DNA from: a virus
Lineage: Duplodnaviria; Caudoviricetes
Direction: 5' to 3' (one strand)
Virus record (IMG/VR): IMGVR_UViG_2597489889_000001
Coordinates: 51-64,050 of that record
Length of the DNA stretch: 64,000 bases
Part shown: one piece after another, positions 1-64,000 of the stretch
Numbering within the stretch: the first letter of the stretch is position 1
How the letters are laid out: every line of letters begins with the position of its first letter
Program-made: the position numbers and the translations under genes
The notes under the pieces: model-generated
Told to the model about the DNA's origin: nothing
Database searches by the model: none
The model's input: the letters and a program-made list of their open reading frames with translations, nothing else

Positions 1-1
1 A

Positions 2-991
2 CTACAGGGATTTTTTCGGCATTGTCGGCGGCAGGCCCACGTTGATTTTACGCAGGCGCAGATAACGTTGTGTCATCTTTGCATCGGTGTGGCCACCGAG
101 CTTCTGTGCGTCGTTGCCCTGGTCGTCCGTGTCGGAAAGCGACTTGGCGCGCAGGTCATGGAGGCTTGCATCTTCAACGCCGGCCTTCCTGCAGCTGATT
201 GCGAAGGCATCTTTCACCGAGCTGTAGTGCACTGGCTTGCCGCCGCGCGGGGAACAGAACAGCGTGAGCCCACGGATCTTCCTAGGCAGCGCCTTTGCGC
301 GCGCGACCAGGTCTTCCAGGTCTGGAGTCATTTGCACCAGCAGCCTTGCGTTCGTCTTCTCCTGCTTGAATGCAATGCCTTCAGGGCTGATGTCGGCCAA
401 TCGGATGGACAGCACGTCACCGATGCGCTGGCCGGTCAGGTAGCACATCTCGTAGATGACGCGCATGTTGTCGCTCGAGTTGGCGCAGATCGCCTGGAAT
501 TCGCCGTGTGTTATGTACCTGTCGCGCTTGTGCTCTAGGTGCCGACGGACGCCAATGCAGGGGTTAGAGTCGACTATCTGCTGCTCAAGCGCGTAGCTGA
601 ACACCGCCCGCAACACCGAGATCACCCGGTTCGACATATTTGGCGTGTCCGCCATGTGAAGCTTGAGCGCGACGACGTGCCGCTGCAGTACCTCGCGTGG
701 CTCGAAGTCGGCGAAGTTTTCCTTCAGTCGTTCGCATGCCGCTTCGTACTGCTTGAGGGTGTTCGGCTTGAGGGGCGGCTTTGTCCTGGTGCGCATCTGT
801 TCGAGGGCATCGTCGATCAGTTTGGGCATGCCGCCCTGGCTGCCCTTGTCCAGCAGCATCGCGTATTCAGCCAGTGCTGCCTGAAAGTCAGTGCCTAGGC
901 GCTTCCACTTCCCCTTGCGAACCAAATAGTAAGCGCCATGTTTCTGGTACATGCACGCCGGCAGGTGCCGGTCCTTCTTGCGCGGTCGCAT
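2..991 (-). CDS. Tyrosine recombinase (phage integrase)
   Basis: Catalytic motifs TGQRIGDVL, LHDLRAK, LGGHTDAKMTQRY (R-K-H-R-H-Y); next to a xis-like gene. Confidence 0.95.
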   Translation of the reverse strand: MRPRKKDRHLPACMYQKHGAYYLVRKGKWKRLGTDFQAALAEYAMLLDKGSQGGMPKLIDDALEQMRTRTKPPLKPNTLKQYEAACERLKENFADFEPREVLQRHVVALKLHMADTPNMSNRVISVLRAVFSYALEQQIVDSNPCIGVRRHLEHKRDRYITHGEFQAICANSSDNMRVIYEMCYLTGQRIGDVLSIRLADISPEGIAFKQEKTNARLLVQMTPDLEDLVARAKALPRKIRGLTLFCSPRGGKPVHYSSVKDAFAISCRKAGVEDASLHDLRAKSLSDTDDQGNDAQKLGGHTDAKMTQRYLRLRKINVGLPPTMPKKSL

Positions 992-1000
992 CGACTCACC

Positions 1001-1195
1001 TCAACACAGCCGCAATTCCGGCCCCTTCCTTGATTGAATACCACCCAGGCGCCCGATGACAACTTGGCGCAGTACCTTCGGGTGCCCATCACCACCTACC
1101 GCGAACCCGTAGCGTTCGGCGGTAAGCCACTTTATCTGTGCCCCTGGCTTCTTGTAGCCGGTCAGGTCGGCAACTTCCTCTGCTGTCAGGAACAT
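1001..1195 (-). CDS. Excisionase-like small DNA-binding protein (DUF4224-like)
   Basis: 64 aa, MFLTAEEVADLTGYKKPGAQIKWL; directly upstream of the integrase. Confidence 0.75.
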   Translation of the reverse strand: MFLTAEEVADLTGYKKPGAQIKWLTAERYGFAVGGDGHPKVLRQVVIGRLGGIQSRKGPELRLC

Positions 1196-1197
1196 AT

Positions 1198-1806
1198 CTA
1201 CCTCCTTTCGTGTCGCGACACGTTTTCGGTATCCGTGGATGGTGTCGCGGCCTCTTTGTCAAGCGCGGCGCCGGCGATCGCCTTGATTGCTTCGCACTCG
1301 GTATAGAAGTCGTTCGGGTTGATCCTGGGCGTTCCCCAGTTGACCAGATCCCGAACCAGGCACTCGGTGTTGCTTTCGACGTGGCTGTACACATTTGTCA
1401 GGCCCTTGCGCAGTCGCTCGTTCTCGGTTCCCAGCAGGTTCGCCCGGCCAGTTGCAAAAGCTGCCGCCTTGCTTTCGGTATTGATGACCTGTTCGGCCTT
1501 CGCGCAGGCAGCGGTAAGCCTGTCGATTTCTGCGGTGAGCACCAGTATTGCCTTGGGATTCGCTCCCGCAATGAAAGCGGCGTTCGCCCGGCACTGCTCG
1601 TCAGTCTTGACCAGGCAGTTGGCGAAGGTGTTGGCGATCCGTCCACCGCGTTTGCGACCGCTGGCGATGTAGCTGTACAGCACATTGTTGTGCTCGTTGA
1701 TGTAATCGCCGTCGGTGATCCACGGCCCAGGGGTTGCGGCCTTGGCCAGGGCGGTCAGGTCAATGGCGAGCTTCTGTGCCGCATTCTTCTTACCCATGAT
1801 TCGCAC
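1198..1806 (-). CDS. Ead/Ea22-like phage early protein
   Basis: ALAKAATPGPW ... ANAAFIAGANPKAILVLTAEIDRL signature. Confidence 0.7.
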   Translation of the reverse strand: MRIMGKKNAAQKLAIDLTALAKAATPGPWITDGDYINEHNNVLYSYIASGRKRGGRIANTFANCLVKTDEQCRANAAFIAGANPKAILVLTAEIDRLTAACAKAEQVINTESKAAAFATGRANLLGTENERLRKGLTNVYSHVESNTECLVRDLVNWGTPRINPNDFYTECEAIKAIAGAALDKEAATPSTDTENVSRHERR

Positions 1807-1957
1807 CTCGCTGAAAGTGATCAGCCAGCACCCGGCGCGCGTCGATACCGCATGATGACGACATAGCGTAGATCTGGCCGAATGTGGTCTCCCGGCGCTG
1901 CAGGGCGTTGAACAGTTCGATCAGGCGTTGGCCCTTTGTTCCATTGCAGCACTTCAT
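1790..1957 (-). CDS. Small phage hypothetical protein (55 aa, MKCCNGTKGQRLIELF...)
   Basis: ATG at 1957 overlaps the upstream stop; fits the coupled early-left operon. Confidence 0.6.
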   Translation of the reverse strand: MKCCNGTKGQRLIELFNALQRRETTFGQIYAMSSSCGIDARRVLADHFQRGANHG

Positions 1958-2688
1958 GGACGGTCCTCCCAGTCCCAGTGCAGTTTCGGATTGACCGGCG
2001 GATAGCACTGAAGCGTGTGCAGGTCGATCAGCGTGAAGTGGCCACCCATCCAGGCGCCGGTGTCGATGTGGTAGACGTTGCCGAGGATAGCCGGCTGCCG
2101 CACCGGGGTGTGCCCGACGATGACCGCCCGCACTTCACTGACTCCTTCGTGGTTCTCGTCGGTGATACGGCTGCGAGACCATTGGCAAACCGCGTCGACG
2201 TTGAGCAGGCCGGGCATCAGGCCGGTAAGCGCGTCACGGAGTATCGCCCAGACCGGGAAGGGGCAGTCCGCGTGCACGATCCCCACAATGCCCTCTGCCG
2301 TGACAACTTCAATTGCTATCGGCAGGTCAGCCAGCAGGGCGGCGTAGCAATCACGCTCTACGGATGGCAGCCCGAGCATCCAGGCGCCACCGTTTGCGAT
2401 GTGCATTTCGCTTGCACGTCCGTCCGGATCGAAGTGGTGCGCATCTACTACCATCGCCTCATGGTTGCCCTGGACGGAGAAGAACCATGGCTTGGCCAGC
2501 CAGGTATCCACCTCGGCAGACTCTGGCCCGCGGTCAACCAGATCGCCCACGCTGAACAGGCGATCCACGGCAGGATTGAACCCGATAGCGTCCAGAGCGG
2601 CCTGGAGCTTGGTGAAGTGCCCGTGCACGTCGCCGACGGCGAAGTCTCGGCCGCAGGTGTTGAGCTCGAATCGCTTGAACTTGTTCAT
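1954..2688 (-). CDS. Metallophosphoesterase, lambda NinI-like Ser/Thr protein phosphatase family
   Basis: GDVHG, GDLVDRG, GNHE, HAD, GHTP, IDTG motifs; likely start MNKFKRFE at 2688. Confidence 0.9.
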   Translation of the reverse strand: MNKFKRFELNTCGRDFAVGDVHGHFTKLQAALDAIGFNPAVDRLFSVGDLVDRGPESAEVDTWLAKPWFFSVQGNHEAMVVDAHHFDPDGRASEMHIANGGAWMLGLPSVERDCYAALLADLPIAIEVVTAEGIVGIVHADCPFPVWAILRDALTGLMPGLLNVDAVCQWSRSRITDENHEGVSEVRAVIVGHTPVRQPAILGNVYHIDTGAWMGGHFTLIDLHTLQCYPPVNPKLHWDWEDRP

Positions 2689-3101
2689 ACTGACGCACCG
2701 GGCATACCGCCAAACTCCAGCATTGCGCGGTCTATTTCGCGGTCTAGGTCGTCTTTCACCAGCAGGTTGCCAAAATGATCGCGCACCAGGATCTGGTTGT
2801 TTGCGCTGAACGCCACGTATCGCAACCACTCATAACGCCGAGCGTTGGCTGCCATCCGCACGCGATCGTCGATGTGTGTCGCATCGGCAGTGATGAGAGT
2901 GGTGACGGTGTTGGCCAGAACGTCGAGCAGGATCTGCTGGCGGTTCTGCCCATCCAGGTACTGGCGAACGGCCTGGATGAAAACGCTATTCATGCTGCGA
3001 TCGCTGGCATTTGCCGCGGCTTCAATGTCAGCCCGCAGGCCGTCGGGAAGTCGCACCACAAACTTGTCAGCGGTGCGGGAATCGTAATTCGGTGAGTTCA
3101 T
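2685..3101 (-). CDS. Arc-family ribbon-helix-helix DNA-binding protein
   Basis: DSRTADKFVVRLPDGLRADIEAAANASDRSMNSVFIQAV. Confidence 0.85.
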   Translation of the reverse strand: MNSPNYDSRTADKFVVRLPDGLRADIEAAANASDRSMNSVFIQAVRQYLDGQNRQQILLDVLANTVTTLITADATHIDDRVRMAANARRYEWLRYVAFSANNQILVRDHFGNLLVKDDLDREIDRAMLEFGGMPGASV

Positions 3102-3153
3102 AGTGTTCTCCCGGCCGATGGCGCAGATCTGCTCCATCGGCACTGTGGACTTA

Positions 3154-3321
3154 TTAACTGGGCTTTGACTTACCAGCCATCAGCACCACCAACAGCAGGA
3201 CAACCAAGACCAGGTCGCCCACCATTGAGAGGATGCGACTGGCCGAGTCGACGAAGACAACGCCACCGGCGAGCCCGTAGGCTGCCAGTGACCGAGCCTT
3301 GGTACCGAACCTGGCCAGCAT
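3154..3321 (-). CDS. Small membrane protein (55 aa), absent from the ORF track
   Basis: Hand translation MLARFGTKARSLAAYGLAGGVVFVDSASRILSMVGDLVLVVLLLVVLMAGKSKPS; starts 2 nt after the TerB-family stop. Confidence 0.65.
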   Translation of the reverse strand: MLARFGTKARSLAAYGLAGGVVFVDSASRILSMVGDLVLVVLLLVVLMAGKSKPS

Positions 3322-3323
3322 GG

Positions 3324-3758
3324 TTACAGGTGGTCTTTCAGGTTGAGGCCCAGCAGCTTGGCGCTGCGCTCCAGGGCGGTCAGTTCGGTCGGCTCGATCT
3401 CGCCATCCGCTTCGGCAACGGTCAGCATCACGTTGAGCACGGTCAGTGCCTCGGCTGGCGAGTGCGCCAGGTCACTAAGCTCTTTCTCTGCGTTCTGGCG
3501 AAGGATGCGGGCGCCGGACTTGAAGTCTGTTTTGGCGCGGTCGATGGTGTTGGAAAGCTCAGCGCCGAAGCCTTGAAGGGCCGGGTTATTGCTGAGGATG
3601 GTTTCGATCTTGGAGAGCTCGCTTTCTTCCAGCTCGCCATCAGCCGCGGCGACATAAATGGAGCCGTAGACCACGGCCTCCATCAGGTCACGGTTGGCCA
3701 GCTTGGCTACCGCAGCGCGGGCCTGACCAGATTTCTTGCCGAACATTTTACCGAGCAT
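3324..3758 (-). CDS. TerB-family (tellurite-resistance-like) protein
   Basis: Duplicated motif VAAADGELEESE / VAEADGEIEPTE...LE...LGL. Confidence 0.85.
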   Translation of the reverse strand: MLGKMFGKKSGQARAAVAKLANRDLMEAVVYGSIYVAAADGELEESELSKIETILSNNPALQGFGAELSNTIDRAKTDFKSGARILRQNAEKELSDLAHSPAEALTVLNVMLTVAEADGEIEPTELTALERSAKLLGLNLKDHL

Positions 3759-3760
3759 GA

Positions 3761-3976
3761 TTACTTCCTTTCAGTGGGTGCGCTTTTGCGCGGGGTTTGA
3801 ATTACGTAAATCACGAGAGAGGCGGTGACGATCATCCAGACGCAGATGCCGAACACGCCGCCGATCAGCTCGAAGTCGCTGGGGTTATCGAAAATCACCG
3901 GCACGGCCTCGGAGAACCAAATCAGCGTTGCGAACAGGTAGAGCACGAACGACAGCAGGTACTTGAACAGCTTCAT
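3761..3976 (-). CDS. Small two-TM membrane protein
   Basis: MKLFKYLLSFVLYLFATLIWF...GVFGICVWMIVTASLVIYVI. Confidence 0.65.
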   Translation of the reverse strand: MKLFKYLLSFVLYLFATLIWFSEAVPVIFDNPSDFELIGGVFGICVWMIVTASLVIYVIQTPRKSAPTERK

Positions 3977-4040
3977 TTCACTTTCTCCTGGCCGAACGAA
4001 TCCCGGCCGCGTTGTTGGCTTTCGCAAAAATCAGGTTGGG

Positions 4041-4421
4041 TTAAGCGGTTTGAGCGGCCTCGATGCGGCGGACGGCCACGCGGGTTTCAATTCGGCGCTC
4101 ACCTGTGCGGCGGATGCGGCTGAACTGTTCGGTGTTGGCTTGTTGGGCTGTCAGGATCATGCACAACATGATCACCAGCGGCGTGATGATCTGGCGCTTG
4201 AAAGCTTCCAGCACCAGCCCGCGCATCGTCTTGACGCCCAACTTGAAGCGGGCGCTATCGAGGCGTTTCTCGGCAGTGATTGGGCTGATACCCATTGCGC
4301 GAGCCACCTCCTTCACCGTCATATCGCAGGCAGCCCACAGGGTGGCTTCAAGCTCGCGAGGAGCCAGGCCCATCTTGAGATTGCCCTGCCAGTTGCCGGC
4401 GGTGAGGGTGTTGGTGGTCAT
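4041..4421 (-). CDS. Phage LuxR-type HTH protein, first gene of the leftward early operon
   Basis: LAPRELEATLWAACDMTVKEVARAMGISPITAEKRLDSARFKLGV. Confidence 0.8.
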   Translation of the reverse strand: MTTNTLTAGNWQGNLKMGLAPRELEATLWAACDMTVKEVARAMGISPITAEKRLDSARFKLGVKTMRGLVLEAFKRQIITPLVIMLCMILTAQQANTEQFSRIRRTGERRIETRVAVRRIEAAQTA

Positions 4422-4459
4422 GTCTGAAGCTCCATGCTGGGGTGCGATGGAGTAAAAAG

Positions 4460-4495
4460 TACCAAAGGTAATTAATCAAGTAAATACCTTTGGCA
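4460..4495. promoter_or_regulatory. OL-like operator pair
   Basis: Palindromes TACCAAAGGTA (4460-4470) and TACCTTTGGCA (4485-4495), 25 bp apart, same motif as between cI and cro. Confidence 0.8.
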
Positions 4496-4515
4496 ATATT
4501 AATTTCGGCTAGCCA

Positions 4516-4545
4516 AAAAAACCGCCCAGCAGCGGCGGCTTTTTG
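4516..4545. terminator. Bidirectional intrinsic terminator downstream of cI
   Basis: AAAAAAACCGCC-cagcag-CGGCGGCTTTTT hairpin with A and T tracts. Confidence 0.55.
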
Positions 4546-4549
4546 CGAC

Positions 4550-5326
4550 TCAGGGTCTCGATACCCTCACACTTCCCCCGCGCCATACCACTCTTCCAAT
4601 TAACGGGAGATCTACGGCTGCTGAATTCGGGATAACCTCGTCGGGGAATAGCTGCTTGTCTTGGTTGTCACACCTCAGCACCCAGTTCCCCGAAATTTGC
4701 TGTGCTAACCGCCTAACGCTGGTCCTGCCGTCAGGCATGCGGATTAGATATATCTCGCCGTCTTTCAAGGACGGCTTGTACGTGTCAATCATAACCACGT
4801 CGCCGGACAAAATATGCGGGGCCATACTGTCATCTCCGGCGTAAACGATGTTGAGCCTATCAAACACAACCCCCATCTCCTGAAGCCAGCCCCGCCTAAA
4901 TACCATGCCTTCCGTGAGCCCGCGATGCTCATCATTCACGCCCGGCACGAAGGAGTTGTCGTCCAAATACTGCGGTATTAGGACGTACTGCTCGCGGGGC
5001 GGAGTATCAATGATACGGGCAGTTTTAGCCCAGGTTGTCCGAAAAGAGTCTGCAGTGATGCGGGATGAGGCAACCATCTCAATGATTCCCGCTAGGCGCG
5101 GACTGAACTCAGATACGGGCACATCCAAAATCTTGGCAAAGGCAGCCGCGATCTCGGTGTTTAACGGATTCACACCGTTCAGATAGTGCGATACGGAGCT
5201 TTGGTTGATTCCGAGCTGCTCAGCCAGCTTTTCCTGCGTGAGCTTCAACTGTTTCTTTTTTGCGGTGAAAATTGCCTTCAATCGGAGACATTCTTCTTTG
5301 CGGTCGGCGGGCAATGGTTTTTTCAT
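4550..5326 (-). CDS. CI-like repressor (HTH + S24 peptidase)
   Basis: HTH LTQEKLAEQLGINQSSVSHYLNG; S24 motifs GDDSMAPHI and RTSVRRL; divergent from cro. Confidence 0.93.
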   Translation of the reverse strand: MKKPLPADRKEECLRLKAIFTAKKKQLKLTQEKLAEQLGINQSSVSHYLNGVNPLNTEIAAAFAKILDVPVSEFSPRLAGIIEMVASSRITADSFRTTWAKTARIIDTPPREQYVLIPQYLDDNSFVPGVNDEHRGLTEGMVFRRGWLQEMGVVFDRLNIVYAGDDSMAPHILSGDVVMIDTYKPSLKDGEIYLIRMPDGRTSVRRLAQQISGNWVLRCDNQDKQLFPDEVIPNSAAVDLPLIGRVVWRGGSVRVSRP

Positions 5327-5339
5327 CGGTCGATAATAT

Positions 5340-5399
5340 TCCCATCAGTAATAGTTTAACAAATGCCAAAGGTATTGCTTTATGAAAATGCCATAGGTA
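5340..5399. promoter_or_regulatory. OR-like operator triplet
   Basis: TCCCATCAGTA (5340, weak), TGCCAAAGGTA (5364), TGCCATAGGTA (5389), spaced 24-25 bp. Confidence 0.75.
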
Positions 5400-5433
5400 C
5401 TATTTTTCCAAAGTTTTGTTTGGAGATTTGGCC

Positions 5434-5736
5434 GTGAAACATATCAATCTGAAAGATTTTGCCAAAGATCGCGGTCAGCCCGAAGCGGCCTCAATTCTAG
5501 GAATGACTCAGGGAGCGCTTAGTAAGGCTATTCGAATCGGCCGGGATGTTCTTGTCATTGAGAAGCTTGACGGGACATTCACCGCTATAGAAATCAGAGG
5601 GTTCCCCTCGCGCATTGATCGTAACTCAGCGCCAGGCAACGTCCCGATGTTGAGTAAAACGATACGCCTATCGCTCATCTCTGAAGAGTCTGGCAAGCCA
5701 TCTGGTTATCCGTCCAGTACTGGGAGGGTGGCGTGA
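5434..5736 (+). CDS. Cro-like repressor
   Basis: GTG start; KHINLKDFAKDRGQPEAASILGMTQGALSKAIRIGR resembles lambda Cro. Confidence 0.85.
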   Translation: MKHINLKDFAKDRGQPEAASILGMTQGALSKAIRIGRDVLVIEKLDGTFTAIEIRGFPSRIDRNSAPGNVPMLSKTIRLSLISEESGKPSGYPSSTGRVA

Positions 5737-6272
5737 TGAATAACGTAATACGCCTGGATTTCGAAGGCCAGTTGGTGCGTTTCAATACAGACGGCTGGAT
5801 CAATGCCACCGAAGTAGCAAAGCGCTTCGGAAAGAAGCCCATCAAATGGTTGGAGCTACCAAGCACCAAGAGCTACATGGCAGCCATGACCAGGCACCTC
5901 GTTAATGAGGTCCGATTTTCGGACCTCAAACTTGTCGAGACTGTCCGGGGGCGCGGCAAGGCAGGAACGTGGCTTCATCCGAAATTGGGCGTGCGTTTCG
6001 CGCAATGGCTCGATGACGACTTCGCTGTCTGGTGCGACACGCAGATTGATGCGCTGCTTCGTGGCTTCCCCTCGGCAATGGGGCGGTTCAACCACGCTTG
6101 CAAGCGGCTTGATGATCGCCAGTCACAGGCAAGTGCCAGCGGCCGCGATCTTGCTGAATGGAAGCGTGAGAAGCCCGGCTTGATCGCCGAGGTTGAGCGC
6201 GGTCGTAACCAACTGCAGATGATCCTCGCCCTGGACAACCCAGAAAACCACAGCTTGCAGGCCTCGTCATGA
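5733..6272 (+). CDS. KilA-N domain protein
   Basis: DGWINATEVAKRFGKKPIKWL...GTWLHPKLGVRFAQWL. Confidence 0.9.
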   Translation: MMNNVIRLDFEGQLVRFNTDGWINATEVAKRFGKKPIKWLELPSTKSYMAAMTRHLVNEVRFSDLKLVETVRGRGKAGTWLHPKLGVRFAQWLDDDFAVWCDTQIDALLRGFPSAMGRFNHACKRLDDRQSQASASGRDLAEWKREKPGLIAEVERGRNQLQMILALDNPENHSLQASS

Positions 6273-6398
6273 GCGCCTGCCCATCCCTGTATTTGCTGTC
6301 CGGTTAAACCCCAGACAGCAAAAAGCCAGCTGTCGAGGCTGGCTTCTTAATCAGTCCCCTGCAAGGGACTTCTTTGAATCTTCGTCGGAGAAGACGAT

Positions 6399-6737
6399 AT
6401 GTCACACCCAAAAAATAGCAACAATCAACCCATAGCGCAAGACTCACTCACAACTGTGGTTGATTTTTGCAATACACCTATCAGCAACACAGGCGTCCAA
6501 ATGCTCCAGGTCGTTGCCGGTATTGAATCGCGCGATGCGATCCAAAAGGCCCGCACCCTCGCTTCGGGTCTCGGCCAGATCTGTCAGCACATGCACGACA
6601 GCCTGAATTACGGCGAGATGGTTTATTGCGACGGCATGGCCACTTTGCAATTCGTGGCCGATAGCGTCAGCGCGCTGCTGTGGTCTGTCCAGAAGGGCCT
6701 GCCCTCCGAGATCGAAAGCTCGGGGGGTGCCCAATGA
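6399..6737 (+). CDS. Phage protein, DUF3077-like
   Basis: QVVAGIESRDAIQKARTLASGL motif; RBS GGAG. Confidence 0.55.
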   Translation: MSHPKNSNNQPIAQDSLTTVVDFCNTPISNTGVQMLQVVAGIESRDAIQKARTLASGLGQICQHMHDSLNYGEMVYCDGMATLQFVADSVSALLWSVQKGLPSEIESSGGAQ

Positions 6738-7072
6738 AGCCTCCAATGTGGAACCAGCTACTTATTGATGTCGAGCGCGAATTCCCATCTACGCACGGCA
6801 AAGGGGCAAGGCTCAACCCAGCTCAAGTCGAGCAGCTCCAGGAAGTGGAAAACGCCAACGACAACTTCCAGATCAGCACCCTGCACGGGGTCGCGGCCAT
6901 TGGCGAACTCATCGCTCATGCCGCGAATCACGGCGAGCTGACTGACGAGCTCGCCATGAGTACCGGATGGCTCATCAATTCACTGGCCCTTCTTTCGATG
7001 TCCATGGCCGAGGCCGGCGCAGCCGCTGCATACAAGCTGCAGAACATCCCGCACCAGGGAGCCGCCAAATGA
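6734..7072 (+). CDS. Phage hypothetical protein
   Basis: ATGA overlap with both neighbours (start MKPPMWNQ). Confidence 0.65.
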   Translation: MKPPMWNQLLIDVEREFPSTHGKGARLNPAQVEQLQEVENANDNFQISTLHGVAAIGELIAHAANHGELTDELAMSTGWLINSLALLSMSMAEAGAAAAYKLQNIPHQGAAK

Positions 7073-7362
7073 ACAATCCATTACCGACCATGCAACAGGC
7101 TGCTCAAGAGGCAGAGTTTCAGCTGTGTGCAGCCAAAGATGTGCTCGAGTGGCAGCACGCATTGATCAAGGCCATCCATCTAGACCACCTGCACGGTGGC
7201 GGACAAGGTATTGGCACCTTGTTCGAGGTGGCGAAGTACTTCAGCGACACCGGCTTCGGCGGGGTTTATAGCGCCATCGACCAATTCAAGGAGCTTGGCG
7301 AATCCGCGCCACAAAACGCGCAATACGAAAACGTGGCGCGGGAAAGTGGGGGTGATCAATGA
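7069..7362 (+). CDS. Phage hypothetical protein
   Basis: ATGA coupling, start MNNPLPTM. Confidence 0.65.
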   Translation: MNNPLPTMQQAAQEAEFQLCAAKDVLEWQHALIKAIHLDHLHGGGQGIGTLFEVAKYFSDTGFGGVYSAIDQFKELGESAPQNAQYENVARESGGDQ

Positions 7363-8210
7363 CCATCGCCAAATTTCAAGGCGGCGATGCCGTCATCACC
7401 ATCCACAACACCCGACTGCCTATCGTGGAGTATCGCGGCCAGCGTGTTGTCACCCTCGCCATGATCGACCAAGTGCATGAGCGGCCGGAAGGCACCGCGC
7501 GCCGTAATTTCAACGAGCACCGGGAACGGTTCGTGGAGGGTCGGGATTACTTCGAGGTGACCGCGGACGAAATTCGTACGCAGTCGCTTGGCCAGGCTTT
7601 CGCGCCCAGGACAGCTCGCGGTGCTTTGCTCACTGAGCGCGGTTACATGCTGCTGACCAAGCCATTCAATGATGACTTGGCTTGGGAGGTTCAGTCGCGG
7701 CTCGTCGACGAGTACTTCTCGCCAGTTAAGGCTCCGGCGCTTCCTGAGGACCTACCGGCCGCACTGCGCCTGGCCGCTGACCTGGCAGAGGAAAAAGCTG
7801 TGCTGACCCTCGAAAACCAGCAGCAGGCCAAGAAGATCGAGGCGCTGGAAAACCTGTTCATGCCCGGCGAGACGGTCCCGCAGTTCGCTAAGCGCCTCAA
7901 CGGCGTCAACTCCCAGCAGATGCTGGCGTATCTCATCGAAATCAAGTGGGTGTTCAACGCCGAACGCGATCCCGACAGCTCGCCGAAATACCGGGTTTAC
8001 GCCATCCCGCGCGACAAGCACTGGCTGACTGAGAAGCCGATCACGATCCGCGGCGAGGGGATTGTGCCGTTTATCAAGTACACGCCGGTGGTGCTGGAGG
8101 AGGGCGCCCGCCGGCTGCACGACATGTACATCGCCGAGAAGCTGCCCATGAAACAAACCTGGGACGGCAAATTCACCGTTAGCAAATTCACTTCGGAGTC
8201 ACCCCTATGA
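7359..8210 (+). CDS. ORF6N-domain antirepressor-like protein with KilAC-like C-terminus
   Basis: VEYRGQRVVTLAMIDQVH...RRNFNEHRERFVEGRDYF...LTERGYMLLTKPFNDDLAWEVQ; PEDLPAALRLAADLAEEK linker. Confidence 0.85.
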   Translation: MTIAKFQGGDAVITIHNTRLPIVEYRGQRVVTLAMIDQVHERPEGTARRNFNEHRERFVEGRDYFEVTADEIRTQSLGQAFAPRTARGALLTERGYMLLTKPFNDDLAWEVQSRLVDEYFSPVKAPALPEDLPAALRLAADLAEEKAVLTLENQQQAKKIEALENLFMPGETVPQFAKRLNGVNSQQMLAYLIEIKWVFNAERDPDSSPKYRVYAIPRDKHWLTEKPITIRGEGIVPFIKYTPVVLEEGARRLHDMYIAEKLPMKQTWDGKFTVSKFTSESPL

Positions 8211-8521
8211 GCAAGAAAACCACCTACGAAGAACTCATGGGGCAGATCGCCGAGGCCGCGGTTAAATACCAGCAGGCCGAGACCCAGCGCAACAGCCTGC
8301 GCCGCGAGCTGAATGCCCTTTACAAGACCTACTTCACTGCCTACGGGCACCCGTACCCCAACGAGCCTCGCAAGCGTATCGACCCCGAAGATTACCGGTT
8401 CAGCGGTGTGCTGCGCTTCACCGATGCAGCTTTCCAGCGCTGGATTGCCGCTCGCTACCTGACCACCAGCACCAAACGCAAAATGCGGACGCTCATTCAG
8501 CGCCTGGAGCGTGCGCTATGA
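8207..8521 (+). CDS. Phage hypothetical protein
   Basis: Coupled ORF in the early-right operon. Confidence 0.65.
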   Translation: MSKKTTYEELMGQIAEAAVKYQQAETQRNSLRRELNALYKTYFTAYGHPYPNEPRKRIDPEDYRFSGVLRFTDAAFQRWIAARYLTTSTKRKMRTLIQRLERAL

Positions 8522-9114
8522 GCAAAGCCTTGAATTTTCCAACACCGGCACCCGTTGAGATCATCAATGAGGCTCACTTCGAAAAATTCGATGAGGCGGC
8601 ACTGCTGCTCATGTGCTTTGAGGTGGCCGCAGACGCGGTAGAGGCGGTCTCTGAAGGTGAAGGAATCACCGAGCGGGATTGTAGCCACGTTGGGCTGATG
8701 GAGGTATGCATGGCGCTGGCTGTGATGTTCAGGCGCAGGACTGGGCATGAGGTTCAGCAAGTCTCGGTTGATCATCTTGCCCACGAGAGGAAGTGCTTGA
8801 TGGAAGGGCTGGAGTCCAAATCCCTGCCTATTCCCATTCGGCCTCCAGCGCTCAGCCCGTTACCAACCGCAGTATTCTCAGCCCTTGCGACTGCAGATCT
8901 GGCTCAAGTTGGATTCAACTACATCAGCCGATCGCATGAGCACATCAAGGGTAACTGCCCGAAACTCGTTGAGCTGGATCTCGCCCGCGCGCACTCGCTT
9001 GACGCCATGGGAGCGCTCGTTGTCCTGATCGAGAGGCTGTCAGGCGGCGTAGCTTCGATTGCCAGCAGCGAGACGCCAATCGCCAATGCGCCAGGCTCGG
9101 AGACGCTGCAATGA
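8518..9114 (+). CDS. Phage hypothetical protein
   Basis: Coupled ORF, 198 aa. Confidence 0.6.
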   Translation: MSKALNFPTPAPVEIINEAHFEKFDEAALLLMCFEVAADAVEAVSEGEGITERDCSHVGLMEVCMALAVMFRRRTGHEVQQVSVDHLAHERKCLMEGLESKSLPIPIRPPALSPLPTAVFSALATADLAQVGFNYISRSHEHIKGNCPKLVELDLARAHSLDAMGALVVLIERLSGGVASIASSETPIANAPGSETLQ

Positions 9115-9338
9115 CCACCACCAACCCTCATGCCCCCCCCCAGGACGCCCGTACAGCGCCGGTAATCGTCGGTCCCTGGCCAACCTACGCCCACTTCAAG
9201 GATCTGCCAGAGCGCGAGCGCTGGAAGATGTACAGCGGCGCCAAGGCCCACCGCGAGATGCTGGAACAGGCAGGCTTCGTCATGAGTGAGAGCTACGACG
9301 ACTTCATCCGCCGTGTGACGCGGGAGTTGAACGTATGA
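9111..9338 (+). CDS. Phage hypothetical protein
   Basis: Coupled ORF, 75 aa. Confidence 0.6.
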   Translation: MTTTNPHAPPQDARTAPVIVGPWPTYAHFKDLPERERWKMYSGAKAHREMLEQAGFVMSESYDDFIRRVTRELNV

Positions 9339-10087
9339 GCATCATCCGCGCCCCTCGTCCCGAGGGTAACTTTTATCTGTTGAACAAGGCGATCAGCGAG
9401 GATCAGCGCCTGAGCTGGGCTGCCAGGGGACTGCTGGTGTTCCTGCTGGGCAAGCCTGACCACTGGGAGGTGTCCACTCACCACCTGATCGGCCAGACCA
9501 AGGACTGCCTGGGCAAGGCATCTGGTCGCGACGCCGTACGCGGCTTGATCCGCGAACTGGAGCAGGCTGGATACCTGCAAATCTTCCTTGAGCGCGCCGA
9601 GGGTGGCGAGTTCGGAGGGCGATCCTACACCGTGTCGGAATCACCGGCGACGGATTATCCGGGCCCGGTGGAACCGTCGCCGGTAAATCCCCCCCTAGTA
9701 AGTATTGAAGGTAAGCAAGGACTGAATAAAGCAGCAAGGATTGAAAAACCTATGGCGGACAAGGACATGGCCGAAGCCTTCGAAGTTTTCTGGAAGCTGT
9801 ACCCCAATAAGAAATCGAAGAAAGACGCTCGAAAGGCTTGGGAAAAACTCAAGCCAGGCGCTGAGCTTCGCCTGACCCTGATGACCGCTCTCGGCAATCA
9901 CCGGATTTCCCGCGACTGGTCCAAGGACGACGGGCAATACGTGCCGATGGCGTCTACTTGGCTGAACGGGGAGCGCTGGACTGATGAACTGGTACCGGCG
10001 TCGGCTGCAAAGGCGAACGCTTTCAACAACCTGCCCACCCACACCCCGGATATGTACCAAGGAGGCGAAGATGGCCCAGCGTTCTAA
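9335..10087 (+). CDS. Phage replication initiator (HTH N-terminus)
   Basis: LSWAARGLL..LLGKPDHW and FEVFWKLYPNKKSKKDARKAW...YVPMASTWLNGERW; precedes loader and helicase. Confidence 0.85.
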   Translation: MSIIRAPRPEGNFYLLNKAISEDQRLSWAARGLLVFLLGKPDHWEVSTHHLIGQTKDCLGKASGRDAVRGLIRELEQAGYLQIFLERAEGGEFGGRSYTVSESPATDYPGPVEPSPVNPPLVSIEGKQGLNKAARIEKPMADKDMAEAFEVFWKLYPNKKSKKDARKAWEKLKPGAELRLTLMTALGNHRISRDWSKDDGQYVPMASTWLNGERWTDELVPASAAKANAFNNLPTHTPDMYQGGEDGPAF

Positions 10088-10868
10088 TTTCCGCCGCCAG
10101 CCTGAGCAGCGCACCTTCGCCGGCGAGTGCCCGGTCCACGGCACGGTGGATCGCTCCGAGGTGGAGCAGTTCGACGGCACCCTCGCTGTCCGCCCATGCA
10201 AGCAGTGCCAGTTCCACGGCCTGCGCGTAGCGCCTCGGGGTAGCGAAGAGCATTCCCAAGCGCTGGCCAACCTGCAGGCTGAGAGCGTCAACAACGCGCT
10301 TGTGGGCTCTGGCATCACGCCACGGTTTGCCGACAGCACCTTCGCGAGCTACCGCGCCGCGACACCGGCCATGACCCTCGCGCTGGAAACGTGCCAGGGC
10401 TATGCCGAAAACTTCAGCGAGCACTTCCAGGCGGGCCGCAACCTGCTGCTGTGCGGCAACGTCGGTAACGGCAAGACGCACCTGGCCAGCGGCATCGTCC
10501 AGCAAGTCATACGCCAGCACCGGGCCGTGGCGGTGATCACCACGGCCGCCGAGATCATTCGCGTGTTCAAGCGCTCGATGGATCGCACTGCCGGTTACAC
10601 CGAGGGCGACGTGATCAACGAACTGGCGAGTTTCGACCTTCTGGTGATCGATGAGGTTGGCGCCCAAGCGGGCACCCACTACGAGCTGTCGGTCCTGCAT
10701 GAGGTGCTGGATCGGCGTTACAACCTGATCCGCCCCACGGTGGTGGTGTCGAATCTCAACGCCCAGGGCCTGAGCCAGTACATCGGCGAGCGAGCCCTCG
10801 ACCGCCTGCGCGAGAACAAGGCGCTGCTGGTCGGGTTCACCTGGGAATCTGCAAGGGGGCGCGCATGA
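10071..10868 (+). CDS. DnaC/IstB-like AAA+ helicase loader
   Basis: Walker A GNVGNGKT, Walker B LLVIDEVG, VSNL...GERALDRL. Confidence 0.9.
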   Translation: MAQRSNFRRQPEQRTFAGECPVHGTVDRSEVEQFDGTLAVRPCKQCQFHGLRVAPRGSEEHSQALANLQAESVNNALVGSGITPRFADSTFASYRAATPAMTLALETCQGYAENFSEHFQAGRNLLLCGNVGNGKTHLASGIVQQVIRQHRAVAVITTAAEIIRVFKRSMDRTAGYTEGDVINELASFDLLVIDEVGAQAGTHYELSVLHEVLDRRYNLIRPTVVVSNLNAQGLSQYIGERALDRLRENKALLVGFTWESARGRA

Positions 10869-12247
10869 ACGACTATCGCGAGCTGTACAGCGACGAGGCG
10901 GAACACGCGCTGCTCGGCGCTCTGATGCTGGATGGCGAGCTGTTTGACTCGATCACTGCCAGCGTTACCACGGCGGACTTCCACGATCCGGAAAACGCGG
11001 CGCTGTTCCAGGTGATGACTGAACTGCACGCCACCGGCGAGCCGGTAGACCCCGTCACCCTCCATAACTTCAAGCCGGTACTTCCGAGTGGCGGCACAAC
11101 CATCGCCTACGCTGCGGAACTGGCTAAGAACACGCCCAGCACCGCCAACTGGAAGGCATATGCCCGAACAGTGACCGAGCGGGCGGTACTCCGGCGCCTG
11201 GTTGACGCCGCTGATGCGGTACGCGATTCGGCAAACGAAAATCGTCCGGTGGCGGAGATTATCGCCAGCGCGCAGCAAGCCATGGCGGATCTGCGCGACC
11301 TGGATACTGGTGAGCCTGACTACAAGCGAATCGACGAGGTTGTCAGTCGCAACATCGACATCATCGACGCCAAGTACAACGGGAGCGTGCAGTCGGGGCT
11401 TTCCACCGGCCTGGTCGACCTGGACAAGCTGATCCGTGGACTGCGCAAAAAAACCGTGACGATCGTTGCCGGTCTCCCTGGCAGCGGCAAGACAACGCTC
11501 GGCCTGCAGATCGCCCAGCATATCGCTTGCACCGGCCTTGGTGTCGGCATGGTGTTCTCGTTGGAGATGCCTGAGGAGGAGTTGGCCAATCGCGCGCTGG
11601 CATCACTTGGCAGCATAGACCTGCAGCTGCTCGACAACGGAAAGCTGGAGGACGACGACTGGCCGCGGCTGACGTCCGCCGTCAACAAGATCATGGACAA
11701 GCCCCTCTACGTCAGTGACAAATCGGGCCTGACCGTGCCGCGCATCCGTAGCATCTGCCGACAGGTCAAGCGCAAGCACGGTCTCGACGTGGTGGTTATC
11801 GACTACATCGGCCTGATCGGCTCCGACGGCAAGGCGTTTAATCGCACCTCTGAGCTCGGGAAGATATCGACCGGCATTGTGAATATCGCCAAGGAACTCG
11901 AGGTGCCCGTGATCCTGCTGGCGCAGCTCAATCGCGACTCAACGAAGCGTCCGGGCAAGAAGCCGATCGCCTCCGACCTGCGCGACTCCGGCCAGATCGA
12001 GGCTGACGCTCACTGCATCATCCTGGTCCACCGCGACATGGACAGCGAGGAGGGCCAGAACGGAGCGACAGAGCTGCTTATGCCCAAGTGCAGGCACGCA
12101 CCGGTGGGCTCATGCATCGTTCAGCAGCAGGGCAAGTTCGCCAGGTTCGTGAACTTCGCTGGGCGGGAGCCCACCCAGGAAGAGGTGGAGATCAGCCGGC
12201 CCTTCGCCAGCCAGTACAAGGGGAGGAAGAGCAATGAGAAGTTTTAG
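10865..12247 (+). CDS. dnaB: Phage-encoded DnaB-like replicative helicase
   Basis: GLPGSGKT, FSLEM, VVIDYIGLI, LAQLNR, DLRDSGQIEADA. Confidence 0.95.
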   Translation: MNDYRELYSDEAEHALLGALMLDGELFDSITASVTTADFHDPENAALFQVMTELHATGEPVDPVTLHNFKPVLPSGGTTIAYAAELAKNTPSTANWKAYARTVTERAVLRRLVDAADAVRDSANENRPVAEIIASAQQAMADLRDLDTGEPDYKRIDEVVSRNIDIIDAKYNGSVQSGLSTGLVDLDKLIRGLRKKTVTIVAGLPGSGKTTLGLQIAQHIACTGLGVGMVFSLEMPEEELANRALASLGSIDLQLLDNGKLEDDDWPRLTSAVNKIMDKPLYVSDKSGLTVPRIRSICRQVKRKHGLDVVVIDYIGLIGSDGKAFNRTSELGKISTGIVNIAKELEVPVILLAQLNRDSTKRPGKKPIASDLRDSGQIEADAHCIILVHRDMDSEEGQNGATELLMPKCRHAPVGSCIVQQQGKFARFVNFAGREPTQEEVEISRPFASQYKGRKSNEKF

Positions 12248-12827
12248 GCTGCTGGATCGCCTGTTAGGCCGGCGAAACGAACAATTCGTACCCGGCGAAT
12301 GCTTGGGTGCGCTGAATGCTTCGATGAAGACGGGCCAGGTCTGGATCGTCCCGGAGGGTGCCGTCGTTGTCCCGTCACCGCCAGAGCCGAAGTACCCGGA
12401 AGCCGAGCGAATCGCTGCGTCGATTCGGGATTTCCCCGAAGACTGGTGCTGGGCGCGCAAAGGCTATGACCTGATCCACATTCCCAGCGGGTTCAGGTTG
12501 TGGGTAGCCAACGAGGACTATGGGCTGGCCGAGGTCCACCCTAATAATGGGAAGACGAACTTCACAAAGCCTGAGCAGGCAATCATCTGGCCGGCGGTGG
12601 CCGATTGGCTTGGGCACCGCAAGGTTGGGTTCACTGGACGACTGCCCAAGGTGCACATCCACTTCGCCAACGGGCATTGGTGGTGCTTGGGCGAGGGGCA
12701 CCCCTGGGCGGGCGCCGGCGATTCGCCGGCCAGCGCTTATCGATCTTGGTCGCGCGCGGTATCAATCCAGGCTCGCACCTACACGACCCCCAACGAAGTT
12801 CTGCACGTATGGAGTGCCGCACGATGA
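12234..12827 (+). CDS. Phage hypothetical protein
   Basis: 197 aa ORF overlapping the dnaB stop. Confidence 0.6.
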   Translation: MRSFRLLDRLLGRRNEQFVPGECLGALNASMKTGQVWIVPEGAVVVPSPPEPKYPEAERIAASIRDFPEDWCWARKGYDLIHIPSGFRLWVANEDYGLAEVHPNNGKTNFTKPEQAIIWPAVADWLGHRKVGFTGRLPKVHIHFANGHWWCLGEGHPWAGAGDSPASAYRSWSRAVSIQARTYTTPNEVLHVWSAAR

Positions 12828-13108
12828 ATACAGTAACTGCGGCCTTGCCGCGCAAGAGCCTGACCTCTGACGAACGAGACTTTCTCAAGCAGGGCAACCG
12901 GCTGCTGCTCGACAAGCCGAATGGGCGCATCGCCGCCGCCGCCCTGATGGACCTGGTCGCCGACTGGGGCAACCATCGTGGCAGCCTTGGCTTCCAGGAC
13001 TACGCCCGCCGATGGATCACCGAAGGGCACGCAAAGAACAAAATCGCCGACAAGATGCTCCGTGAGCTATTTGGCCTGAACGAACCGACACCGAGGAAAG
13101 CGGCATGA
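12824..13108 (+). CDS. Phage hypothetical protein
   Basis: ATGA-coupled start MNTVTAALPRKSLT. Confidence 0.65.
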   Translation: MNTVTAALPRKSLTSDERDFLKQGNRLLLDKPNGRIAAAALMDLVADWGNHRGSLGFQDYARRWITEGHAKNKIADKMLRELFGLNEPTPRKAA

Positions 13109-13488
13109 ATACAAGAAAACCATCGCGTCTGCCGCTGGGCGATACCGAGTACATGCTTGAGCAATGGGGCTTCTGGCGCATGGATGGCATGGGCGTGCCG
13201 AGCTATGTGTCACCGTCCTGGGCGATCATGCGGGACATGGTCCCATCGACGAGCAAGTCCTACGTCATCACCGACGAACTGGCCAGTGTTGTTGATGGAG
13301 CTGTCGCCAGGCTTTGCAAGCGTGCGCCAGAGATGGGCGACTTCATTTGGCTCTACTACGGAGCCAAGTGGCCAGCCAAGCGGATCGGCAACAAGTACGA
13401 AATGAGCGAGGCGAAGGCCCGGGAGATTATCAAGACGGGCGTGGGATGGATCGATTGTTCTCTGGAGCGATTGATAGAAGCCGCATAA
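13105..13488 (+). CDS. Antiterminator Q-family protein
   Basis: LEQWGFW...ITDELASVVDGAVARL...GVGWID; last early gene before a pR'-like promoter and terminator. Confidence 0.8.
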   Translation: MNTRKPSRLPLGDTEYMLEQWGFWRMDGMGVPSYVSPSWAIMRDMVPSTSKSYVITDELASVVDGAVARLCKRAPEMGDFIWLYYGAKWPAKRIGNKYEMSEAKAREIIKTGVGWIDCSLERLIEAA

Positions 13489-13492
13489 AAAA

Positions 13493-13522
13493 CTTGCACA
13501 CGCGGAATAGCCCTGTTTTCAT
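13493..13522 (+). promoter_or_regulatory. Candidate late promoter pR'
   Basis: TTGCAC-17 bp-TTTCAT right after Q. Confidence 0.45.
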
Positions 13523-13560
13523 GGCACCGTGTTCAGCTTTACAAGCGCGACACCACAGAG

Positions 13561-13590
13561 AAAGCCCAGCCCACGCGCTGGGCTTTTTTT
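13561..13590 (+). terminator. tR'-like intrinsic terminator
   Basis: AAAGCCCAGC-ccacgc-GCTGGGCTTTTTTT. Confidence 0.8.
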
Positions 13591-13771
13591 ATGCCCAGAA
13601 TTTATGCGAGAGCGTGGAGCCATAGCCAGGATGGGCCTTCGGGCGGGCCTGGACGCGGTATCGCCGGTAGTCACGCGTTACGAAAGAACACCGGCAGCTT
13701 GAGCAGCTAATTCTGTGTGCTATTGGGGCTGGCTCAAGCGGACAGGCGTGGAGAGACACGCAAACCTATTT

Positions 13772-13800
13772 CGAGGCTCGCCATATTGGCGGGCCTTTTT
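13772..13800 (+). terminator. Second late-leader terminator
   Basis: GGCTCGCCA-tat-TGGCGGGCC-TTTTT. Confidence 0.7.
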
Positions 13801-13816
13801 CATTGAGGCACAGCAA

Positions 13817-14707
13817 ATGTCCGATCCTGAACTCCAATCCGTTCGCGCTCAGTTCTATGCACTCAGCGCCCAGATCCAGACCGAGTCGGTTGCGCGAGTG
13901 GCGGCGGACGCGGCATTGGCAGCGCGGATCGACTCAGTTGAAACAGCGCGCGTCGGTGATATCCAGAGCGCCAACTACGTGCCGGGCGCTTCCGGCTGGA
14001 AGCTGGAACAAGACGGTACCTTCGAGATCAACTCTTGCATCCTCGGTAGCGCTGCCAAAGCGCCTGAGCGCCAGATGGTGTCGGTCGAGGTGGCCAGCTG
14101 GAGCAAGTACGACTTGCCCAAGAATGCCGCCAACCTGCTCCAGTTCATGCAGGCCGAGCTGCAAAAGGTACCAGAGCAGTATCGCCACGCCGCCGAGTTC
14201 GAAGAGTTCGACGCGAGCTACGGCGATGAATCCTTCAATGCTCGCCTGTTTTTGAGCTACTCACGGCTCGAAACCGAGGAAGAGCTAGCTGATCGTCTGG
14301 AGAAGGCGAAGGTCGCCGGCACGCGCGTCAGCATCAAGAATGGTGAAATGATCGTTACGCATGACGGTGTTGTGCGGTTCAAGATCGGCAATCCGGATCA
14401 GCCAGAGCCTGAGAAACCCCAGCCCTTCAAGGTTGATGGCGATCAGGTCTACATCAACGAGGCCTTCATCGAGGATGCAGTGCTCGACAGCAAGCTCGCC
14501 GCCAGCTGGTCGGTGAATACGCAGGTCCTGGCCAACGGGCAGTACTACTCAGCCGGCGTTGGCCTGGGCCTGCCTTCGCGGTTCGTTGTGTCGGCTGATC
14601 GCTTCGGTGTGACCAGGGACGGACAGACCGATCTTGAGCGGGCTATCGCCAGTGGTGATGCCATCAAGATCCTCAAAGTGTTGGCTGGCAATATCGGCGA
14701 GACCTAG
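13817..14707 (+). CDS. Protein built from J/DUF1983-like tail-tip segments in rearranged order; frame stays open past the TAG to 14824
   Basis: Segments IQSANYVPGASGWKL, PFKVDGDQVYINEAFI and ASWSVNTQV...SADRFGV match this window's two J proteins. Confidence 0.75.
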   Translation: MSDPELQSVRAQFYALSAQIQTESVARVAADAALAARIDSVETARVGDIQSANYVPGASGWKLEQDGTFEINSCILGSAAKAPERQMVSVEVASWSKYDLPKNAANLLQFMQAELQKVPEQYRHAAEFEEFDASYGDESFNARLFLSYSRLETEEELADRLEKAKVAGTRVSIKNGEMIVTHDGVVRFKIGNPDQPEPEKPQPFKVDGDQVYINEAFIEDAVLDSKLAASWSVNTQVLANGQYYSAGVGLGLPSRFVVSADRFGVTRDGQTDLERAIASGDAIKILKVLAGNIGET

Positions 14708-14860
14708 CTTGACCAAGAGCTGAAAGAGCAGGTTGACCTACTGGGTTCGAATCTCGCCGACCAGGTCAAAGCGGTGATCCGCCGCGAGCTCATGCCGGGC
14801 GGCCTGCTTCACCGCTCCCGCTAATCCATTCCTTCACTCCCTCACCGGGAGGATACCGAG

Positions 14861-15187
14861 ATGAACCCAATGCCAGAGAAAACCCCCGACTTCTGGGCGC
14901 AAGTCTGGCTGGTCCTCTCGAACCCACTGTGGCAGGGCGCAATCATGGCCTTCACGATCACATTGTTGCGCGTGCTGTACGACGCCAAAGAGCCGAACTA
15001 CTGGCGAACCTTGTTCGAAGCGCTGCTGTGCGGGGCCTTGAGCCTATCCGCCAGCAGCATCATCGAGTGGATGGAGTGGCCGCCAAGCCTTTCAGTGGCT
15101 GCCGGTGGCGCTATTGGCTTCATCGGCGTGACAGCGATCCGCGACCTGATCATCAGGTTCCTGGGCAGAAAGGCGGACTCAGCATGA
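14861..15187 (+). CDS. Lambda-family holin
   Basis: Three hydrophobic segments; EALLCGALSL and GGAIGFIGVTAIRDL; RBS GGAGG. Confidence 0.85.
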   Translation: MNPMPEKTPDFWAQVWLVLSNPLWQGAIMAFTITLLRVLYDAKEPNYWRTLFEALLCGALSLSASSIIEWMEWPPSLSVAAGGAIGFIGVTAIRDLIIRFLGRKADSA

Positions 15188-15570
15188 AGGCGATAGCAGT
15201 GGCAATCATCGTCGCCCTGGTTGGCCTGTTGCTCGTCGGCATCCAGCAGATGCGTGTTGAGGATCTGCGAAACGAAAAGCTCGTTGAGACCCAGGCCAAG
15301 GACGAGGCGGTCAAGGCCAACACGGAGAGCCAGGCCACAATCACAACCCTTCGGGCCGAGGCCCAGCGCAACGCCGCTTACACCGCCGATCTGGCCAAGC
15401 GCATCAAGGCCAGCGAGAAGAAAGCCGAGAAGGCGAGGAAAGACTTTGAAGAACTCAAGCGCAACAGCAAGCCTGTTCGTGACTGGGCTGCTCAGCCTCT
15501 TCCTGACGGCCTGCGCGGCAAAGCCGGCGGTAGTAACAAAGACCCAGGCCGTAAGACTGGAGGCCCCTGA
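15184..15570 (+). CDS. Inner-membrane spanin (Rz/LysB-like)
   Basis: N-terminal TM followed by coiled coil; C-terminal PVRDWAAQPLPD. Confidence 0.8.
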   Translation: MKAIAVAIIVALVGLLLVGIQQMRVEDLRNEKLVETQAKDEAVKANTESQATITTLRAEAQRNAAYTADLAKRIKASEKKAEKARKDFEELKRNSKPVRDWAAQPLPDGLRGKAGGSNKDPGRKTGGP

Positions 15571-15718
15571 GCTGATCCCATGTGAGCGGGTCGACCAGGA
15601 AGACGCCGACCTTCACTTCAACGGCGACGTTTGGGAGCTGAAGGACAAGGCCATCAAGCTGCTCGATACGTGCGCTGACCAGGTCGACGCCCAGATCGTC
15701 CGCAGCCAGAGCAAGTAA
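15446..15718 (+). CDS. Outer-membrane spanin lipoprotein (Rz1/LysC-like); start approximate
   Basis: Overlaps the Rz 3' end; lipobox LFLTA-C; TTG start candidate. Confidence 0.7.
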   Translation: MKNSSATASLFVTGLLSLFLTACAAKPAVVTKTQAVRLEAPELIPCERVDQEDADLHFNGDVWELKDKAIKLLDTCADQVDAQIVRSQSK

Positions 15719-15772
15719 TCCGCGCCACGTTTTCGAATGCGCCAAATCGTGGCGCGCGACAAGGACCACACC

Positions 15773-15949
15773 ATGAGCACAGTAAGCGCCGAGTACTACC
15801 AGATCAAAGGCATGGTCAGTGATATGCCAGCCGATGAGCAGGCCGAGGTCGCACGTGTTGAGGCGTTGGTAGTTGAGCTGGCCAAGTCATCCCAGGCTGC
15901 CGCGCTCGGCGTGATCCTAGGCTCGATCAAGCTTTCACTGGAAGGGTGA
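15773..15949 (+). CDS. Small phage hypothetical protein
   Basis: RBS AAGGA; MSTVSAEYYQIKG. Confidence 0.6.
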   Translation: MSTVSAEYYQIKGMVSDMPADEQAEVARVEALVVELAKSSQAAALGVILGSIKLSLEG

Positions 15950-16281
15950 TGGCTCGAATCAAGACCTTGGGCAATAGGGTCAGTACTCAAGGCAACAGGC
16001 TGGCAACTGCTGCTCCAGGCTCATGGCGTACCGGCAAGACCACGTCCAGTCAGCGTGGCTACAACTACGAATGGCAGAAGGCTCGGCTGGTCCACCTCAA
16101 TGACAACCCGCTCTGTGTGTACTGCGATCGCGAGGGAAGGGTGACAGCGGCCAACACGGTTGACCACGTCATCCCTCATCGAGGCGACATGACGCTGTTC
16201 TGGGACCGGACCAACTGGATGAGCCTGTGCGGCACCTGCCACTCCTCGAAGAAGCAGCGCGAGGAAGCGCAGGGCGCCTGA
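15946..16281 (+). CDS. HNH endonuclease (packaging-associated, HK97 gp74-like)
   Basis: PLCVYC...VDHVIPHRGD..LFWD..NWMSLCGTCHS. Confidence 0.9.
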   Translation: MMARIKTLGNRVSTQGNRLATAAPGSWRTGKTTSSQRGYNYEWQKARLVHLNDNPLCVYCDREGRVTAANTVDHVIPHRGDMTLFWDRTNWMSLCGTCHSSKKQREEAQGA

Positions 16282-16329
16282 GTCGATCTGTAGCACGTCA
16301 CTCGCACCGTGAAGCACGCCAACTCCCCG

Positions 16330-16420
16330 GCCTGAGACCCGGGGGCGGTCAAAATATGGGGATCGACTTTTCCCCAGACCACTCCCCCTCTCACGCGCGA
16401 TTTTTTTCCCCTTTTTAAAG
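16330..16420. other. Candidate cos/packaging region
   Basis: CCGGGGGCGGTCAAAA...CCCCCTCTCACGCGCGATTTTTTTCCCC between HNH and terS, the usual cos position in HK97-like phages. Confidence 0.5.
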
Positions 16421-16429
16421 GTTTTGTTA

Positions 16430-16681
16430 ATGGCGTTAACAAACAAAAAACGCCGTTTTGTCGAATCAAAGGCTGATGGGGCCTCGAATCGCGAAGCGGC
16501 GGAGGCCGCTGGATACGCGGCCGCTAGCGCTTCGGCGGCTGGATCGAGGCTTGCCAAAGATCCTGATGTTGTTGCCGCTCTGGAGAAGTTAAAGGCCGGT
16601 CGGAATGTTAAAGGCTCGTCAGTTGCGCCAGTCCGCCAAGATGCTCCTGGAGGCAACAGGCGGTTTGACGTCGCGACCTGA
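16430..16681 (+). pseudogene. Terminase small subunit, N-terminal HTH only; runs out of frame into terL sequence
   Basis: LTNKKRRFV...AAEAAGYAAASASAAGSRLAKDPDV, then unrelated tail ending at 16681. Confidence 0.8.
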
Positions 16682-17741
16682 AGGCTTCGTCTTCTACTGC
16701 ACCACACAATCGGATGAGCCACCAGCGGGAGTGTTCAAGGCGAAACTCGACTACGCCCGTAATGTTCGCGACGGAAAAATAACGGACCTCCGCTTTCTTC
16801 CGGTGATTTACGAATTCCCGAAGGAAATGATTAAGCGGGGCGATCACCGCGACTTGGCAAACGCGCACGTCACCAACCCAAACTGGGGGCTTTCCGTCGA
16901 CCAGCAGGTTATCGAGCAGAAGTATCAGGAAGCCCAAGCAGAGGGTGAGGGCGCGGTTCGAGGATTTCTCGCAAAGCACCTAAACGTGGAGATTGGGCTT
17001 GATCTGCGTTCCGATCGTTGGGCTGGCGCTGAGTTTTGGGAGGTTCAGGCGGCGCCAGGGGGCCTGACCTTCGAGCAACTGATTGACCGCTCAGAGGTTG
17101 TCGACATCGGCATTGACGGCGGCGGCCTCGACGACTTGCTCGGCTTCGCCGCCGCCGGCCGCGACAAGCTCACTCGGCAATGGCTTCTCTGGACCCATGC
17201 CTGGGCTCACCCGTCCGTCCTGGAGCGTCGCAAAAGTGAAGCGTCCCGATTTCTAGACTTCGCCGGAAATGGTGATTTGACCTTGGTCGAGACCATCGGT
17301 GACGACGTGCAGGACGTCGCTGAGCTGGTGGCCAGAGTCGAGGCTGCCGGTTTGCTCGACAAGGTCGGAGTCGACCCCTCCGGTATCGGCGCAATTCTTG
17401 ACGCCCTCGCCGAGGCCGGTATTCCGGAAGAGAAGATCATCGGCATCAGCCAAGGCTGGAAGCTGAACGGTGCAATCAAGACCACTGAGCGAAAGCTCGC
17501 CGAGGGCGGCCTGGTCCATGGAGGCCAACCAATGATGGCCTGGTGCTGCGGCAATGCGCGGGTGGTACCAGCCGGAAACGCCATTTTGATCACCAAGCAG
17601 GCGTCGGGCCTGGCGAAGATCGACCCGTTGATGGCGGCCTTCAATGCCATCTCGCTGCTGTCGCTCAATCCTCAAGCCCAAAGCGGGCTCGACAATTACC
17701 TGGCTGATGGGTTCTTCGGACTCATCGGCTCGAACTCATAG
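16630..17741 (+). pseudogene. Terminase large subunit lacking the N-terminal ATPase
   Basis: Begins at MLLEATGGLTSRPEGFVFYCTTQSD; nuclease motifs GIDGGGLDDL and KIDPLMA; no Walker A/B. Confidence 0.85.
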
Positions 17742-17748
17742 GCTGAAT

Positions 17749-18963
17749 ATGGCATCTCGTTGGTATAACCCGCTGTCATGGCGCATGTTCGGCTACACCG
17801 ACCCGAAGACCGGCGAATACACCGAGGTCGAAATGGTGGCCGGGGGTAAACGCACGAAGGCGGGCGTCACTATCACGTCCAAGGCTGCGATAACTATCCC
17901 CATCGTCTGGGCGTGCGTGAAGATCCTGAGCGAATCTGCCGCTGGGCTGCCGCTCAAGATTTTTGAAGATACGCCGTCGGGTCGAGTGCTGGCCGACACC
18001 AAGTCGCGGCAAGCCAGGGTGCTGAGAAAGCCTAACCCGTACATGACCAAACTCAACTTTCTAAAGTGCGCCGTGGTGAACATGGCGCTACGGGGCAATG
18101 CGTACAGCATCATTGAGCGCGCCGATAACGGTGACTGGATCGGCTTCATCCCGGTAAGTGCTGACAACGTCGAGATCGATACGTCTGATGATTTGATCTA
18201 CTGGGTCACTATCGGCGGGGATCGTTCCCCGGTATCGCCAGAGAACATGCTGCATTTCAAGCTGTTCAGCATGGATGGAATCAACGGACTGTCGCCTGTT
18301 GAGTACCAGGCCGAAACGATGGGTCTCGCCAAGACCGCGCAAAACTGGTCAGCAATGTTCATGCGCAAAGGCGGCTTTACCGGTGGCTACGTCATCTATG
18401 ACCAGTTCCTGACCAAGGTCCAGCAAGCGCAGATCATGGAGAAGTTTCCTGATGTGCGTAAAGGCGACATCAACGATATCGGCTCAATGGGGATCTTGCA
18501 GGGCGGCCCGAAGATCGTGCCGGCCGGGCTGAGCCAGAAGGACAGTCAGTTCATTGAGTCCCAGCAATTTCAGGAGGAGGCGATTGCCGGCTGTTACGGC
18601 GTGCCTCTGTACCTGGCCAACCGTGCCGGCAAGACCTCAATCATGGGGTCGAACCTGGAGCAACAAACCAGCGGTTACGTGACCTTTGGCCTCAAGCCCT
18701 ACCTCGACGCAATTGAGGATGAAATCAACGACAAGCTCTTCCGCGATAAACCCCAGTTTGTGGAGTTCATCGTGGAGGGTTTGTTGCGTGCGGATAGCGC
18801 GGGCCGGGCAGCCTACTACAAGGCTGCGCTTGGCGGCTCTGGTGGCTCTGGCTGGTTAAGTATCAACGCCGTCCGCGAGAAAGAAAACGAGCCCCGCCTG
18901 GCTGGCGAAGAATACGACCGGGTCACCCGGTGGGAGATGCAGACCAATGCTAAGCAAGATTGA
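17749..18963 (+). CDS. HK97-family portal protein
   Basis: VWACVKILSESAAGLPL, LRGNAY, MLHFKLFSMDGINGLSP, SINAVREKEN. Confidence 0.93.
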   Translation: MASRWYNPLSWRMFGYTDPKTGEYTEVEMVAGGKRTKAGVTITSKAAITIPIVWACVKILSESAAGLPLKIFEDTPSGRVLADTKSRQARVLRKPNPYMTKLNFLKCAVVNMALRGNAYSIIERADNGDWIGFIPVSADNVEIDTSDDLIYWVTIGGDRSPVSPENMLHFKLFSMDGINGLSPVEYQAETMGLAKTAQNWSAMFMRKGGFTGGYVIYDQFLTKVQQAQIMEKFPDVRKGDINDIGSMGILQGGPKIVPAGLSQKDSQFIESQQFQEEAIAGCYGVPLYLANRAGKTSIMGSNLEQQTSGYVTFGLKPYLDAIEDEINDKLFRDKPQFVEFIVEGLLRADSAGRAAYYKAALGGSGGSGWLSINAVREKENEPRLAGEEYDRVTRWEMQTNAKQD

Positions 18964-19591
18964 GGTTCCCTTTGAGGTGAAGGCCAGCGATGAGCTCGGT
19001 AACTTCGAGGGCTACGCTGCGGTGTTCAACAACATCGACCTGGGCGATGACGTGATCCTTCCCGGTGCATTCACCAAAGTGAAGACCACGCGAGCGGGCC
19101 GTTTGAAGCTGGCCCTGTTCCATGACTTGACGCGGCTTGTTGGCTCGGCCGAATTCACCCAGGACGACCACGGCCTCTACATCAAGGGCAAGGTCAACTT
19201 AGCGGTTAGTTACGCCCGTGACGCCTATGAGCTGATGAAGGAAGGCACGCTCGACAGCATGTCTATCGGCTTTAACACGATCCTGGCGGCCTACGAAGAA
19301 CGCGAAGGTCGAAGCGTGCGAATCATCAAACAGGCGGAGCTCTGGGAGGCATCCCTAGTGCCGTTCGGAATGAACCCGGCTGCACAAGTAACCGACGTGA
19401 AGTCGGATATCAGAATTTTTGAGAAGGCCCTGCGCGACCGCATGGGGCTCTCCCAAAAGGAGGCGGCAGCGGTCGCCTCGCTCGGCTACTCCGCAGTTCA
19501 CCGCGATGGTGAGACTGAGGCCACGGCGACCGTGGAAGAGCTGAAAAAACTCTCACACACATTTGACCAATTTTTTAAGGTGTCGCCATGA
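18947..19591 (+). CDS. HK97-family prohead protease
   Basis: FEGYAAVFNNID, LFHD, MSIGF, ELWEASLVPFGMN. Confidence 0.93.
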   Translation: MLSKIEVPFEVKASDELGNFEGYAAVFNNIDLGDDVILPGAFTKVKTTRAGRLKLALFHDLTRLVGSAEFTQDDHGLYIKGKVNLAVSYARDAYELMKEGTLDSMSIGFNTILAAYEEREGRSVRIIKQAELWEASLVPFGMNPAAQVTDVKSDIRIFEKALRDRMGLSQKEAAAVASLGYSAVHRDGETEATATVEELKKLSHTFDQFFKVSP

Positions 19592-20796
19592 CCGATCCAA
19601 TCCAAGAAGTAAAAAGCTCGCTCGAAAACCAGCTGAAAGAAGGTTTCGGCGGCTTGCAGAAGAAGTACGACGCTGTTGCCGATGAGCTGCAGAAGGGCAA
19701 CACCGTCACCGCCGAGATGAAGTCTCAGATCGAAAACCAAAAAGGTGAGATCGAGCGTGTCATCGAGCAGGTGCAGAAGCTCGAAGAAAAGGGCATCAAG
19801 CTGCGCAACCAGAACCCGGAAAAGAAAAGCTTCATCGACTTTGTTAAGGGTAACGATAACTACCAAGCCCTGACCAAAAAGACTCAGAGCTCGGCCGAAA
19901 TTGAGATCACCAAGTCCGATATGGCCAGCATGGCCGAAGTTAAGGTCACCAGCGCCGGCCTGGTTGCCCCTCAGTACGATCCTGTCATCCAGGGCGCTCC
20001 GCGCCAGAACCTGCTGATTCGCGACTTGATCCCGACCACGCCGGTAACCGGCCAGGCGTTTACCTACTACCGTGAACTGCTGCACACCCTGGGCGCGGGC
20101 ATGGTGCCAGAAGGTGGCGCCAAGCCAACCAGCAACGTGACCTTCGAGCAGGTCACCGACACCATCAAGAAGATTGCTGTATGGATGCCGGTGACCGACG
20201 AAGCGCTCGACGATGTTCCGCAGCTCTACAGCTACATTCAGGAATTGTTGCGCTTCGACCTGGAGCTGAAGCGCGAAGGTCAGTTGCTGAAGGGGGATGG
20301 CACCGGTAATAACCTGAACGGCATCATGACCCAGGCGACCGTTTTCGACCCAGCGCTGAGCAAGGCCACTGACACGGCCATCGACACCGTGCGCCGTGCG
20401 ATCTACCAGGCGCGCAAGCAGTCTAAGCTGCCGGCCGATGCCGTGGTCATGTCCGATCTGGATTGGATGAACATCGAGCTGCAGAAGGACGGCGAGAACC
20501 GCTACCTGTTCGCCAACCTGCAAGGCCTTGTTACCCCGGTCCTGTGGGGCCGCCCAATCGTTGCCTCGGACAGCATGGACGAGGGTGACGGCGAAACGAC
20601 CGGCGGCGAGTTCCTGACTGGCTCGTTCCAGCAAGGCGCGCGGATCTACGATCGCATGGGCTTCACCATCAAGGTCGGCATGATCAATGACGACTTCATC
20701 AAGAACCAGCGCGCCATCCTGGTGGAAGAGCGTCTCGGCCTGGCCGTGCGCAAGAAGTACGCCTTCGTCAAAGGCCGCTTCAAGCACGTCGCCTAA
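19588..20796 (+). CDS. HK97-fold major capsid protein
   Basis: Delta-domain coiled coil; LLKGDGTGNNLNGI, LWGRPIV, ILVEERLGLAV. Confidence 0.93.
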   Translation: MTDPIQEVKSSLENQLKEGFGGLQKKYDAVADELQKGNTVTAEMKSQIENQKGEIERVIEQVQKLEEKGIKLRNQNPEKKSFIDFVKGNDNYQALTKKTQSSAEIEITKSDMASMAEVKVTSAGLVAPQYDPVIQGAPRQNLLIRDLIPTTPVTGQAFTYYRELLHTLGAGMVPEGGAKPTSNVTFEQVTDTIKKIAVWMPVTDEALDDVPQLYSYIQELLRFDLELKREGQLLKGDGTGNNLNGIMTQATVFDPALSKATDTAIDTVRRAIYQARKQSKLPADAVVMSDLDWMNIELQKDGENRYLFANLQGLVTPVLWGRPIVASDSMDEGDGETTGGEFLTGSFQQGARIYDRMGFTIKVGMINDDFIKNQRAILVEERLGLAVRKKYAFVKGRFKHVA

Positions 20797-20849
20797 CTCA
20801 ACCCAGCATCAGGGGCCTAACGGCCCCGAACAAAACTCAGGTGAATATC

Positions 20850-21041
20850 ATGGAAATTAAAGTTCTGTGGGGCTTCGAGGGCGATCCCGAAAAGCTCAAG
20901 GTTCCAAATGGCCGAGTATCGGCCGGCACCACCCTCGACGTTGAGGACGAAGAGTTGGCGCACGCGCTGATTGGTAAAGGCCTCGCAGAAAAGGCGAAAC
21001 CGGCGGCGAATAAGTCGGCCAAGCCCAACGAGACCAAGTAA
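20850..21041 (+). CDS. Small head-associated hypothetical protein
   Basis: AHALIGKGLAE plus K-rich tail, between capsid and connector. Confidence 0.65.
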   Translation: MEIKVLWGFEGDPEKLKVPNGRVSAGTTLDVEDEELAHALIGKGLAEKAKPAANKSAKPNETK

Positions 21042-21491
21042 ATGATCGACCTGGCGCGAGTGAAGAGTCACCTCAAGGTCGATGACGATGAAGAGGATGC
21101 TCTGATCGCCGGCTACTTGGAGGCGGCCAAGTCCCATGTGGGTATGCACTGCGACAGGGAACTGGTCGAGGCTGATCCTGTGGAGCCTGCTCAAATGGGG
21201 CTGACCCCTGATGTCGAGCAGGCCATCCTGCTTTTGGTTGGTCACTGGTACGCCAACCGCGAGGGCGTGGCGCTGGGCACCATATCAACCACCGTACCGC
21301 TGGCTGTTGGGCCAGAGCTATCTGCGGACCATCACCTCAGGCAATCGGGACGCCACAAGTTCTTGGCGCTCTCAAGAGGCCGCTGTGCGTGCGCAGGGCG
21401 CGGCAATGCAGTCTCTCACTTCCACAGTGGGCAGCTATGCCGCCGCAATGGCTGGTGCATTGGCAGTGGGCAACGTTGTTCACCAGGCTGA
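21042..21491 (+). pseudogene. Head-tail connector (HK97 gp6-like); native sequence breaks at ~21310 and continues out of frame into tape-measure DNA
   Basis: LARVKSHLKVDDDEEDALI...QAILLLVGHWYANRE...VPLAV, then non-homologous. Confidence 0.8.
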
Positions 21492-24400
21492 CGCCTGGAA
21501 CCAAGTAAATGCTAGGCTCAAACAGGCCACCACCAGCACTGAAGACTTCGCCGTAAGCCAGAAATCCTTGTTTGAACTGAGTCAGCGTACTGGCACTTCG
21601 TATTCAGATAATGCCGGTTTGTTCAGCCGCTCGGCGTCATCGATGCGTGAATTTGGGTATTCAACATCTGAGGTGCTTGGAGTTACAGAAGCATTATCGG
21701 TGGGTCTGCAAGTATCCGGTGCGACCTCAGCTGAGGCTTCCTCTTCTATCACTCAGTTTGCTCAAGCACTTGCCCAGGGCGTGCTGCGCGGGGAGGAATT
21801 TAACTCCATCGCTGATAGCGGAGATCGTGTTCTACGCGCGCTTGCGGCAGGGATGGGCGTTGCTAGGAGCGAGCTCAAGGCCATGGCTGATAAAGGGCTG
21901 ATCACTATTGATAAGCTCGTGCCAGCGCTGATCAGCCAGCTTGGGGTCCTAAATGAAGAGTTCGGCAAAATGCCCCCTTCAGTCAGCCGCTCAACCACGG
22001 CCCTGACTAATGCCTTCCAGGCGTGGATTGGAGGAGCTGACTCAGCAACCGGCAGCACAGCGGTTCTCTCTGGTGCGATTGACCTTGTTGCAAAGAACAT
22101 GGATGTATTGGCCGCGTCGGCGTTAACTGCGGGCGCCGCCTATGTCGGACTGAAGTCTGGCGAACTGATTAAGGGGTTGCGTGATCAGGTCGGCGCTTTG
22201 CGGGAAGCCCGATCTGCCGAAATTGGCCGGACTACCGCCCAGCTTGATGCGGCCACAGCCGCCGCCCGCCGTACCGCTGCAGAAGTGATCGCCGCAGAAT
22301 CCCAGGTCGCAGCGACAAGATTTACCGATGGTCATACCGCAGCCCTCAGCCGCCTTCGACTCGCCAGGCTGGCTGATACCCAAGCAACCGTCGCGCAGAC
22401 CGCCGCGCAAGCCGCCCAAACAGCCGCGACATCACTGGCTGGGCGGGCCGGATCGGCGCTGCTTGGGGTAATGGGTGGCCCGGCCGGGCTTGCTGTTACC
22501 GCCGGCGCCGTAGCGGCGAGCTATTTATTGTTCCGCGACAACAGCGATAAGGCCCGGCAAGCTACCGTCGACCTAAAGCGCCCCGTGGAGGAGTTGCGCA
22601 AAGAATTTTCCGAGCTTGGCAAAGAGCAGGCGCGGTATAAGCTTGACGGCGTTATCCAGCAGCAGGCGGACGCACAGGTCGCGGCACAGAAGGCGCTACG
22701 CGAGATCCGCGCCGCTGCCCAGGGCAATGACAAGTGGGGCGATACCTACTCGGCCAACCCGTTCCAGCGCGATCGGGCGGTGACAGACTTCAATCGTCGC
22801 ATTGCCGGCGGCCAGGATATTGATTCGGCCAGTCAGCAGTTGGTCGCGGCAATCGGTCCAAACAAGGAAATGACCAACGCCATCAACGCCTCGGCAGCAG
22901 CGTACGGTGAGGCCATCAAGGCCTCCGGCGATTACGGTGACGTCGCCAATATACTGACAGCACGATTAAACGATGTCGCTGACGCGGCCGACCAGGCCGG
23001 TGCGGGCCTGAAGAAGATAGAGGGGCCGGATCAGAAAACGATTGACGGCTGGACCAGTTACTCCAAGACGCTGGTGGAGCGACTGAATTCGGTGCGGGAT
23101 GGCGGAGACCTGGTCGGTGAGGTGAATCGCCGTATTGAGCGTGAGGGCGTCGACCCAGCTACTGCGGAAGGCTGGCGCATTCTAGCCGGTGCTATCAAAG
23201 GTTCCGAGGCTGCGGCCAAGGCGTCGGAGGAAGCCCAGCAGAAGGCGAAGAAAGCGGCGGAGGATATTCACCGCCAAGCCGAACAACTCAACAACGCTTA
23301 CAAGCAGACCCTGGCCAACCTCACACAGCAGGTAGCGCTATATGGTGAAACTACCGAGATAGGGCGCCTCCGCTACGAGCTCACCACTGGCGAGCTTTCG
23401 AAGCTATCAGCGAAGAACAAGGTAATGCTCGAGGGCAAGGCCATTGAGCTCGACGCGCTCAATGCCAGAAAGGCCTATGACGGCTTGATGTCAGGCCTTC
23501 AAACCAAAGAGCAGGCCCTGCTTGCAACCACGAAAGAGCGGATGCAGGTCCTGGAAACAGCCAATCGCGCTGGGAAGCTGTCGTCAGACGACTATCGCGC
23601 CGGCGCTGATGCCATCTCGAAAGCCACCGTTACCGAGGCGCCAGAGTTTGGTGGCATCGACTCATCGGTGGGCGGGCCGTCCGGTGAGCTGGTCAAGATT
23701 GCAGAGGCCGAGGCCGCCCTGAAAAAGTGGCACGACAAGCAGATGTCGATGCAGGCCGAACTTCGCGATCAGATCCTGGCCGACCAGCAAAGCACCAACG
23801 AACAGAAGCTCGCCGCCGAGCAGCAGTACTTGGACCGGGTGGTGGAAATCAACCAAACGAACCAGGCGAGGCTTTCTGACATTCAGGGCGCCTATAAAGT
23901 GGCCGTGATCGGCACCTTCAGCGAGTTGTCGGGCCAGGCCGCAGACATGGTTGGCAAGATCGCTGGCGAGCAGTCTGGCGCATACAAGGCGTTGTTTGTC
24001 GCGCAAAAGGCGTTCGCGGTGGCGTCGATCATCATGAACGCCCAGATAGCTGCAGCGAAGGCACCGGCGGAACTGACCATCCTGGGCGGTATACCGGTGG
24101 GCGCGGCGCTGCTGGCAGCGGGTTACGCAAATGCGGGCATGGTCGCCGGCATGGCGCTGGCCGGGTTCTCCGAAGGTGGTTTTACCGGCCCGGGTGGCAA
24201 GTTTGAGCCGAAGGGTGTGGTTCACGGCGGCGAGGTGGTCATCCGCAAGGAGGTGGTCGATCAGCCTGGAATGAAGGATTACCTCATCGGCCTGAACCGT
24301 AGCGGTAAGCCAGGCTATGCGAGCGGCGGATTCGTCGGAAGCCCAGGTATCACACCGGCCTTCACCGCTCCATCTGTCGCGGCGGGCGCCGGGTCAGGCT

Positions 24401-24597
24401 CTGCCCCAGAGATTCACCTTCACATCAATGGCGACGGATCTGGTGGATCTGTGAACGCGCCGGAAGGCTATGAGCAGATGGGGCTGGCGCTGCTTGCCAC
24501 CGCACGCTCCGAAATGCCCAAGATCGCGCGCCAAGTGATCGTGCAAGAGAAAGGCCAAAACGGCCTGCTCGATCCAAACAACCGGAGAAATAGCTGA
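21311..24597 (+). pseudogene. Tape measure protein lacking its N-terminus (possible internal start at 21406)
   Basis: AQFAQALAQGVLRGEEFNS tape-measure domain and GGFTGPGGKFEPKGVVHGGE motif; no native start or RBS. Confidence 0.8.
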
Positions 24598-24935
24598 TGG
24601 CAGAGGTATTCAACTGGTCGCCCCGGGTTGGCTCTTCCGGTGACGATCAACCTGACGTGCTTGAGTCGAAGTTCGGTAACGGCTACAGCCAGCGATTATC
24701 GGTCGGAATAAACAATGTTGCTGGCGCGTACACCGTTTCCTTCACGGGCGGGGAGGCTTACATCAAGCCGATCCGGGAGTTCTTCAAGCGGCACAAGGGG
24801 GCAAATCACTTTCTGTGGACCCCGCCGCTTGAGGTGCAAGGGGCGTTCATCACTACCGGTGGATGGCAACTGCAAACCCATGGCAACAAGAAGTACACCC
24901 TCAGCACCACTTTCCAGCAGGTATTTAACCCATGA
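24597..24935 (+). CDS. Minor tail protein (lambda M-like)
   Basis: ESKFGNGYSQR...FFKRHKGANHFLWTPP. Confidence 0.88.
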   Translation: MAEVFNWSPRVGSSGDDQPDVLESKFGNGYSQRLSVGINNVAGAYTVSFTGGEAYIKPIREFFKRHKGANHFLWTPPLEVQGAFITTGGWQLQTHGNKKYTLSTTFQQVFNP

Positions 24936-25618
24936 TCACTTTGGACGACCAGAAGCTCGAGCCGGGCGCGGTTATTCAGCTGATTGAGTTGGACGGCGAG
25001 GCGCGTGGAATGGGCATCTTGCGGTATCACGCGCATCAACAGTCCACGCCGATCATCTGGAAGGGCGACGTGTATCTACCACGTCCTTATGAGACCGGCG
25101 GGTTCGGGCGCAGCGTTGAAGGCAACAACTCCACACCCATGCTGAAGATCAGCAATATCGACGGAACGATTACAGCGCTATGCCGGCGATTCCAGGGGAT
25201 GAGCGGGGTCAAGCTGACGGTTCGGCAGACCTACGTCAAATACCTAGACCCTGCGAATTTCCCAGAGGGCAACCCGACGGCCAGCACCATGGAAAGGCTC
25301 GACATCTCATATATCAACCAGGTCACCAGCCTGTTGCGTGAAGAGGTGGTGTTTTCGTTGGCCCCTCCGACTGCTGTTAAGGGTCAGAGGTTGCCGGGCG
25401 GCCTGATCATGAACCGGTGCGAATGGTGCCTTTGGGGCGAGTACCGTGGCCCGGACTGCAACTACACCGGGATCAAGATGTTCGACCTCGACGGCAACCC
25501 AGTGGACGACCCGGCACTGGATCGCTGTGGCGGCCGGCCAAGTGACTGCGAAATCCGCTTTGGCAAGGGCAACCCGTTGTCGTTCGGCGGCGCCCCTGGC
25601 GCTGCGCTTATTGGATAG
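24932..25618 (+). CDS. Minor tail protein (lambda L-like)
   Basis: IQLIELDG; C-terminal Cys cluster CEWC..YRGPDCNY...DRCGGRPSDCEIRFG. Confidence 0.9.
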   Translation: MITLDDQKLEPGAVIQLIELDGEARGMGILRYHAHQQSTPIIWKGDVYLPRPYETGGFGRSVEGNNSTPMLKISNIDGTITALCRRFQGMSGVKLTVRQTYVKYLDPANFPEGNPTASTMERLDISYINQVTSLLREEVVFSLAPPTAVKGQRLPGGLIMNRCEWCLWGEYRGPDCNYTGIKMFDLDGNPVDDPALDRCGGRPSDCEIRFGKGNPLSFGGAPGAALIG

Positions 25619-25623
25619 ACCCC

Positions 25624-26376
25624 ATGAACAAGACGATGCTGAAACAAATTCAGGCGCACGCTGCGGCGGAGTTTCCGAAGGAAAGCTGCGGCGTGGTGAT
25701 CCGTGAGGCCGGGCGGCTGAAGTACGTTGCCTGCCGCAACGATGCCAAGACCCCCAGCGAGCACTTCATCATCAACCCCGAGGATAAGTGTGACGCTGAG
25801 GACCGTGGCGAGGTGACGATGATCATTCACTCTCATCCCGACGTTCCACCCATGCCGAGCATGACCGATCGTGTCAGCTGCGAATTGCATGAAAAGCCGT
25901 GGGGTATTGTGAGCTGGCCGTCTGGCGAGTACTTCGAATTCAAGCCTGATGGTTACCAGGCCCCGCTGGTTGGCCGCGAGTTCGGCCATGGTCTGCTGGA
26001 CTGCTATGCCCTGTGCCGCGATTACTACGAGCGCGAGCATGGGATTGAATTGCCGAACTACCCACGCCGGGACGGCTGGTGGAACGATGGTGAGAGCCTC
26101 TACGAGAAGTACTACGAGGAGGCCGGTTTCTATCCGGTTTCGATGCCGCGCAAGGGTGACATGATCGTCATGCAGATCAACGCCGCTGCACCGAACCATG
26201 CAGGAATCTATCTGGGTGACGGCTTGCTGACCAGTGCCCCGGAGCTGCACCCGGCCCCGGGCACCTTCCTGCATCATCGCTACAGCAAGAAATCCACCCG
26301 CGACGTTTACGGCGGCATGTGGGCTGATTACACCGTGCTGATTCTTCGGCACCAACGAATGCCGGAGGTTGACTGA
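25624..26376 (+). CDS. Tail assembly protein K-like (JAB/MPN + NlpC/P60)
   Basis: ESCG, HSHPD, DCYAL, NHAGIY, LHH. Confidence 0.92.
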   Translation: MNKTMLKQIQAHAAAEFPKESCGVVIREAGRLKYVACRNDAKTPSEHFIINPEDKCDAEDRGEVTMIIHSHPDVPPMPSMTDRVSCELHEKPWGIVSWPSGEYFEFKPDGYQAPLVGREFGHGLLDCYALCRDYYEREHGIELPNYPRRDGWWNDGESLYEKYYEEAGFYPVSMPRKGDMIVMQINAAAPNHAGIYLGDGLLTSAPELHPAPGTFLHHRYSKKSTRDVYGGMWADYTVLILRHQRMPEVD

Positions 26377-26972
26377 TGGCAATGAAAACTACGGTTAACC
26401 CGCAGCCTTTGGTGGTGCTGGTGATGCTTTATGGTGTGCTTGGCGCCCGGTTCGGTCGCGTTCACCACCTGGCCGTAGCGTCATGCGCTGAGGCGATTCA
26501 TGCGTTGTGCGTGAAGATCCCCGGCTTCAGACGGTTCTTGCGCTTTTCGGAAGAGCGCGGCCTGACCTACGCAGTGTTCCGCGGGAAGAAGAACCTGAGC
26601 GATACCGAGATTGAGATGCGCCAGGACACCGTTGAGCCGATCCGTATTGCGCCAATTGTGATTGGCAGCAAGGGAGGCGGCTTGTTCGCCACCATTGCAG
26701 GTCTTGCCCTGGTGGTGGTCGGTGCAATCACCCAGCAGTACTACTTGGTAGCAGCTGGTGCTGGCCTGATGATTGGCGGTATCGCCATGAGTATGTCCCC
26801 GTCACCGGTGGGCGTGCTGGACAAGGAGGGCGATGGCAACAGGCCGTCCTATGCGTTCGGCGGGGCGGTCACCACGATGGCCCAGGGGCGCTGCAAACCA
26901 CTTCTGTATGGCGAACGCGATATCGGTGGCGCCCTCATCTCGGCTGGCGTCTTTTCGGAAGATCAGCAGTAA
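26376..26972 (+). CDS. Tail assembly protein I-like
   Basis: LYGVLGARFGRVHHLAV...SYAFGG...PLLYGE..IGGALISAG. Confidence 0.9.
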   Translation: MAMKTTVNPQPLVVLVMLYGVLGARFGRVHHLAVASCAEAIHALCVKIPGFRRFLRFSEERGLTYAVFRGKKNLSDTEIEMRQDTVEPIRIAPIVIGSKGGGLFATIAGLALVVVGAITQQYYLVAAGAGLMIGGIAMSMSPSPVGVLDKEGDGNRPSYAFGGAVTTMAQGRCKPLLYGERDIGGALISAGVFSEDQQ

Positions 26973-26981
26973 GGAAAACCC

Positions 26982-29900
26982 ATGTCTAAAATCGCAACAG
27001 CGCCTGCTGCAAAGCATCGGCGCCGGCCTACTGCTGCCCGCGTTTTGGGCGCCAAGGGGGGCGAGCAGAAGCCATACACGCCCTACAAGGCACCCGATAC
27101 TGCGCTTTCTGTTGCCACTGTAAAATTGCTCTATGCCTTGAGTGAGGGCCCAATCGTCGGCCTGGTCGATGATAAGAAGTCGGTAAAACTCAACGGCACG
27201 CCGCTGGTCTCGCCTGACGGTAGCGAGAACTTTCCCGGTACCGTTTGGGATTTCCGCCCGGGCACTGTGGACCAAGAACACATTCCAGGCTTTCCGGCCA
27301 TTGAGAACGAGGCGTCCCAGGGGCTGCCGGTTGAGTTGAAGTCGGATAACGCCTGGACGCGTGCGATCACTGATCAGCAGTTGTCGGCTGTGCGCATCCG
27401 TTTGTCCTGGCCGCAAATTTGGCAGGTCAAGACGAATGGCGACCAGATCGGCTACCGCATCGACTACGCCATTGATCTTTCCGTAGATGGCGGAAGCTAT
27501 CAAACGGTTTTGTCGGCGACCCTGGACGACAAAGGGACAACCGAATACGAGCGCACCCATCGAATCGACCTCCCTGAGGGCTTCACCAGTGCGCTGGTTC
27601 GCGTGCGCCGACTCACCCCCAACCGAAACGATTCCAATTTTGCGGACCTGATGCGCATCAAGGGGCTGACGGAGGTAATCGACAAGAAGCTCCGCTATCC
27701 GAACCTGGCGCTGGGCGGCCTGCAGTTCGATGCCAAGCAATTCCAGGACACGCCAAAGGCCAGCTTCCTGATGCGCGGCCGAATTATTCAGGTACCGACG
27801 AATTACAACCCAGAGACCCGGACCTATACAGGTGACTGGAACGGCACCTTTAAGCTTGCCTATACAAATAACCCGGTCTGGGTTTGGCGCGACCTGCTGT
27901 TGCATCGTCGCTATGGCTTGGGCCGCCGCATCACCGCTGACATGGTGGATCACTGGACGCTGTACGAGATCGGTCGCTATTGCGACGTGATGGTGCCAGA
28001 CGGCAAGGGCGGTATGCAGCCGCGTATGACCACCAATGTCTATATTCAGGATTCGATTGAGGGATACGCGCTCCTTTCGGATCTGGCCAGCGTGTTCCGT
28101 GGCAGCAGCTGCTGGAACGGCTCGCAGGTCACTATGGTGGCGGACATTCCCGGCAACGAGGACGGCTACGTTTTCACCCGCTCGAACATTATTGGCGAGT
28201 TCGAGATGGTGGGTGCCGCCTATCCTGATCGGCACACCAGGGCAAAAGTCGCATGGGATAACCCGGAAAACGAGTTCAAGACCCAACCGGCTCCGGTAAC
28301 CAATGAGGAACTGATCGGCGCCCTCGGGCACCGGATGCTGGATATCTCGCGTTTCGGCTGTACCGTGGAGGGAGAAGCAATCCGTCACGGTATCTGGGCG
28401 CTCAAGTCTGAGCAGTATGAGGAGTGGTCGGTAAGCTTCACCACCGGCATGGAAGGCCGCAACGTCGAGCCTGGCCAGATTATCTGCGTGGCAGATGAAA
28501 CCTTCGCTGGCCGGCCAAATGGCGGTCGGATCAGTGCGGCCACCAGGCGCGTGATAACTCTCGACATTGACGCCGAGGTACACGAGGAGGACCGTCTGAT
28601 CCTCAACTTGCCGAGCGGCAAATCCGAAGGTCGTATCGTAAAGTCGGTCTCCGGGCGCCTGGTCACCGTCATGGCAGACTATTCGGAGCTCCCAGAGGCT
28701 GAATGCAGTTGGTCCGTGGAAAGTGCTGATCTGGCCGTGATGCGCTTTCGTGTGCAGACCATCGAGCCGCAAGGGCTGCACCAGTTCAAGATAGCTGCCA
28801 CTCAACATGAGCCCCTTAAGTACCAGGCGATCGACACTGGCGCACGCATTGACCCACAGCCAACGAGCATCATTCCACCAGGGGTGATGTCTCCGCCGGA
28901 TAACGTCAGCATCGAGGCGCGCAGCGTCGTATCGCAAGGCATTGCTGTTACCAGTATGCGTATCACCTGGGACTCGGTACCGGGGGCCATTGCGTACAAC
29001 GTGGAATGGCGCAAGGACAGCGGAAACTGGATCCGCTTGCCGCGCACGGGGAGCTTGGGTGCAGAAGTTGAGGGCATCTACAGCGGTCGCTACGTTGCTC
29101 GGGTTAGCTCGGTCAACGCAATGGACGTGGCCTCTATTTGGGGCGCCAGCCCTGAAGTGATGCTGACAGGCAAGACCGGCCTGCCACCGGCGGTGTCGTT
29201 CCTAACCACCACCAGCCTTGTATATGGCATTGGCATTCAGTGGGGATTCCCACCAGGTGCAGAGGACACTGAGCGCACGGAACTTTGGTACAGCCAAACG
29301 GCTGACCTGGCGACCGCGATAAAGCTGAGCGACTTCAGTTACCCGCAAGCCAAGCACGAAATGCACAGCCTGTTGGCTGGCGCGAGTCTGTTCTTCTGGG
29401 CTCGCCTGGTGGATCGGACCGGCAACGTCGGCCCATTCTTCCCTGTACCTGGTGCGGTCAATGGTCAGGCCAGTTCGGATCAATCCGAGTATGAAAAATA
29501 CTTTGCGGACAAGATCGGAAAGGGCGCCCTGTACCAAAGCCTTCGAGAAGAGATCGAGCTGATTACAGGTGATGGTCCAGGATCTGTGAATGAACGCCTG
29601 GAGGAGGCCAAGCAGGAACTTGAAGACCTGATCAAGAAAGTGAGCGATGCCCTCGCTTACGACCCGGCAAAGCCGTATTTGAAGGGCGAAATCGTGCGTC
29701 TGGATCAACGCCTCTACCAAGCGAAAGGCCCTGTGCCTGTCGGCGCAACGCCGCCCGACGCCACGTACTGGACCGATATTGGCACCATCATTGAGACCAC
29801 TGACGCGCTGGTGTCGCAGGTCCAGATCATCGAAACCAAGATCGAGGAAATCGACGGCAAGGTGTTGGCCACCGCTACCTCCGTCGAGGCGTTGCGTTCT

Positions 29901-30977
29901 GCTGCTCGGGGTGATGATGGCGCTGGCGATCTTGCCGACGCAGTCAAGGGTTGGACATCCACGGCGGATCTTGCCGTTGAGCGTAAAACCCGAGCCAGCG
30001 AAAATGATGCGATGGCCCAGCAATTGCTGACCTTGGGCGCACAGGTTGGTGACAACAAGTCGTCGCTGACGGTGCTTGAGCAGGTTGTTGCCACCAACCG
30101 CGAAACGTCCGCAACGCAGATCACCCAACTCAAGAGTGACCTGTCTGCGGTTGATCAAAAGGCGATCGGCAATGCCCAAGCGATTAATGGCCTCGACACG
30201 AAGGTCACCAACTTGGACGGGCGGGTCACGGCCCAGGCATCCAGCAATGAATCACTGCGTGCTTCGGTGCGTGGTGACGACGGCGCCGGCGAACTGGCGG
30301 GGGCGTTGAAAGCGTATGAGTCCACCGCAAGTATCGCCCAGCAGATGCGTGTTGAAGCATCTCGCGAATTAGCAACTGCTGAGCGGCTGACTACCTTGCA
30401 GGCCGGGATTGATAGCGCGAAGGGGCTTATTCAGCAGGAGGAGCTGGTAAGAGCCACAGCGATAGAAGTGCAGTCCAAACGGACTGATACGGTCCAGGCC
30501 AGTCTGGGCCAGACCAATGCATCGGTTCAGCAGGTGAGTCAGGTCGTAGCGGGCCTTGACGGCAAGGTATCGGCACAGACAACCATCAAGGCCCAGACCA
30601 ATGTGGACGGAAAGAAAGTAATGGCGGGGCTCGCTCTGGGCAGCGATGGGGAGACGTCCGAAATTCTGGCGTTTGCTCAGCGATTCGCCATTATCGACGA
30701 GGTCAGTGGCGCTGCAACTTTCCCGTTTGTGGTTTCTGGCGGGCAGGTGTTCATTAGTTCGGCAGTAATTAAGACGGGCATGATCACCAATGCCATGATC
30801 GGTAATTACATTCAGTCAAATAACTACGTGGCAGGGGTCAGCGGGTGGAGGCTTTCATTCGACGGTACGTTTGAAATGAACGGGAATATTGCTGGCCTTG
30901 GCACCATGAGGCTAACCAATACATTCCTTAAATTCATTTACGCCAACGGTGTGGTTGGTATTGATCTGAGTCTCTAA
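26982..30977 (+). CDS. Central tail fibre / host-specificity protein J (FN3, coiled coil, DUF1983-like C-terminus)
   Basis: GAKGG N-terminus, YTNNPVWVW, IQSNNYVAGVSGW. Confidence 0.92.
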   Translation: MSKIATAPAAKHRRRPTAARVLGAKGGEQKPYTPYKAPDTALSVATVKLLYALSEGPIVGLVDDKKSVKLNGTPLVSPDGSENFPGTVWDFRPGTVDQEHIPGFPAIENEASQGLPVELKSDNAWTRAITDQQLSAVRIRLSWPQIWQVKTNGDQIGYRIDYAIDLSVDGGSYQTVLSATLDDKGTTEYERTHRIDLPEGFTSALVRVRRLTPNRNDSNFADLMRIKGLTEVIDKKLRYPNLALGGLQFDAKQFQDTPKASFLMRGRIIQVPTNYNPETRTYTGDWNGTFKLAYTNNPVWVWRDLLLHRRYGLGRRITADMVDHWTLYEIGRYCDVMVPDGKGGMQPRMTTNVYIQDSIEGYALLSDLASVFRGSSCWNGSQVTMVADIPGNEDGYVFTRSNIIGEFEMVGAAYPDRHTRAKVAWDNPENEFKTQPAPVTNEELIGALGHRMLDISRFGCTVEGEAIRHGIWALKSEQYEEWSVSFTTGMEGRNVEPGQIICVADETFAGRPNGGRISAATRRVITLDIDAEVHEEDRLILNLPSGKSEGRIVKSVSGRLVTVMADYSELPEAECSWSVESADLAVMRFRVQTIEPQGLHQFKIAATQHEPLKYQAIDTGARIDPQPTSIIPPGVMSPPDNVSIEARSVVSQGIAVTSMRITWDSVPGAIAYNVEWRKDSGNWIRLPRTGSLGAEVEGIYSGRYVARVSSVNAMDVASIWGASPEVMLTGKTGLPPAVSFLTTTSLVYGIGIQWGFPPGAEDTERTELWYSQTADLATAIKLSDFSYPQAKHEMHSLLAGASLFFWARLVDRTGNVGPFFPVPGAVNGQASSDQSEYEKYFADKIGKGALYQSLREEIELITGDGPGSVNERLEEAKQELEDLIKKVSDALAYDPAKPYLKGEIVRLDQRLYQAKGPVPVGATPPDATYWTDIGTIIETTDALVSQVQIIETKIEEIDGKVLATATSVEALRSAARGDDGAGDLADAVKGWTSTADLAVERKTRASENDAMAQQLLTLGAQVGDNKSSLTVLEQVVATNRETSATQITQLKSDLSAVDQKAIGNAQAINGLDTKVTNLDGRVTAQASSNESLRASVRGDDGAGELAGALKAYESTASIAQQMRVEASRELATAERLTTLQAGIDSAKGLIQQEELVRATAIEVQSKRTDTVQASLGQTNASVQQVSQVVAGLDGKVSAQTTIKAQTNVDGKKVMAGLALGSDGETSEILAFAQRFAIIDEVSGAATFPFVVSGGQVFISSAVIKTGMITNAMIGNYIQSNNYVAGVSGWRLSFDGTFEMNGNIAGLGTMRLTNTFLKFIYANGVVGIDLSL

Positions 30978-30978
30978 T

Positions 30979-31284
30979 ATGGTCGGATTAGTAATAAGGG
31001 ATCGCGATACGGGTCTGGTTAAAGTCGATATGACTATGAGTATTAGCCAGACCCAAGGATCAGTGGTTACCAACTCTGCGAATGGTTCAATAGCGATCCC
31101 GGCACCGCCCCCTGGAAAGGTCCAGTTTCCAATCGTCGTTCCTCTTCAGGACAGGCAGCTCGAAAAGGGAAAGGTCCCGTCGGTAACCATATCCAACGGG
31201 GTTCTCTCTTGGATCTACTCGTACAACACCAATGGCTGGGGTAATTTTTCAGCCAATTGCATTATTTACTACGGTTATTATTAA
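30979..31284 (+). CDS. Tail-tip accessory protein downstream of J
   Basis: MVGLVIRD; position after J; AT-richer. Confidence 0.65.
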   Translation: MVGLVIRDRDTGLVKVDMTMSISQTQGSVVTNSANGSIAIPAPPPGKVQFPIVVPLQDRQLEKGKVPSVTISNGVLSWIYSYNTNGWGNFSANCIIYYGYY

Positions 31285-32186
31285 TGGCTAATCTCGTAGT
31301 TAAAAAACAAGATGGCAGTCTTCTGTTTGATACGGCCAAAATTACCTATGGTCTTGTGAAAAGCGGAAACCTGAGCGTCATCGAGACCTGGTGGCGCCGG
31401 AGTTTTAAAGGAGGGAACGTAGATCCTAATTGGGGGGGGAACTGGACAAGCTCAGGTGTAAGTCCTAGCGTTGCCTTGTCAGATGTTATTTATGGCTTCA
31501 CTGTGGTTGGAGCCTCGTCGCCAATCGTGTTTCTCACTGGCAGCGGCTGCTTGCAGGGGACAAAGATTTCCGGCGATTCAATGACTTTTCTTTACACCAA
31601 CGCAAGCGTAAATACTAAGTTCTATTGCTTTGATTTGATGAAGGACGCTATTGCGGGGTCTCCGTACTTGAAAACCCGGCAAACGGACGGTGCAATGACG
31701 TTTAACTCTCTGCAACTGGCCTTGAATGTAGTTGCATCCATTCAAGCGCCTCCGCCGACGGGAACGCAGGAGTCGCAATATCCAATCCCATCGGGTAGCA
31801 GGCCATACGCGAATGCCGTCTTGAATGTTGAGCAGCGCGAAACACCTCCCAGTTACCAGTCAAATATATTTACCGCCAAGGTAACGATTAATATCAAGCC
31901 GGGCGTTGAGTACGCCGCGTACCTTCCCTGGAGTAGGGGGTGTCAGATCTGGTTGTACGGTCTCAATGAGTCGAAGCCGACCTATCGTTATGGGGGGAGC
32001 GAGGGGTGTGGCGGTGTCGTAGGAGGCATTCAGTTTATGTTCGGGCCTGCTGGGGGGACACCTCAAGATCACCCGACGGTTGTGAGTGGTACTCCAATGC
32101 CACCAAACTTTTCGCAAGTTGCAACGGATAGGCTACCGACCGCGTTGGTGATCGAGACGGCCAACCTGCCATTTCCCTTCAACTGA
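31284..32186 (+). CDS. Tail-tip accessory / receptor-binding-associated protein
   Basis: MANLVVKKQDGSLLFDT and internal LKTRQTDGAMTFNS repeat typical of post-J proteins. Confidence 0.65.
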   Translation: MANLVVKKQDGSLLFDTAKITYGLVKSGNLSVIETWWRRSFKGGNVDPNWGGNWTSSGVSPSVALSDVIYGFTVVGASSPIVFLTGSGCLQGTKISGDSMTFLYTNASVNTKFYCFDLMKDAIAGSPYLKTRQTDGAMTFNSLQLALNVVASIQAPPPTGTQESQYPIPSGSRPYANAVLNVEQRETPPSYQSNIFTAKVTINIKPGVEYAAYLPWSRGCQIWLYGLNESKPTYRYGGSEGCGGVVGGIQFMFGPAGGTPQDHPTVVSGTPMPPNFSQVATDRLPTALVIETANLPFPFN

Positions 32187-32241
32187 TTTATTAGCTCAAA
32201 GAGCCCGCCGTGTGCGGGTAATTTTTTGTCTGGAGAAAAAT

Positions 32242-33003
32242 ATGGCTTCTTGGTTTTCAGAAGGAACCGTCACCGTCAATAACGGCAACACCGTTGTGAC
32301 TGGTGTCGGTACGAAGTTTTCAAACTGCCGCTCTGGCGATATGTTTGTCGGTCCAGATAACGGCGTCTATCAGGTTATAAACCCGTCGAGCGATACCTCC
32401 GTGTCGATCTCGCCGGCTTATCGCGGAGCCAATGCCTCCGGCGCGTCCTACGGCATTGTCCCTGTAAACGGCTACCCAAAGGCCCTGGCCGATGCGGTCA
32501 ACCTGATGGTTCAGCAGTGGGGAGCCACGCTCGCAGGACTTGGTCCCGTCTCCAGTATGGCGGTTGTCCCGTTTGCAAATGGTGGTACAGGTACTACCAC
32601 CAAGGCAGCAGCCAAGGTGGCACTGGACCTGGGTACCGCTTCTGCAAAAAACTTTGGCCTTACTAACGGCGACTTGATTCCGGCGGGCGTACTCAGCGGG
32701 ATGTTTTCCAATGTTGCCCCAGACGCCTATCAAATGGACAGACCTGGCGAGCCCGGGCAACAAGGAGCTTTCTACAAGTTTCTGAATAACGGATCTTCGT
32801 CTGGGCTGAGCTACTCAACCCTGATTCGAATTCCGTACAACGTTGGATATGAGGCGCAGATTTTCATTCCTGTGTCGCAAGGCACCGGTTCGCTGCTCTT
32901 CCGCACCACGCCTGGTGCCGCTGGAACCTTCGGCCCCACGTATAGCGTTTACCACACTGGAAACACCACTCGTGCCGCAGACGGCACCTTAAAGGCTATT
33001 TAA
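32242..33003 (+). CDS. Side tail fibre protein
   Basis: SWFSEGTVTVNNGNTVVTGVGTKF N-terminus; LDLGTASAKN; C-terminus GNTTRAADGTLKAI. Confidence 0.8.
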   Translation: MASWFSEGTVTVNNGNTVVTGVGTKFSNCRSGDMFVGPDNGVYQVINPSSDTSVSISPAYRGANASGASYGIVPVNGYPKALADAVNLMVQQWGATLAGLGPVSSMAVVPFANGGTGTTTKAAAKVALDLGTASAKNFGLTNGDLIPAGVLSGMFSNVAPDAYQMDRPGEPGQQGAFYKFLNNGSSSGLSYSTLIRIPYNVGYEAQIFIPVSQGTGSLLFRTTPGAAGTFGPTYSVYHTGNTTRAADGTLKAI

Positions 33004-33558
33004 ATGACTACTCGCGCAGCGGTAAACATTCTAGGCGCAACTGGCGCTGTCATTGACATCGCCTCCCTGGGTGTCGACTCCATTACCACAGAACACCCAG
33101 GCCCCGGCCAGTACCTGGTCTACGGCACGCTCGGGATGGCGCTGGCCCCTGAAGGTTGGGGCTACGTTTTGAACCAGATGGATGCGGCTTGCTCAGTAGC
33201 GATCAGCTACCATGACGGAGTGCTGGCGGTGAGCGTTGCAAAAGACGGTGAGCCTGCAGATCTGGCACACAGTATTACTCTGCATGTGGCAGTTGACGCC
33301 CTGCCGGCCCAGGAGATTCCTCAATTGCCCCCAACTCCAGCCGATCCCCTGGAAGCCGCCCAGGAAGAAATCGCTAAGCTACGTTCAGCCGCCGACTACG
33401 CTATCGCGCCACTTCAGGATGCGGTTGATGTCGACGAAGCCACGGATGCGGAGCTCGCTGCCCTGAAGGTATGGAAGAAGTATCGGCTGGCGCTTAGCCG
33501 AGTGGTCGACCAGGCGGATTATCCGCAATCCATTGAATGGCCCGTCATTCCGGCTTAA
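33004..33558 (+). CDS. Tail fibre assembly chaperone (two-part; Tfa-like C-terminus)
   Basis: IAPLQDAVDVDEAT..E..ALKVWKKYRLALSRV...WPVIP. Confidence 0.85.
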   Translation: MTTRAAVNILGATGAVIDIASLGVDSITTEHPGPGQYLVYGTLGMALAPEGWGYVLNQMDAACSVAISYHDGVLAVSVAKDGEPADLAHSITLHVAVDALPAQEIPQLPPTPADPLEAAQEEIAKLRSAADYAIAPLQDAVDVDEATDAELAALKVWKKYRLALSRVVDQADYPQSIEWPVIPA

Positions 33559-33615
33559 CGGGTACCGCGCACCACCAGCCGCCTTGAGCGGTATTTTTTC
33601 GCCTGGAGAAAAGCC

Positions 33616-34149
33616 ATGCCTATCACCGAGCAGCAAATGCTGCAGATACTCCCGAACGCCGGCCGCAATGCCGGCGTTTTTGTTCCTGTGCTGAATGCGG
33701 CGATGAGTCGACACGCCATTGTCACCCCGCCGCGCATCGCGGCGTTCATCGCCCAGGTCGGGCATGAGTCGGGCCAGTTGCGTTACGTGCGGGAGATTTG
33801 GGGACCAACGCAGCAACAGGCCGGGTACGAAGGTCGTGCCGATCTGGGCAACACCGTGAAGGGTGACGGTTCCAGGTACCGTGGTCGTGGCCTGATCCAG
33901 GTCACTGGGCGTGCCAACTATGCCGCGTGCGGCGAGGCCCTGGGGCTGGACCTGATCAACAAGCCTGAATTGCTTGAGTTGCCCCAGCACGCCGCCATGT
34001 CAGCGGCCTGGTTCTGGTCGACCAAAGGCCTAAACACGCTGGCGGATCAGGGGCAGTTCGCGAAGATCACCCGACGTATCAACGGTGGGCTTACCGGCCA
34101 GGACGACCGCCAGGCGCTGTATGAAAAAGCGCTAAAGATCATGGGGTGA
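33616..34149 (+). CDS. Endolysin, glycoside hydrolase family 19
   Basis: FIAQVGHESG, YRGRGLIQVTGRANY, ITRRINGG. Confidence 0.93.
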   Translation: MPITEQQMLQILPNAGRNAGVFVPVLNAAMSRHAIVTPPRIAAFIAQVGHESGQLRYVREIWGPTQQQAGYEGRADLGNTVKGDGSRYRGRGLIQVTGRANYAACGEALGLDLINKPELLELPQHAAMSAAWFWSTKGLNTLADQGQFAKITRRINGGLTGQDDRQALYEKALKIMG

Positions 34150-34248
34150 AGCTGTCGCAGAAGATCTGCGAAAGGGTCGTGGTACACAAATATGCACTGA
34201 AAGTACTGGCGTTAATTGCGTGAGGTAGTTTTATATCTGTATAAAGCT

Positions 34249-35295
34249 CTACTGGAAATACCTCCTAATTGAAATCGAACCCAACTCGTTAAACCAGAAC
34301 GGGTTGCCGTTGACTTCTACCATCTGATTAATCATCTTGCCCATGAGTCCAGATGGTATTTCGGAGTTTTTTCCCTCTGATACTCGCTGAAACTCACGAG
34401 CCATGCAGAAACTTATGAAGTCAGCTATTTCTAAGAGGAAATGACTTCCGGGTTGAACAAACTTTGGAGGATGGACTGCAATTCCTGCGCACAAATAAGT
34501 GAAAAGTCGAGTGTACTGGAGTCCTAAAAAGCACTCGTCAGCCCATCCCTCTTTTTTCGTTCCGTCTGTTGTGTCTTTAATGTTGTCAAACGTCCATCTT
34601 ATGCCCTTGTTATTTTCTCTGAATATTGATAGCGTGGTAAGTAATGCCTGTTTGTAGATGTCTTGCTTTTGATGTTTTAACGCAGAGGCTCGGTCTTTTT
34701 TGTTTTCTGGTAAAATTATCGCGTTTGAAAAGTTAAATGTTGAAAGGTGCGGCTTTAGGTTTTTAATTAGCTTCGAGAGTTTTTGGCCGTAAAATATTTT
34801 TTCTTGAACACTGCTGAAGCTAAAAACTCTATCTTCTCCGCTATCACTCCAAATTTGAGTGAAGTGGTGGGGCCAAAGCTCTGGTGCCACATCTGGACGT
34901 GCAACTAGTTTTAGCTTTTGAATTTTGTTTTTAGCGATATCGTGCTTGTCCTTGTGCAGTCCGACCAGTGATATGCAAAAGAAGCTAATCTGTTTGCCAT
35001 TGCGGGTTATTATTCTTGCTGCCTCGTCTCCGAATAAATTCCAAGTGCTCTCTTTCTCTTTGATTGGGGTGTTGAAATGAAAGTCTTTTTTGCAATCTAA
35101 GCATGTTATTGGGAATGAGACAGGTACCCAGTGCCCTGAAGCGTCGGATAATTCAATTGGCTCCTTTGGGAAAAGTAAATCCTCAACCCAGTTAATATCA
35201 TTTTTGAAGCCGCAGTAGATGCATGTGGCCTTGACAGTATCTAAATCAACTGGGACGACGCCTGGGTTTTTTCTAAATGGCCTTTTGTCTACCAT
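34249..35295 (-). CDS. AT-rich moron: N-terminal Zn ribbon + DUF3800-like (RNase H-like) domain
   Basis: CIYC...CLDC; acidic FGDE and C-terminal SHFLLEIADFISF pattern; RBS AAGGAGG. Confidence 0.6.
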   Translation of the reverse strand: MVDKRPFRKNPGVVPVDLDTVKATCIYCGFKNDINWVEDLLFPKEPIELSDASGHWVPVSFPITCLDCKKDFHFNTPIKEKESTWNLFGDEAARIITRNGKQISFFCISLVGLHKDKHDIAKNKIQKLKLVARPDVAPELWPHHFTQIWSDSGEDRVFSFSSVQEKIFYGQKLSKLIKNLKPHLSTFNFSNAIILPENKKDRASALKHQKQDIYKQALLTTLSIFRENNKGIRWTFDNIKDTTDGTKKEGWADECFLGLQYTRLFTYLCAGIAVHPPKFVQPGSHFLLEIADFISFCMAREFQRVSEGKNSEIPSGLMGKMINQMVEVNGNPFWFNELGSISIRRYFQ

Positions 35296-35538
35296 ATACA
35301 GATCCTCCTTTTCATAGTTGGTTTCGGCGCCCGAGCTGCGCCAAATACAAAAGTCGGATTTGGCGCTGCATCGATTCTTGCCATAATTTTGCCCGTTGGA
35401 TATGTGGCGTAATATGGCAAGAAAGCTGTCTAATACTAGGTCGGGCTATCCCGGTTTTACAGGCCCTCCCACGCACTTCCTTTCTCATTAGTTTTAGACA
35501 GTGATTGGTTGGAAGCCAATGAACACGTAGTCTTTAGG

Positions 35539-35604
35539 CTACTCAAGCCCATACTGCTGCATCATCGGGGTGTGGGAGGACAGGTCTGAAGTGTTTTTAC
35601 TCAT
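35539..35604 (-). pseudogene. mutS: Orphaned 5' end of mutS (18 native codons, then 3 phage-side codons and a stop)
   Basis: Hand translation MSKNTSDLSSHTPMMQQY-GLE*; HTPMMQQY is the conserved MutS N-terminal motif; location next to the tailocin locus matches the known mutS-cinA site. Confidence 0.88.
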
Positions 35605-35745
35605 TGGGTAGTAGGCAAATTCGTTGAAAGTGATGGGGCAAAGGGGGCGCTTGGCCCAGCATTTTTTGCGATGGCGGCAAGGTTAACACGCGAGGTCGGC
35701 CCTTCGCAGGTCGCAAACGGCTAGGTAAAACGCAAATTAACCCAA

Positions 35746-35773
35746 TAAAAAGCCCGGCACAGGGCCGGGCTTC
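35746..35773 (-). terminator. Intrinsic terminator after the zeta-family pair
   Basis: Minus strand AAGCCCGGCC-ctgt-GCCGGGCTTTTTATT. Confidence 0.75.
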
Positions 35774-35789
35774 GAAAGGCGGTGTGCAA

Positions 35790-35957
35790 TCAAGCTCTTT
35801 TCGCTTCTGCCTTCATCATCACGAGATTCTGCTGCTTGGTCGCTTCAGTCAGAACCTCACTGTAGACGCGCTTTTTCTGCTCGGATTTTGCGTCACGGAT
35901 AAAGTCGGCAAAGGAGCTTTTTGCACCTTTGGACAAGCCCAGCTTGATCGATATCAT
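35790..35957 (-). CDS. Small protein (55 aa) coupled to the zeta-family gene, absent from the ORF track
   Basis: MISIKLGLSKGAKSSFADFIRDAKSEQKKRVYSEVLTEATKQQNLVMMKAEAKRA; TGATG overlap with the upstream stop. Confidence 0.7.
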   Translation of the reverse strand: MISIKLGLSKGAKSSFADFIRDAKSEQKKRVYSEVLTEATKQQNLVMMKAEAKRA

Positions 35958-36463
35958 CAACGCGCTCCTGATGGTGGCCCGAGCTTAGCCGCTAGATCGG
36001 CCGAAATCCCAAGCAAGCATGGGGTTTTGATACACGTACAAGATCTGTACGATCTGCCCTTTCTCAATGAGCGTTCCACATTGCTTCTAGCTATTTCTAG
36101 ATTCGAAAAGGTGCCATCGAGCAGGAAGGATTGTCGTTGATCCAATGCGAGGTCGACGATTTTTTCGACCAAAATAGATACGCCTTGTTGAAACAGCCAC
36201 GAGTTCGCCCCCTGATACGCGGCAAACTCCTTGCGAAGCTCATCGGGGTCGATCTTTAGGATGGGGGTGTCGGCGAACAGGTTCACGAGAGCGATTGAGG
36301 CCTCGGTTTTTCCTGCTCCGGGTGATCCTGCCATGAAGACGGACACCGGTGACTCTTCTGATGGATAGATAGCTTTGTCTGTCAGCCGTTTGGCAATTGA
36401 TTTTTTATTTGAGCGGGCAAAGCGCAGTGCTTCTTCTGAAATATCAATCTCTGCCGGTGTCAT
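35957..36463 (-). pseudogene. Zeta-toxin-family P-loop kinase, frameshifted and apparently internally deleted
   Basis: MAGSPGAGKT, IDPDELR, LLDGTFS; the expected VQILYVYQNPMLAWDF lies in a shifted frame near 36050. Confidence 0.7.
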
Positions 36464-36599
36464 CCTGCCTGCTTCGGGAAATGCGGTCTCTTCAATCAAA
36501 CATCCCCATCTGTTTCGGTGGTGAGGTAGAGACTATCACGCGAGTCCAGCTCCTTTACTGGCCGAAACGTCACTTAATACATCCGTTTTATGTAGATAT

Positions 36600-36613
36600 A
36601 TGCAAATTAGCAT
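36600..36613. promoter_or_regulatory. ATGC-N6-GCAT box upstream of the prtR-like gene (autoregulation candidate)
   Basis: ATGCAAATTAGCAT; same palindrome as three boxes at 37472-37539. Confidence 0.55.
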
Positions 36614-36649
36614 TTGCCAACCTCAAAAACTCCCGTCACTATCCGCGTT

Positions 36650-37384
36650 ATGCAAAAACGCAATGTTTCTATCGTCTTAAGAGAGCTGCTGGATCGCGAC
36701 CGGATCTCCCCCACGGAGCTTCATCGGCGCACCGGCGTGCCTCAATCCACACTGTCCCGGATCCTCAGCGGCAAGATCGTTGATCCGTCGGATAAACACA
36801 TCTCCCGTATCGCCGAGTATTTTCGCGTGAGCACCGACCAACTGCGCGGGCGCGCTGCGGTTGGAGCCTTGCGCGATGACGGGCGCGACCCGATGCATTC
36901 GGAACTCAAGGACATAAGCCTGTGGGACGATGACACCCCCGTCAATGATGACGAGGTGTCGATCCCTTTTCTGCGCGAGGTTGAATTGGCTGCTGGATCA
37001 GGAAGATTCGTCATCGAGGAAAGCGAGAAGGCCAGCCTGCGGTTCGGCAAGCGCAGTCTGCGGCACAACGGCGTGCAGTTCGACCAGGCCAAGTGCGTGA
37101 CGGTACGCGGCAACAGCATGTTGCCGGTATTGCGCGACGGTGCCACGGTTGGCGTGAACGCCGGTAAAAGCGGCATTGGCGATATCGTCGATGGTGATCT
37201 GTATGCCATCAATCACAACGGCCAGCTGCGAGTTAAACAGCTCTACCGCCTGCCTTCCGGGATTCGCCTGCGCAGTTTCAATCGTGATGAGCATCCGGAT
37301 GAGGACTACAGCTTCCAGGATATACAGGATGAGCAGATCAGCATCCTCGGTCATGTTTTCTGGTGGGGCATGTACGCCCGCTAA
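36650..37384 (+). CDS. prtR: PrtR-like tailocin repressor (HTH + S24 autopeptidase)
   Basis: ISPTELHRRTGVPQSTLSRILSGK; VRGNSMLPV; LRVKQLYR; heads the tailocin cluster. Confidence 0.85.
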   Translation: MQKRNVSIVLRELLDRDRISPTELHRRTGVPQSTLSRILSGKIVDPSDKHISRIAEYFRVSTDQLRGRAAVGALRDDGRDPMHSELKDISLWDDDTPVNDDEVSIPFLREVELAAGSGRFVIEESEKASLRFGKRSLRHNGVQFDQAKCVTVRGNSMLPVLRDGATVGVNAGKSGIGDIVDGDLYAINHNGQLRVKQLYRLPSGIRLRSFNRDEHPDEDYSFQDIQDEQISILGHVFWWGMYAR

Positions 37385-37400
37385 CCCCCTCGCGTAAGAC

Positions 37401-37429
37401 GAAACCCGCCTATGAGCGGGTTTTTTTTC
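37401..37429 (+). terminator. Intrinsic terminator after the prtR-like gene
   Basis: AAACCCGC-ctatga-GCGGGTTTTTTTT. Confidence 0.8.
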
Positions 37430-37471
37430 GCCCCGAAAAAACCGGCAAACCCCATGCTGGCAAGGCCTCAA

Positions 37472-37544
37472 ATGCATTCGTGCATTTCCATAGCAAAAAT
37501 AAATGCATTGATGCATTGACTGTATATGCATACATGCATATTCT
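37472..37544 (+). promoter_or_regulatory. Tailocin promoter with three ATGC-N6-GCAT boxes and an SOS-box-like site
   Basis: -35 TTGACT (37516), 17 bp, -10 TATTCT (37539); boxes at 37472, 37503, 37526; CTGTATATGCATACAT (37520-37535) is one mismatch from CTGT-N8-ACAG. Confidence 0.7.
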
Positions 37545-37550
37545 TCACCT

Positions 37551-37905
37551 CAAGCCAGCCAACAAGGCCTGGTGGAGGCGGCAAGGATGCTGCCAAGGAA
37601 GACAAGGAAGGCACGCAACATCGGCAAGGACGCCATCGAAGCGATGGCAGGGATGCCAGGCAACACCGGCAAGGATGCCGACGCTCTTTAGTTTCAACGC
37701 TTCAAAAACAGGCAGCGATGAACCGGCCTTGACGGTTCAGAGGGTTGGCAACTGACCCGGGTGTGCAGCGTAAAGCACCAGAAGCAGTTATCCGGCAGAC
37801 AGGGATCGTGGTCGGAAAAACATCGAGGAAAGGACCGTACCGCGCCAGTAGCGCCGAAAGTCCGAGGACCGCATTACTGAAAAGCCCGGGCAACCGGGCT
37901 TTTTG
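37551..37905 (+). ncRNA. Candidate GGA-rich (Rsm/Csr-type) structured leader RNA ending in a terminator
   Basis: Four GGC-A(A/G)GGA(T/C)-GC(C/T) hairpins, several more GGA motifs, terminator at 37880-37904. Confidence 0.5.
37880..37905 (+). terminator. Intrinsic terminator upstream of the tailocin holin
   Basis: AAAAGCCCGG-GCAA-CCGGGCTTTTT. Confidence 0.85.
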
Positions 37906-37974
37906 GAATGCCTACCTATCGAAGCATCTGTAAATGAAATATGGATTATTAAATGCTCAGCCAGGAGGCGTGAC

Positions 37975-38313
37975 ATGACAAATGAACAGCAAGCGTTAGC
38001 GGAAATGCCTATCTGGCTGGTCATCGTACTGGCCGTGATCGGCGGCGTATCCGGCGAGATGTGGCGGGCCGATAAGGAAGGGGCTCGCGGTTGGTCGCTG
38101 ATTCGACGCCTGGCCCTGCGTTCCGGGGCGTGCATGGTCTGCGGGGTTTCGGCTCTGATGCTGTGCTACGCAGCGGGGATGTCGATCTGGACCGCCGGCG
38201 CCATTGGTTGCCTGACCGCCATGGCCGGTGCCGACGTGGCTATCGGCCTTTATGAGCGGTGGGCGGCCAAGCGCATCGGGATCAACCAAGGCTCCCGCCA
38301 GGACCCGCAGTAA
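37975..38313 (+). CDS. Tailocin holin
   Basis: Three TM segments; IGGVSGEMWRADK...GADVAIGLYERW; RBS AGGAGG. Confidence 0.85.
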   Translation: MTNEQQALAEMPIWLVIVLAVIGGVSGEMWRADKEGARGWSLIRRLALRSGACMVCGVSALMLCYAAGMSIWTAGAIGCLTAMAGADVAIGLYERWAAKRIGINQGSRQDPQ

Positions 38314-38336
38314 TCGTTGCAAGGACGCTACATAAA

Positions 38337-38852
38337 ATGACGCTTATCGAAAAGCCATCCCAACTGCCCCAGGCCGTGGGCGCTGCGCTGCATGCAGCTT
38401 TCCCGGACCTCAAGGTCGGCAGTCATCAGGACTTCCAGGACGACACTGAAAAAACCGGTGTGCAGGTCACAGTCGAAGGCAATGGCCCGGGCATTCGCTC
38501 TCGCGAAGGGCGCAAGGCTCACGTGCTGAGCATTTCACTCAGGGCCATGGTCGCCCCCGGGGCATTGCCGTTCGATGCCTGCGACCTGGCCAGCCAACTC
38601 ATGGATCTTGTGCTGGATAACCGTTGGGACCTGCCCCAGGCACAGTGCGATTTGCCCGCAAATATCGTCGCCGCTCCGGCTGTGCGCAGCACCCTTGATG
38701 CGGACTACGACACCTGGACAGTTTCGTTTACTCAAACCCTCTATCTGGGGCCGCCGTTACTTGAAGATCCTACAGGCCAGCCGCTGTTTGCCTGCACCTG
38801 GGACGTCTCCAACATCGACGATCCAGCCCAATACAAACCACTGGCAGAGTAG
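38337..38852 (+). CDS. Tail completion/terminator-like protein
   Basis: Position between holin and spike; WTVSFTQTLYLG. Confidence 0.65.
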   Translation: MTLIEKPSQLPQAVGAALHAAFPDLKVGSHQDFQDDTEKTGVQVTVEGNGPGIRSREGRKAHVLSISLRAMVAPGALPFDACDLASQLMDLVLDNRWDLPQAQCDLPANIVAAPAVRSTLDADYDTWTVSFTQTLYLGPPLLEDPTGQPLFACTWDVSNIDDPAQYKPLAE

Positions 38853-38855
38853 CCC

Positions 38856-39467
38856 ATGTTCGACGCGCTGTTACGCATGCAATTGGGACCGATCGTCGAA
38901 CGCCTGGCAGAGATGGAGACCCAACTCGAAGACCTTTACCGCCGCGCTGAAAGCTTCTGCCGGATTGGCATTTGCCAGCAGGTCGACGCGGCCAGCAACA
39001 CCTGCAAGGTCAGCCACGGTGATTTGCTGACCCCGGCGATCCGCTTTTTCAACCCCAGCGCCGGTGCGCAAACGGAAACCCGCATTCCAACGGTGGGCGA
39101 GCAATGCCTGTTGCTTAACTACGGTGGCGGGGAGGGCGGCGTGCAGTCAGTGGCGCTGTTCGGCCTCAACAGTGATCGCTTTCCGCCGGTCTCCAGCGTT
39201 GCGACGCTGACCCGGCGTCGCCATCACGACGGCACCCAAAGCGACTACGACGACGCCAGCCATACCTTCAACTGGGTCAACGGCCCAACCACCGTCAGCG
39301 GCTCCCGTGAACAGGTCGACATTAAAGTCGGCGCCGCCAGCCTGACCATGAATGCCCAGAGCATCACTTTGCAAATCGGCGGCACCAGCCTGTTGCTGGA
39401 TGTTGGCGGAGCTCACTTCAGCGGCCCGGTAGTGGACCATCAAGGACGCGTCATCAGCCCCCGATAA
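38856..39467 (+). CDS. Baseplate spike (P2 gpV-like)
   Basis: RIPTVGEQCLLL...DGTQSDYDDASH. Confidence 0.88.
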   Translation: MFDALLRMQLGPIVERLAEMETQLEDLYRRAESFCRIGICQQVDAASNTCKVSHGDLLTPAIRFFNPSAGAQTETRIPTVGEQCLLLNYGGGEGGVQSVALFGLNSDRFPPVSSVATLTRRRHHDGTQSDYDDASHTFNWVNGPTTVSGSREQVDIKVGAASLTMNAQSITLQIGGTSLLLDVGGAHFSGPVVDHQGRVISPR

Positions 39468-39476
39468 GGACATCCC

Positions 39477-39809
39477 ATGCTCGGAATCGAGAGGAACACC
39501 GGCGCAGCCGTCGATGACTGGCTGCAATTTGTGCAGCGCGCCACCCGAGCGCTGACCACCCCCGTGGGCACCCGGCAAAAGCGTCCGTTGTATGGCTCGC
39601 TGATCCCGCAGTTGCTCGGGCAAAACCTCGGCGACGACCTGCTGATTCTCGCCCAGAGCCATGCCGCCCAGGCGTTCTACAACACCCATAACGGCATCAG
39701 CGATTTTGACCCCCAGGTCATCGTCGCCACTCGCCAAGGCGCCGGCCTGTTGCTGCGGTTTGCCGGCACCTGGAAAAACCGCCAACAATCCTTCGAGGTC
39801 GTGACATGA
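39477..39809 (+). CDS. Baseplate wedge (gpW/gp25-like)
   Basis: LTTPVGTRQKRPLYGSLIP. Confidence 0.85.
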   Translation: MLGIERNTGAAVDDWLQFVQRATRALTTPVGTRQKRPLYGSLIPQLLGQNLGDDLLILAQSHAAQAFYNTHNGISDFDPQVIVATRQGAGLLLRFAGTWKNRQQSFEVVT

Positions 39810-40801
39810 GCATGTTGATCCCCGGCCAGAACCAACTGGCGGAACCGACCATCATCAAGGTGGATGAGTTCGAACCGTTGCTGGCCGAGTTCAAGACGTT
39901 TGTCATCGACTACGTCGCCACCCGCGCGCCGCAAAGTGCGGCCAAACTCAGGGCCAGCCTCGACAACGAAAGCGAACTGCTGACCCTGGCCCTGGAAGCG
40001 TTTTGCGTGCGTCTGCAAACCCACGAGCGTAAATACAACGCCCGCATCAAGCAGATGCTGGCGTGGTGGGCCACCGGCAGCAACCTGGATGCGCGCCTGG
40101 CCGATATGGGCCTGGAGCGCCAAGTGCTCGACCCTGGCGACTCGGCGGCGTTCCCGCCCGTGCCGCCCACCCTGGAAAGCGACGACGACGCTCGCCTGCG
40201 TTACTACCTGGCCCCCCACGCCCCGGCAGCGGGCTCGCGGATGCAGTATCGCCGCGAAGTGTTCACCCTTGGCGAGCGCCCGGCGGTGAAAGTGCAAAGC
40301 GCGACGCCGGGTGTGGTGACGGTCACCTACACCTTCGATCCAGATGGTTATGCAGCCCAGGTCAAGGACGGCAACGCCCGACGCACCGCACCGGGTGAAG
40401 TCATGGTCACTGTGCTTTCCCGCGAGGGCGACGGCACGCCGTCTGCGGACTTGCTTGACGGTGTGCGTCGACATTTCGCACGGCCGGATGTAAGGCCCGA
40501 AACCGATCTTGTCAGCGTCCAAGGCGCACAGATTCAACCCTACAAAATTCGCGTGGTGGCCAAGATCAACGCTGGCCCGGACTCGGGGCTGACCCAAGTG
40601 GCGGCGCAGAAGCTGCTGCAAGACTACGCAGAGTCCTGCCATCGCCTGGAAGGGCGGGTCGACCCCAGCTGGATCGACTACGCCATTCATAGCGCGGGTG
40701 CTGCGCAACTGCAGATCCTGGAACCGCTGGCGCCGATTGTCAGCACCGCGTTCCAGGCCCCGTATTGCACGGGTGTCGAGGTGGAGGTGCGCACGCTATG
40801 A
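39806..40801 (+). CDS. Baseplate J-like protein
   Basis: WATGSNLDARLAD..LER...ESDDDARLRYY...AAGSRMQY. Confidence 0.9.
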   Translation: MSMLIPGQNQLAEPTIIKVDEFEPLLAEFKTFVIDYVATRAPQSAAKLRASLDNESELLTLALEAFCVRLQTHERKYNARIKQMLAWWATGSNLDARLADMGLERQVLDPGDSAAFPPVPPTLESDDDARLRYYLAPHAPAAGSRMQYRREVFTLGERPAVKVQSATPGVVTVTYTFDPDGYAAQVKDGNARRTAPGEVMVTVLSREGDGTPSADLLDGVRRHFARPDVRPETDLVSVQGAQIQPYKIRVVAKINAGPDSGLTQVAAQKLLQDYAESCHRLEGRVDPSWIDYAIHSAGAAQLQILEPLAPIVSTAFQAPYCTGVEVEVRTL

Positions 40802-41436
40802 GTGAACCCAACGCGAGTCTGTTGCCGGCCAACAGTTCACCGCTGGAAAAGGCCCTGGACCTGGGCTTCGGCACATTGCTTGAGCGCGTCACGCCGCCGT
40901 TTCCAGCGCTGATGAACCCACTTCAAACCCCCAGCGAATTCCTCCCGTACCTGGCCGCCGACCGCGGCGTCAGCGAATGGGATGCCGAGGCCAGCGAGGC
41001 CGAAAAGCGCCTGACCGTGGCCTTGTCCTGGCAGATCCAGCGCCAGGCTGGTACGCCCAAGGCGCTGAGTCATGCGGTGGAGTCATTGGGCTTCACTCCC
41101 AACATCAGCGCCTGGTATCAGCAGCGTCCCTTGGGTGTGCCTTACACCTTCGACGTACAGGCGATCATCGGGCGCAGTTGGTCCAGCGGTGATCACAACC
41201 GGCTGATCCGGCGTATCAATGCGGCCAAGAGTGAGCGCGATCAGGCGACGATCACCATCGTGCATGAAACCGAAGGTCAGCTTGCGTTCACGCAAGTGCT
41301 CGACGCCCCTTTAAGCGACGGCGAGTTTTATCTAAACGGCGCGTTGCCGGAATGGGCGCTGGTTGCTCGGCTTAACAGTGCCGGGGTTGCCCAGCACTAC
41401 ACCATTAACGACTACGACCTCAGGGCGCAGCCATGA
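40798..41436 (+). CDS. Tail protein I (P2 gpI-like)
   Basis: SLLPANSSPLE...FLPYLAADRGVSEW...GTPKAL. Confidence 0.88.
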   Translation: MSEPNASLLPANSSPLEKALDLGFGTLLERVTPPFPALMNPLQTPSEFLPYLAADRGVSEWDAEASEAEKRLTVALSWQIQRQAGTPKALSHAVESLGFTPNISAWYQQRPLGVPYTFDVQAIIGRSWSSGDHNRLIRRINAAKSERDQATITIVHETEGQLAFTQVLDAPLSDGEFYLNGALPEWALVARLNSAGVAQHYTINDYDLRAQP

Positions 41437-41963
41437 CAGATGAAATCACGCGCCTGGTGCGCTTCACTTCCAAAGGTTTGGATGAAGTGCTGCAGGCAAA
41501 GAACCAGGGCCTCAAAGGCGAAATCACCCACATCGGCGCCGGCACCGGCCGCTACAACCCCGACGGCACAGAAGTGGCCTTGCGTGACGAGCGACAACGG
41601 GTGGCCATCGTCGATTACGAAGACCTGGGCGAGCGCCAACTCAGGATGGCCGCGCTGTTTGATGGCGACGGCGAATATGAGATTGGCGAGTTCGGTTTTT
41701 ACCTCGCAAGCGGGACTTTGCTGGCGGTGTATTCCGTGGCGGGGAAGTTGCTGACGTATAAGGCGGCGGCGGCTCGGGTGCTGCAGAAGTTTACGTTGGA
41801 TGTTTCGCCGTTGCCGACGGATAGCGTGACGATTGTGGTGGGTAGCGACAATTTGAATGTGCTATTGACTGATGAAATTGCGGCCTTATCAGCTGCGAGC
41901 ATAGACAATATGGCACGCGGTGTAGGGGTTCTATTTCGAGTGATGGAAGTCGAAAGAAAATAG
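41433..41963 (+). CDS. Tail fibre baseplate-attachment domain, encoded as a stand-alone 176-aa ORF
   Basis: ITHIGAGTG...IGEFGFYLASGTLLAVYS collar domain. Confidence 0.8.
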   Translation: MTDEITRLVRFTSKGLDEVLQAKNQGLKGEITHIGAGTGRYNPDGTEVALRDERQRVAIVDYEDLGERQLRMAALFDGDGEYEIGEFGFYLASGTLLAVYSVAGKLLTYKAAAARVLQKFTLDVSPLPTDSVTIVVGSDNLNVLLTDEIAALSAASIDNMARGVGVLFRVMEVERK

Positions 41964-42016
41964 AACGTTTTCAATTTATTTTACATGACGCTATCCAGGC
42001 GTTTAGGAGCATTCAT

Positions 42017-42769
42017 TTGAGTACCGAACAGCAACTTGCTGCCGTTGTAAGCGCGGCAAATAACTTGACTAACGTCATTACCGGAAAAGTCGGAGAAATT
42101 GACAAGGCGATAGTCGATGCCCGCCAGGCGTACGACGCTCAATTGTCGGAGTTGAAAAATAGACTCCCAAGATTGGCGGTCACCAAGAACTTCAATTTGT
42201 CCCCGAATGCCGATGGAACACTGATTGAAAATTGGGGGATTCACGCTGAAGTGACGCCGACTAAGCTGCGAACTATCACCACTGCCTCTCAAGCGGCCGG
42301 ACGCCCGCAAGCTGATGTGGATTTCTTGCTTCAGGTGCAGGCAGATGTGCGTGAGCAATATCCAAATTTTGAAATCAGGGCCAGCGACTATTGGCGCACG
42401 TTGGTACATCTGTGGCAAATGAAGTGGTCGGTGTCAGACGCTAGTCCTTGGCTCGCGTTCCCTTACACTGTCGATATGGCGCTCGCGAATGGCTCTGGTG
42501 CAGTACCGCAGAACTCCTACCTTACCGTTGGTGCCTTCGTACGTCTTTTGGAGGGTAACGTGTCTGGAGCATGGAGTAATGGCGTTGAAAAAGGCAAATG
42601 GCGCTGGTGCTCCAGTGTTATTTCTCCTACAGAGCTGTTTGGAACTTATTACCATCTGCACCCGATGCGCACCTCGTCAACTGGCGTTGTTGAGGTGATG
42701 CTCGCAGGGGCATGCACAGGCGTTGTAACCAACCCAGGTGATTGGGGAACGATGTTGGCCCTAGGCTGA
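42017..42769 (+). CDS. Separately encoded R-type fibre / receptor-binding protein
   Basis: TTG start MSTEQQLAAVVSAANNLT coiled coil, then a variable AT-richer C-terminus. Confidence 0.65.
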   Translation: MSTEQQLAAVVSAANNLTNVITGKVGEIDKAIVDARQAYDAQLSELKNRLPRLAVTKNFNLSPNADGTLIENWGIHAEVTPTKLRTITTASQAAGRPQADVDFLLQVQADVREQYPNFEIRASDYWRTLVHLWQMKWSVSDASPWLAFPYTVDMALANGSGAVPQNSYLTVGAFVRLLEGNVSGAWSNGVEKGKWRWCSSVISPTELFGTYYHLHPMRTSSTGVVEVMLAGACTGVVTNPGDWGTMLALG

Positions 42770-42778
42770 GGAGAGAAT

Positions 42779-43015
42779 ATGAAACCACTATTTATACCTG
42801 CTGAACTTCATCCGATTATCAAGTGGGAAATGATTCGTAAGGCAAGGGATCAAGACTTGTCGGCGAGTGATTATGCAGCAATGCCAGACTATCCGATGCT
42901 CGACACCCATAAGCTCTTGTTCGCTGAGTATCGTCAAAAACTGCGTGATATTCCAGATCAGGGAGAAAACCCTGATGCAGTGCTCTGGCCATCCAAACCA
43001 GATTTCCTGAAATAA
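42779..43015 (+). CDS. Tail fibre assembly chaperone
   Basis: RDQDLSASDYAAMPDYP...YRQKLRDIPDQ...WPSKP. Confidence 0.8.
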   Translation: MKPLFIPAELHPIIKWEMIRKARDQDLSASDYAAMPDYPMLDTHKLLFAEYRQKLRDIPDQGENPDAVLWPSKPDFLK

Positions 43016-43019
43016 CTGA

Positions 43020-43042
43020 TAACCGCGAAAGCGGTTTTTTTT
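43020..43042 (+). terminator. Intrinsic terminator after the R fibre chaperone
   Basis: AACCGC-GAAA-GCGGTTTTTTTT. Confidence 0.8.
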
Positions 43043-43106
43043 CGCCTCCTCCAAAGCCCCTCCTCAACAGGGGCTTTTGCATTTTCCACCCGGAGATTTT
43101 TCACCC

Positions 43107-43280
43107 ATGCCCACCCGCCAAACCTACACCGTCCTCATCCCATTCCCCATCGGTAACGGCCATTGGTCCATCGCCGGCGAAGAACTGGAACTGCTGGACG
43201 TCGAAGCATCCGCCTTGCGCACCGCTGGCCGCCTGGAACTGTCCAGCGTCCTCAACTCCACCCCCAAGAAGGCTGAATAA
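43107..43280 (+). CDS. Small hypothetical protein before the sheath gene
   Basis: MPTRQTYTVLIPFPIGNGHW; RBS GGAG. Confidence 0.65.
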   Translation: MPTRQTYTVLIPFPIGNGHWSIAGEELELLDVEASALRTAGRLELSSVLNSTPKKAE

Positions 43281-43282
43281 TC

Positions 43283-44449
43283 ATGGCTGAGGTTTTGAAC
43301 TTCGAGCACAACGGCATCACTGTGAATGCCACCGAATCTCCCGAGGCCATGGGTGGCCTTGGCGATAACGTGATTGGCCTGGTCGGCACTGCGCCGAATG
43401 CCCACGTATCGATCCCGAAAAACGCCCCGTTTCGTATCAACAGCTTCACCACCCAGGCGCTGCTGGACCCTACGGGCACCGAGTCGGGCACCTTGTTCCA
43501 GGCGGTGTATCAGATCCTCAAAGTGGTCAAGGTGCCGGTCTATGTGGTCATCGTCGAAGAAGGCGCCACCCCGGCCGATACGATCAACAATGTGATCGGT
43601 GGCAATGACCCGGTCACCGGCCGCAAGCTGGGCCTGGCTGCCCTGAGCAGCGTGCCTGAAGACCTGACCATCATCGGCGCCCCAGGCTTTACCGGCACCA
43701 AGGCCGTGGCCGGTGAGTTTGCCTCTTTCGGCAAGCGCATCAAGGCGCGTGTGGTACTGGATGGCAAGGACGCTTCGGTGGCCGATCAAGTGACCTACAG
43801 CGGCGAGCTGGGCGGTGCCGACCTCGGTTTCGACCGTTGCCTGCTGGTGCACAACATGCCTTCGGTGTACTCCAAGGCTGCGAAGAAAAACGTGTTCCTG
43901 TCGCCATCCTCGTTGGCCATCGCCGCACTGGCCAAGGTCAAACAGTGGGAAAGCCCGGGCAACCAGGTGACCTTCGCTGAGGACGTTTCCCGCGTGGTCG
44001 AGTACAACATCCTCGACACCTCCACCGAAGGCGACCTGCTCAACCGCCATGGCGTGAGCTACTACGCCCGCACCATCCTCGGCGGTTTTTCATTGCTGGG
44101 TAACCGCTCCATCACCGGCAAGTTCATCAGCTACGTCGGCCTGGAAGATGCCATCAGCCGCAAGCTGGTCAAGGCCGGCCAGAAAGCCATGGCCAAGAAC
44201 CTCACCAAGTCCTTCATGGACCAGGAGGTCAAGCGCATCAACGACTGGCTGCAAACCCTGGTGGCCGACGAAACCATCCCCGGCGGCAGCGTGTACCTGC
44301 ACCCGGAACTGAACAGCGTCGAGAAGTACAAGAACGGCACCTGGTTCATCGTTATCGACTACGGCCGCTACGCGCCTAACGAACACATGGTTTATCAACT
44401 CAACGCCCGCGATGAAATCATCGAGCAGTTCCTGGAGGATGTTCTCTAA
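43283..44449 (+). CDS. Contractile tail sheath
   Basis: HNGITV, VIGLVGTAP, WESPGN, IDYGRYAPNEHM. Confidence 0.92.
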   Translation: MAEVLNFEHNGITVNATESPEAMGGLGDNVIGLVGTAPNAHVSIPKNAPFRINSFTTQALLDPTGTESGTLFQAVYQILKVVKVPVYVVIVEEGATPADTINNVIGGNDPVTGRKLGLAALSSVPEDLTIIGAPGFTGTKAVAGEFASFGKRIKARVVLDGKDASVADQVTYSGELGGADLGFDRCLLVHNMPSVYSKAAKKNVFLSPSSLAIAALAKVKQWESPGNQVTFAEDVSRVVEYNILDTSTEGDLLNRHGVSYYARTILGGFSLLGNRSITGKFISYVGLEDAISRKLVKAGQKAMAKNLTKSFMDQEVKRINDWLQTLVADETIPGGSVYLHPELNSVEKYKNGTWFIVIDYGRYAPNEHMVYQLNARDEIIEQFLEDVL

Positions 44450-44955
44450 TGTTTACAAACCGAGTCAGACAGGCCATTGCGGCCACCCTTCAAGGCCTGC
44501 CGTTGTCCGCAACCGTGGAAGAGTTCACCCCGCCAAAGATCGAGTTCGACATGGAGCCCATGTCCGGCGGTCGCTTTATCGCCGAGGAAATGGCCAAGAG
44601 CGGCAAGGTGCTCAATGCCAAGCTGGTGCTGCAAGGTGCCGGTCCGGAAATCATGCTGGCCCTGGGCGTGCGCATGGGCGACGACATCCTGCTGAACGTG
44701 CGTGAAGCCGGCCAGGACCAGGACGGCAAGACCTACTTCACCTACCACACCGTCGGCGGCAAGCTCAAATCCCTGGAGGAGGCGAAGCTGAAAATGGGCG
44801 ACAAGGCTACCACTACATTGGAACTGTCCTGCCGCACCTACAACCGTCTGGAAAATGGCGTTTCGGTGATCGACATCGACGTGCGCACCCAGAAGTTCGT
44901 GCTCAACGGCGTCGACATTCTGGGCGATGCGCGCCGCGCCGTGCTGATGCCGTAA
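44449..44955 (+). CDS. Contractile tail tube
   Basis: EEFTPPKI...IDIDVRTQKFVLNGVD. Confidence 0.9.
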   Translation: MFTNRVRQAIAATLQGLPLSATVEEFTPPKIEFDMEPMSGGRFIAEEMAKSGKVLNAKLVLQGAGPEIMLALGVRMGDDILLNVREAGQDQDGKTYFTYHTVGGKLKSLEEAKLKMGDKATTTLELSCRTYNRLENGVSVIDIDVRTQKFVLNGVDILGDARRAVLMP

Positions 44956-44986
44956 GGATAACTGCAATCGAAGCGGGCACGGTCAA

Positions 44987-45074
44987 TGTGGGAGCCGGGC
45001 TTGCCCGCGATGCAGGCGACTCGGTGCGTCTGGAGCACCGAGTTGATGCTATCGCAGGCAAGCCAGCTCCCACA
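44987..45074. repeat. REPIN (inverted REP doublet)
   Basis: TGTGGGAGCCGGGCTTGCCCGCGAT ... ATCGCAGGCAAGCCAGCTCCCACA with inner stem CTCGGTGC/GCACCGAG. Confidence 0.85.
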
Positions 45075-45135
45075 GAGACCGCGCTCAGATTGGGATTCCC
45101 GTGCTTTTCAATACCGCTCTACAAGGAATTGCCCC

Positions 45136-45708
45136 ATGGCCTGGATGCCACCGTTGCATATCCTGCTGGCTCCGATCACCGCCGACACCGGCGCGACGAT
45201 CCAGCAGGTTCAGCTAAAACCGTTGTTCTACGCCGCGCAAAAAGACGCGCTGGCCCGGGCCGGTGATGACGAGGACGATCAGTTTTTCGAACTGGCGAAA
45301 CTCGCCACTGGCCTGTCGGAAAAAGAGCTCGACCAGCTCAAGCGCCCTGATTACGTGAGCATTGCCCAGTACGTACACGAGATGTCGACGCGCCCGACGT
45401 CGTTCTTCCTGAATGCGGATGAAGTGACACCCCAGGACCAACCCGTCCAGTTGCTATTGCCCCTAAATGCAGCCGGCCGAACCCTGACCGAACTGCCGCT
45501 GGAAATGCCTGCCCTGCGCGCCACCAAGGTGATGAAAAAGCTCGCCACCAACAAAGAGCGCGCCGAATTCATCACCGCCCATTGCACCGGCCTGATGATC
45601 CCTGACCTGGCCGGTTTGACCGTGCCCGACTGGACGGAACTGCAGGAGCGTATCGACGATTTTTTAAATCAACCGGCGGACTTCTTTCGCAGCGCGACAT
45701 CGAAGTAA
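45136..45708 (+). CDS. R-type tail assembly chaperone
   Basis: Internally duplicated chaperone domain; between tube and tape measure. Confidence 0.8.
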   Translation: MAWMPPLHILLAPITADTGATIQQVQLKPLFYAAQKDALARAGDDEDDQFFELAKLATGLSEKELDQLKRPDYVSIAQYVHEMSTRPTSFFLNADEVTPQDQPVQLLLPLNAAGRTLTELPLEMPALRATKVMKKLATNKERAEFITAHCTGLMIPDLAGLTVPDWTELQERIDDFLNQPADFFRSATSK

Positions 45709-45830
45709 TCCTCGATGTGGTGCCGCTGATCTACTCGGTCAATGAGGCGGAGATCCTCGACTGGGACGCCGGAAAAGCATTGCGCCGCTACGACATTGCG
45801 ATCACTCGCCTTGGCGTTAAACAGGAGTAA
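45660..45830 (+). CDS. -1 frameshift extension of the chaperone (G-T type)
   Basis: Slippery T TTT TTA at 45660-45666; -1 frame FKSTGGLLSQRDIEVILDVVPLIY...LGVKQE*. Confidence 0.75.
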   Translation, partial: FFKSTGGLLSQRDIEVILDVVPLIYSVNEAEILDWDAGKALRRYDIAITRLGVKQE

Positions 45831-45835
45831 GCGGG

Positions 45836-47374
45836 ATGCAAGAAACTCAATTTGGGACCAGGCTCGTCCAGGAGGACAAGCGTTGGCTGCTTGGCGATGC
45901 GGACCTGGGCAATGTGCTGGCGCCGTTTTCCGCAGACCTCGCCGCGCCTGTCAGCCTTGAATCGGTACCACAGTCGGCGCCGTTATTGTTGCCGCAGCCG
46001 CAGCCGCAACCGCAACCGCAACCGCAACTCCAACCCCAGCCGCAACCACTGCCGGAGCTGACCTCGGCGCTGATCACCGTCAGTGTGGACATCAACGCTC
46101 TGGCCCAAGAGCAAATTCGGTTGCGCGAATCGCTGGAAACGCTCACCAGCACGCTGTTCATTAGCGCCAATTCCCTGGCAACCAAGACGGCAGAGGTCCG
46201 CGCGGGAGTCGCAGAAAGCAAGCAGGACAAGCCTGCGTCTGCTACCCCGTCCTGGGGGGAAAAAAGTGTTGAACTGGCCACGGATGCCGTCAAGTTCGTC
46301 GGCAAGGAAGTGTTCACCGGTTTGTGGGATAAAGCCAAAGACCGTCTTTCAGGCAAGGCGATTGATGCGGTGGCTGCCAGGTATCCGAAGGGTGCCAAGT
46401 GGCTCAAGGACGATAACGGCAAGGGCGCTGAAAAAGGCAAGGACTGTTGCTGCACGGGAGCACTGCCTGCGCAGATTCGCGGCCCGCTTGATAGCGCTGC
46501 CGCACAGTTGCCAGAGAGTGTCGGTGAGACCGCCAGGAAAGAAGAGAAGGCACGCCCCAAAGATAATCCCAGGAGGCCGCGCGGCAAGCGTAACAAGGCC
46601 CGTCAAATAAAATCGCGCGAGGTCAAAATCCCAGAGGTCAGAAGGCGGACGGATCTCAAATCGCAGCCTACTGTCACGCCAGCCCCTGCTGCGCCGCCAG
46701 TCAATATCATGGGCCAGCCGCAGCTAGCGTTCGACAGCAAACGGGTGAGCGAGACTACACGCAGTATTTCCGGCAACTCATTGACCTCTTACGCAGCCGC
46801 TTCGGCAGACCGAGTCGCAGCACAGGGTGGGCCCAAGGGTTTGGCCCCTGGACTGTCGGGGACGCTCGCAAAGCTTGAATCGTCCGCCGTACGTCGCCTT
46901 GGCCCGCTGAAGTATGTCGACACCGCCGTGGATGTGATCCAGGGCGTACGCAATGGCGACGCCAAGGCCGTTGGTGCTGGCCTTAGCACTGCTGGCGGCG
47001 CCTGGGCGGGAGCATCCGCCGGCGCCGCGCTCGGCACGCTGGTTTTCCCTGGCATTGGCACCGCAGTCGGTGGCGCCATCGGTGGCTTGCTCGGCAGCGA
47101 AGCCGGCAGCTGGCTTGGGGACAAGTTGTTCGGTTCAGGCGATCGTCTACCTGCGCCGAACGCGCTGAGTAAAGAGCTCAACAGCGCGCGAACGGACAAC
47201 GTCCAGGTCACGCTCTCACCGAGCATCCAGATCACCGGCGTTAATCCGGCGGACGCCCAGCAAGTGGTCAATCAGGTGATCCAGGCCCTGCAATTTCAAT
47301 GCGTGCCGATGGTCACCGATTCCCTGGGCATCCGGCGCAACGCGGCACTGGCCGATCCTTCAGGAGGTGATTGA
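45836..47374 (+). CDS. R-type tape measure protein
   Basis: Follows chaperones, precedes gpU; Gly/Ala-rich GAALGTLVFPGIGTAVGGAIGG segment. Confidence 0.75.
   Translation: MQETQFGTRLVQEDKRWLLGDADLGNVLAPFSADLAAPVSLESVPQSAPLLLPQPQPQPQPQPQLQPQPQPLPELTSALITVSVDINALAQEQIRLRESLETLTSTLFISANSLATKTAEVRAGVAESKQDKPASATPSWGEKSVELATDAVKFVGKEVFTGLWDKAKDRLSGKAIDAVAARYPKGAKWLKDDNGKGAEKGKDCCCTGALPAQIRGPLDSAAAQLPESVGETARKEEKARPKDNPRRPRGKRNKARQIKSREVKIPEVRRRTDLKSQPTVTPAPAAPPVNIMGQPQLAFDSKRVSETTRSISGNSLTSYAAASADRVAAQGGPKGLAPGLSGTLAKLESSAVRRLGPLKYVDTAVDVIQGVRNGDAKAVGAGLSTAGGAWAGASAGAALGTLVFPGIGTAVGGAIGGLLGSEAGSWLGDKLFGSGDRLPAPNALSKELNSARTDNVQVTLSPSIQITGVNPADAQQVVNQVIQALQFQCVPMVTDSLGIRRNAALADPSGGD
45992..46048 (+). 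repeat. (CCGCAR)n hexamer tandem repeat encoding a PQ tract
   Basis: Six CCGCAG/CCGCAA units followed by degenerate copies. Confidence 0.9.
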
Positions 47375-47757
47375 TGCGACAACAAATGGTGCTGGGCGAC
47401 TTTATTTTTGGGTTATCCCGAGGGTTCGCCTATTCCACACTGGCCCGCAACAGCGACGGCGGCTGGAGTGACCTGGCGATTATTGCCAGCAAGCCGCAGT
47501 CGCGTCAGAGCGGCCAGAAGCTGGAAAAACTCACCTTCAGCGGCACGGCCATGTACGCCGTTGGCATGCAGCGCCTGGACGAATTGCGCGCTCTGCAAAA
47601 TGCGCGGGCGCCGTTGCCGCTGGTCGACGGTATCGGCCGTAACTGGGGCCTGTGGCGGATCAATTCGGTGGTGGAAGCCCAAAGCAATGTGATCGATGAC
47701 GGCACTGCCATGGTCATGACCTGGACCCTTGAGCTGGAGGAGTACGTCAATGCGTAG
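47374..47757 (+). CDS. Tail protein (P2 gpU-like)
   Basis: MVLGDFIF...PLPLVDGIGRNWGLWRI. Confidence 0.88.
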   Translation: MRQQMVLGDFIFGLSRGFAYSTLARNSDGGWSDLAIIASKPQSRQSGQKLEKLTFSGTAMYAVGMQRLDELRALQNARAPLPLVDGIGRNWGLWRINSVVEAQSNVIDDGTAMVMTWTLELEEYVNA

Positions 47758-47962
47758 AGTGCGAAGTATTGCCGGTGATTCGGTCAACCTGCTGCTCTAC
47801 CGCGAACTGGGGCGTTGCGATGACGCGGCGGAAGAAACCCTCTGGCGCTTGAACCCTGAACTGGCTGAATACGGCCCGGTACTGCCGGCAGGCGTATGGG
47901 TGGTCGTGCCTGAGATGCAAGCCCGGCCGGCTGCTGTACGGCCCGTTCTGGCCTGGGATTAA
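47750..47962 (+). CDS. Tail protein X (LysM-like)
   Basis: GDSVNLLLYRELG...LNPELAEYGPVLPAGVWV. Confidence 0.85.
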   Translation: MRRVRSIAGDSVNLLLYRELGRCDDAAEETLWRLNPELAEYGPVLPAGVWVVVPEMQARPAAVRPVLAWD

Positions 47963-47971
47963 GGAGGCTGC

Positions 47972-48982
47972 ATGGCACAGGGATTTACCCCGATCGTAGA
48001 GTTCTACGGCGCCAACGCGGCGCTGCTCAATCAACGCCTGATGCACTGGAGCCACACCGACGCCGCGGGTATCCAGACTGACCGCCTGGAACTGACCCTT
48101 AATATAGAAGGGTTGGAGGGCTTGCCCAGCCTCAGTGGCAAGATTGGCCTGCGCGTCGGTTACCAGGAAACCGGCTTGGTGGAAAAAGGCGAGTTTGTTG
48201 TCACCCAACGCACCCCAGTGTTGTTTCCGATGCGCCTGATGATCGTGGCGACCGCCGCGCCCTTCAGCGAGGCGGATAAAAGCGGCTATCGCCAGCGCCG
48301 CTCTGCCAGCCATGGGCCGACTACCTTGGGGGCATTGTTTCGCCAAGTGGTCAGCCGCCATGGTTTTTCACCGCGAGTGGCACCGACACTGGACGGCATT
48401 GCGATTGCGCACATCGACCAGTCCAACGAAAGCGACATGGCCTTCATCACCCGCCTGGCCAAGCGTTACAACGCGGTCACCAAGCCGTTTAACGAGCTTT
48501 ACGTGCTGGCCGAAGCGGGGCAGGCCAAGTCCCTTACCGGCCAGTTGCTGCCCGAAGTGAAGCTGTCTGTGACACACGACAACCGCCCGGGAGACCAGGC
48601 CTTTATCACCGCCAAGCTCGACGAAAAATCGCGCTCCAAGTACATGGGCAGCCGCGTCAGCTGGTGGGATTCCGGGGCTGGCAAGCAGCGCATGGTCCAG
48701 GTCGGGATTGCCCCGTTCAAGACCTTGCGCCAGCGCTGCCAGAACGAAGCCGAAGCCCGCGCCGTGGCCGAAGGCGAACTGCGCCGGGTGGGCCGTGAAG
48801 GTTTGAAGCTGCAGATCGATTGCCCCGGTAACCCTTTGCTCGCTGCCGAAGGCTTGCTGGTGCTGGATGAAACCTGGCCTTCGTATATGCAGGGGCGCTG
48901 GTCGATTACTCAAGTGACCCACGTTGGCGACCCGGCGACGGGATATCGCAGCTCGATCATGGCCAGTGGACTGGCGTCTTGA
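47972..48982 (+). CDS. Baseplate hub (P2 gpD / late control D-like)
   Basis: [30 protein letters not shown]. Confidence 0.9.
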
Positions 48983-49044
48983 TCGTCACTACTGCGCGCC
49001 GTTGAAGCTCCCCATTACCGACCTGAAGCGATACAGGAACCAAG

Positions 49045-49242
49045 ATGCCTATGAACGACGAAGAATTGGCCGCGATCAACCGCTTGATCGCCGCCCTGCA
49101 AACCCAGACCGATGGCCAGGTGGCGCTCAACGCGGCCATTCGACTGTTGGCCCAGAGCAACCAGGCGTTGGTCGACCTGATCAAGAGCCGAGAGCCGGAC
49201 CCGAATGCGCCGCCTTATCTGGATGGCAAACCGGCCCCCTGA
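49045..49242 (+). CDS. Small hypothetical protein at the R/F junction
   Basis: 65-aa helical ORF with RBS AGGAA. Confidence 0.5.
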
Positions 49243-49334
49243 TCCCGTCTCGACCTGCCTTGCACGCAGCAACACAGCCGTTGCACCCCACAGCCCGCCT
49301 TCGCGGGTTTTTTATTGTTCATGGAGAACATTCG

Positions 49335-49826
49335 ATGTCGATTCTTACCCAAGGTACCCAGATTTTTGCCCTCGTCCCGCCGGTCTCCGGCACCGGGCCC
49401 TACACCGTGCTGGAAGTCGAGCACGCCACTTCGTTCGAACCGGGCGGTGCCCCGGCCGAGCAGATTGAAGACACCAGCCTCAATGCCGAAGAGCGCAGCT
49501 ACAAGAAAGGTTTGCGTACCCCTGGCACGGCGAGCCTGGGCCTGAACGCCGACCCGACCAACGCCAGCCATATCCGCCTGCACCAGCTCTCCGAGGCCAA
49601 GGGCGATACCGGCGTGAAGTGGGCGGTGGGCTGGTCCGACGGCAAGGACGTGCTGCCAACCGTCAACGCCAAGGGCGATGGCTTTGAGCTGCCGGCAACC
49701 CGCACCTGGTTCACATTCGACGGCTACGTCTCGGACTTCCCGTTCAACTTCGCACTGAACGCAGTCGTGACCACCACCGTCACCATCCAACGCACCGGCG
49801 CCAGCGCCTGGATCAAGAAAGTCTGA
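49335..49826 (+). CDS. F-type major tail tube protein (lambda V-like)
   Basis: [11 protein letters not shown]...IEDTSL...[10 protein letters not shown]...[10 protein letters not shown]. Confidence 0.88.
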
Positions 49827-49834
49827 GAGACGCC

Positions 49835-50185
49835 ATGAACCTCAAACAACTGAAAGCCAAGGGCGGCATCGTCGATGCCCAGCCGGTGAAGAAAGACATC
49901 AGCTGGACGCACCTGGACAGCAAAACCGGCAAGCAAGTGACTGACACCTTCACGGTGCACATCCGTCGCCAGTCGTTCGGTGTGATCGAACGTCTGTTCA
50001 GCCAGGGCGAGTCGGCACAGAGCCGCAACGCCAGCTACCTCGCCGCCTCAGTGTCATTGGGGGCCGAGGGTGATGAAGCCCTGAGTTACGACGATGCGTT
50101 CGGTCTTGAGCCGTCATTGGGGTTTGTGATCCTCAATGCAGTCAATGAGGTCAATGGCACCCAGGGTGGTGGCGCAAAGAGCTGA
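49835..50185 (+). CDS. F-type tail assembly chaperone
   Basis: Between tube and tape measure. Confidence 0.8.
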   Translation: MNLKQLKAKGGIVDAQPVKKDISWTHLDSKTGKQVTDTFTVHIRRQSFGVIERLFSQGESAQSRNASYLAASVSLGAEGDEALSYDDAFGLEPSLGFVILNAVNEVNGTQGGGAKS

Positions 50186-50469
50186 CGGCCGCCGATGAGT
50201 TCTGGCACGAACTGGTGCTGAACGGAGTGGGCGGCCGCACGATCGCCGAAGCCAAGGAACGCATGACCTACCACGAAGCCCTGGCCTGGGGACGCTATAT
50301 CGACCGATATGGCTCCCTGCACGCCGGTAGGCGGCTGGAGGCGGGCAGCGCGTTGGTGGCGCTGCAGACCCACCGGCTGGGCGGCGGCACGGCCGAGATG
50401 ATTGACTTCATGCCCCACGAGCTGCGCCGGGGTGTGTCGCTTGAACGTGCGATGAACGAGTGGCGTTAA
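50176..50469 (+). CDS. F-type chaperone extension, probably reached by -1 frameshift near GCA AAG (50174-50179)
   Basis: -1 frame KELTAADEFWHELVLNGVGGRTIAEAKERM; heptamer is non-canonical. Confidence 0.6.
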   Translation, partial: KELTAADEFWHELVLNGVGGRTIAEAKERMTYHEALAWGRYIDRYGSLHAGRRLEAGSALVALQTHRLGGGTAEMIDFMPHELRRGVSLERAMNEWR

Positions 50470-50531
50470 GGACGACGCCACTTTCCTTGAAACCCGTTTC
50501 GACGGGTTTTATCCATGACCCGGAGAAACCT

Positions 50532-51755
50532 ATGGCAACTGCTTCCCAGGGTAATCTGACGCTCAACCTCGGCAGCCTGGAGCAGGCCCTGGCGAAGGCG
50601 TCGCGGATTACCGAAAACAGCATGCGCGAGATGCAGCAGAAGATCGAGGACGCCAGTAAAAAGGTCAGCGCCTCTGCTGCAGCTGCGCTACAGGTCACGT
50701 CCGGTCAGTTCAAGGGCTTTCAAAGGGCCTATGACCCGGCCACGGATGCGGCGGAAAAATTTATCCAGAAAAATGCGCAACTGGTGCAAGTGCTCAAGCA
50801 GAGTCAGGGTGCGCAGAATGATTTTGTTGGCGCGCTGGATGCGCAGTCCAGTTACACCGAGCGGGCGGGGCTGAAGTTTCCAGTGGGTGGGCCGTACGCA
50901 GAGGCTGTACCGACGCCTTCGGGTGACGACGCGGCGATGGCATTTCTGGACGACGCAAAGACCCGGCAGGTAAAGAGCAACTTCGCCGAAATGACGCAGT
51001 TGCTTGATGACTGGCGCCAGGGGGCGAGCAGCGCATTCGAAGAGTATTCGACCAAGGCAGGCACGGCGGCCGAGCAGTCGAAGGCAGTGTTTAGCAGTGC
51101 TTTCGAAAAGATGGACCAGGCTGTTCTGACGTTCGCGACCACGGGGAAATTCAACTTCTCAGATTTTGCTACCTCGGTTCTCAAGGACATGGCCACGATG
51201 GCGGCGAAGACCGCGGCATCCAGTGCGCTGAGTTCGTTGTTCGGGCTGGCCAGTTCGGCAGTGGGCGCCTGGTTGGGCAGCAGCACGCCCGCTCCGACAA
51301 CCACCAGTGTCGGTGCTAACAGCTACACCTTTAACCCCCAGCTCAACACGGCGGGTATTCATTACAACGCGAAAGGGAGCGCCTGGAACTACGGTGTTCA
51401 AGCCTTCGCCAACGGCGGCACCTTCACCAATTCCGTCGCCTCAGGCCCAACCCTGGCCCCCATGGCCCTCTTCGGCGAAGCCGGCCCCGAAGCCATCATG
51501 CCTCTGAGCCGTGGCTCCGACGGCTCCCTCGGTGTGCGCGCACTGGGCGGCGGTCAGTCAGGCAGCACCAGCAGCAACCAGGTGGTGATCCAGCAAACCA
51601 TCAACGTTGCCGACGGCCAGGGCTCAGGCACCGACACCAACGCCCAGAACGTTGCCCGCGCCTACGCCGGCTCTGCCCGTCAGGGCGCCGCCGAGCAGAT
51701 CGCCCGCGACCTCAAGCCGGGCGGGCAAATCTGGTCGGCCATCAACGGCCGCTGA
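50532..51755 (+). CDS. F-type tape measure protein (lambda-type C-terminus), short at 407 aa
   Basis: DWRQGASSAFEEY, FANGG, GEAGPEAIMPL, DLKPGGQIW. Confidence 0.88.
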   Translation: MATASQGNLTLNLGSLEQALAKASRITENSMREMQQKIEDASKKVSASAAAALQVTSGQFKGFQRAYDPATDAAEKFIQKNAQLVQVLKQSQGAQNDFVGALDAQSSYTERAGLKFPVGGPYAEAVPTPSGDDAAMAFLDDAKTRQVKSNFAEMTQLLDDWRQGASSAFEEYSTKAGTAAEQSKAVFSSAFEKMDQAVLTFATTGKFNFSDFATSVLKDMATMAAKTAASSALSSLFGLASSAVGAWLGSSTPAPTTTSVGANSYTFNPQLNTAGIHYNAKGSAWNYGVQAFANGGTFTNSVASGPTLAPMALFGEAGPEAIMPLSRGSDGSLGVRALGGGQSGSTSSNQVVIQQTINVADGQGSGTDTNAQNVARAYAGSARQGAAEQIARDLKPGGQIWSAINGR

Positions 51756-51783
51756 CCACCAACGGCTTACGCCTGGAGAAAAC

Positions 51784-52122
51784 ATGAGCACAGAAACTTT
51801 CACATGGGTGCCCAAGGTGGAGCCCGTCGGCAGCGTCGAGTTTCGTCTTAAGACGGCCAAATTCGGCGATGGCTACCAGCAAACGGCAGCGGACGGGATC
51901 AACAACAAGACCCAGTCCTGGCCACTGACGTTCGTGGGTGACGAAGCGCGCATCAAAGCGATCGTTGCTTTCCTTGATCGCCATGCCGGCGCCAAGGCGT
52001 TCAACTGGACCGCACCACTGGCAGCGCCTGCGTTGTATCGCTGCAAGGGTTACCAGCCAACGCCCATGGGCGCCGGGCTCTACTCCCTGACGGCAACGTT
52101 CGAGCAAGCCTTCCACCCCTAG
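51784..52122 (+). CDS. Minor tail protein M-like
   Basis: AKFGDGYQQTAADGIN...FLDRHAGAKAFNWT. Confidence 0.9.
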   Translation: MSTETFTWVPKVEPVGSVEFRLKTAKFGDGYQQTAADGINNKTQSWPLTFVGDEARIKAIVAFLDRHAGAKAFNWTAPLAAPALYRCKGYQPTPMGAGLYSLTATFEQAFHP

Positions 52123-52173
52123 CGCCGCCTCCACCCCGCCGTAGTGCGGGGTTTTCTTTGCCCGGAGAATCAT

Positions 52174-52857
52174 ATGTCCATCACTGCAGATATCCAGACC
52201 CTGGAGCCCGGGGCCTGGGTGGAGCTTTTCGAGCTCGATGCCACCCACCTGGGTGCCGAGTTGTACCGATTTCACGGTTACCCCCAGGAGTCATCGATCT
52301 TCTGGCAGGGCCACGAATATTCACCCTGGCCGATCCAGGCCGAGGGCTTCGAAATGTCGGGGCAGGGCACCCAACCGACGCCGACACTGGCCGTAGGCAA
52401 CGTCGGCGGTTTCATCACGGCGCTGGTGCTGTATTTCGAAGACCTGGTAGGCGCGCGCCTGATCCGCCATCGGACTTTGGCCAAGTACCTCGACGGCCAG
52501 CCCGAAGCTGACCCGGAAGAGGAACTGCCGCCAGACATCTGGTACGTCGAGCGCAAGGTTGCCGAAAGCAGTGAGACGGTGAAGTTCGAACTGGCCAGCG
52601 CGCTGGACTTCAACGGCGTGCAACTGCCCCGTCGACAGATCGTTGCCAACGTATGTTGGTGGCTCAGCTGCGGCGGTTATCGCGGCCCCTATTGCGGCTA
52701 CAACGGCGGCCCGGTGGCGGATGCCAATGACGTGATTGTCACCGACGCGGCCAAGGATAAATGTGGTGGGCGGCTGACCAGCTGCAAGCTGCGTTTCGGC
52801 GAAAACAACCCACTGCCCTACGGCTCATTCCCGGCAGCCGGACTGTTGCGGAGCTGA
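52174..52857 (+). CDS. Minor tail protein L-like
   Basis: VELFELDAT, CWW...YRGPYCGY...DKCGGRLTSCKLRFG. Confidence 0.92.
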   Translation: MSITADIQTLEPGAWVELFELDATHLGAELYRFHGYPQESSIFWQGHEYSPWPIQAEGFEMSGQGTQPTPTLAVGNVGGFITALVLYFEDLVGARLIRHRTLAKYLDGQPEADPEEELPPDIWYVERKVAESSETVKFELASALDFNGVQLPRRQIVANVCWWLSCGGYRGPYCGYNGGPVADANDVIVTDAAKDKCGGRLTSCKLRFGENNPLPYGSFPAAGLLRS

Positions 52858-52859
52858 GC

Positions 52860-53633
52860 ATGAACAAGACCAACCTGGCGGCGATTGCCCGGCACGCCGT
52901 GGCCGCGTATCCCCATGAGTGCTGCGGCCTGCTGATTCGTGAAGGGCGCAAGCGTGTGTATGTGCCGTGTCGAAATACGGCGAGCACGCCCAGCGAACAT
53001 TTTCGTCTGGCGCCCGAGGACTACGCTGGCGCCGAAGAGCGGGGCGAGATTCTCGCGGTGGTGCACAGCCATCCGGATTGTCCGGCGACACCCAGTGAAG
53101 CAGACCGCGTGGCGTGCGAAGCCTCCGGGTTGCCCTGGCACATTGTTGAAGTACGCACCGACGACGACGGACAGGTGCGTACCGGTGAATGGGCCAGTTG
53201 CACGCCAAACGGCTACCAGGCGCCCCTGATCGGTCGTGCCTTCGCCCACGGCGTGCATGACTGCCTGAGCATCATCCTCGACTACTACCGGCGCGAGCTG
53301 GGCATCGAGCTTGGCGACTATCAGCGTGAAGACGGTTGGTGGGACAAGGGCGGCAACCTCTACCTGGACAACCTGCCGGCCGCCGGTTTCGTGCAGGTCA
53401 GCCAACTGCAACAGGGCGATATCGTGCTGATGCAGATCCGGTCGCCAGTGCCCAACCATGCCGCGATCTACCTGGCCGACGGCGTGCTGCAAAGCGAACC
53501 CGAGCATTACCCGGCCCCAGGTTCCATCCTGCACCACCTGTATGGTCGCGACAGCAAGCGCGATACCTACGGTGGCTATTGGGGCGAGGTGACGGTCAGC
53601 TATTGGCGACATGGCCTGCGGGCCAAACACTAA
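52860..53633 (+). CDS. Tail assembly protein K-like
   Basis: ECCG, HSHPD, DCLS, NHAAIY, LHH. Confidence 0.92.
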   Translation: MNKTNLAAIARHAVAAYPHECCGLLIREGRKRVYVPCRNTASTPSEHFRLAPEDYAGAEERGEILAVVHSHPDCPATPSEADRVACEASGLPWHIVEVRTDDDGQVRTGEWASCTPNGYQAPLIGRAFAHGVHDCLSIILDYYRRELGIELGDYQREDGWWDKGGNLYLDNLPAAGFVQVSQLQQGDIVLMQIRSPVPNHAAIYLADGVLQSEPEHYPAPGSILHHLYGRDSKRDTYGGYWGEVTVSYWRHGLRAKH

Positions 53634-53666
53634 CCACATCGGCGGATCATTCGCCTGGAGGATGCC

Positions 53667-54296
53667 ATGCATCATGAAAAAGTCAGGACGGTGCGCCTCT
53701 ACGGCAGCCTGGGCGCGAGCTTCGGGCGTGTGCATCGGCTGGCGGTGAGCAATGCTTCGGAAGCGATCCATGCGCTGTGCATTCTGGTGCCGGGGTTCGA
53801 GCGTTTCTTGATGGAGTCCAAGGACCGGGGCGTGACGTATTCGATTTTCCTGGGCCGCGACAACATTGGCCAGGATCGCCTCAAGGCACCTCCAGGCGCT
53901 GCGGATATCCGTATCGCACCGGTGCTGATGGGCAGCAAGCGCGCAGGGTCGATGCAAACCATTATTGGTGTGGCGCTGATTGTGGCTGCGTCGTACTTCT
54001 CTGGCGGTCTGGCCTCGGGCAGTTCCTCTGCCTTGATCGGTGCTTCATCCACCACCGGTTGGACCTTCGCCGCGAGCATGGGGATTTCCATGGCCATGGG
54101 TGGCGTCGCGCAGTTGATGTCACCCATGGCCAAAGGCCTGGGCACCATGGACCGTCCGGAAAACCGTGCGAGTTACAGCTTTAATGGGCCGGTCAATACC
54201 AGCATTCAAGGCAGCCCGGTGGGTCTGCTTTATGGTCAGTTGACGGTAGGCAGCGCGGTAATCAGCGCAGGCATTTATGCACAGGACCAACTATGA
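53667..54296 (+). CDS. Tail assembly protein I-like, copy 1
   Basis: VRTVRLYGSLGASFGRVHRLAV...ASYSFNGPVNT. Confidence 0.9.
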   Translation: MHHEKVRTVRLYGSLGASFGRVHRLAVSNASEAIHALCILVPGFERFLMESKDRGVTYSIFLGRDNIGQDRLKAPPGAADIRIAPVLMGSKRAGSMQTIIGVALIVAASYFSGGLASGSSSALIGASSTTGWTFAASMGISMAMGGVAQLMSPMAKGLGTMDRPENRASYSFNGPVNTSIQGSPVGLLYGQLTVGSAVISAGIYAQDQL

Positions 54297-54952
54297 GGAA
54301 GATTGCGGTGACTCCCTATTCCCCAACGTGCGTGCCAGCCATACAACAAGCCGCCACTGAAAAGGTGCGCACGGTTCGCCTGTACGGCGTGCTGGGTGCG
54401 CGCTTTGGCAGAGTACATCGATTGGCGGTCAGTAGCGTTTCAGAAGCCATCCGGGCCCTGAGCATCCTCCTGCCTGGCTTTGAACGTTTCCTGATGGAAT
54501 CCAAAGACAACGGGCTGACCTATTCGGTGTTCATGGGCAAGCAAAACATTGCCCAGGAGCGCCTCAGTGCCCCTGTCGGCGATGATGACATCCGCCTGGC
54601 GCCGGTGCTGATCGGCAGCAAGCGCGCAGGTGCCCTGCAGACCATTGTCGGTGCGGTGCTGATCGTCGTTGGCGCGATTATCACGGGCGGCACCTTTGGT
54701 GCCGGCGCACCGTTTGGTTCGAGTCTGATCATGATGGGCGCCTCCATGGTAATGGGCGGGGTAATGCAAATGTTGTCACCCGTACCCAAGGGCCTGGCGG
54801 CGCAAGATGGCCCCAACAACCGCGCCAGCTACAGCTTCAACGGCCCGGTCAACACCAGTGCCCAGGGCAACCCGGTCGGCCTGCTTTACGGCCAACTGAT
54901 CGTCGGCAGCTCCGTGATCAGCGCCGGGATCTACACCCAGGATCAACTCTAA
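54293..54952 (+). CDS. Tail assembly protein I-like, copy 2
   Basis: VRTVRLYGVLGARFGRVHRLAV...ASYSFNGPVNT. Confidence 0.9.
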   Translation: MRKIAVTPYSPTCVPAIQQAATEKVRTVRLYGVLGARFGRVHRLAVSSVSEAIRALSILLPGFERFLMESKDNGLTYSVFMGKQNIAQERLSAPVGDDDIRLAPVLIGSKRAGALQTIVGAVLIVVGAIITGGTFGAGAPFGSSLIMMGASMVMGGVMQMLSPVPKGLAAQDGPNNRASYSFNGPVNTSAQGNPVGLLYGQLIVGSSVISAGIYTQDQL

Positions 54953-55011
54953 CGTTCCTGCTCTTCAACCAGCCCGCCGCGTGCGGGCTTTATTTCGCCT
55001 GAAGGAAAGCC

Positions 55012-58000
55012 ATGACTGACCTCACTCTCGCTGGCAGCAAAGGCGGCGCGTCCAAGCCCCGTCCCTCCGTGGAGGCGCCAGACAGCCTGCAAAGTACGGC
55101 CTATGCCCGTATCCTCGATCTCGTCAGCGAAGGCGAGATTGTCGGTTTGAAAAACGATAAGCGCTCGGTGTTTCTCGACGAGACCCCGCTGGCCAACGCC
55201 GATGGCAGCCTCAACTTCAGTGGCGTGACCCTCGACACCCGCAATGGCAGCCAGGACCAGTCACACATCCCTGGCTTCCCGGCAGTGGAAAACGAAAGCC
55301 CGGTGTCCATCGAGCTGCGCAGCGATCAGCCCTGGACCAAGTCCTACTCCAACCTGCAATTGTCGGCAGTGCGGATACGCCTGGCGGTCACGCGACTGTC
55401 GCAGACCAACACCAGCAATGGCGACACCAACGGTTATACAGTGCAGTACGCCATTGACCTGTCTACCGACGGCGGTGCGTTTACAGAGGTGCTGGCCGCC
55501 GCGTTCAGCGGTAAAACCACCACCAAGTACGAACGTTCCCACCGCGTTGACTTGCCCCCTGCCAAAGTGGGCTGGGCCCTGCGCGTGCGGCGGATCACAC
55601 CGAACTCCACCAGTGGCGCGATTGCCGATACCACCACCGTGGAGTCTTCCACTGAGGTGATTGATGCCAAGCTGCGCTACCCGGGCTCGGCGTTGATCGG
55701 TCTGCAATTCGATGCCGCGCAATTCCAGTCGATCCCCTCGCGCTCTTTCGAACTGCGTGGGCGAATTATCAAGGTGCCGAGTAACTACGACCCGCAAACC
55801 CGTGTGTACAGCGGCGTGTGGGACGGCACGTTCAAATCCGCCTGGACCGACAATCCGGCATGGATTTACTACGATCTGCTGTTGCACCAACGCTATGGCC
55901 TGGGCCACCTGCTCAACGCCGGCCAAGTGGACAAGTGGGAGCTGTACCGCATCGGCCAGTACTGCGACCAGCCGGTGTCCGACGGCAAGGGCGGCACCGA
56001 ACCGCGCTTCACCTGCAACCTGTACCTGTCGGTGCGCGCCGACGCCTTGAAGGTGCTGCAAGACCTGGCGACCACCTTCCGTGGCATGTCCTATTGGGGC
56101 GCGGGTTCGGTGATGGCGGTGGCGGACATGCCGGAAGACCCGGTCTACACCTACTCCAACGCCAACGTCATCGGCGGCCAATTCATCTACGGCGGCTCGG
56201 CGAAAAAGACCCGCTACACCGTCGCCCTGGTCAGTTGGAATGACCCGACGGATTTCTATCGCCAGAAGGTGCAGTACGTCGACGACGCCGAAGGCATCGC
56301 GCGCTATGGCATCCAGCAAACCGAAATCAGTGCCACCGGTTGTACCTCCCAGGCGCAAGCCCAACGCATCGGCAAATGGGCGTTGCTGACCAACCGTCTG
56401 GAAACCGAAAGCGTAACCTTCTCGGTTGGCCTCGACGGCACCCTGGCCCGCCCCGGCCAGATCATCCGCGTGGCCGACAACGACCGCGCCGGCCGCCGCA
56501 TTGGCGGGCGCCTGCGTGCTGCCACACTCGACAGCCTGACCCTGGATGCCGAAGTCACCGCCACTGCCGGCGACACCATCACCCTGGTAATGCCCAACGG
56601 CAAGGCGGTGTCCCGGGCGGTCAAGTCCGTCAGCGCCGCAGGTGCGGATGAGCAGTTGGTAGTGCTGCAAACCAGGCTCGACGAACTCCCGCCGGCCCAA
56701 TCGATCTGGGCTATCGATTCGGCGACCCTGGCTTTGCAACAGTTTCGCGTACTGTCGATATCCGAAGACTTTTCGGATGACGAAATCAAATACAGCCTCA
56801 GCGCGGTCAAGCACGTACCGAGCAAATTTGCCGCCATCGACAACGGCGCCAAAATCGACAGCCCGCCGATCACCGTGATCCCGCCGAGCGTGCAAGCAGC
56901 ACCTACCGGCGTGACGGTCAGCAATGACCATTTCGTCGAGCAAGGCAGTGCGGTCAATGTCATGACCATCGAGTGGCAGCGGGCGGCCAATGCCATCGCC
57001 TATGAGGCTTACTGGCGCAAGAACGACGGTGAGTGGGTCTACGCTGGCCGCACGGGCGGCAGTTCTATCGAGGTGTCCGGCATTTATGCCGGGCGTTATG
57101 TGGCCAAGGTGCGGGCGATCAACGCGCTGGATATCGGCTCCCTGTATAGCGAGTCCGTGGAGACCGTCCTTAACGGCAAGACCACACTGCCGCCGACCGT
57201 GGCAGCGCTGACGACGGAGTCGTTGGTGTTTGCGATCAAGGTCAAATGGCAGATTCCGCAGGGGGTGAGCACAGCGGATTTGCAGCGCACGGAGATCTGG
57301 TACGGGAAAACCGCTGATTTGGCGATGGCAACCAAGCTGGGGGATTACGCCTATCCGCAGACCGATTTGACCATGATGGGGCTGGCGGCGGGGACGTCGT
57401 TGTTTTTCTGGGCACGGTTGGTGGATCGCACGGGCAATATCGGGCCGTGGTTTCCAAGCGGGTCGGGCGTCAACGGGCAAGCGAGTTCGGATGCGTCGCC
57501 GATTCTGGATCTGATCGCAGGGCAAATCAGCGAGACGGAACTGGGCAAGCACTTGCTCGACCGTATCGAGTTGATTGATGGATCTGGCTCGGGTTCGGTC
57601 AACGACCGATTGGACAATACCCGTAAAGAACTGCAAGCACTGGTTGATCAAGTCACGGATGCGTTGCTGTACGACGCGGCCAGGGCATATGCCAGTGGCG
57701 AGTTTGTACGCCAGGAGAGTCATCTTTACCAGGCTATCCAGGCAGTACCGGCTAACAGCCCACCGCCTAACGCGGCTTATTGGCTGGACATTGGCTCCCT
57801 GGTGCAAACCAGCAATGCACTGGCGTTGCAGATCCAGCAGAACAAAACGGCGATTGAGACGGTGGACGGCAAGGTCACCAGTACTGCCCAGAAAACCGAC
57901 GGGGTGTATGCCCAGGTCAACCCGAAGATGGCAGGTGACGAGCAAACCTCATTCGCGGGCGATGACGTTTCCATGGCTGGCACTTGGTCGGTGATGTCGG

Positions 58001-58836
58001 CGATTGCCGAGGGTGATATTGCCCAGGCGATGAAGACGGATGCGTTGGAGGTGAGGGTCAATCAGAACCGAGCCAGTATTACCACCGTAGACAGCGCTTC
58101 TGCTTCCCGGGATGAAGCCCTTGCCCAGCGGGTTACGCGGCTGGATGCAAGGGTCAGTCAGAACCAGGCCAGTATCACCAACGTAGACAGCGCTTCTGCC
58201 TCCCGAGATGAAGCCCTTGGCCAGCGGGTTACGCAGCTGGATGCAAAGGTCAATAACAACTCGGCATCGATCGATACGCGACTGACGACCTTGGCCACTG
58301 CGGATAAAACGCTGGCCCAAAGCATTGAAACGGTACAGACCAAAGTTAACCAACAGTCAGTGAGTATCCAGACCAATGCCTCGGCGATTGCGGATACCAA
58401 TGGGAAGTTGGCGGCGAATTGGTCAGTGCGGATGCAAGTTGCTGCGGGTGGTGGTTATAAGTTCGCCGGTATTGGGTTGGGCATCGAGAATGGTCCAGGT
58501 GGGTTGCAAAGTCAGTTTCTGATTTCAGCGGATCAGTTTGCGATTTATAACGAAAATACCCCGGGTAAGCCGACAACGCCCTTCGCAGTCAGGGGGACTG
58601 AGACGTTTATCGATAGTGCATTCATTCAGAACGGCACGATCACTAACGCCAAAATTGGTCAGGTTATTCAGTCCAATGATTATCAGCCGGGTGTCCGTGG
58701 TTGGAAGCTTGACAAGGCGGGGGGGTTGGAACTTAACGGGGTAGGGGGCGGTGGCCGGATGACCATCAGCAATCAATTGGTTCAAGTGTTTGATGCTAAC
58801 CAGGTATTGCGTGTTCGATTCGGGATCTGGGGTTAA
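55012..58836 (+). CDS. F-type central fibre J
   Basis: GSKGG, WTDNPAWI, FN3, DUF1983-like C-terminus. Confidence 0.92.
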   Translation: MTDLTLAGSKGGASKPRPSVEAPDSLQSTAYARILDLVSEGEIVGLKNDKRSVFLDETPLANADGSLNFSGVTLDTRNGSQDQSHIPGFPAVENESPVSIELRSDQPWTKSYSNLQLSAVRIRLAVTRLSQTNTSNGDTNGYTVQYAIDLSTDGGAFTEVLAAAFSGKTTTKYERSHRVDLPPAKVGWALRVRRITPNSTSGAIADTTTVESSTEVIDAKLRYPGSALIGLQFDAAQFQSIPSRSFELRGRIIKVPSNYDPQTRVYSGVWDGTFKSAWTDNPAWIYYDLLLHQRYGLGHLLNAGQVDKWELYRIGQYCDQPVSDGKGGTEPRFTCNLYLSVRADALKVLQDLATTFRGMSYWGAGSVMAVADMPEDPVYTYSNANVIGGQFIYGGSAKKTRYTVALVSWNDPTDFYRQKVQYVDDAEGIARYGIQQTEISATGCTSQAQAQRIGKWALLTNRLETESVTFSVGLDGTLARPGQIIRVADNDRAGRRIGGRLRAATLDSLTLDAEVTATAGDTITLVMPNGKAVSRAVKSVSAAGADEQLVVLQTRLDELPPAQSIWAIDSATLALQQFRVLSISEDFSDDEIKYSLSAVKHVPSKFAAIDNGAKIDSPPITVIPPSVQAAPTGVTVSNDHFVEQGSAVNVMTIEWQRAANAIAYEAYWRKNDGEWVYAGRTGGSSIEVSGIYAGRYVAKVRAINALDIGSLYSESVETVLNGKTTLPPTVAALTTESLVFAIKVKWQIPQGVSTADLQRTEIWYGKTADLAMATKLGDYAYPQTDLTMMGLAAGTSLFFWARLVDRTGNIGPWFPSGSGVNGQASSDASPILDLIAGQISETELGKHLLDRIELIDGSGSGSVNDRLDNTRKELQALVDQVTDALLYDAARAYASGEFVRQESHLYQAIQAVPANSPPPNAAYWLDIGSLVQTSNALALQIQQNKTAIETVDGKVTSTAQKTDGVYAQVNPKMAGDEQTSFAGDDVSMAGTWSVMSAIAEGDIAQAMKTDALEVRVNQNRASITTVDSASASRDEALAQRVTRLDARVSQNQASITNVDSASASRDEALGQRVTQLDAKVNNNSASIDTRLTTLATADKTLAQSIETVQTKVNQQSVSIQTNASAIADTNGKLAANWSVRMQVAAGGGYKFAGIGLGIENGPGGLQSQFLISADQFAIYNENTPGKPTTPFAVRGTETFIDSAFIQNGTITNAKIGQVIQSNDYQPGVRGWKLDKAGGLELNGVGGGGRMTISNQLVQVFDANQVLRVRFGIWG
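58057..58250 (+). repeat. Two 96-bp (32-aa) tandem repeats in the J coiled coil
   Basis: VNQNRASITTVDSASASRDEALAQRVTRLDAR / VSQNQASITNVDSASASRDEALGQRVTQLDAK. Confidence 0.88.
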
Positions 58837-58864
58837 TCACCAACCCATCAACAGGAGAGAGGCT

Positions 58865-59134
58865 ATGGCAGCAGGATTTCAAGCGTTCAATGCACAGGGC
58901 GGAGTGCTGGTCGATGTAAATACTCGGCTTGCCCGGGTCATTGGCAGAATAAGCAGCGGCACGGGAGCAGGTTCGTTGGTGGTCGATGCATTTGCCCAAG
59001 GTCGTCCTTGGTATATGGTCACACTTGAGGCCGGCATCAATGTTACTGATGGGCCCCAATGCCGTATTTCGCAGAACACCTTGATGTGGAGTGCCTCTGT
59101 CAATCCAGGGCTTATTACGTACGGTATTTCATGA
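58865..59134 (+). CDS. Post-J tail-tip protein
   Basis: MAAGFQAFNAQGGVLVDV; RBS GGAG. Confidence 0.75.
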   Translation: MAAGFQAFNAQGGVLVDVNTRLARVIGRISSGTGAGSLVVDAFAQGRPWYMVTLEAGINVTDGPQCRISQNTLMWSASVNPGLITYGIS

Positions 59135-59844
59135 TGGCTATTGGCTTTCAAGTTTTAAACGATGACCGTAGTGTCCTCCTTGATCAAAACTTTAAAACCT
59201 ACGGTTTTGTGAGTAAGACAACTCAGGTGAGTACTGCCACCAGCAGTAACCCGGCGTGGGGGCAGTACTTGGATGTCTGGATACCGGATGCCGAGGAAAT
59301 TGTGGCTGTACGCGCCCAGAATGAAGCTCACTCAGTGTGCCTGGCGAATGTATCGCGCAGTGGCGGCGGTTACATCCAGCGTTACGTCACGGATGGTTCA
59401 ACGATCGTCAACTTGGATGTATATCGTTTCCGGCCGGGCGTGTCTGCGGGAGGTGCCTTTGGCATGCAGATATTCAATGACCATGGCGAGTTGGTGTATG
59501 ACGCGACGACGCCTCAGTTAATTGTAAGAGACGTATTGGTCGGAACGGATAATTTTGAGGCGGTGGTCGGCGATCATAATTATGAAGCAGGCAAGAAATA
59601 TGCAGTTGTGTTTGGAGGCCGATGTGGGCGAAGTTGGCGCACCACGCAATTTACAGGTGGCGGTGGGAACTTTAGGATTAATGAGTATGCGAGCACCAAC
59701 TTCTTCACTCACGGCCCAGGTAAAATAAATTTCAAGGTCAAATATTATTATTATTTTGGTTATACCAAGCAGCATCAGGTGAAAGAGTTTAATTATCGAG
59801 CTGAAGCCTACAGCTACCTCGTAGTAGACGTAAGCGGGATATGA
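59131..59844 (+). CDS. Post-J tail-tip protein
   Basis: GFQVLNDDRSVLLD and internal GMQIFNDHGELVYD repeat. Confidence 0.75.
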   Translation: MMAIGFQVLNDDRSVLLDQNFKTYGFVSKTTQVSTATSSNPAWGQYLDVWIPDAEEIVAVRAQNEAHSVCLANVSRSGGGYIQRYVTDGSTIVNLDVYRFRPGVSAGGAFGMQIFNDHGELVYDATTPQLIVRDVLVGTDNFEAVVGDHNYEAGKKYAVVFGGRCGRSWRTTQFTGGGGNFRINEYASTNFFTHGPGKINFKVKYYYYFGYTKQHQVKEFNYRAEAYSYLVVDVSGI

Positions 59845-59910
59845 CTACGAGAGATAACAAGATAAGGATATTGCTGAGCTTGAAATGGATTTTCAATTTG
59901 GAGGTGAAGG

Positions 59911-60942
59911 ATGTCACGACAAGAAATTGATCTCGGTACGCGCCCCAGCGGCGTAGGGGGTGATACTCCGCGTAGCGCTAACTTTAAAATCAACGCAATG
60001 ACTCAAGAGCTATATAGCCGGATGGATGCACTTGGCTCGGCGGCTTCCGGCATATTGACGACAAGCGCCGATGACCATACTCCAGGCCGAGTCGTTCGCG
60101 TGGGCGACTTCGGCGTGGGTGCCTACAATCCCCTCCCGGAAGCAGACCTTGATGGTGTGCGCAAAGCGGGCACCTATTATTCAATATCCGGCTTGCATAC
60201 CCCCACAGGCCAAAACGGTTGGTTGACCGTCAATGAGGCCGGCGCCGGCTATACCATGCAAGAGTACTTCGTCGTCAACGACGCTTCGAGGTGGGTTCGT
60301 GTGGAGGTTGTGGGTGTTTGGCAACCCTGGCAAAAAGTCCTCACCGACGGCCCGGGCCTGGCTTCCACCCAGCAACGGCTGGGTCTCAAGTCGCGTGCCT
60401 TCCAGGCCGATGGTGAGCGCCTGCTTGGGCAAAACACCACGGAGGCGGGGAGGGCCAGTGGTTCTCTGGTTTCCTCGCTGACCATCCACACCACCATGCC
60501 CTACACCGAGAGCGAGTCACCGTTGATTCGGTGTGTGGGCTGCATAAACGGCTACACGTCGCCATTTACGCTCGACCTGTCCTGGTACTACTACCAAGGC
60601 TCGTTCAATTCCGGCGTTGCGCTGTTGAATGCGGCATCCCCGGCCATCGGCAGCGTGCAAAGCGGTGCATCGTTGAAAGTCAGCGTATACCGCCGTCCAG
60701 AGACCGGCCTGATGTCCATTTACATCGGTTTTCCCGGAGTGGTCTACCTGCCCCGGTTTGCGATGTACTCAATTCAGACCGGCACCCTTGAAGTGCCTGC
60801 AGCCTTTGCATCGAACTGGATCACGGAGGCGGACATCGCACCGCCTACCGCCGGCATGAACATGGGCGCGCTGAATGTCATCACCACTCTGAACACGGCC
60901 AACTGCGCAAAGCAGGCCGATGGCTCGATAAAGGCGATTTGA
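59911..60942 (+). CDS. F-type side fibre 1
   Basis: MSRQEIDLGTRPSGVGGDTPRSANFKINAMTQELY; GRVVRVGDFGVG. Confidence 0.85.
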   Translation: MSRQEIDLGTRPSGVGGDTPRSANFKINAMTQELYSRMDALGSAASGILTTSADDHTPGRVVRVGDFGVGAYNPLPEADLDGVRKAGTYYSISGLHTPTGQNGWLTVNEAGAGYTMQEYFVVNDASRWVRVEVVGVWQPWQKVLTDGPGLASTQQRLGLKSRAFQADGERLLGQNTTEAGRASGSLVSSLTIHTTMPYTESESPLIRCVGCINGYTSPFTLDLSWYYYQGSFNSGVALLNAASPAIGSVQSGASLKVSVYRRPETGLMSIYIGFPGVVYLPRFAMYSIQTGTLEVPAAFASNWITEADIAPPTAGMNMGALNVITTLNTANCAKQADGSIKAI

Positions 60943-60944
60943 AA

Positions 60945-61271
60945 ATGAGAGCAGTCATTGAACTACGCGGGGCTGAGGGGACTTGTACGGTTGTTCCGTT
61001 CAGCAATCAGAAAGTCACCTCGAAGCGAAAGGCTCAAGGTGTCTATGAAGTGCGCGGTACGTTGGGCCTTATCCCGCTGGCGCCTGAAGGAAGTGGGTGG
61101 GGCTACAGCATGGGAGTGGGTGAGAAAGAGGTTTCGGCAGTTGTCACGTACTCCCGAAAAATCATGACCGTTAAATTGCAAAAAGATGGGCAACCCTACG
61201 AGTTGGTGGGGGCCGTCTCTTTGCATTGTGAAATCGCTGATTCGGCTCCGGTGGTCGTGCCAGTTTTTTGA
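60945..61271 (+). CDS. Fibre 1 chaperone
   Basis: GVYEVRGTLGLIPLAPEGSGWGY resembles the prophage chaperone N-terminus (GQYLVYGTLGMALAPEGWGY). Confidence 0.7.
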   Translation: MRAVIELRGAEGTCTVVPFSNQKVTSKRKAQGVYEVRGTLGLIPLAPEGSGWGYSMGVGEKEVSAVVTYSRKIMTVKLQKDGQPYELVGAVSLHCEIADSAPVVVPVF

Positions 61272-61341
61272 ATAGTTGACTGGCGTTTCCGGTGCCCGCC
61301 TTTGTGCGGGCTTTTTATTGAAATGACTATGGAGAGTCCAC

Positions 61342-62436
61342 ATGGCACGACAGGAAATCAATATTGGTGCGGCACCCACTGGCGTCGGCGGTGACACACC
61401 GCGCAGCGCCAGTATCAAGATCAACGCAATGACCCAGGAGCTGTTCGCCCGCCAGGCTCAGTTGGGCACTGCAGCCACTCAAAACGTGGTGAGCGGCAGC
61501 GACGACTTCACCCCAGGGCGGGTGTCAATGATGGGTCATGCGGGCTGGGGTGCCGAGCCCATTTCGAAACAGCCCACCGACGATGCCAACGAACTGCCGC
61601 GTGTCAGTGGGTTGTTTCAGTTTGGTAATGGGGGCGCCAACCTCCCCAATCCTTATGTGCAGATCCTGCAGATTGCCAACTCGGGTGGCTATATCTGGCA
61701 AACCGCGAAAGCCATGCTGGATGAGTCGGTTTTCACCCGTGGTCGACGGGCTGATGGCCAGTGGACGCCGTGGCGCGCCGAAATCAATACCTCGGTTTTC
61801 GCTCTGGGGACTGCGCCAGGCGCGACGCCGGGAGAATTGATGGGACTATCGGCGGCGCAAACCGCTTCGCCCAACAAAGCCAATACCGGCCTGTACAGCT
61901 ACTACCTACACCCCGACGGTGTGCCGGGCTTTGGTGCGATCAGTGTGCTGTCCCAGGCGTGGGGCCATGACCCGCAATGGCGTGCGCAGTTGTCGATGGC
62001 GGTATCGGGGGACGGTATTCACTTCCGCCAGTTCAGTGTCAACCCAGGCGCGGCTGCGCCCAACTGGCGCAGCATTCTTCATAACGGCAACGCGATTTCC
62101 GGGGTACTCAACGCTGGCCCTTCGGGTGCCCTGCCGATTAATTCGGGGCTCATCGAGCGCGGTGGTTCGCTTGATAATTGGTACTTCCGCTTTGCCGGCG
62201 GTTTGCAAATCTGTCAGCAGCGCTTCACCGGCTACACCGCTGGTGTCACGCGCAACGTTGCATGGCTGGCGGCTTTCGCGGATACGCCTGTGGCGGTGTT
62301 CCCCAACATTTACCCGTCGATTGACTGGGACATGTCGGCCAGGTGCTACGGCAATAGTGGTTCCTACTTTTTTATGTCTGACCGGACGCTGAACAATATC
62401 GTGACAGTGACGGCAATCGGGAGATGGCACGCATGA
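61342..62436 (+). CDS. F-type side fibre 2
   Basis: Same N-terminal motif as fibre 1; C-terminal YFRFAGGLQIC...VTVTAIGRW fibre-tip motif. Confidence 0.85.
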   Translation: MARQEINIGAAPTGVGGDTPRSASIKINAMTQELFARQAQLGTAATQNVVSGSDDFTPGRVSMMGHAGWGAEPISKQPTDDANELPRVSGLFQFGNGGANLPNPYVQILQIANSGGYIWQTAKAMLDESVFTRGRRADGQWTPWRAEINTSVFALGTAPGATPGELMGLSAAQTASPNKANTGLYSYYLHPDGVPGFGAISVLSQAWGHDPQWRAQLSMAVSGDGIHFRQFSVNPGAAAPNWRSILHNGNAISGVLNAGPSGALPINSGLIERGGSLDNWYFRFAGGLQICQQRFTGYTAGVTRNVAWLAAFADTPVAVFPNIYPSIDWDMSARCYGNSGSYFFMSDRTLNNIVTVTAIGRWHA

Positions 62437-62786
62437 TTATTCACCATGTTCCTTTTCGGCCTCTTGGCACCGCGACTCCCACGACAGCCTTTGTCGAAGG
62501 TGAAATATTGATCCTGAATGACCAGAGGATTGACCTTTCGCTGATCCCTGACGGGATGACCCTGCCGATGTCCGCCATCGGGCATGAATTGTTCGCAGGG
62601 CCCGTCAGCCGTCGTAATGGCGAGATCGAATTGACCTTGAAGCTGGCCGTCAACGCGGATGCGCCAGCTTACATGTGGCAGAACGGCAGGCTCCAGGTAT
62701 CGGCGGGGCCGGTTCCCTTTCCGGTCGAGCCGATTGATCTGCCCACTCACTTAGCCAACCCCGCGGAGGGCTTGAGCGATGTTTGA
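62433..62786 (+). CDS. Fibre 2-associated protein
   Basis: LILNDQRIDLSLIPDGMTLPMSAI...GPVSR. Confidence 0.65.
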   Translation: MIIHHVPFRPLGTATPTTAFVEGEILILNDQRIDLSLIPDGMTLPMSAIGHELFAGPVSRRNGEIELTLKLAVNADAPAYMWQNGRLQVSAGPVPFPVEPIDLPTHLANPAEGLSDV

Positions 62787-62970
62787 TTTGTCGAAGCTTG
62801 AACAAAACCAGACGCCCCAAGACCTCCAGGCACAGGCGGACTCGCGTGAGGCCCTCGCTTATCTGGCGTCTACCGACTGGTACAGTTTGCGGTTCCTTGA
62901 AGAGAACACGCCCGTACCCGCAGAGATTCTGGCGGCCAGGGCGGTGGCTCGTGGCAAGGTCATCCCATGA
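62779..62970 (+). CDS. Small fibre-associated protein
   Basis: ALAYLASTDWY...VPAEILAARAVAR. Confidence 0.65.
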   Translation: MFDLSKLEQNQTPQDLQAQADSREALAYLASTDWYSLRFLEENTPVPAEILAARAVARGKVIP

Positions 62971-63518
62971 CGCTCACGCAACTTCAGCAAGTCTTCCCAC
63001 GCGCCCGCTCTCTAGCGGGCGTTTTCATATCCTCACTCAACTTGGCAATGCTGAATCGGCAAATCAGCACTCCCCAACGCGCCGCAGCCTTCCTCGCTCA
63101 AATCGGTCACGAGTCCGGTGAACTGCACTACGTGCGCGAGCTGGGCAGTGATCAATACCTGAGCAAATACGACACCGGCGTCTTGGCGGCGCGCCTGGGT
63201 AACACTCCCGAAGCGGACGCAGATGGACAAAAGTATCGTGGCAGAGGGTTGATCCAGATAACCGGCCGCCGTAATTACCTTGCGTGCAGCCAAGCGCTGT
63301 TCGGTGACGATCGCCTGCTGCGACAACCGCAGTTGCTTGAGCAGCCGCAATGGGCCTGCGAATCCGCCGCCTGGTTCTGGCAAAGCAACGGCCTCAACGA
63401 GCTCGCCGACAAAGACCAGTTCACCACCATCACCCGGCGTATCAACGGCGGCCTCAACGGTCTGGACGACCGTTTGCAGTTGTGGGCCCGGGCGAAGGCG
63501 GTGCTATGCGTTTCCTAG
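62967..63518 (+). CDS. Tailocin endolysin, GH19
   Basis: FLAQIGHESG, YRGRGLIQITGRRNY, ITRRINGG. Confidence 0.93.
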   Translation: MTLTQLQQVFPRARSLAGVFISSLNLAMLNRQISTPQRAAAFLAQIGHESGELHYVRELGSDQYLSKYDTGVLAARLGNTPEADADGQKYRGRGLIQITGRRNYLACSQALFGDDRLLRQPQLLEQPQWACESAAWFWQSNGLNELADKDQFTTITRRINGGLNGLDDRLQLWARAKAVLCVS

Positions 63519-64000
63519 GTGTGTTTCGCTTGATTGGTGTGTGTCTGCTCATGGCGTTGGTCTGGCAGGTACAGGCGTGGCGATACAGGGCGCAGTTGGA
63601 GCTGCAATCGGTGGTCCACGCGCAAGCGCTCAGCCAACAAAGCCAGGCAATCCTTCGCCAGCAACAGGCCGAACAGACCAAACGCCTGGCCCTTGAACAA
63701 CAGCTCTCGACTAGCGACCACCAACACATTCAGGAATTGAACGATGCCCAACGCAACCAAGCGGCTCTGCGCGATCGCCTGGCCACTGCTGATGTGCGGC
63801 TGTCAGTCCTTCTCGACAGCGCCGCCACTGGCTGCACAGTGCCTGCCACCTCCGCCGCCGGCAGCATGGTTCATGCAGCCCCGCGAGCCCGACTTGACCC
63901 GGCGCATGCTCAGCGAATTATCCGCATCACCGACGACGGCGACAGCGCCCTGATCGCCTTGCGCGCTTGCCAGGCCTATGTGCAGGCCGTCGCGCGTTAG
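63506..64000 (+). CDS. Inner-membrane spanin (Rz-like)
   Basis: N-terminal TM; RLSVLLD; GDSALIALRACQAYV. Confidence 0.85.
   Translation: MRFLGVFRLIGVCLLMALVWQVQAWRYRAQLELQSVVHAQALSQQSQAILRQQQAEQTKRLALEQQLSTSDHQHIQELNDAQRNQAALRDRLATADVRLSVLLDSAATGCTVPATSAAGSMVHAAPRARLDPAHAQRIIRITDDGDSALIALRACQAYVQAVAR
63744..63953 (+). CDS. Embedded outer-membrane spanin (Rz1-like)
   Basis: Lipobox LMCG-C; Pro-rich; fully inside Rz in another frame. Confidence 0.8.
   Translation: MPNATKRLCAIAWPLLMCGCQSFSTAPPLAAQCLPPPPPAAWFMQPREPDLTRRMLSELSASPTTATAP

What the first reader, a model, noticed from the sequence alone, without database searches (positions are those of the whole stretch)
13817..14824. Scrambled tail-tip mimic: J and tape-measure motifs in permuted order between Q and holin
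Seen, by comparison with this window's J proteins: (a) coiled coil ESVARVAADAALAARID; (b) IQSANYVPGASGWKLEQDGTFEIN, cf. IQSNNYVAGVSGWRLSFDGTFEMN; an unrelated ~95-aa insert; (d) RVSIKNGEMIVTHDGVVRFKIG, cf. RMTISNQLVQVFDANQVLRVRFG; (e) PFKVDGDQVYINEAFI, cf. PFAVRGTETFIDSAFI; (f) AASWSVNTQV..SADRFGV, cf. AANWSVRMQV..SADQFAI; (g) ILKVLAGNIGET-LDQELKEQVDL, cf. ILDLIAGQISETELGKHLLDRIEL; (h) VIRRELMPGGLL, cf. tape-measure end IARDLKPGGQI. J has the order g-a-f-e-b-d; this gene has a-b-d-e-f-g-h, so it is not a simple J fragment. Inference: a decoy built from tail-assembly interfaces, either poisoning competitor tail assembly (tail-assembly interference is a known defence mode) or soaking up host sensors that detect tail proteins.
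Basis: partly seen in the sequence, partly recalled or inferred. Interest (0 to 1): 0.78.

Follow-up and report, generated by a model that had tools for sequence, protein, structure and literature searches.

The report
Tail-tip look-alike gene, truncated here
Between the late-gene switch (Q) and the lysis genes of a Pseudomonas prophage sits a conserved accessory gene assembled from re-ordered pieces of the tail-tip fibre J, a tape-measure-like tail and a small conserved domain of unknown function; this copy is cut short by a stop codon, and the family's function is untested.

Summary
Gene X (13817-14707, 296 aa) matches J's distal-fibre domain (PF09327, 1.2e-22) in separate stretches whose order differs from J's. 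The same order recurs in homologues, so it is a family trait. Homologues carry AAG/GAG/CAG/GAA there and continue into a conserved C-terminus, so this allele is truncated. That lost tail resembles tape-measure (TMP) C-termini in reciprocal genome-scale profile searches.

X is not a decaying fragment. Over 160 Pseudomonas homologues exist, and the contexts examined place the gene upstream of the holin/lysis genes (after Q where one was recognised). They are under purifying selection. The "unrelated insert" is the most conserved part (dN/dS about 0.09) and also occurs as stand-alone ~105-aa phage proteins with no known fold relative.

X is accessory: a prophage with an identical capsid protein lacks it, and a relative carries other cargo in the slot. 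X shows no homology to Tai, Ati, Tab or anti-Tab, and its J-like modules do not co-vary with the cognate J.

Best reading (about 0.35): a late-expressed, non-structural tail-tip mimic that competes for partners of J's distal end and the TMP C-terminus. This is unproven. The prophage here also has a terminase deletion.

The parts
13105..13488 (+). Q-type late antiterminator (127 aa)
   Evidence: PF06530 Phage_antitermQ, E 1.3e-10.
13568..13590 (+). First terminator-like hairpin with T-run in the late leader
   Evidence: Relatives diverge upstream of 13559 (loose ends).
13773..13803 (+). Second terminator-like hairpin, 14 nt before the start codon of X
   Evidence: No sigma-70-like promoter was found between 13000 and 15300.
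13817..14707 (+). Gene X as encoded here: 296 aa, ending at TAG
   Evidence: PF09327 1.2e-22. phrog_18217 1.3e-38. 167 homologues.
13817..13951 (+). Residues 1-45: coiled-coil segment resembling the end of J's long coiled coil (motif a). Many homologues lack it.
   Evidence: Helix 4-45 in the model. J profile 128-165 at 1.3e-3. F2-pyocin fibre 1019-1061. 46 of 120 homologues start at motif b.
13952..14035 (+). Residues 46-73: motif b, the first half of J's C-terminal module
   Evidence: 5e-9 against J1. 2.8e-13 against the J profile.
14036..14320 (+). Residues 74-168: conserved inserted alpha/beta domain, replacing the short loop between J motifs b and d
   Evidence: Nearly invariant in the family. 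dN/dS 0.085. Stand-alone homologues. Model pLDDT 89.5. No fold relative found.
14321..14476 (+). Residues 169-220: motif d (beta-hairpins, weak match) and motif e (PFxVxGxxVYIxxAFI)
   Evidence: Motif e: 7.9e-6 and 6e-5. Motif d: not significant alone.
14477..14617 (+). Residues 221-267: motif f, equivalent to the strands that follow J's coiled coil
   Evidence: 1e-9 against J2. 7.9e-13. Matches lambda J 857-908 and the F2 pyocin fibre.
14618..14704 (+). Residues 268-296: helical segment carrying the first half of motif g
   Evidence: Helices 267-293 in the model. Weak J matches.
14705..14707 (+). Premature TAG. Homologues carry AAG, GAG, CAG or GAA at this codon.
   Evidence: No suppressor tRNA in the window or the genome.
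14708..14824 (+). 38 untranslated in-frame codons plus TAA: end of motif g and the TMP-like tail h (VIRRELMPGGLLHRSR)
   Evidence: phrog_18217 positions 174-216 at 3.4e-8. Reciprocal TMP C-terminus profile hits.
14861..15187 (+). Holin
   Evidence: PF05106, 5.4e-32.
15184..15718 (+). Rz and Rz1 spanin pair
   Evidence: phrog_89 at 3e-27 and phrog_456 at 4.8e-13.
21211..24597 (+). The prophage's own tape-measure protein. Its C-terminus is divergent (…QEKGQNGLLDPNNRRNS).
   Evidence: PF20155. Tail sequence. Found by neither C-terminus profile.
26982..30977 (+). J1, the central fibre of the same prophage (comparator)
50460..51755 (+). Tape-measure protein of the neighbouring F-type tailocin cluster; ends …IARDLKPGGQIWSAINGR
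   Evidence: The foreign-TMP profile hits it at E 0.004.
55012..58836 (+). J2, the central fibre of the F-type tailocin cluster (comparator)

Best explanation
Gene X belongs to a Pseudomonas-prophage family of accessory late genes.

Architecture of the intact protein (about 280-340 aa):
- An optional coiled coil.
- J's C-terminal module (b-d), split by a strongly conserved ~90-aa alpha/beta domain.
- J's e and f modules, in the opposite order to J.
- A helical segment resembling the stretch that precedes J's coiled coil.
- In about 60% of members, a C-terminal helix resembling the last residues of tape-measure proteins.

Shown:
- This architecture.
- The position downstream of two terminator-like hairpins and upstream of the holin.
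- Purifying selection.
- Dispensability for the virion module.

Inferred:
- The J-type modules are trimer-forming in solved fibres, so X probably forms a soluble homotrimer late in the lytic cycle.
- That trimer would look like the distal tail tip plus the TMP's C-terminal plug. It would act by competing for whatever binds those two surfaces.
- I lean towards a protective sponge for factors that block tail assembly. [quoted passage not shown]
- Poisoning of rival tails or tailocins is the other direction of the same mechanism.

The allele in this window:
- It stops at a TAG 38 codons early and lacks the TMP-like helix.
- It is probably a crippled or altered version.
- It lies in a prophage that also has a terminase deletion.
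For: - Mosaic, non-colinear J matches that recur in homologues.
- Reciprocal similarity between X's C-terminus and TMP C-termini at genome scale.
- In F7 pyocin, the last 33 TMP residues form a trimeric helix inside the tip that binds the hub-internal protein, and J's C-terminal 139 residues form prism and beta-helix layers (PMC12874032).
- Position is kept in the contexts examined: Q-X-holin in L005, Q-X in L001 (no holin family recognised downstream), and X-holin in L003 (with a small DUF2513-like gene between Q and X) and in L045 (no recognised Q).
- Two terminator-like hairpins precede X and no promoter-like site was found.
- dN/dS is 0.085 for the insert and 0.3-0.5 elsewhere, with dS about 0.7-1.2.
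- X is accessory. L046 shares a 100% identical capsid protein and a 98% identical tail protein L with L045 but lacks X. The slot in G078 holds other cargo. J-like genes occur in 98 of 300 genus genomes, X in 10 of 300.
- Tai escape mutations lie in the C-terminal region of J, Tab sensitivity maps to the TMP C-terminus, and Ati and anti-Tab are late-operon genes (PMC11364771; PMC10884400).
- The C-terminal tails are modular, with at least four types on a constant b-insert-d core.
Against: - No binding or trimer test could be run.
- X's J-like modules do not score best against the cognate J. Single-residue changes in J are enough to escape Tai. A generic mimic may therefore be a poor sponge.
- The X tail does not resemble the window prophage's own TMP end.
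- X shows no homology to Tai, Ati, Tab or anti-Tab and no PADLOC hit.
- The invariant part is the inserted domain, not the mimic parts. That domain also exists on its own in early gene regions.
- The truncated allele lacking the TMP-like tail occurs in an apparently complete prophage, so the tail may not be essential.
Confidence: 0.35

Rival explanations
1. The J-like modules are only a trimerising scaffold. The active part is the conserved ~90-aa inserted domain, which binds a conserved host or defence component unrelated to tails. The resemblance to the tail tip is an accident of the scaffold's origin.
For: - The insert is the most conserved part.
- Of 120 family members, 110 keep its core motif, while the coil, f, g and h are variable or missing.
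- Stand-alone ~105-aa homologues sit among small early genes next to integrase or excisionase-like genes, and in one case beside tail-fibre genes.
- The domain folds confidently on its own, with pLDDT 89.5.
Against: - It does not explain why about 60% of members keep a TMP-like C-terminal helix.
- It does not explain why b and the PFKVDGD stretch flanking the insert are also nearly invariant.
- It does not explain why the fusion keeps its position at the start of the late operon.
- No function is known for the domain: no Pfam, NCBIfam, PADLOC or PDB relative was found.
Confidence: 0.3
2. X is a dispensable virion component. It would be an accessory fibre or decoration anchored through its C-terminal tail, with the b-insert-d head binding a conserved cell-surface feature to aid adsorption.
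For: - It is expressed from the late operon.
- It is built from fibre modules.
- Its C-terminal tails are modular, which could be anchors suited to different virions.
- NCBI names relatives 'phage tail tip fiber protein'.
- Being accessory is compatible with this role, as with lambda's side fibres.
Against: - The putative binding head is the least variable part. Receptor-binding tips normally show the opposite pattern.
- X travels with the Q/lysis module, not with the tail module.
- A TMP-like helix normally docks inside the tip lumen, not on an exposed site.
- No sequenced phage among 50,697 records carries a full X homologue.
Confidence: 0.15
3. In this genome X is simply a dead gene. On this view the family-level function is irrelevant, because the TAG allele is a null allele in a decaying prophage.
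For: - The TAG removes 38 conserved codons.
- No suppressor tRNA exists in the genome.
- A conserved Gly is replaced by Asp two codons after the stop.
- The same prophage lost TerS residues 74-156 and TerL residues 1-195.
Against: - The identical TAG allele sits in a prophage with intact terminase, head and tail genes, found at more than 10 similar places.
- The 296-aa product keeps the whole conserved core.
- Post-TAG codons still show dN/dS of about 0.19 against the nearest intact homologue, so the stop is recent or tolerated.
Confidence: 0.45

Closest known systems
C-terminal central-fibre region of tip attachment protein J (Pfam PF09327; lambda J 8IYK; F-type pyocin central fibre, PDB 25vf and 9ze4; PMC12874032)
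   Same: X shares motifs a, b, e and f at significant scores, and motifs d and g weakly. These motifs form the coiled coil, beta-prism and intertwined beta-helix of a trimeric fibre.
   Different: - X has none of the N-terminal hub, FNIII or Phage-tail_3 domains.
- The modules lie in another order (a, b-d, e, f, g in X; g, a, f, e, b-d in J).
- A 90-aa domain is inserted in the b-d loop.
- A TMP-like tail is appended.
- X is encoded 13 kb from the tail genes, in the Q-holin slot.
C-terminal helix of lambdoid and F-pyocin tape-measure proteins
   Same: The motif (…E-L/M-x-P/Q-G-G-x-L-W/H-R…) lies at the extreme C-terminus and matches in reciprocal profile searches. It is predicted to be helical.
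   Different: The rest of X has nothing in common with a TMP. The motif does not match the window prophage's own TMP end. In this allele the motif is not translated.
Anti-Tab (phage JBD26 gp30) and AtiEcA (phi80 orf64), the late-operon antidotes to tail-assembly blockers
   Same: They are accessory, sit in the late operon and are non-structural. The cognate blockers act on the two tail regions that X resembles.
   Different: No sequence similarity (hhalign probability below 1%). The antidotes are about 76-83 aa and bind the blocker directly rather than mimicking the target. No Tai- or Tab-like partner gene lies next to X.
Cargo of the Q-to-lysis 'moron' slot of lambdoid phages (for example stx in Stx phages)
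   Same: Same position behind the late leader terminators. Related prophages carry different cargo there.
   Different: Cargo of this kind derived from tail proteins has not been described, to my knowledge. No paper was found in two full-text searches.

Membership tests
Pfam PF09327 Phage_Tail_Tip (J central straight fibre domain) | HMM score above the gathering threshold | tested here: met
   80.6 bits against a cut-off of 22, E 1.2e-22.
Pfam PF09327 Phage_Tail_Tip (J central straight fibre domain) | One colinear match across the domain, as in J proteins | tested here: not met
   J1 and J2 match in one stretch each (profile positions 2-128 and 2-135). X matches in 3 stretches. Against a J profile there are four pieces in the order 128-165, 270-306, 229-263, 183-233.
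Tip attachment protein J (lambda_TipJ) | N-terminal hub, FNIII-A and Phage-tail_3 domains, and a length of about 1100-1350 aa | tested here: not met
   Only PF09327 was found in X. NF049904 scores 20.7 bits in the intact homologue P0002 against a cut-off of 1950.
PHROG 18217 (unknown function) | Profile match over the family's length | tested here: met
   X 49-296 matches profile 3-170 at 1.3e-38. The post-TAG peptide matches profile 174-216 at 3.4e-8.
Tape-measure protein | TMP domain (for example PF20155) and a length that scales with the tail | tested here: not met
   No TMP family hit in X. Only the last ~25-36 residues resemble TMP ends.
Tai tail-assembly inhibitors (TaiEcA, phi80 orf63) | Sequence homology to TaiEcA | tested here: not met
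   hhalign probability 0.1%.
Tai tail-assembly inhibitors (TaiEcA, phi80 orf63) | Transcribed divergently and constitutively from the prophage | tested here: not met
   X lies on the same strand as the late operon, directly behind two terminator-like hairpins, with no promoter-like site. Expression itself was not measured.
Ati and anti-Tab counter-defences | Sequence homology to AtiEcA or JBD26 gp30 | tested here: not met
   hhalign probability 0.25% (insert-domain profile against AtiEcA) and 0.07% (X family profile against JBD26 gp30). Tab itself scores 0.09%.
Ati and anti-Tab counter-defences | Binds and neutralises a cognate tail-assembly blocker | not testable with these tools
Known anti-phage defence systems (PADLOC-DB) | Match to any PADLOC model | tested here: not met
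   No hit for X, for P0002 or for a stand-alone domain protein.

The most novel reading that the evidence does not exclude
X is a molecular mimic of the distal tail tip (J's C-terminal prism plus the tape-measure's C-terminal plug), made first in the late operon. It would work by target mimicry at the tail-assembly interface. Either it soaks up Tai- or Tab-like assembly blockers, or it caps the tip complexes of co-induced rival prophages and F-type tailocins. The conserved inserted domain would keep it out of the phage's own tails. That would be a new class of phage counter-defence or interference protein, built from scrambled structural modules.
Probability: 0.3. Interest if true: 0.85.

Novelty: new variant of a known kind. 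Interest (0 to 1): 0.55.

Why it matters
The two known tail-assembly-blocking defences map to the C-terminal part of J and the C-terminus of the tape-measure protein. X joins look-alikes of both in one late-expressed accessory protein.

If it acts by mimicry, it would be the first target-mimic antidote or interference factor for tail assembly. It would also be an example of structural modules being re-ordered into a regulator.

Apart from that, the inserted ~90-aa domain defines an unstudied phage domain family. The family occurs both alone and fused, and it is under strong constraint.

Tried and rejected
- **Endolysin idea.** X precedes the holin and no lysin follows. I rejected this because a GH19 lysin lies at 33616-34149.
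- **Programmed readthrough or suppression of the TAG.** No suppressor tRNA exists in the window or the genome. I did not pursue this further.
- **Monomer AF2 model of full-length X.** Poor (pLDDT 61, pTM 0.23), so it was not used for fold search.
- **Fold searches with the insert domain.** Foldseek against the PDB gave nothing at E <= 0.001. VIA-align wide gave a best Z of 4.1. BFVD returned only uncharacterised phage proteins. The ESM Atlas gave no usable hit.
- **Expression.** The four runs laid are contigs of a 97%-identical relative, probably DNA carry-over. They say nothing about transcription.
- **Word-based search for long proteins sharing the C-terminal tail.** It found none, which is weak evidence.
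- **Forward X-tail profile against this genome's own TMPs.** No hit.
- **Co-variation of X modules with the cognate J.** None seen.
- **Alternative X tail types.** Fetching the TMP of prophages whose X carries another tail type failed because those records are not held.
- **Earlier scan notes.** A search by sequence found only a note on the leader RNA.

Full report
**What is at the coordinates**

An ORF runs on the + strand from ATG 13817 to an in-frame TAG at 14705-14707 (296 aa). A further 38 in-frame codons end at TAA 14822-14824.

Upstream lie a Q-type antiterminator (13105-13488; PF06530, 1.3e-10) and two terminator-like hairpins (13568-13584 and 13773-13797). No sigma-70-like site was found. 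Downstream lie a holin (14861-15187; PF05106, 5.4e-32) and an Rz/Rz1 pair. The endolysin (GH19) lies far away, at 33616-34149 after the tail genes, so X is not the lysin.

The window holds a lambdoid prophage from roughly 5 to 34 kb. This is followed by a zeta-toxin-like gene and an S24-family (LexA/cI-like) repressor. R- and F-type tailocin genes follow, including a second J at 55012.

**Checking the motifs**

- X passes Pfam PF09327, J's central straight fibre domain, at 80.6 bits. It does so in three stretches, whereas J1 and J2 each match in one.
- BLASTP gives (b) against J1 at 5e-9, (f) against J2 at 1e-9, and (d-e) against J2 at 6e-5.
- I built a profile of the last 330 residues of ten J proteins. 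It hits X in four pieces:

| X residues | J profile positions | E-value |
|---|---|---|
| 7-44 | 128-165 | 1.3e-3 |
| 47-82 | 270-306 | 2.8e-13 |
| 187-222 | 229-263 | 7.9e-6 |
| 223-266 | 183-233 | 7.9e-13 |

- Three homologues show the same non-colinear order, so the permutation is real and is a family trait.
- The simplest description is this. J reads g, coil(a), [f], e, [b-d]. X reads a, [b-insert-d], e, [f], g, h. The two modules on either side of the linker e are swapped.
- Motif (d) alone is not significant, although its weak hits fall on the last 20 residues of J proteins.
- Motif (g) is weak but positionally consistent in seven J proteins.

**The tape-measure-like tail**

- A 46-position profile of the family's C-terminus does not find this genome's own TMPs.
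- It does align end-to-end with the last 36 residues of the TMPs of two other X-bearing prophages, at E 3e-4 to 2e-3 with Z set to this genome's 115,326 six-frame ORFs. The pair reads X …VIRAELRQGGLLWRRR against TMP …EIRRVLQGEMGQGGMLWRRV.
- In the reverse direction, I built a profile from four TMP ends of other genomes and searched this genome. Two TMPs ranked first and second. X's post-TAG peptide ranked third, at E = 0.01.
- The resemblance is therefore real at the family level.
- In F7 pyocin, the last 33 TMP residues form a trimeric helix inside the tip and mainly contact the hub-internal protein (PMC12874032).

**The stop codon**

- Homologues carry AAG, GAG, CAG or GAA where the window has TAG. 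They continue into …VKAVIRKELMPGGLLHRSR.
- No other genome sampled has an internal stop.
- No suppressor tRNA exists.
- The post-TAG peptide still matches the family profile at 3.4e-8. Against the nearest intact homologue it shows dN 0.11 and dS 0.61, so the stop is recent or tolerated.
- The identical TAG allele, with 13 nucleotide differences all within 13989-14176, sits in a prophage with intact terminase, head and tail genes (L045).
- In this window the prophage has also lost TerS residues 74-156 and TerL residues 1-195, so it cannot package DNA.

**A conserved family, not a fragment**

- A word-indexed search returned 167 homologues of 213-436 aa. Those that carry a source name are from Pseudomonas, mostly the fluorescens group.
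- In the contexts examined the gene lies at the head of the late genes:

| Locus | Arrangement |
|---|---|
| L005 | Q - X - holin |
| L001 | Q - X; no holin family recognised downstream |
| L003 | Q - small DUF2513-like gene - X - holin |
| L045 | X - holin; no recognised Q upstream |

- Ten of 300 sampled genus genomes carry it.
- Pairwise dN/dS by region:

| Region | dN/dS |
|---|---|
| Inserted domain | 0.085 |
| Coil (a) and motif b | 0.31 |
| d-e | 0.37 |
| f | 0.51 |
| g-h | 0.41 |

**The 'unrelated insert' is the core**

- Residues about 74-168 are nearly invariant across the family.
- An exhaustive HMMER search of 1.84 billion representatives found the domain only in proteins of 350 aa or fewer, and never in a full-length J.
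- It also found about 35 stand-alone proteins of 90-130 aa sharing the motifs LPxNA, IPxEYR and YxRPETDEE.
- The stand-alone genes lie among small early genes beside integrase or excisionase-like genes. One lies beside tail-fibre genes.
- The domain folds confidently as beta-alpha-alpha-beta-beta-alpha (pLDDT 89.5).
- It has no convincing solved relative. It matches only uncharacterised phage proteins in BFVD.
- It has no Pfam, NCBIfam or PADLOC family.

**X is accessory**

- L046 encodes a capsid protein 100% identical to that of L045, a tail protein L 98% identical and a TMP 89% identical.
- It goes from Q through two hairpins straight to holin-like genes, with no X.
- In G078, where J is 75% and Q 67% identical, the slot holds a 192-aa ORF with an N-terminal signal-like sequence that looks (by eye, not tested) like an outer-membrane protein, plus small ORFs.
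- J-like genes occur in 98 of 300 sampled genomes, X in 10.
- X is therefore not an obligatory part of these tails, and it travels with the Q/lysis module.
- Its C-terminal tails are modular. About 60% are TMP-like, and there are at least three other types, all on a constant b-insert-d core.

**How it may work**

- The F7 pyocin central fibre has a long coiled coil that switches to a beta-prism. It ends in prism, beta-helix and prism layers to which receptor-binding proteins are predicted to attach (PMC12874032).
- X re-uses exactly these distal layers and adds a TMP-like helix.
- Tail-assembly-blocking defences map to the same two regions. Tai escape mutations lie in the C-terminal region of J. 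Tab sensitivity maps to the TMP C-terminus.
- Their antidotes, Ati and anti-Tab, are late-operon genes.
- This makes a late-expressed target mimic attractive, either as a sponge for such blockers or as a cap on rival tips.
- Evidence against this reading:
  - X is not homologous to any of the four proteins.
  - Its J-like modules do not track the cognate J.
  - Its tail does not match the window prophage's own TMP.
  - The most constrained part is the insert.
- I therefore give the mimicry mechanism about 0.35, the scaffold-for-an-unrelated-effector reading about 0.3, and an accessory virion fibre about 0.15.
- Whatever the family does, this allele is probably impaired.

**Novelty**

Databases name relatives 'DUF1983 domain-containing' or 'phage tail tip fiber protein', and PHROG 18217 has no assigned function. 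I found no paper on them. The architecture and its context are a new variant of a known kind (J-derived proteins). A mimicry function, if shown, would be new.

Noticed in passing
window 16430-17741: The prophage's terminase genes are fused by a deletion. Only TerS residues 1-73 (of 156) and TerL residues 196-565 (of 565) remain, compared with a 94-99% identical relative. The prophage should be unable to package DNA.
   Followed up: yes
window 14861-15718 and 33616-34149: The lysis cassette is split. The holin and Rz/Rz1 follow X, but the only recognisable endolysin (GH19 chitinase-like, 177 aa) lies about 18 kb away, after the tail-fibre assembly gene.
   Followed up: partly
window 14036-14320; proteins P0159-P0190: The inserted domain defines an unannotated family of ~105-aa stand-alone phage proteins (motifs LPxNA, IPxEYR, YxRPETDEE, then a charged C-terminal helix). 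They are found in early gene regions next to integrases and once beside tail-fibre genes. No known fold relative was found.
   Followed up: partly
L037 12406-12984 (- strand), genome G078: In a related prophage the Q-to-holin slot carries a 192-aa ORF with an N-terminal signal-like sequence that looks by eye like an outer-membrane protein (not tested against any family) instead of X. This shows that the slot takes variable cargo.
   Followed up: no
window 13568-13803: Two terminator-like hairpins bracket about 180 nt of leader before X. An earlier first-reader note (e1-5939119) proposes a structured RNA at 13606-13770. Relatives diverge exactly upstream of 13559.
   Followed up: partly
window 34249-37384: Between the prophage and the tailocin cluster lie three genes: a 347-aa gene with no family, a zeta-toxin-like gene (35957-36499, - strand; PF06414, 1.3e-22) with no obvious antitoxin called, and an S24-family (LexA/cI-like) repressor (36614-37384).
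   Followed up: no
window 12234-12827: A 197-aa ORF between DnaB and Q matches only phrog_32552 (unknown function, 2.9e-74). It recurs at the same place in relatives L005 and L045.
   Followed up: no
genome G000 C1:1516030-1518990 and 1521512-1523848: A third lambdoid tail module (TMP and J homologue) lies about 105 kb beyond the window. This strain therefore carries at least three J-type tail gene sets.
   Followed up: no

Follow-up and report, generated by a model that had tools for sequence, protein, structure and literature searches.

Candidate Rsm-binding array inserted next to boxA in a putative nut-like leader RNA of a Pseudomonas tailocin operon

Results

The window, i.e. the whole 64,000-nt stretch of DNA that was analysed, corresponds to G000:C1:1347235-1411234 of a 6.3-Mb Pseudomonas genome, and ~26 kb of a tailocin (phage-tail bacteriocin) cluster of the mutS-recA type known from fluorescent pseudomonads are visible within it. 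The genome contains three CsrA-family genes and also encodes RsmZ and RsmY, with the true RsmZ being located ~40 kb upstream, just beyond the window edge. Around the beginning of the tailocin operon, the following genes and signals are found:

33616-34149: GH19 lysozyme gene
35957-36499, minus strand: zeta-toxin gene
36614-37384, plus strand: PrtR/cI-like repressor gene, HTH and S24 peptidase (Pfam PF00717, 9e-19; HTH_3/HTH_26)
37402-37428, plus strand: repressor-gene terminator, an AACCCGC/GCGGGTT hairpin with T8 behind it, kept in the leader alignment
37975-38313, plus strand: holin gene, gene 1 of the operon (Pfam PF16085, 2e-52)
38337-38852, plus strand: gene 2 of the operon (phrog_1072), after which the baseplate genes come next

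The repressor gene is 82-99% identical in relatives, in which the gene order is unchanged. None of the neighbouring genes examined was recognised as N-, Q-, PrtN- or AlpA-like, and for N and Q this covers the genes from prtR to the baseplate genes. A gap of 590 nt separates the repressor gene from the holin gene and accommodates a leader of ~350 nt, with a predicted transcript start near 37551 and an intrinsic terminator that closes it ahead of the holin. The features of this leader and its surroundings are:

37472-85, 37503-16 and 37526-39: three 14-bp putative operators, ATGCAT-NN-(A/G)TGCAT, kept across tailocin leaders
37516-37544, plus strand: sigma-70 promoter TTGACT-17-TATTCT, 9/12 matches, overlapping operators 2 and 3
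37555-37572, plus strand: 5' hairpin at the transcript start, 96.9% of cells paired in 49 sequences
37577-37680, plus strand: candidate RsmA/E array with six CANGGANG, from motif counts, alignment and pairing analysis
37577-94, plus strand: hairpin H1 of the array
37594 and 37603, plus strand: two unpaired array motifs, both CAAGGAAG
37623-57, plus strand: compound hairpin of the array, two motifs exposed around the covarying stem 37632-48
37667-80, plus strand: hairpin H4 of the array, ending two bases 5' of boxA
37682-37690, plus strand: boxA-like CGCTCTTTA, two bases 3' of H4, the same 9-mer as in the rrn boxA
37711-37817, plus strand: conserved core RNA with three helical domains, near-invariant across clades, four compensatory pairs
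37842-37854, plus strand: small hairpin GCGC-CAGTA-GCGC, kept in most tailocin-type and some prophage-type leaders, with varying flanks
37880-37904, plus strand: intrinsic terminator of the leader, stem GCCCGG/CCGGGC at 37884-37899, U5 at 37900-37904
38318-38327, plus strand: ribosome site of gene 2, GCAAGGACGC, ten bases 5' of the ATG at 38337, with the motif CAAGGACG at 38320-38327

A first-pass annotation had already pointed out the promoter, a strong terminator before the holin, GGA hairpins and a further motif copy at the ribosome site of gene 2, and all of these were recovered. Its assumption that a repressor controls the promoter is supported by the repressor-type operators and the adjoining PrtR-like gene, and a repressor may bind the ATGCAT-type repeats. 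The statement that the ~350-nt leader is packed with GGA hairpins holds for the first ~130 nt, in which the two CAAGGAAG can be added to the hairpin motifs at 37582, 37625, 37648 and 37670, but not for the remainder, which is a separate module of boxA and structured RNA. The downstream strings ACAGGGAT (37799), GAGGAAAGGA (37825) and GAGGAC (37865) are indeed present, but their GGA is not kept in relatives, and they lie outside the array and were rejected as members of it.

Between 37300 and 38400, TTGACT-17-TATTCT was the sole promoter-like site found by a consensus scanner, and it is near-invariant in 50 species. The same scanner called neither of the two evident terminators, that of the repressor gene and that of the leader, and a separate fold-based scan was therefore used; the leader terminator was probably overlooked because pairing of the A-tract with the U-tract consumes the T run. 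The terminator hairpin (dG -15.4 kcal/mol; ~94% column identity in 50 species) sits 200 nt past the array, beyond boxA and core, and the spacer that follows it diverges between species, unlike the array. Prophage-type leaders with other repressors have different repeats at the operator position, and the 5' hairpin has another stem sequence in clades without the array, with its pairing retained (AGCCGCT/AGCGGCT). On the coding strand within the cluster, terminator-like hairpins recur near 43075, 50491-50513, 52152, 61312 and 63022, for which reason processive antitermination would be useful.

The six array motifs (37582, 37594, 37603, 37625, 37648, 37670) are spaced by 9-23 nt, and four of them lie in loops, on stems that are still paired in 49 sequences. 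When all 140-nt segments of the entire 6.3-Mb genome were compared for their motif counts, both strands included, the segment with the array ranked first for CANGGA (6 copies) and for CANGGANG (6 copies versus 4 in the runner-up), it was level with the true RsmZ for ANGGA (6 each), and it held 4 of the genome's 121 sites of the type GCA[AG]GGA[TC]GC. The clustering is far above chance. A loose count of hairpins with a 3-bp stem plus GGA was dropped because the true RsmZ and RsmY did not come out near the top. Tandem Repeats Finder detected a repeat of period 22 with 3.6 copies in the array, which suggests that the array originated by local duplication. Two further candidates for a second array were rejected: the CANGGANG trio at 46279-46405 lies within a coding frame, and the weak rsmX match at 50369-50512 of the window corresponds to a gene boundary with a hairpin and a terminator. 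The genome does contain a second copy of the leader (G000 2434258-2434640), which is shorter and has three motifs and the same operators; it is not an orphan sRNA, as it heads a com-like/Mu-like (lytic) operon.

As for selection on the array, the first-pass annotation had proposed the conservation of the GGA loops as a check, and the motif letters are almost fixed across 50 species while the free N positions vary. In 300 cells each (50 species x 6 motifs), the non-consensus counts along C-A-N-G-G-A-N-G are 1, 4, 50, 4, 7, 0, 42 and 8, and the third array hairpin alone occurs with CAGGGAT, CAAGGAC, CAAGGAT, CAGGGAA, CACGGAT or CAGGGAG. Polymorphic are 11 of the 12 columns at N positions, 6 of the 36 at fixed motif positions (1 of 30 if motif 2 is excluded), and 32 of the 57 other array columns. 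The corresponding Fisher p values, 5.6e-6 for N versus fixed positions and 1.9e-4 for fixed positions versus other array columns, are overstated because the species are related, but the pattern is plain nevertheless. The RsmE/CsrA consensus known from SELEX and RsmE-RNA structures is A/U-CANGGANG-U/A, presented in hexaloops, and the free and fixed positions of the array agree with it. By this comparison of sequences, the substitution pattern is the one expected of selected RsmA/E sites.

The array stems are paired in 95.9% of cells. H1 retains 100% pairing through GU/GC/AU exchanges, and in five sequences UA is replaced by CG in the middle stem (37632-48). Double changes are limited to 2 pairs; with sequences that are 82-100% alike, the covariation is thin. 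Single-base indels are located in the hairpin loops. A 34-codon frame (37587-37691) runs through the array, with GGAGG 9 nt before its ATG at 37587, and is open in ~36/50 species; its start codon is lost in 3/50, it is broken or shifted in 11/20 of the most divergent species, and it was rejected as coding as it is broken in many divergent species.

The array is directly followed by boxA. Six rrn leaders of the genome carry CCGCTCTTTAACAA, and the 9-mer CGCTCTTTA therein is identical to the leader boxA. The 10-mer GCTCTTTAGT (37683-37692) is unchanged in 48/51 array leaders, and boxA is present also in most non-array and prophage-type leaders; the leaders L016-L018 and L024 are without it. With 89 genomic copies of the 8-mer GCTCTTTA, the boxA assignment rests on conservation and position and not on rarity. 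The core that follows shows compensatory changes at four pairs (CG/AU/UA, UA/CG, GC/AU, GC/AU). In a search of Rfam 15, the core (37711-37817) gave nothing at gathering threshold, and the sole match with E up to 10, mir-1202 at chance level, touches just its first two bases. An Arg-rich frame in the core (MNRPQRF...) was rejected as coding, having a stop at codon 5 here and stops in several relatives; since this frame is stopped and all codon positions are equally invariant, the constraint on the core acts at the RNA level.

Prophage-type leaders whose operators and repressors are of another kind also contain the core, as do cultured temperate phages. PseuP_224 was the one lambdoid phage examined; here the core follows cI directly and in the same orientation, which corresponds to the lambda PL/nutL position. 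All aligned tailocin loci, and most prophage-type loci that were examined upstream, have the order repressor gene, terminator, operators with promoter, and leader, and the first genes downstream of the core vary from locus to locus. This variability and the lack of a recognisable N- or Q-like gene make a host-factor or RNA-only mechanism more likely.

The relation of array and core became evident from an alignment of the prtR-holin spacers of 13 species. Promoter and operators, the 5' hairpin, CGCTCTTTAG, the ~110-nt near-invariant stretch, the GCGC hairpin and the terminator are common to most aligned tailocin leaders, and the ~105-nt stretch of GGA motifs is restricted to the window and the relatives closest to it. 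The remaining leaders have CGCTCTTTAG almost directly 3' of the 5' hairpin with no array in between; leader L014 has a partial version of the array stretch that is without GGA. In a genus survey with one genome per species (401 Pseudomonas genomes; the core tally includes one unpublished genome, G123, which has no bearing on the conclusions), the full-length array was present in 59 genomes at 82-100% identity and the core in 215. Since the flanks align in other clades that have no array, and given the 59/401 against 215/401 genomes, the sequence comparison identifies the array as a ~105-nt insertion into a more widespread module, confined to the P. fluorescens/gessardii subgroups. The exact 25-nt H4-boxA junction, i.e. 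the last hairpin plus CGCTCTTTAG, occurs in 66 of 185,579 species genomes, all of them Pseudomonas of the fluorescens/gessardii subgroups, including libanensis, veronii, rhodesiae, lactis, cedrina, poae, orientalis, antarctica, simiae, gessardii, brenneri and proteolytica. No phage of the phage collection carries the array, and 24 further genera of the order, searched at the DNA level, gave no match.

Is the array then a member of the RsmX/Y/Z sRNAs? The Rfam check that the first-pass annotation had suggested speaks against this. At the gathering thresholds there was no match in the leader to any Rfam model, the three families (RF00166, RF00195, RF02144; clan CL00106) included, and the permissive mode gave only a sub-threshold RsmZ-like match; with the PrrB_RsmZ covariance model the leader reaches 22.2 bits at a cut-off of 44, level with background matches elsewhere in the genome (23.3, 19.8 and 19.6 bits); the values are 122 bits for the true RsmZ and 126 bits for the true RsmY. 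Allowing up to 3 mismatches, we detected no GacA box (TGTAAG-N6-CTTACA) in the 300 nt that precede the promoter. With this score below the cut-off and no GacA box, membership was rejected. DNA searches of this genome with leader or array returned only the two leader copies, with rsmZ and rsmY not being matched. The array resembles the RsmX/Y/Z sRNAs in having several ANGGA/CANGGANG motifs in short hairpin loops and linkers with 9-23-nt spacing, and its ANGGA count equals that of RsmZ. It differs from them in that its promoter sits in repressor-type operators instead of being preceded by a GacA box, in that it belongs to an operon leader and is thus probably no stand-alone gene, and in that it contains six full CANGGANG matches, of which RsmZ and RsmY have 0.

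That the leader is transcribed was seen in RNA data in the form of assembled Logan contigs, which can show neither the position of a drop nor a discrete RNA. In run X2, a 231-nt contig with a depth of 6016 covers 37561-37761, with an Illumina adapter joined at 37561, and a contig of 7.3 kb with a depth of 856 begins at 37732, crosses the terminator and continues into the operon; the prtR contig has a depth of 233. The 5' part of the leader is thus ~7-fold deeper than the next 7.3 kb, which, as a ratio of contig averages, is a weak hint. The contig break inside the core is explained by the paralogous prophage-type leaders of that strain. In a different study, one contig of 18.9 kb spans leader, terminator and operon, and the leader terminator is crossed by RNA contigs in two runs altogether. 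In run X12, 37867-37932 is not covered by contigs, a gap that is not usable as a transcript end. Taken together, the contigs indicate that the leader is transcribed, that read-through exists, and that the 5' part is on average more abundant than the operon.

The motif at the gene-2 ribosome site is conserved alongside the array. GCAAGGA[N]GC is invariant there in 48/48 array-bearing species, these being the ones with a detectable gene-2 orthologue, and its flanks vary; the gene-2 orthologues of three non-array species have AAAAGGAGG in place of the CANGGANG-type motif. Within the cluster, it is the sole ribosome site with CANGGANG.

A link to the Gac/Rsm system is suggested by published microarrays of P. 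fluorescens SS101, in which tail genes lie near rsmZ as they do in this genome. According to the supplement of that study, PflSS101_1186, 1187, 1189 and 1190, among which are the tail sheath and tube genes, are 2.3-4.1-fold down in gacS and gacA mutants (PMC4353343). In that supplement each of the tags occurs three times, and none occurs in its table of gacA-versus-rsmYZ differences, from which it can be concluded by elimination that these genes are probably also listed for rsmYZ (PMC4353343). The Gac dependence comes from another strain, which may or may not carry the array, and other explanations such as Gac effects on SOS induction are possible. The compensation of gacS through PFLU4242 (Hall et al. 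2021) has no bearing on the leader.

Discussion

Our best reading of the leader outside the array is that it represents a nut-like antitermination module, and for the entire leader we propose a composite cis-regulatory RNA, in which this older nut-like backbone would be gated in cis by the inserted array of Rsm sites. We give this reading a probability of roughly 0.45. Rsm binding, the use of Nus factors, antitermination and the direction of control are what we infer from sequence features. The backbone would comprise the 5' hairpin, boxA, the structured ~110-nt RNA and the terminator, all placed downstream of a repressor-controlled promoter. Upon inactivation of PrtR by DNA damage, the polymerase would transcribe the leader RNA and become modified, and the modified polymerase would then be able to pass the leader terminator as well as the terminator-like hairpins within the cluster. 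In the P. fluorescens/gessardii subgroups, the ~105-nt six-site array would have been inserted between the 5' hairpin and boxA, and free Rsm proteins could load on the nascent array and thereby hinder the loading of NusB/S10 or the folding of the core. Such a hindrance is suggested by the gap of just two bases between the last site and boxA, the site of NusB/S10. With Rsm proteins on the array, the antitermination complex would not be assembled and transcription would stop at the leader terminator. With Gac being on, RsmY/Z would titrate the Rsm proteins, the terminator would be read through, and the tailocin would be made, with the Rsm motif at the gene-2 ribosome site possibly serving as an added translational check. 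The array probably ties the self-destructive tailocin release to the Gac/Rsm status, and both the insertion site and the SS101 data fit this cis-gated reading. As to the direction, RNAalifold pairs one GGA motif with boxA, and the opposite is therefore possible as well, i.e. Rsm binding could free boxA.

How does such a module compare with known systems? As in the case of lambda nutL/nutR and the rrn leaders, the leader lies directly downstream of a repressor-controlled promoter that follows a repressor gene, its boxA is identical to the host rrn boxA, and there are terminators downstream. It differs from lambda nut in having neither a boxB-like 15-nt hairpin nor, among the genes examined, an N gene and instead a ~110-nt three-domain RNA, and from both in that boxA is absent from the leaders of some relatives. 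The HK022 put RNA is likewise a structured RNA just after an early promoter and has no conserved phage protein partner nearby; the likeness is one of position and logic only, and the leader core is larger and its boxA suggests the use of Nus factors. In P. aeruginosa, AlpA and PrtN reportedly control a DNA-damage-induced lysis/bacteriocin operon in which an early terminator must be bypassed, AlpA being, as is said, a DNA-binding protein antiterminator. The tailocin operon is similar in its terminator early in the transcript, but no alpA- or prtN-like gene was identified in the flanking genes examined here. With respect to the array, the E. coli pgaA leader can be compared, in which CsrA binding promotes Rho-dependent termination. 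In both leaders, the bound Csr/Rsm protein is proposed to set whether transcription goes on, but in our case the proposed target is an intrinsic terminator plus a boxA-type complex, and there are six sites. It is possible, although doubtful, that Rsm/Csr proteins gate boxA (Nus-factor) antitermination as such, so that the DNA-damage signal of PrtR and the population-state signal of Gac/Rsm merge at one RNA and jointly license the suicidal release of tailocins, and that the core is a new and widespread put/nut-like RNA.

What alternatives have to be considered? The leader could act as a sponge in trans, in that after inactivation of PrtR an abundant terminated or processed leader would titrate RsmA/E under SOS control and independently of Gac, whereby Rsm targets including gene 2 of the operon may be de-repressed in cells that are committed to lysis. 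We regard this as rather unlikely, though as a serious rival. Six near-optimal motifs with an RsmZ-like spacing and a closing terminator would suit this function, but the array forms the 5' end of a leader that belongs to an operon and is thus probably no separate gene, its last site abuts boxA in an invariant junction, and the second genomic copy heads a lytic operon, too, instead of being a stand-alone sRNA. The greater depth of the 5' part in run X2 would agree with an abundant short leader, but it fits gating in cis equally well, and a discrete RNA species cannot be read from contig depths. A target within the same operon is indicated by the gene-2 motif, which accompanies the array in all 48 species and is absent from the three non-array orthologues, but the benefit of a sponge that is produced only in cells near lysis is not obvious. 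Moreover, a pure sponge does not predict the Gac/RsmYZ dependence of the SS101 tail-gene mRNA. It is this dependence in a related strain, together with the boxA-adjacent position, that makes us lean to the cis switch.

It is improbable that the array instead determines the fate of the mRNA, with Rsm dimers bridging the leader to the ribosome sites of gene 2 or the holin, or with bound Rsm proteins altering the access of RNases to the 5' end, whereby the translation and stability of the operon mRNA would be tuned. This would give a role to the stabiliser-type 5' hairpin ahead of the array and to the gene-2 motif that is conserved together with the array, and the holin ribosome site contains CAGGAGG. 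However, a bridge would have to span the terminator and a distance of ~420 nt to the ribosome site of the holin or ~740 nt to that of gene 2, the gene-2 site is the only one in the cluster with such a motif, and the insertion next to boxA is left without explanation. That the array is unrelated to Rsm proteins, being a relic of tandem duplication as the 22-nt period might suggest, a 30S decoy due to its Shine-Dalgarno-like AAGGA, or the 34-codon leader peptide, is very improbable, as the selection tracks CA-GGA-G with a free N and neither codon positions nor the Shine-Dalgarno core alone, and as 82-100% identity in 59 species would be unexpected for a neutral relic while the post-terminator spacer diverges.

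Conclusions

Cis-gated antitermination would combine two known kinds of elements, and it is the combination of Csr/Rsm sites with a nut-type leader that would be new here. The first-pass annotation, which knew of no such description in tailocins, had missed that the array is a clade-specific insertion and that the rest of the leader is a widespread module of nut type; in our literature search, the coverage of which is incomplete, we likewise found neither an Rsm array nor a boxA/core module described for tailocin leaders. As the release of tailocins kills the producer, the decision to release them is a key point in the ecology of plant-associated pseudomonads, and it matters also for tailocins as biocontrol agents. 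If the proposed mechanism is true, the array is a direct molecular link from the Gac/Rsm switch of social behaviour and secondary metabolism to SOS-induced lysis, and Csr/Rsm control would extend from translation to processive antitermination. The boxA-plus-core module, present in roughly half of the Pseudomonas species sampled as well as in cultured temperate phages, is a candidate for a new family of antitermination RNAs, and it would explain how terminators are passed in tailocin clusters that have no activators of the PrtN, AlpA or Q type.

Genes and further features around the tailocin leader

In several species whose leader lacks the array of GGA-type candidate RsmA/E motifs (loci L006, L011, L012, L013 and L015), the leader terminator is followed by one or two extra genes ahead of the holin gene; their products of about 100-200 aa, which end in a C-terminal ...QPGYP..I.WP..P, look like tail-fibre assembly proteins. 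At least some of the genomes with this insert have two copies of the leader terminator sequence, one on each side of the extra genes. In the window itself, a zeta-toxin family gene sits between prtR and the upstream lysozyme gene, and some of the terminator-like hairpins listed below for the tailocin cluster are found at gene-module boundaries.

Further features of the window
35957-36499, minus strand: zeta-toxin family gene (PF06414, 1e-22)
43040-43080, plus (coding) strand: terminator-like hairpin with T run, in the tailocin cluster
50491-50513, plus (coding) strand: the same
52120-52156, plus (coding) strand: the same
61290-61316, plus (coding) strand: the same
63000-63026, plus (coding) strand: the same

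Related leaders and promoter control

In the leader of one non-array species (locus L014, genome G008), the 5' hairpin is separated from boxA by a short insert of intermediate type, which contains a GGC-AGCAAT-GCC hairpin and has no GGA; this insert could represent either a forerunner of the array or a degraded version of it. At G000:C1:1492805 (minus strand) in G000, the Pseudomonas genome that contains the window, lies a further start of a prophage-type leader (GCCAGGGCCTCAAAGCCCGCC-GCTCTTTAACAGC) with an rrn-like boxA, and neither DNA search of G000 for the conserved core gave a match there. The boxA of Pseudomonas prophages may be paired with more than one kind of downstream RNA.

A Proteo-phage-1 RNA (Rfam RF03044, 69 bits) at window 13620-13699 is preceded by an element of about 90 nt (CCTGTTTTCATGGCACCGTGTT...CACAGAGAAAGCCC plus terminator; region 13490-13700), in which TGGCAC-N5-T.AGC resembles a sigma-54 promoter. 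A similar element, with no clear terminator, lies at G000:C1:2434780-2434870, 3' of a second leader copy.

The tailocin promoter spacer CTGTATATGCATACATG (window 37520-37537) is similar to an SOS (LexA) box (CTG-N10-CAG, one mismatch) and overlaps the third ATGCAT operator, so that LexA as well as PrtR-type control may act on this promoter.

The second leader copy (G000:C1:2434258-2434640; locus L022, 1501-1881) carries the same ATGCAT operators as the tailocin leader, three GGA motifs, boxA and core, but its end hairpin is weaker. A gene for a Mu Com-like zinc-finger protein and an ORF of 283 aa follow at a distance of about 500 nt, and the tailocin repressor may therefore also control a second lytic operon, headed by this copy.
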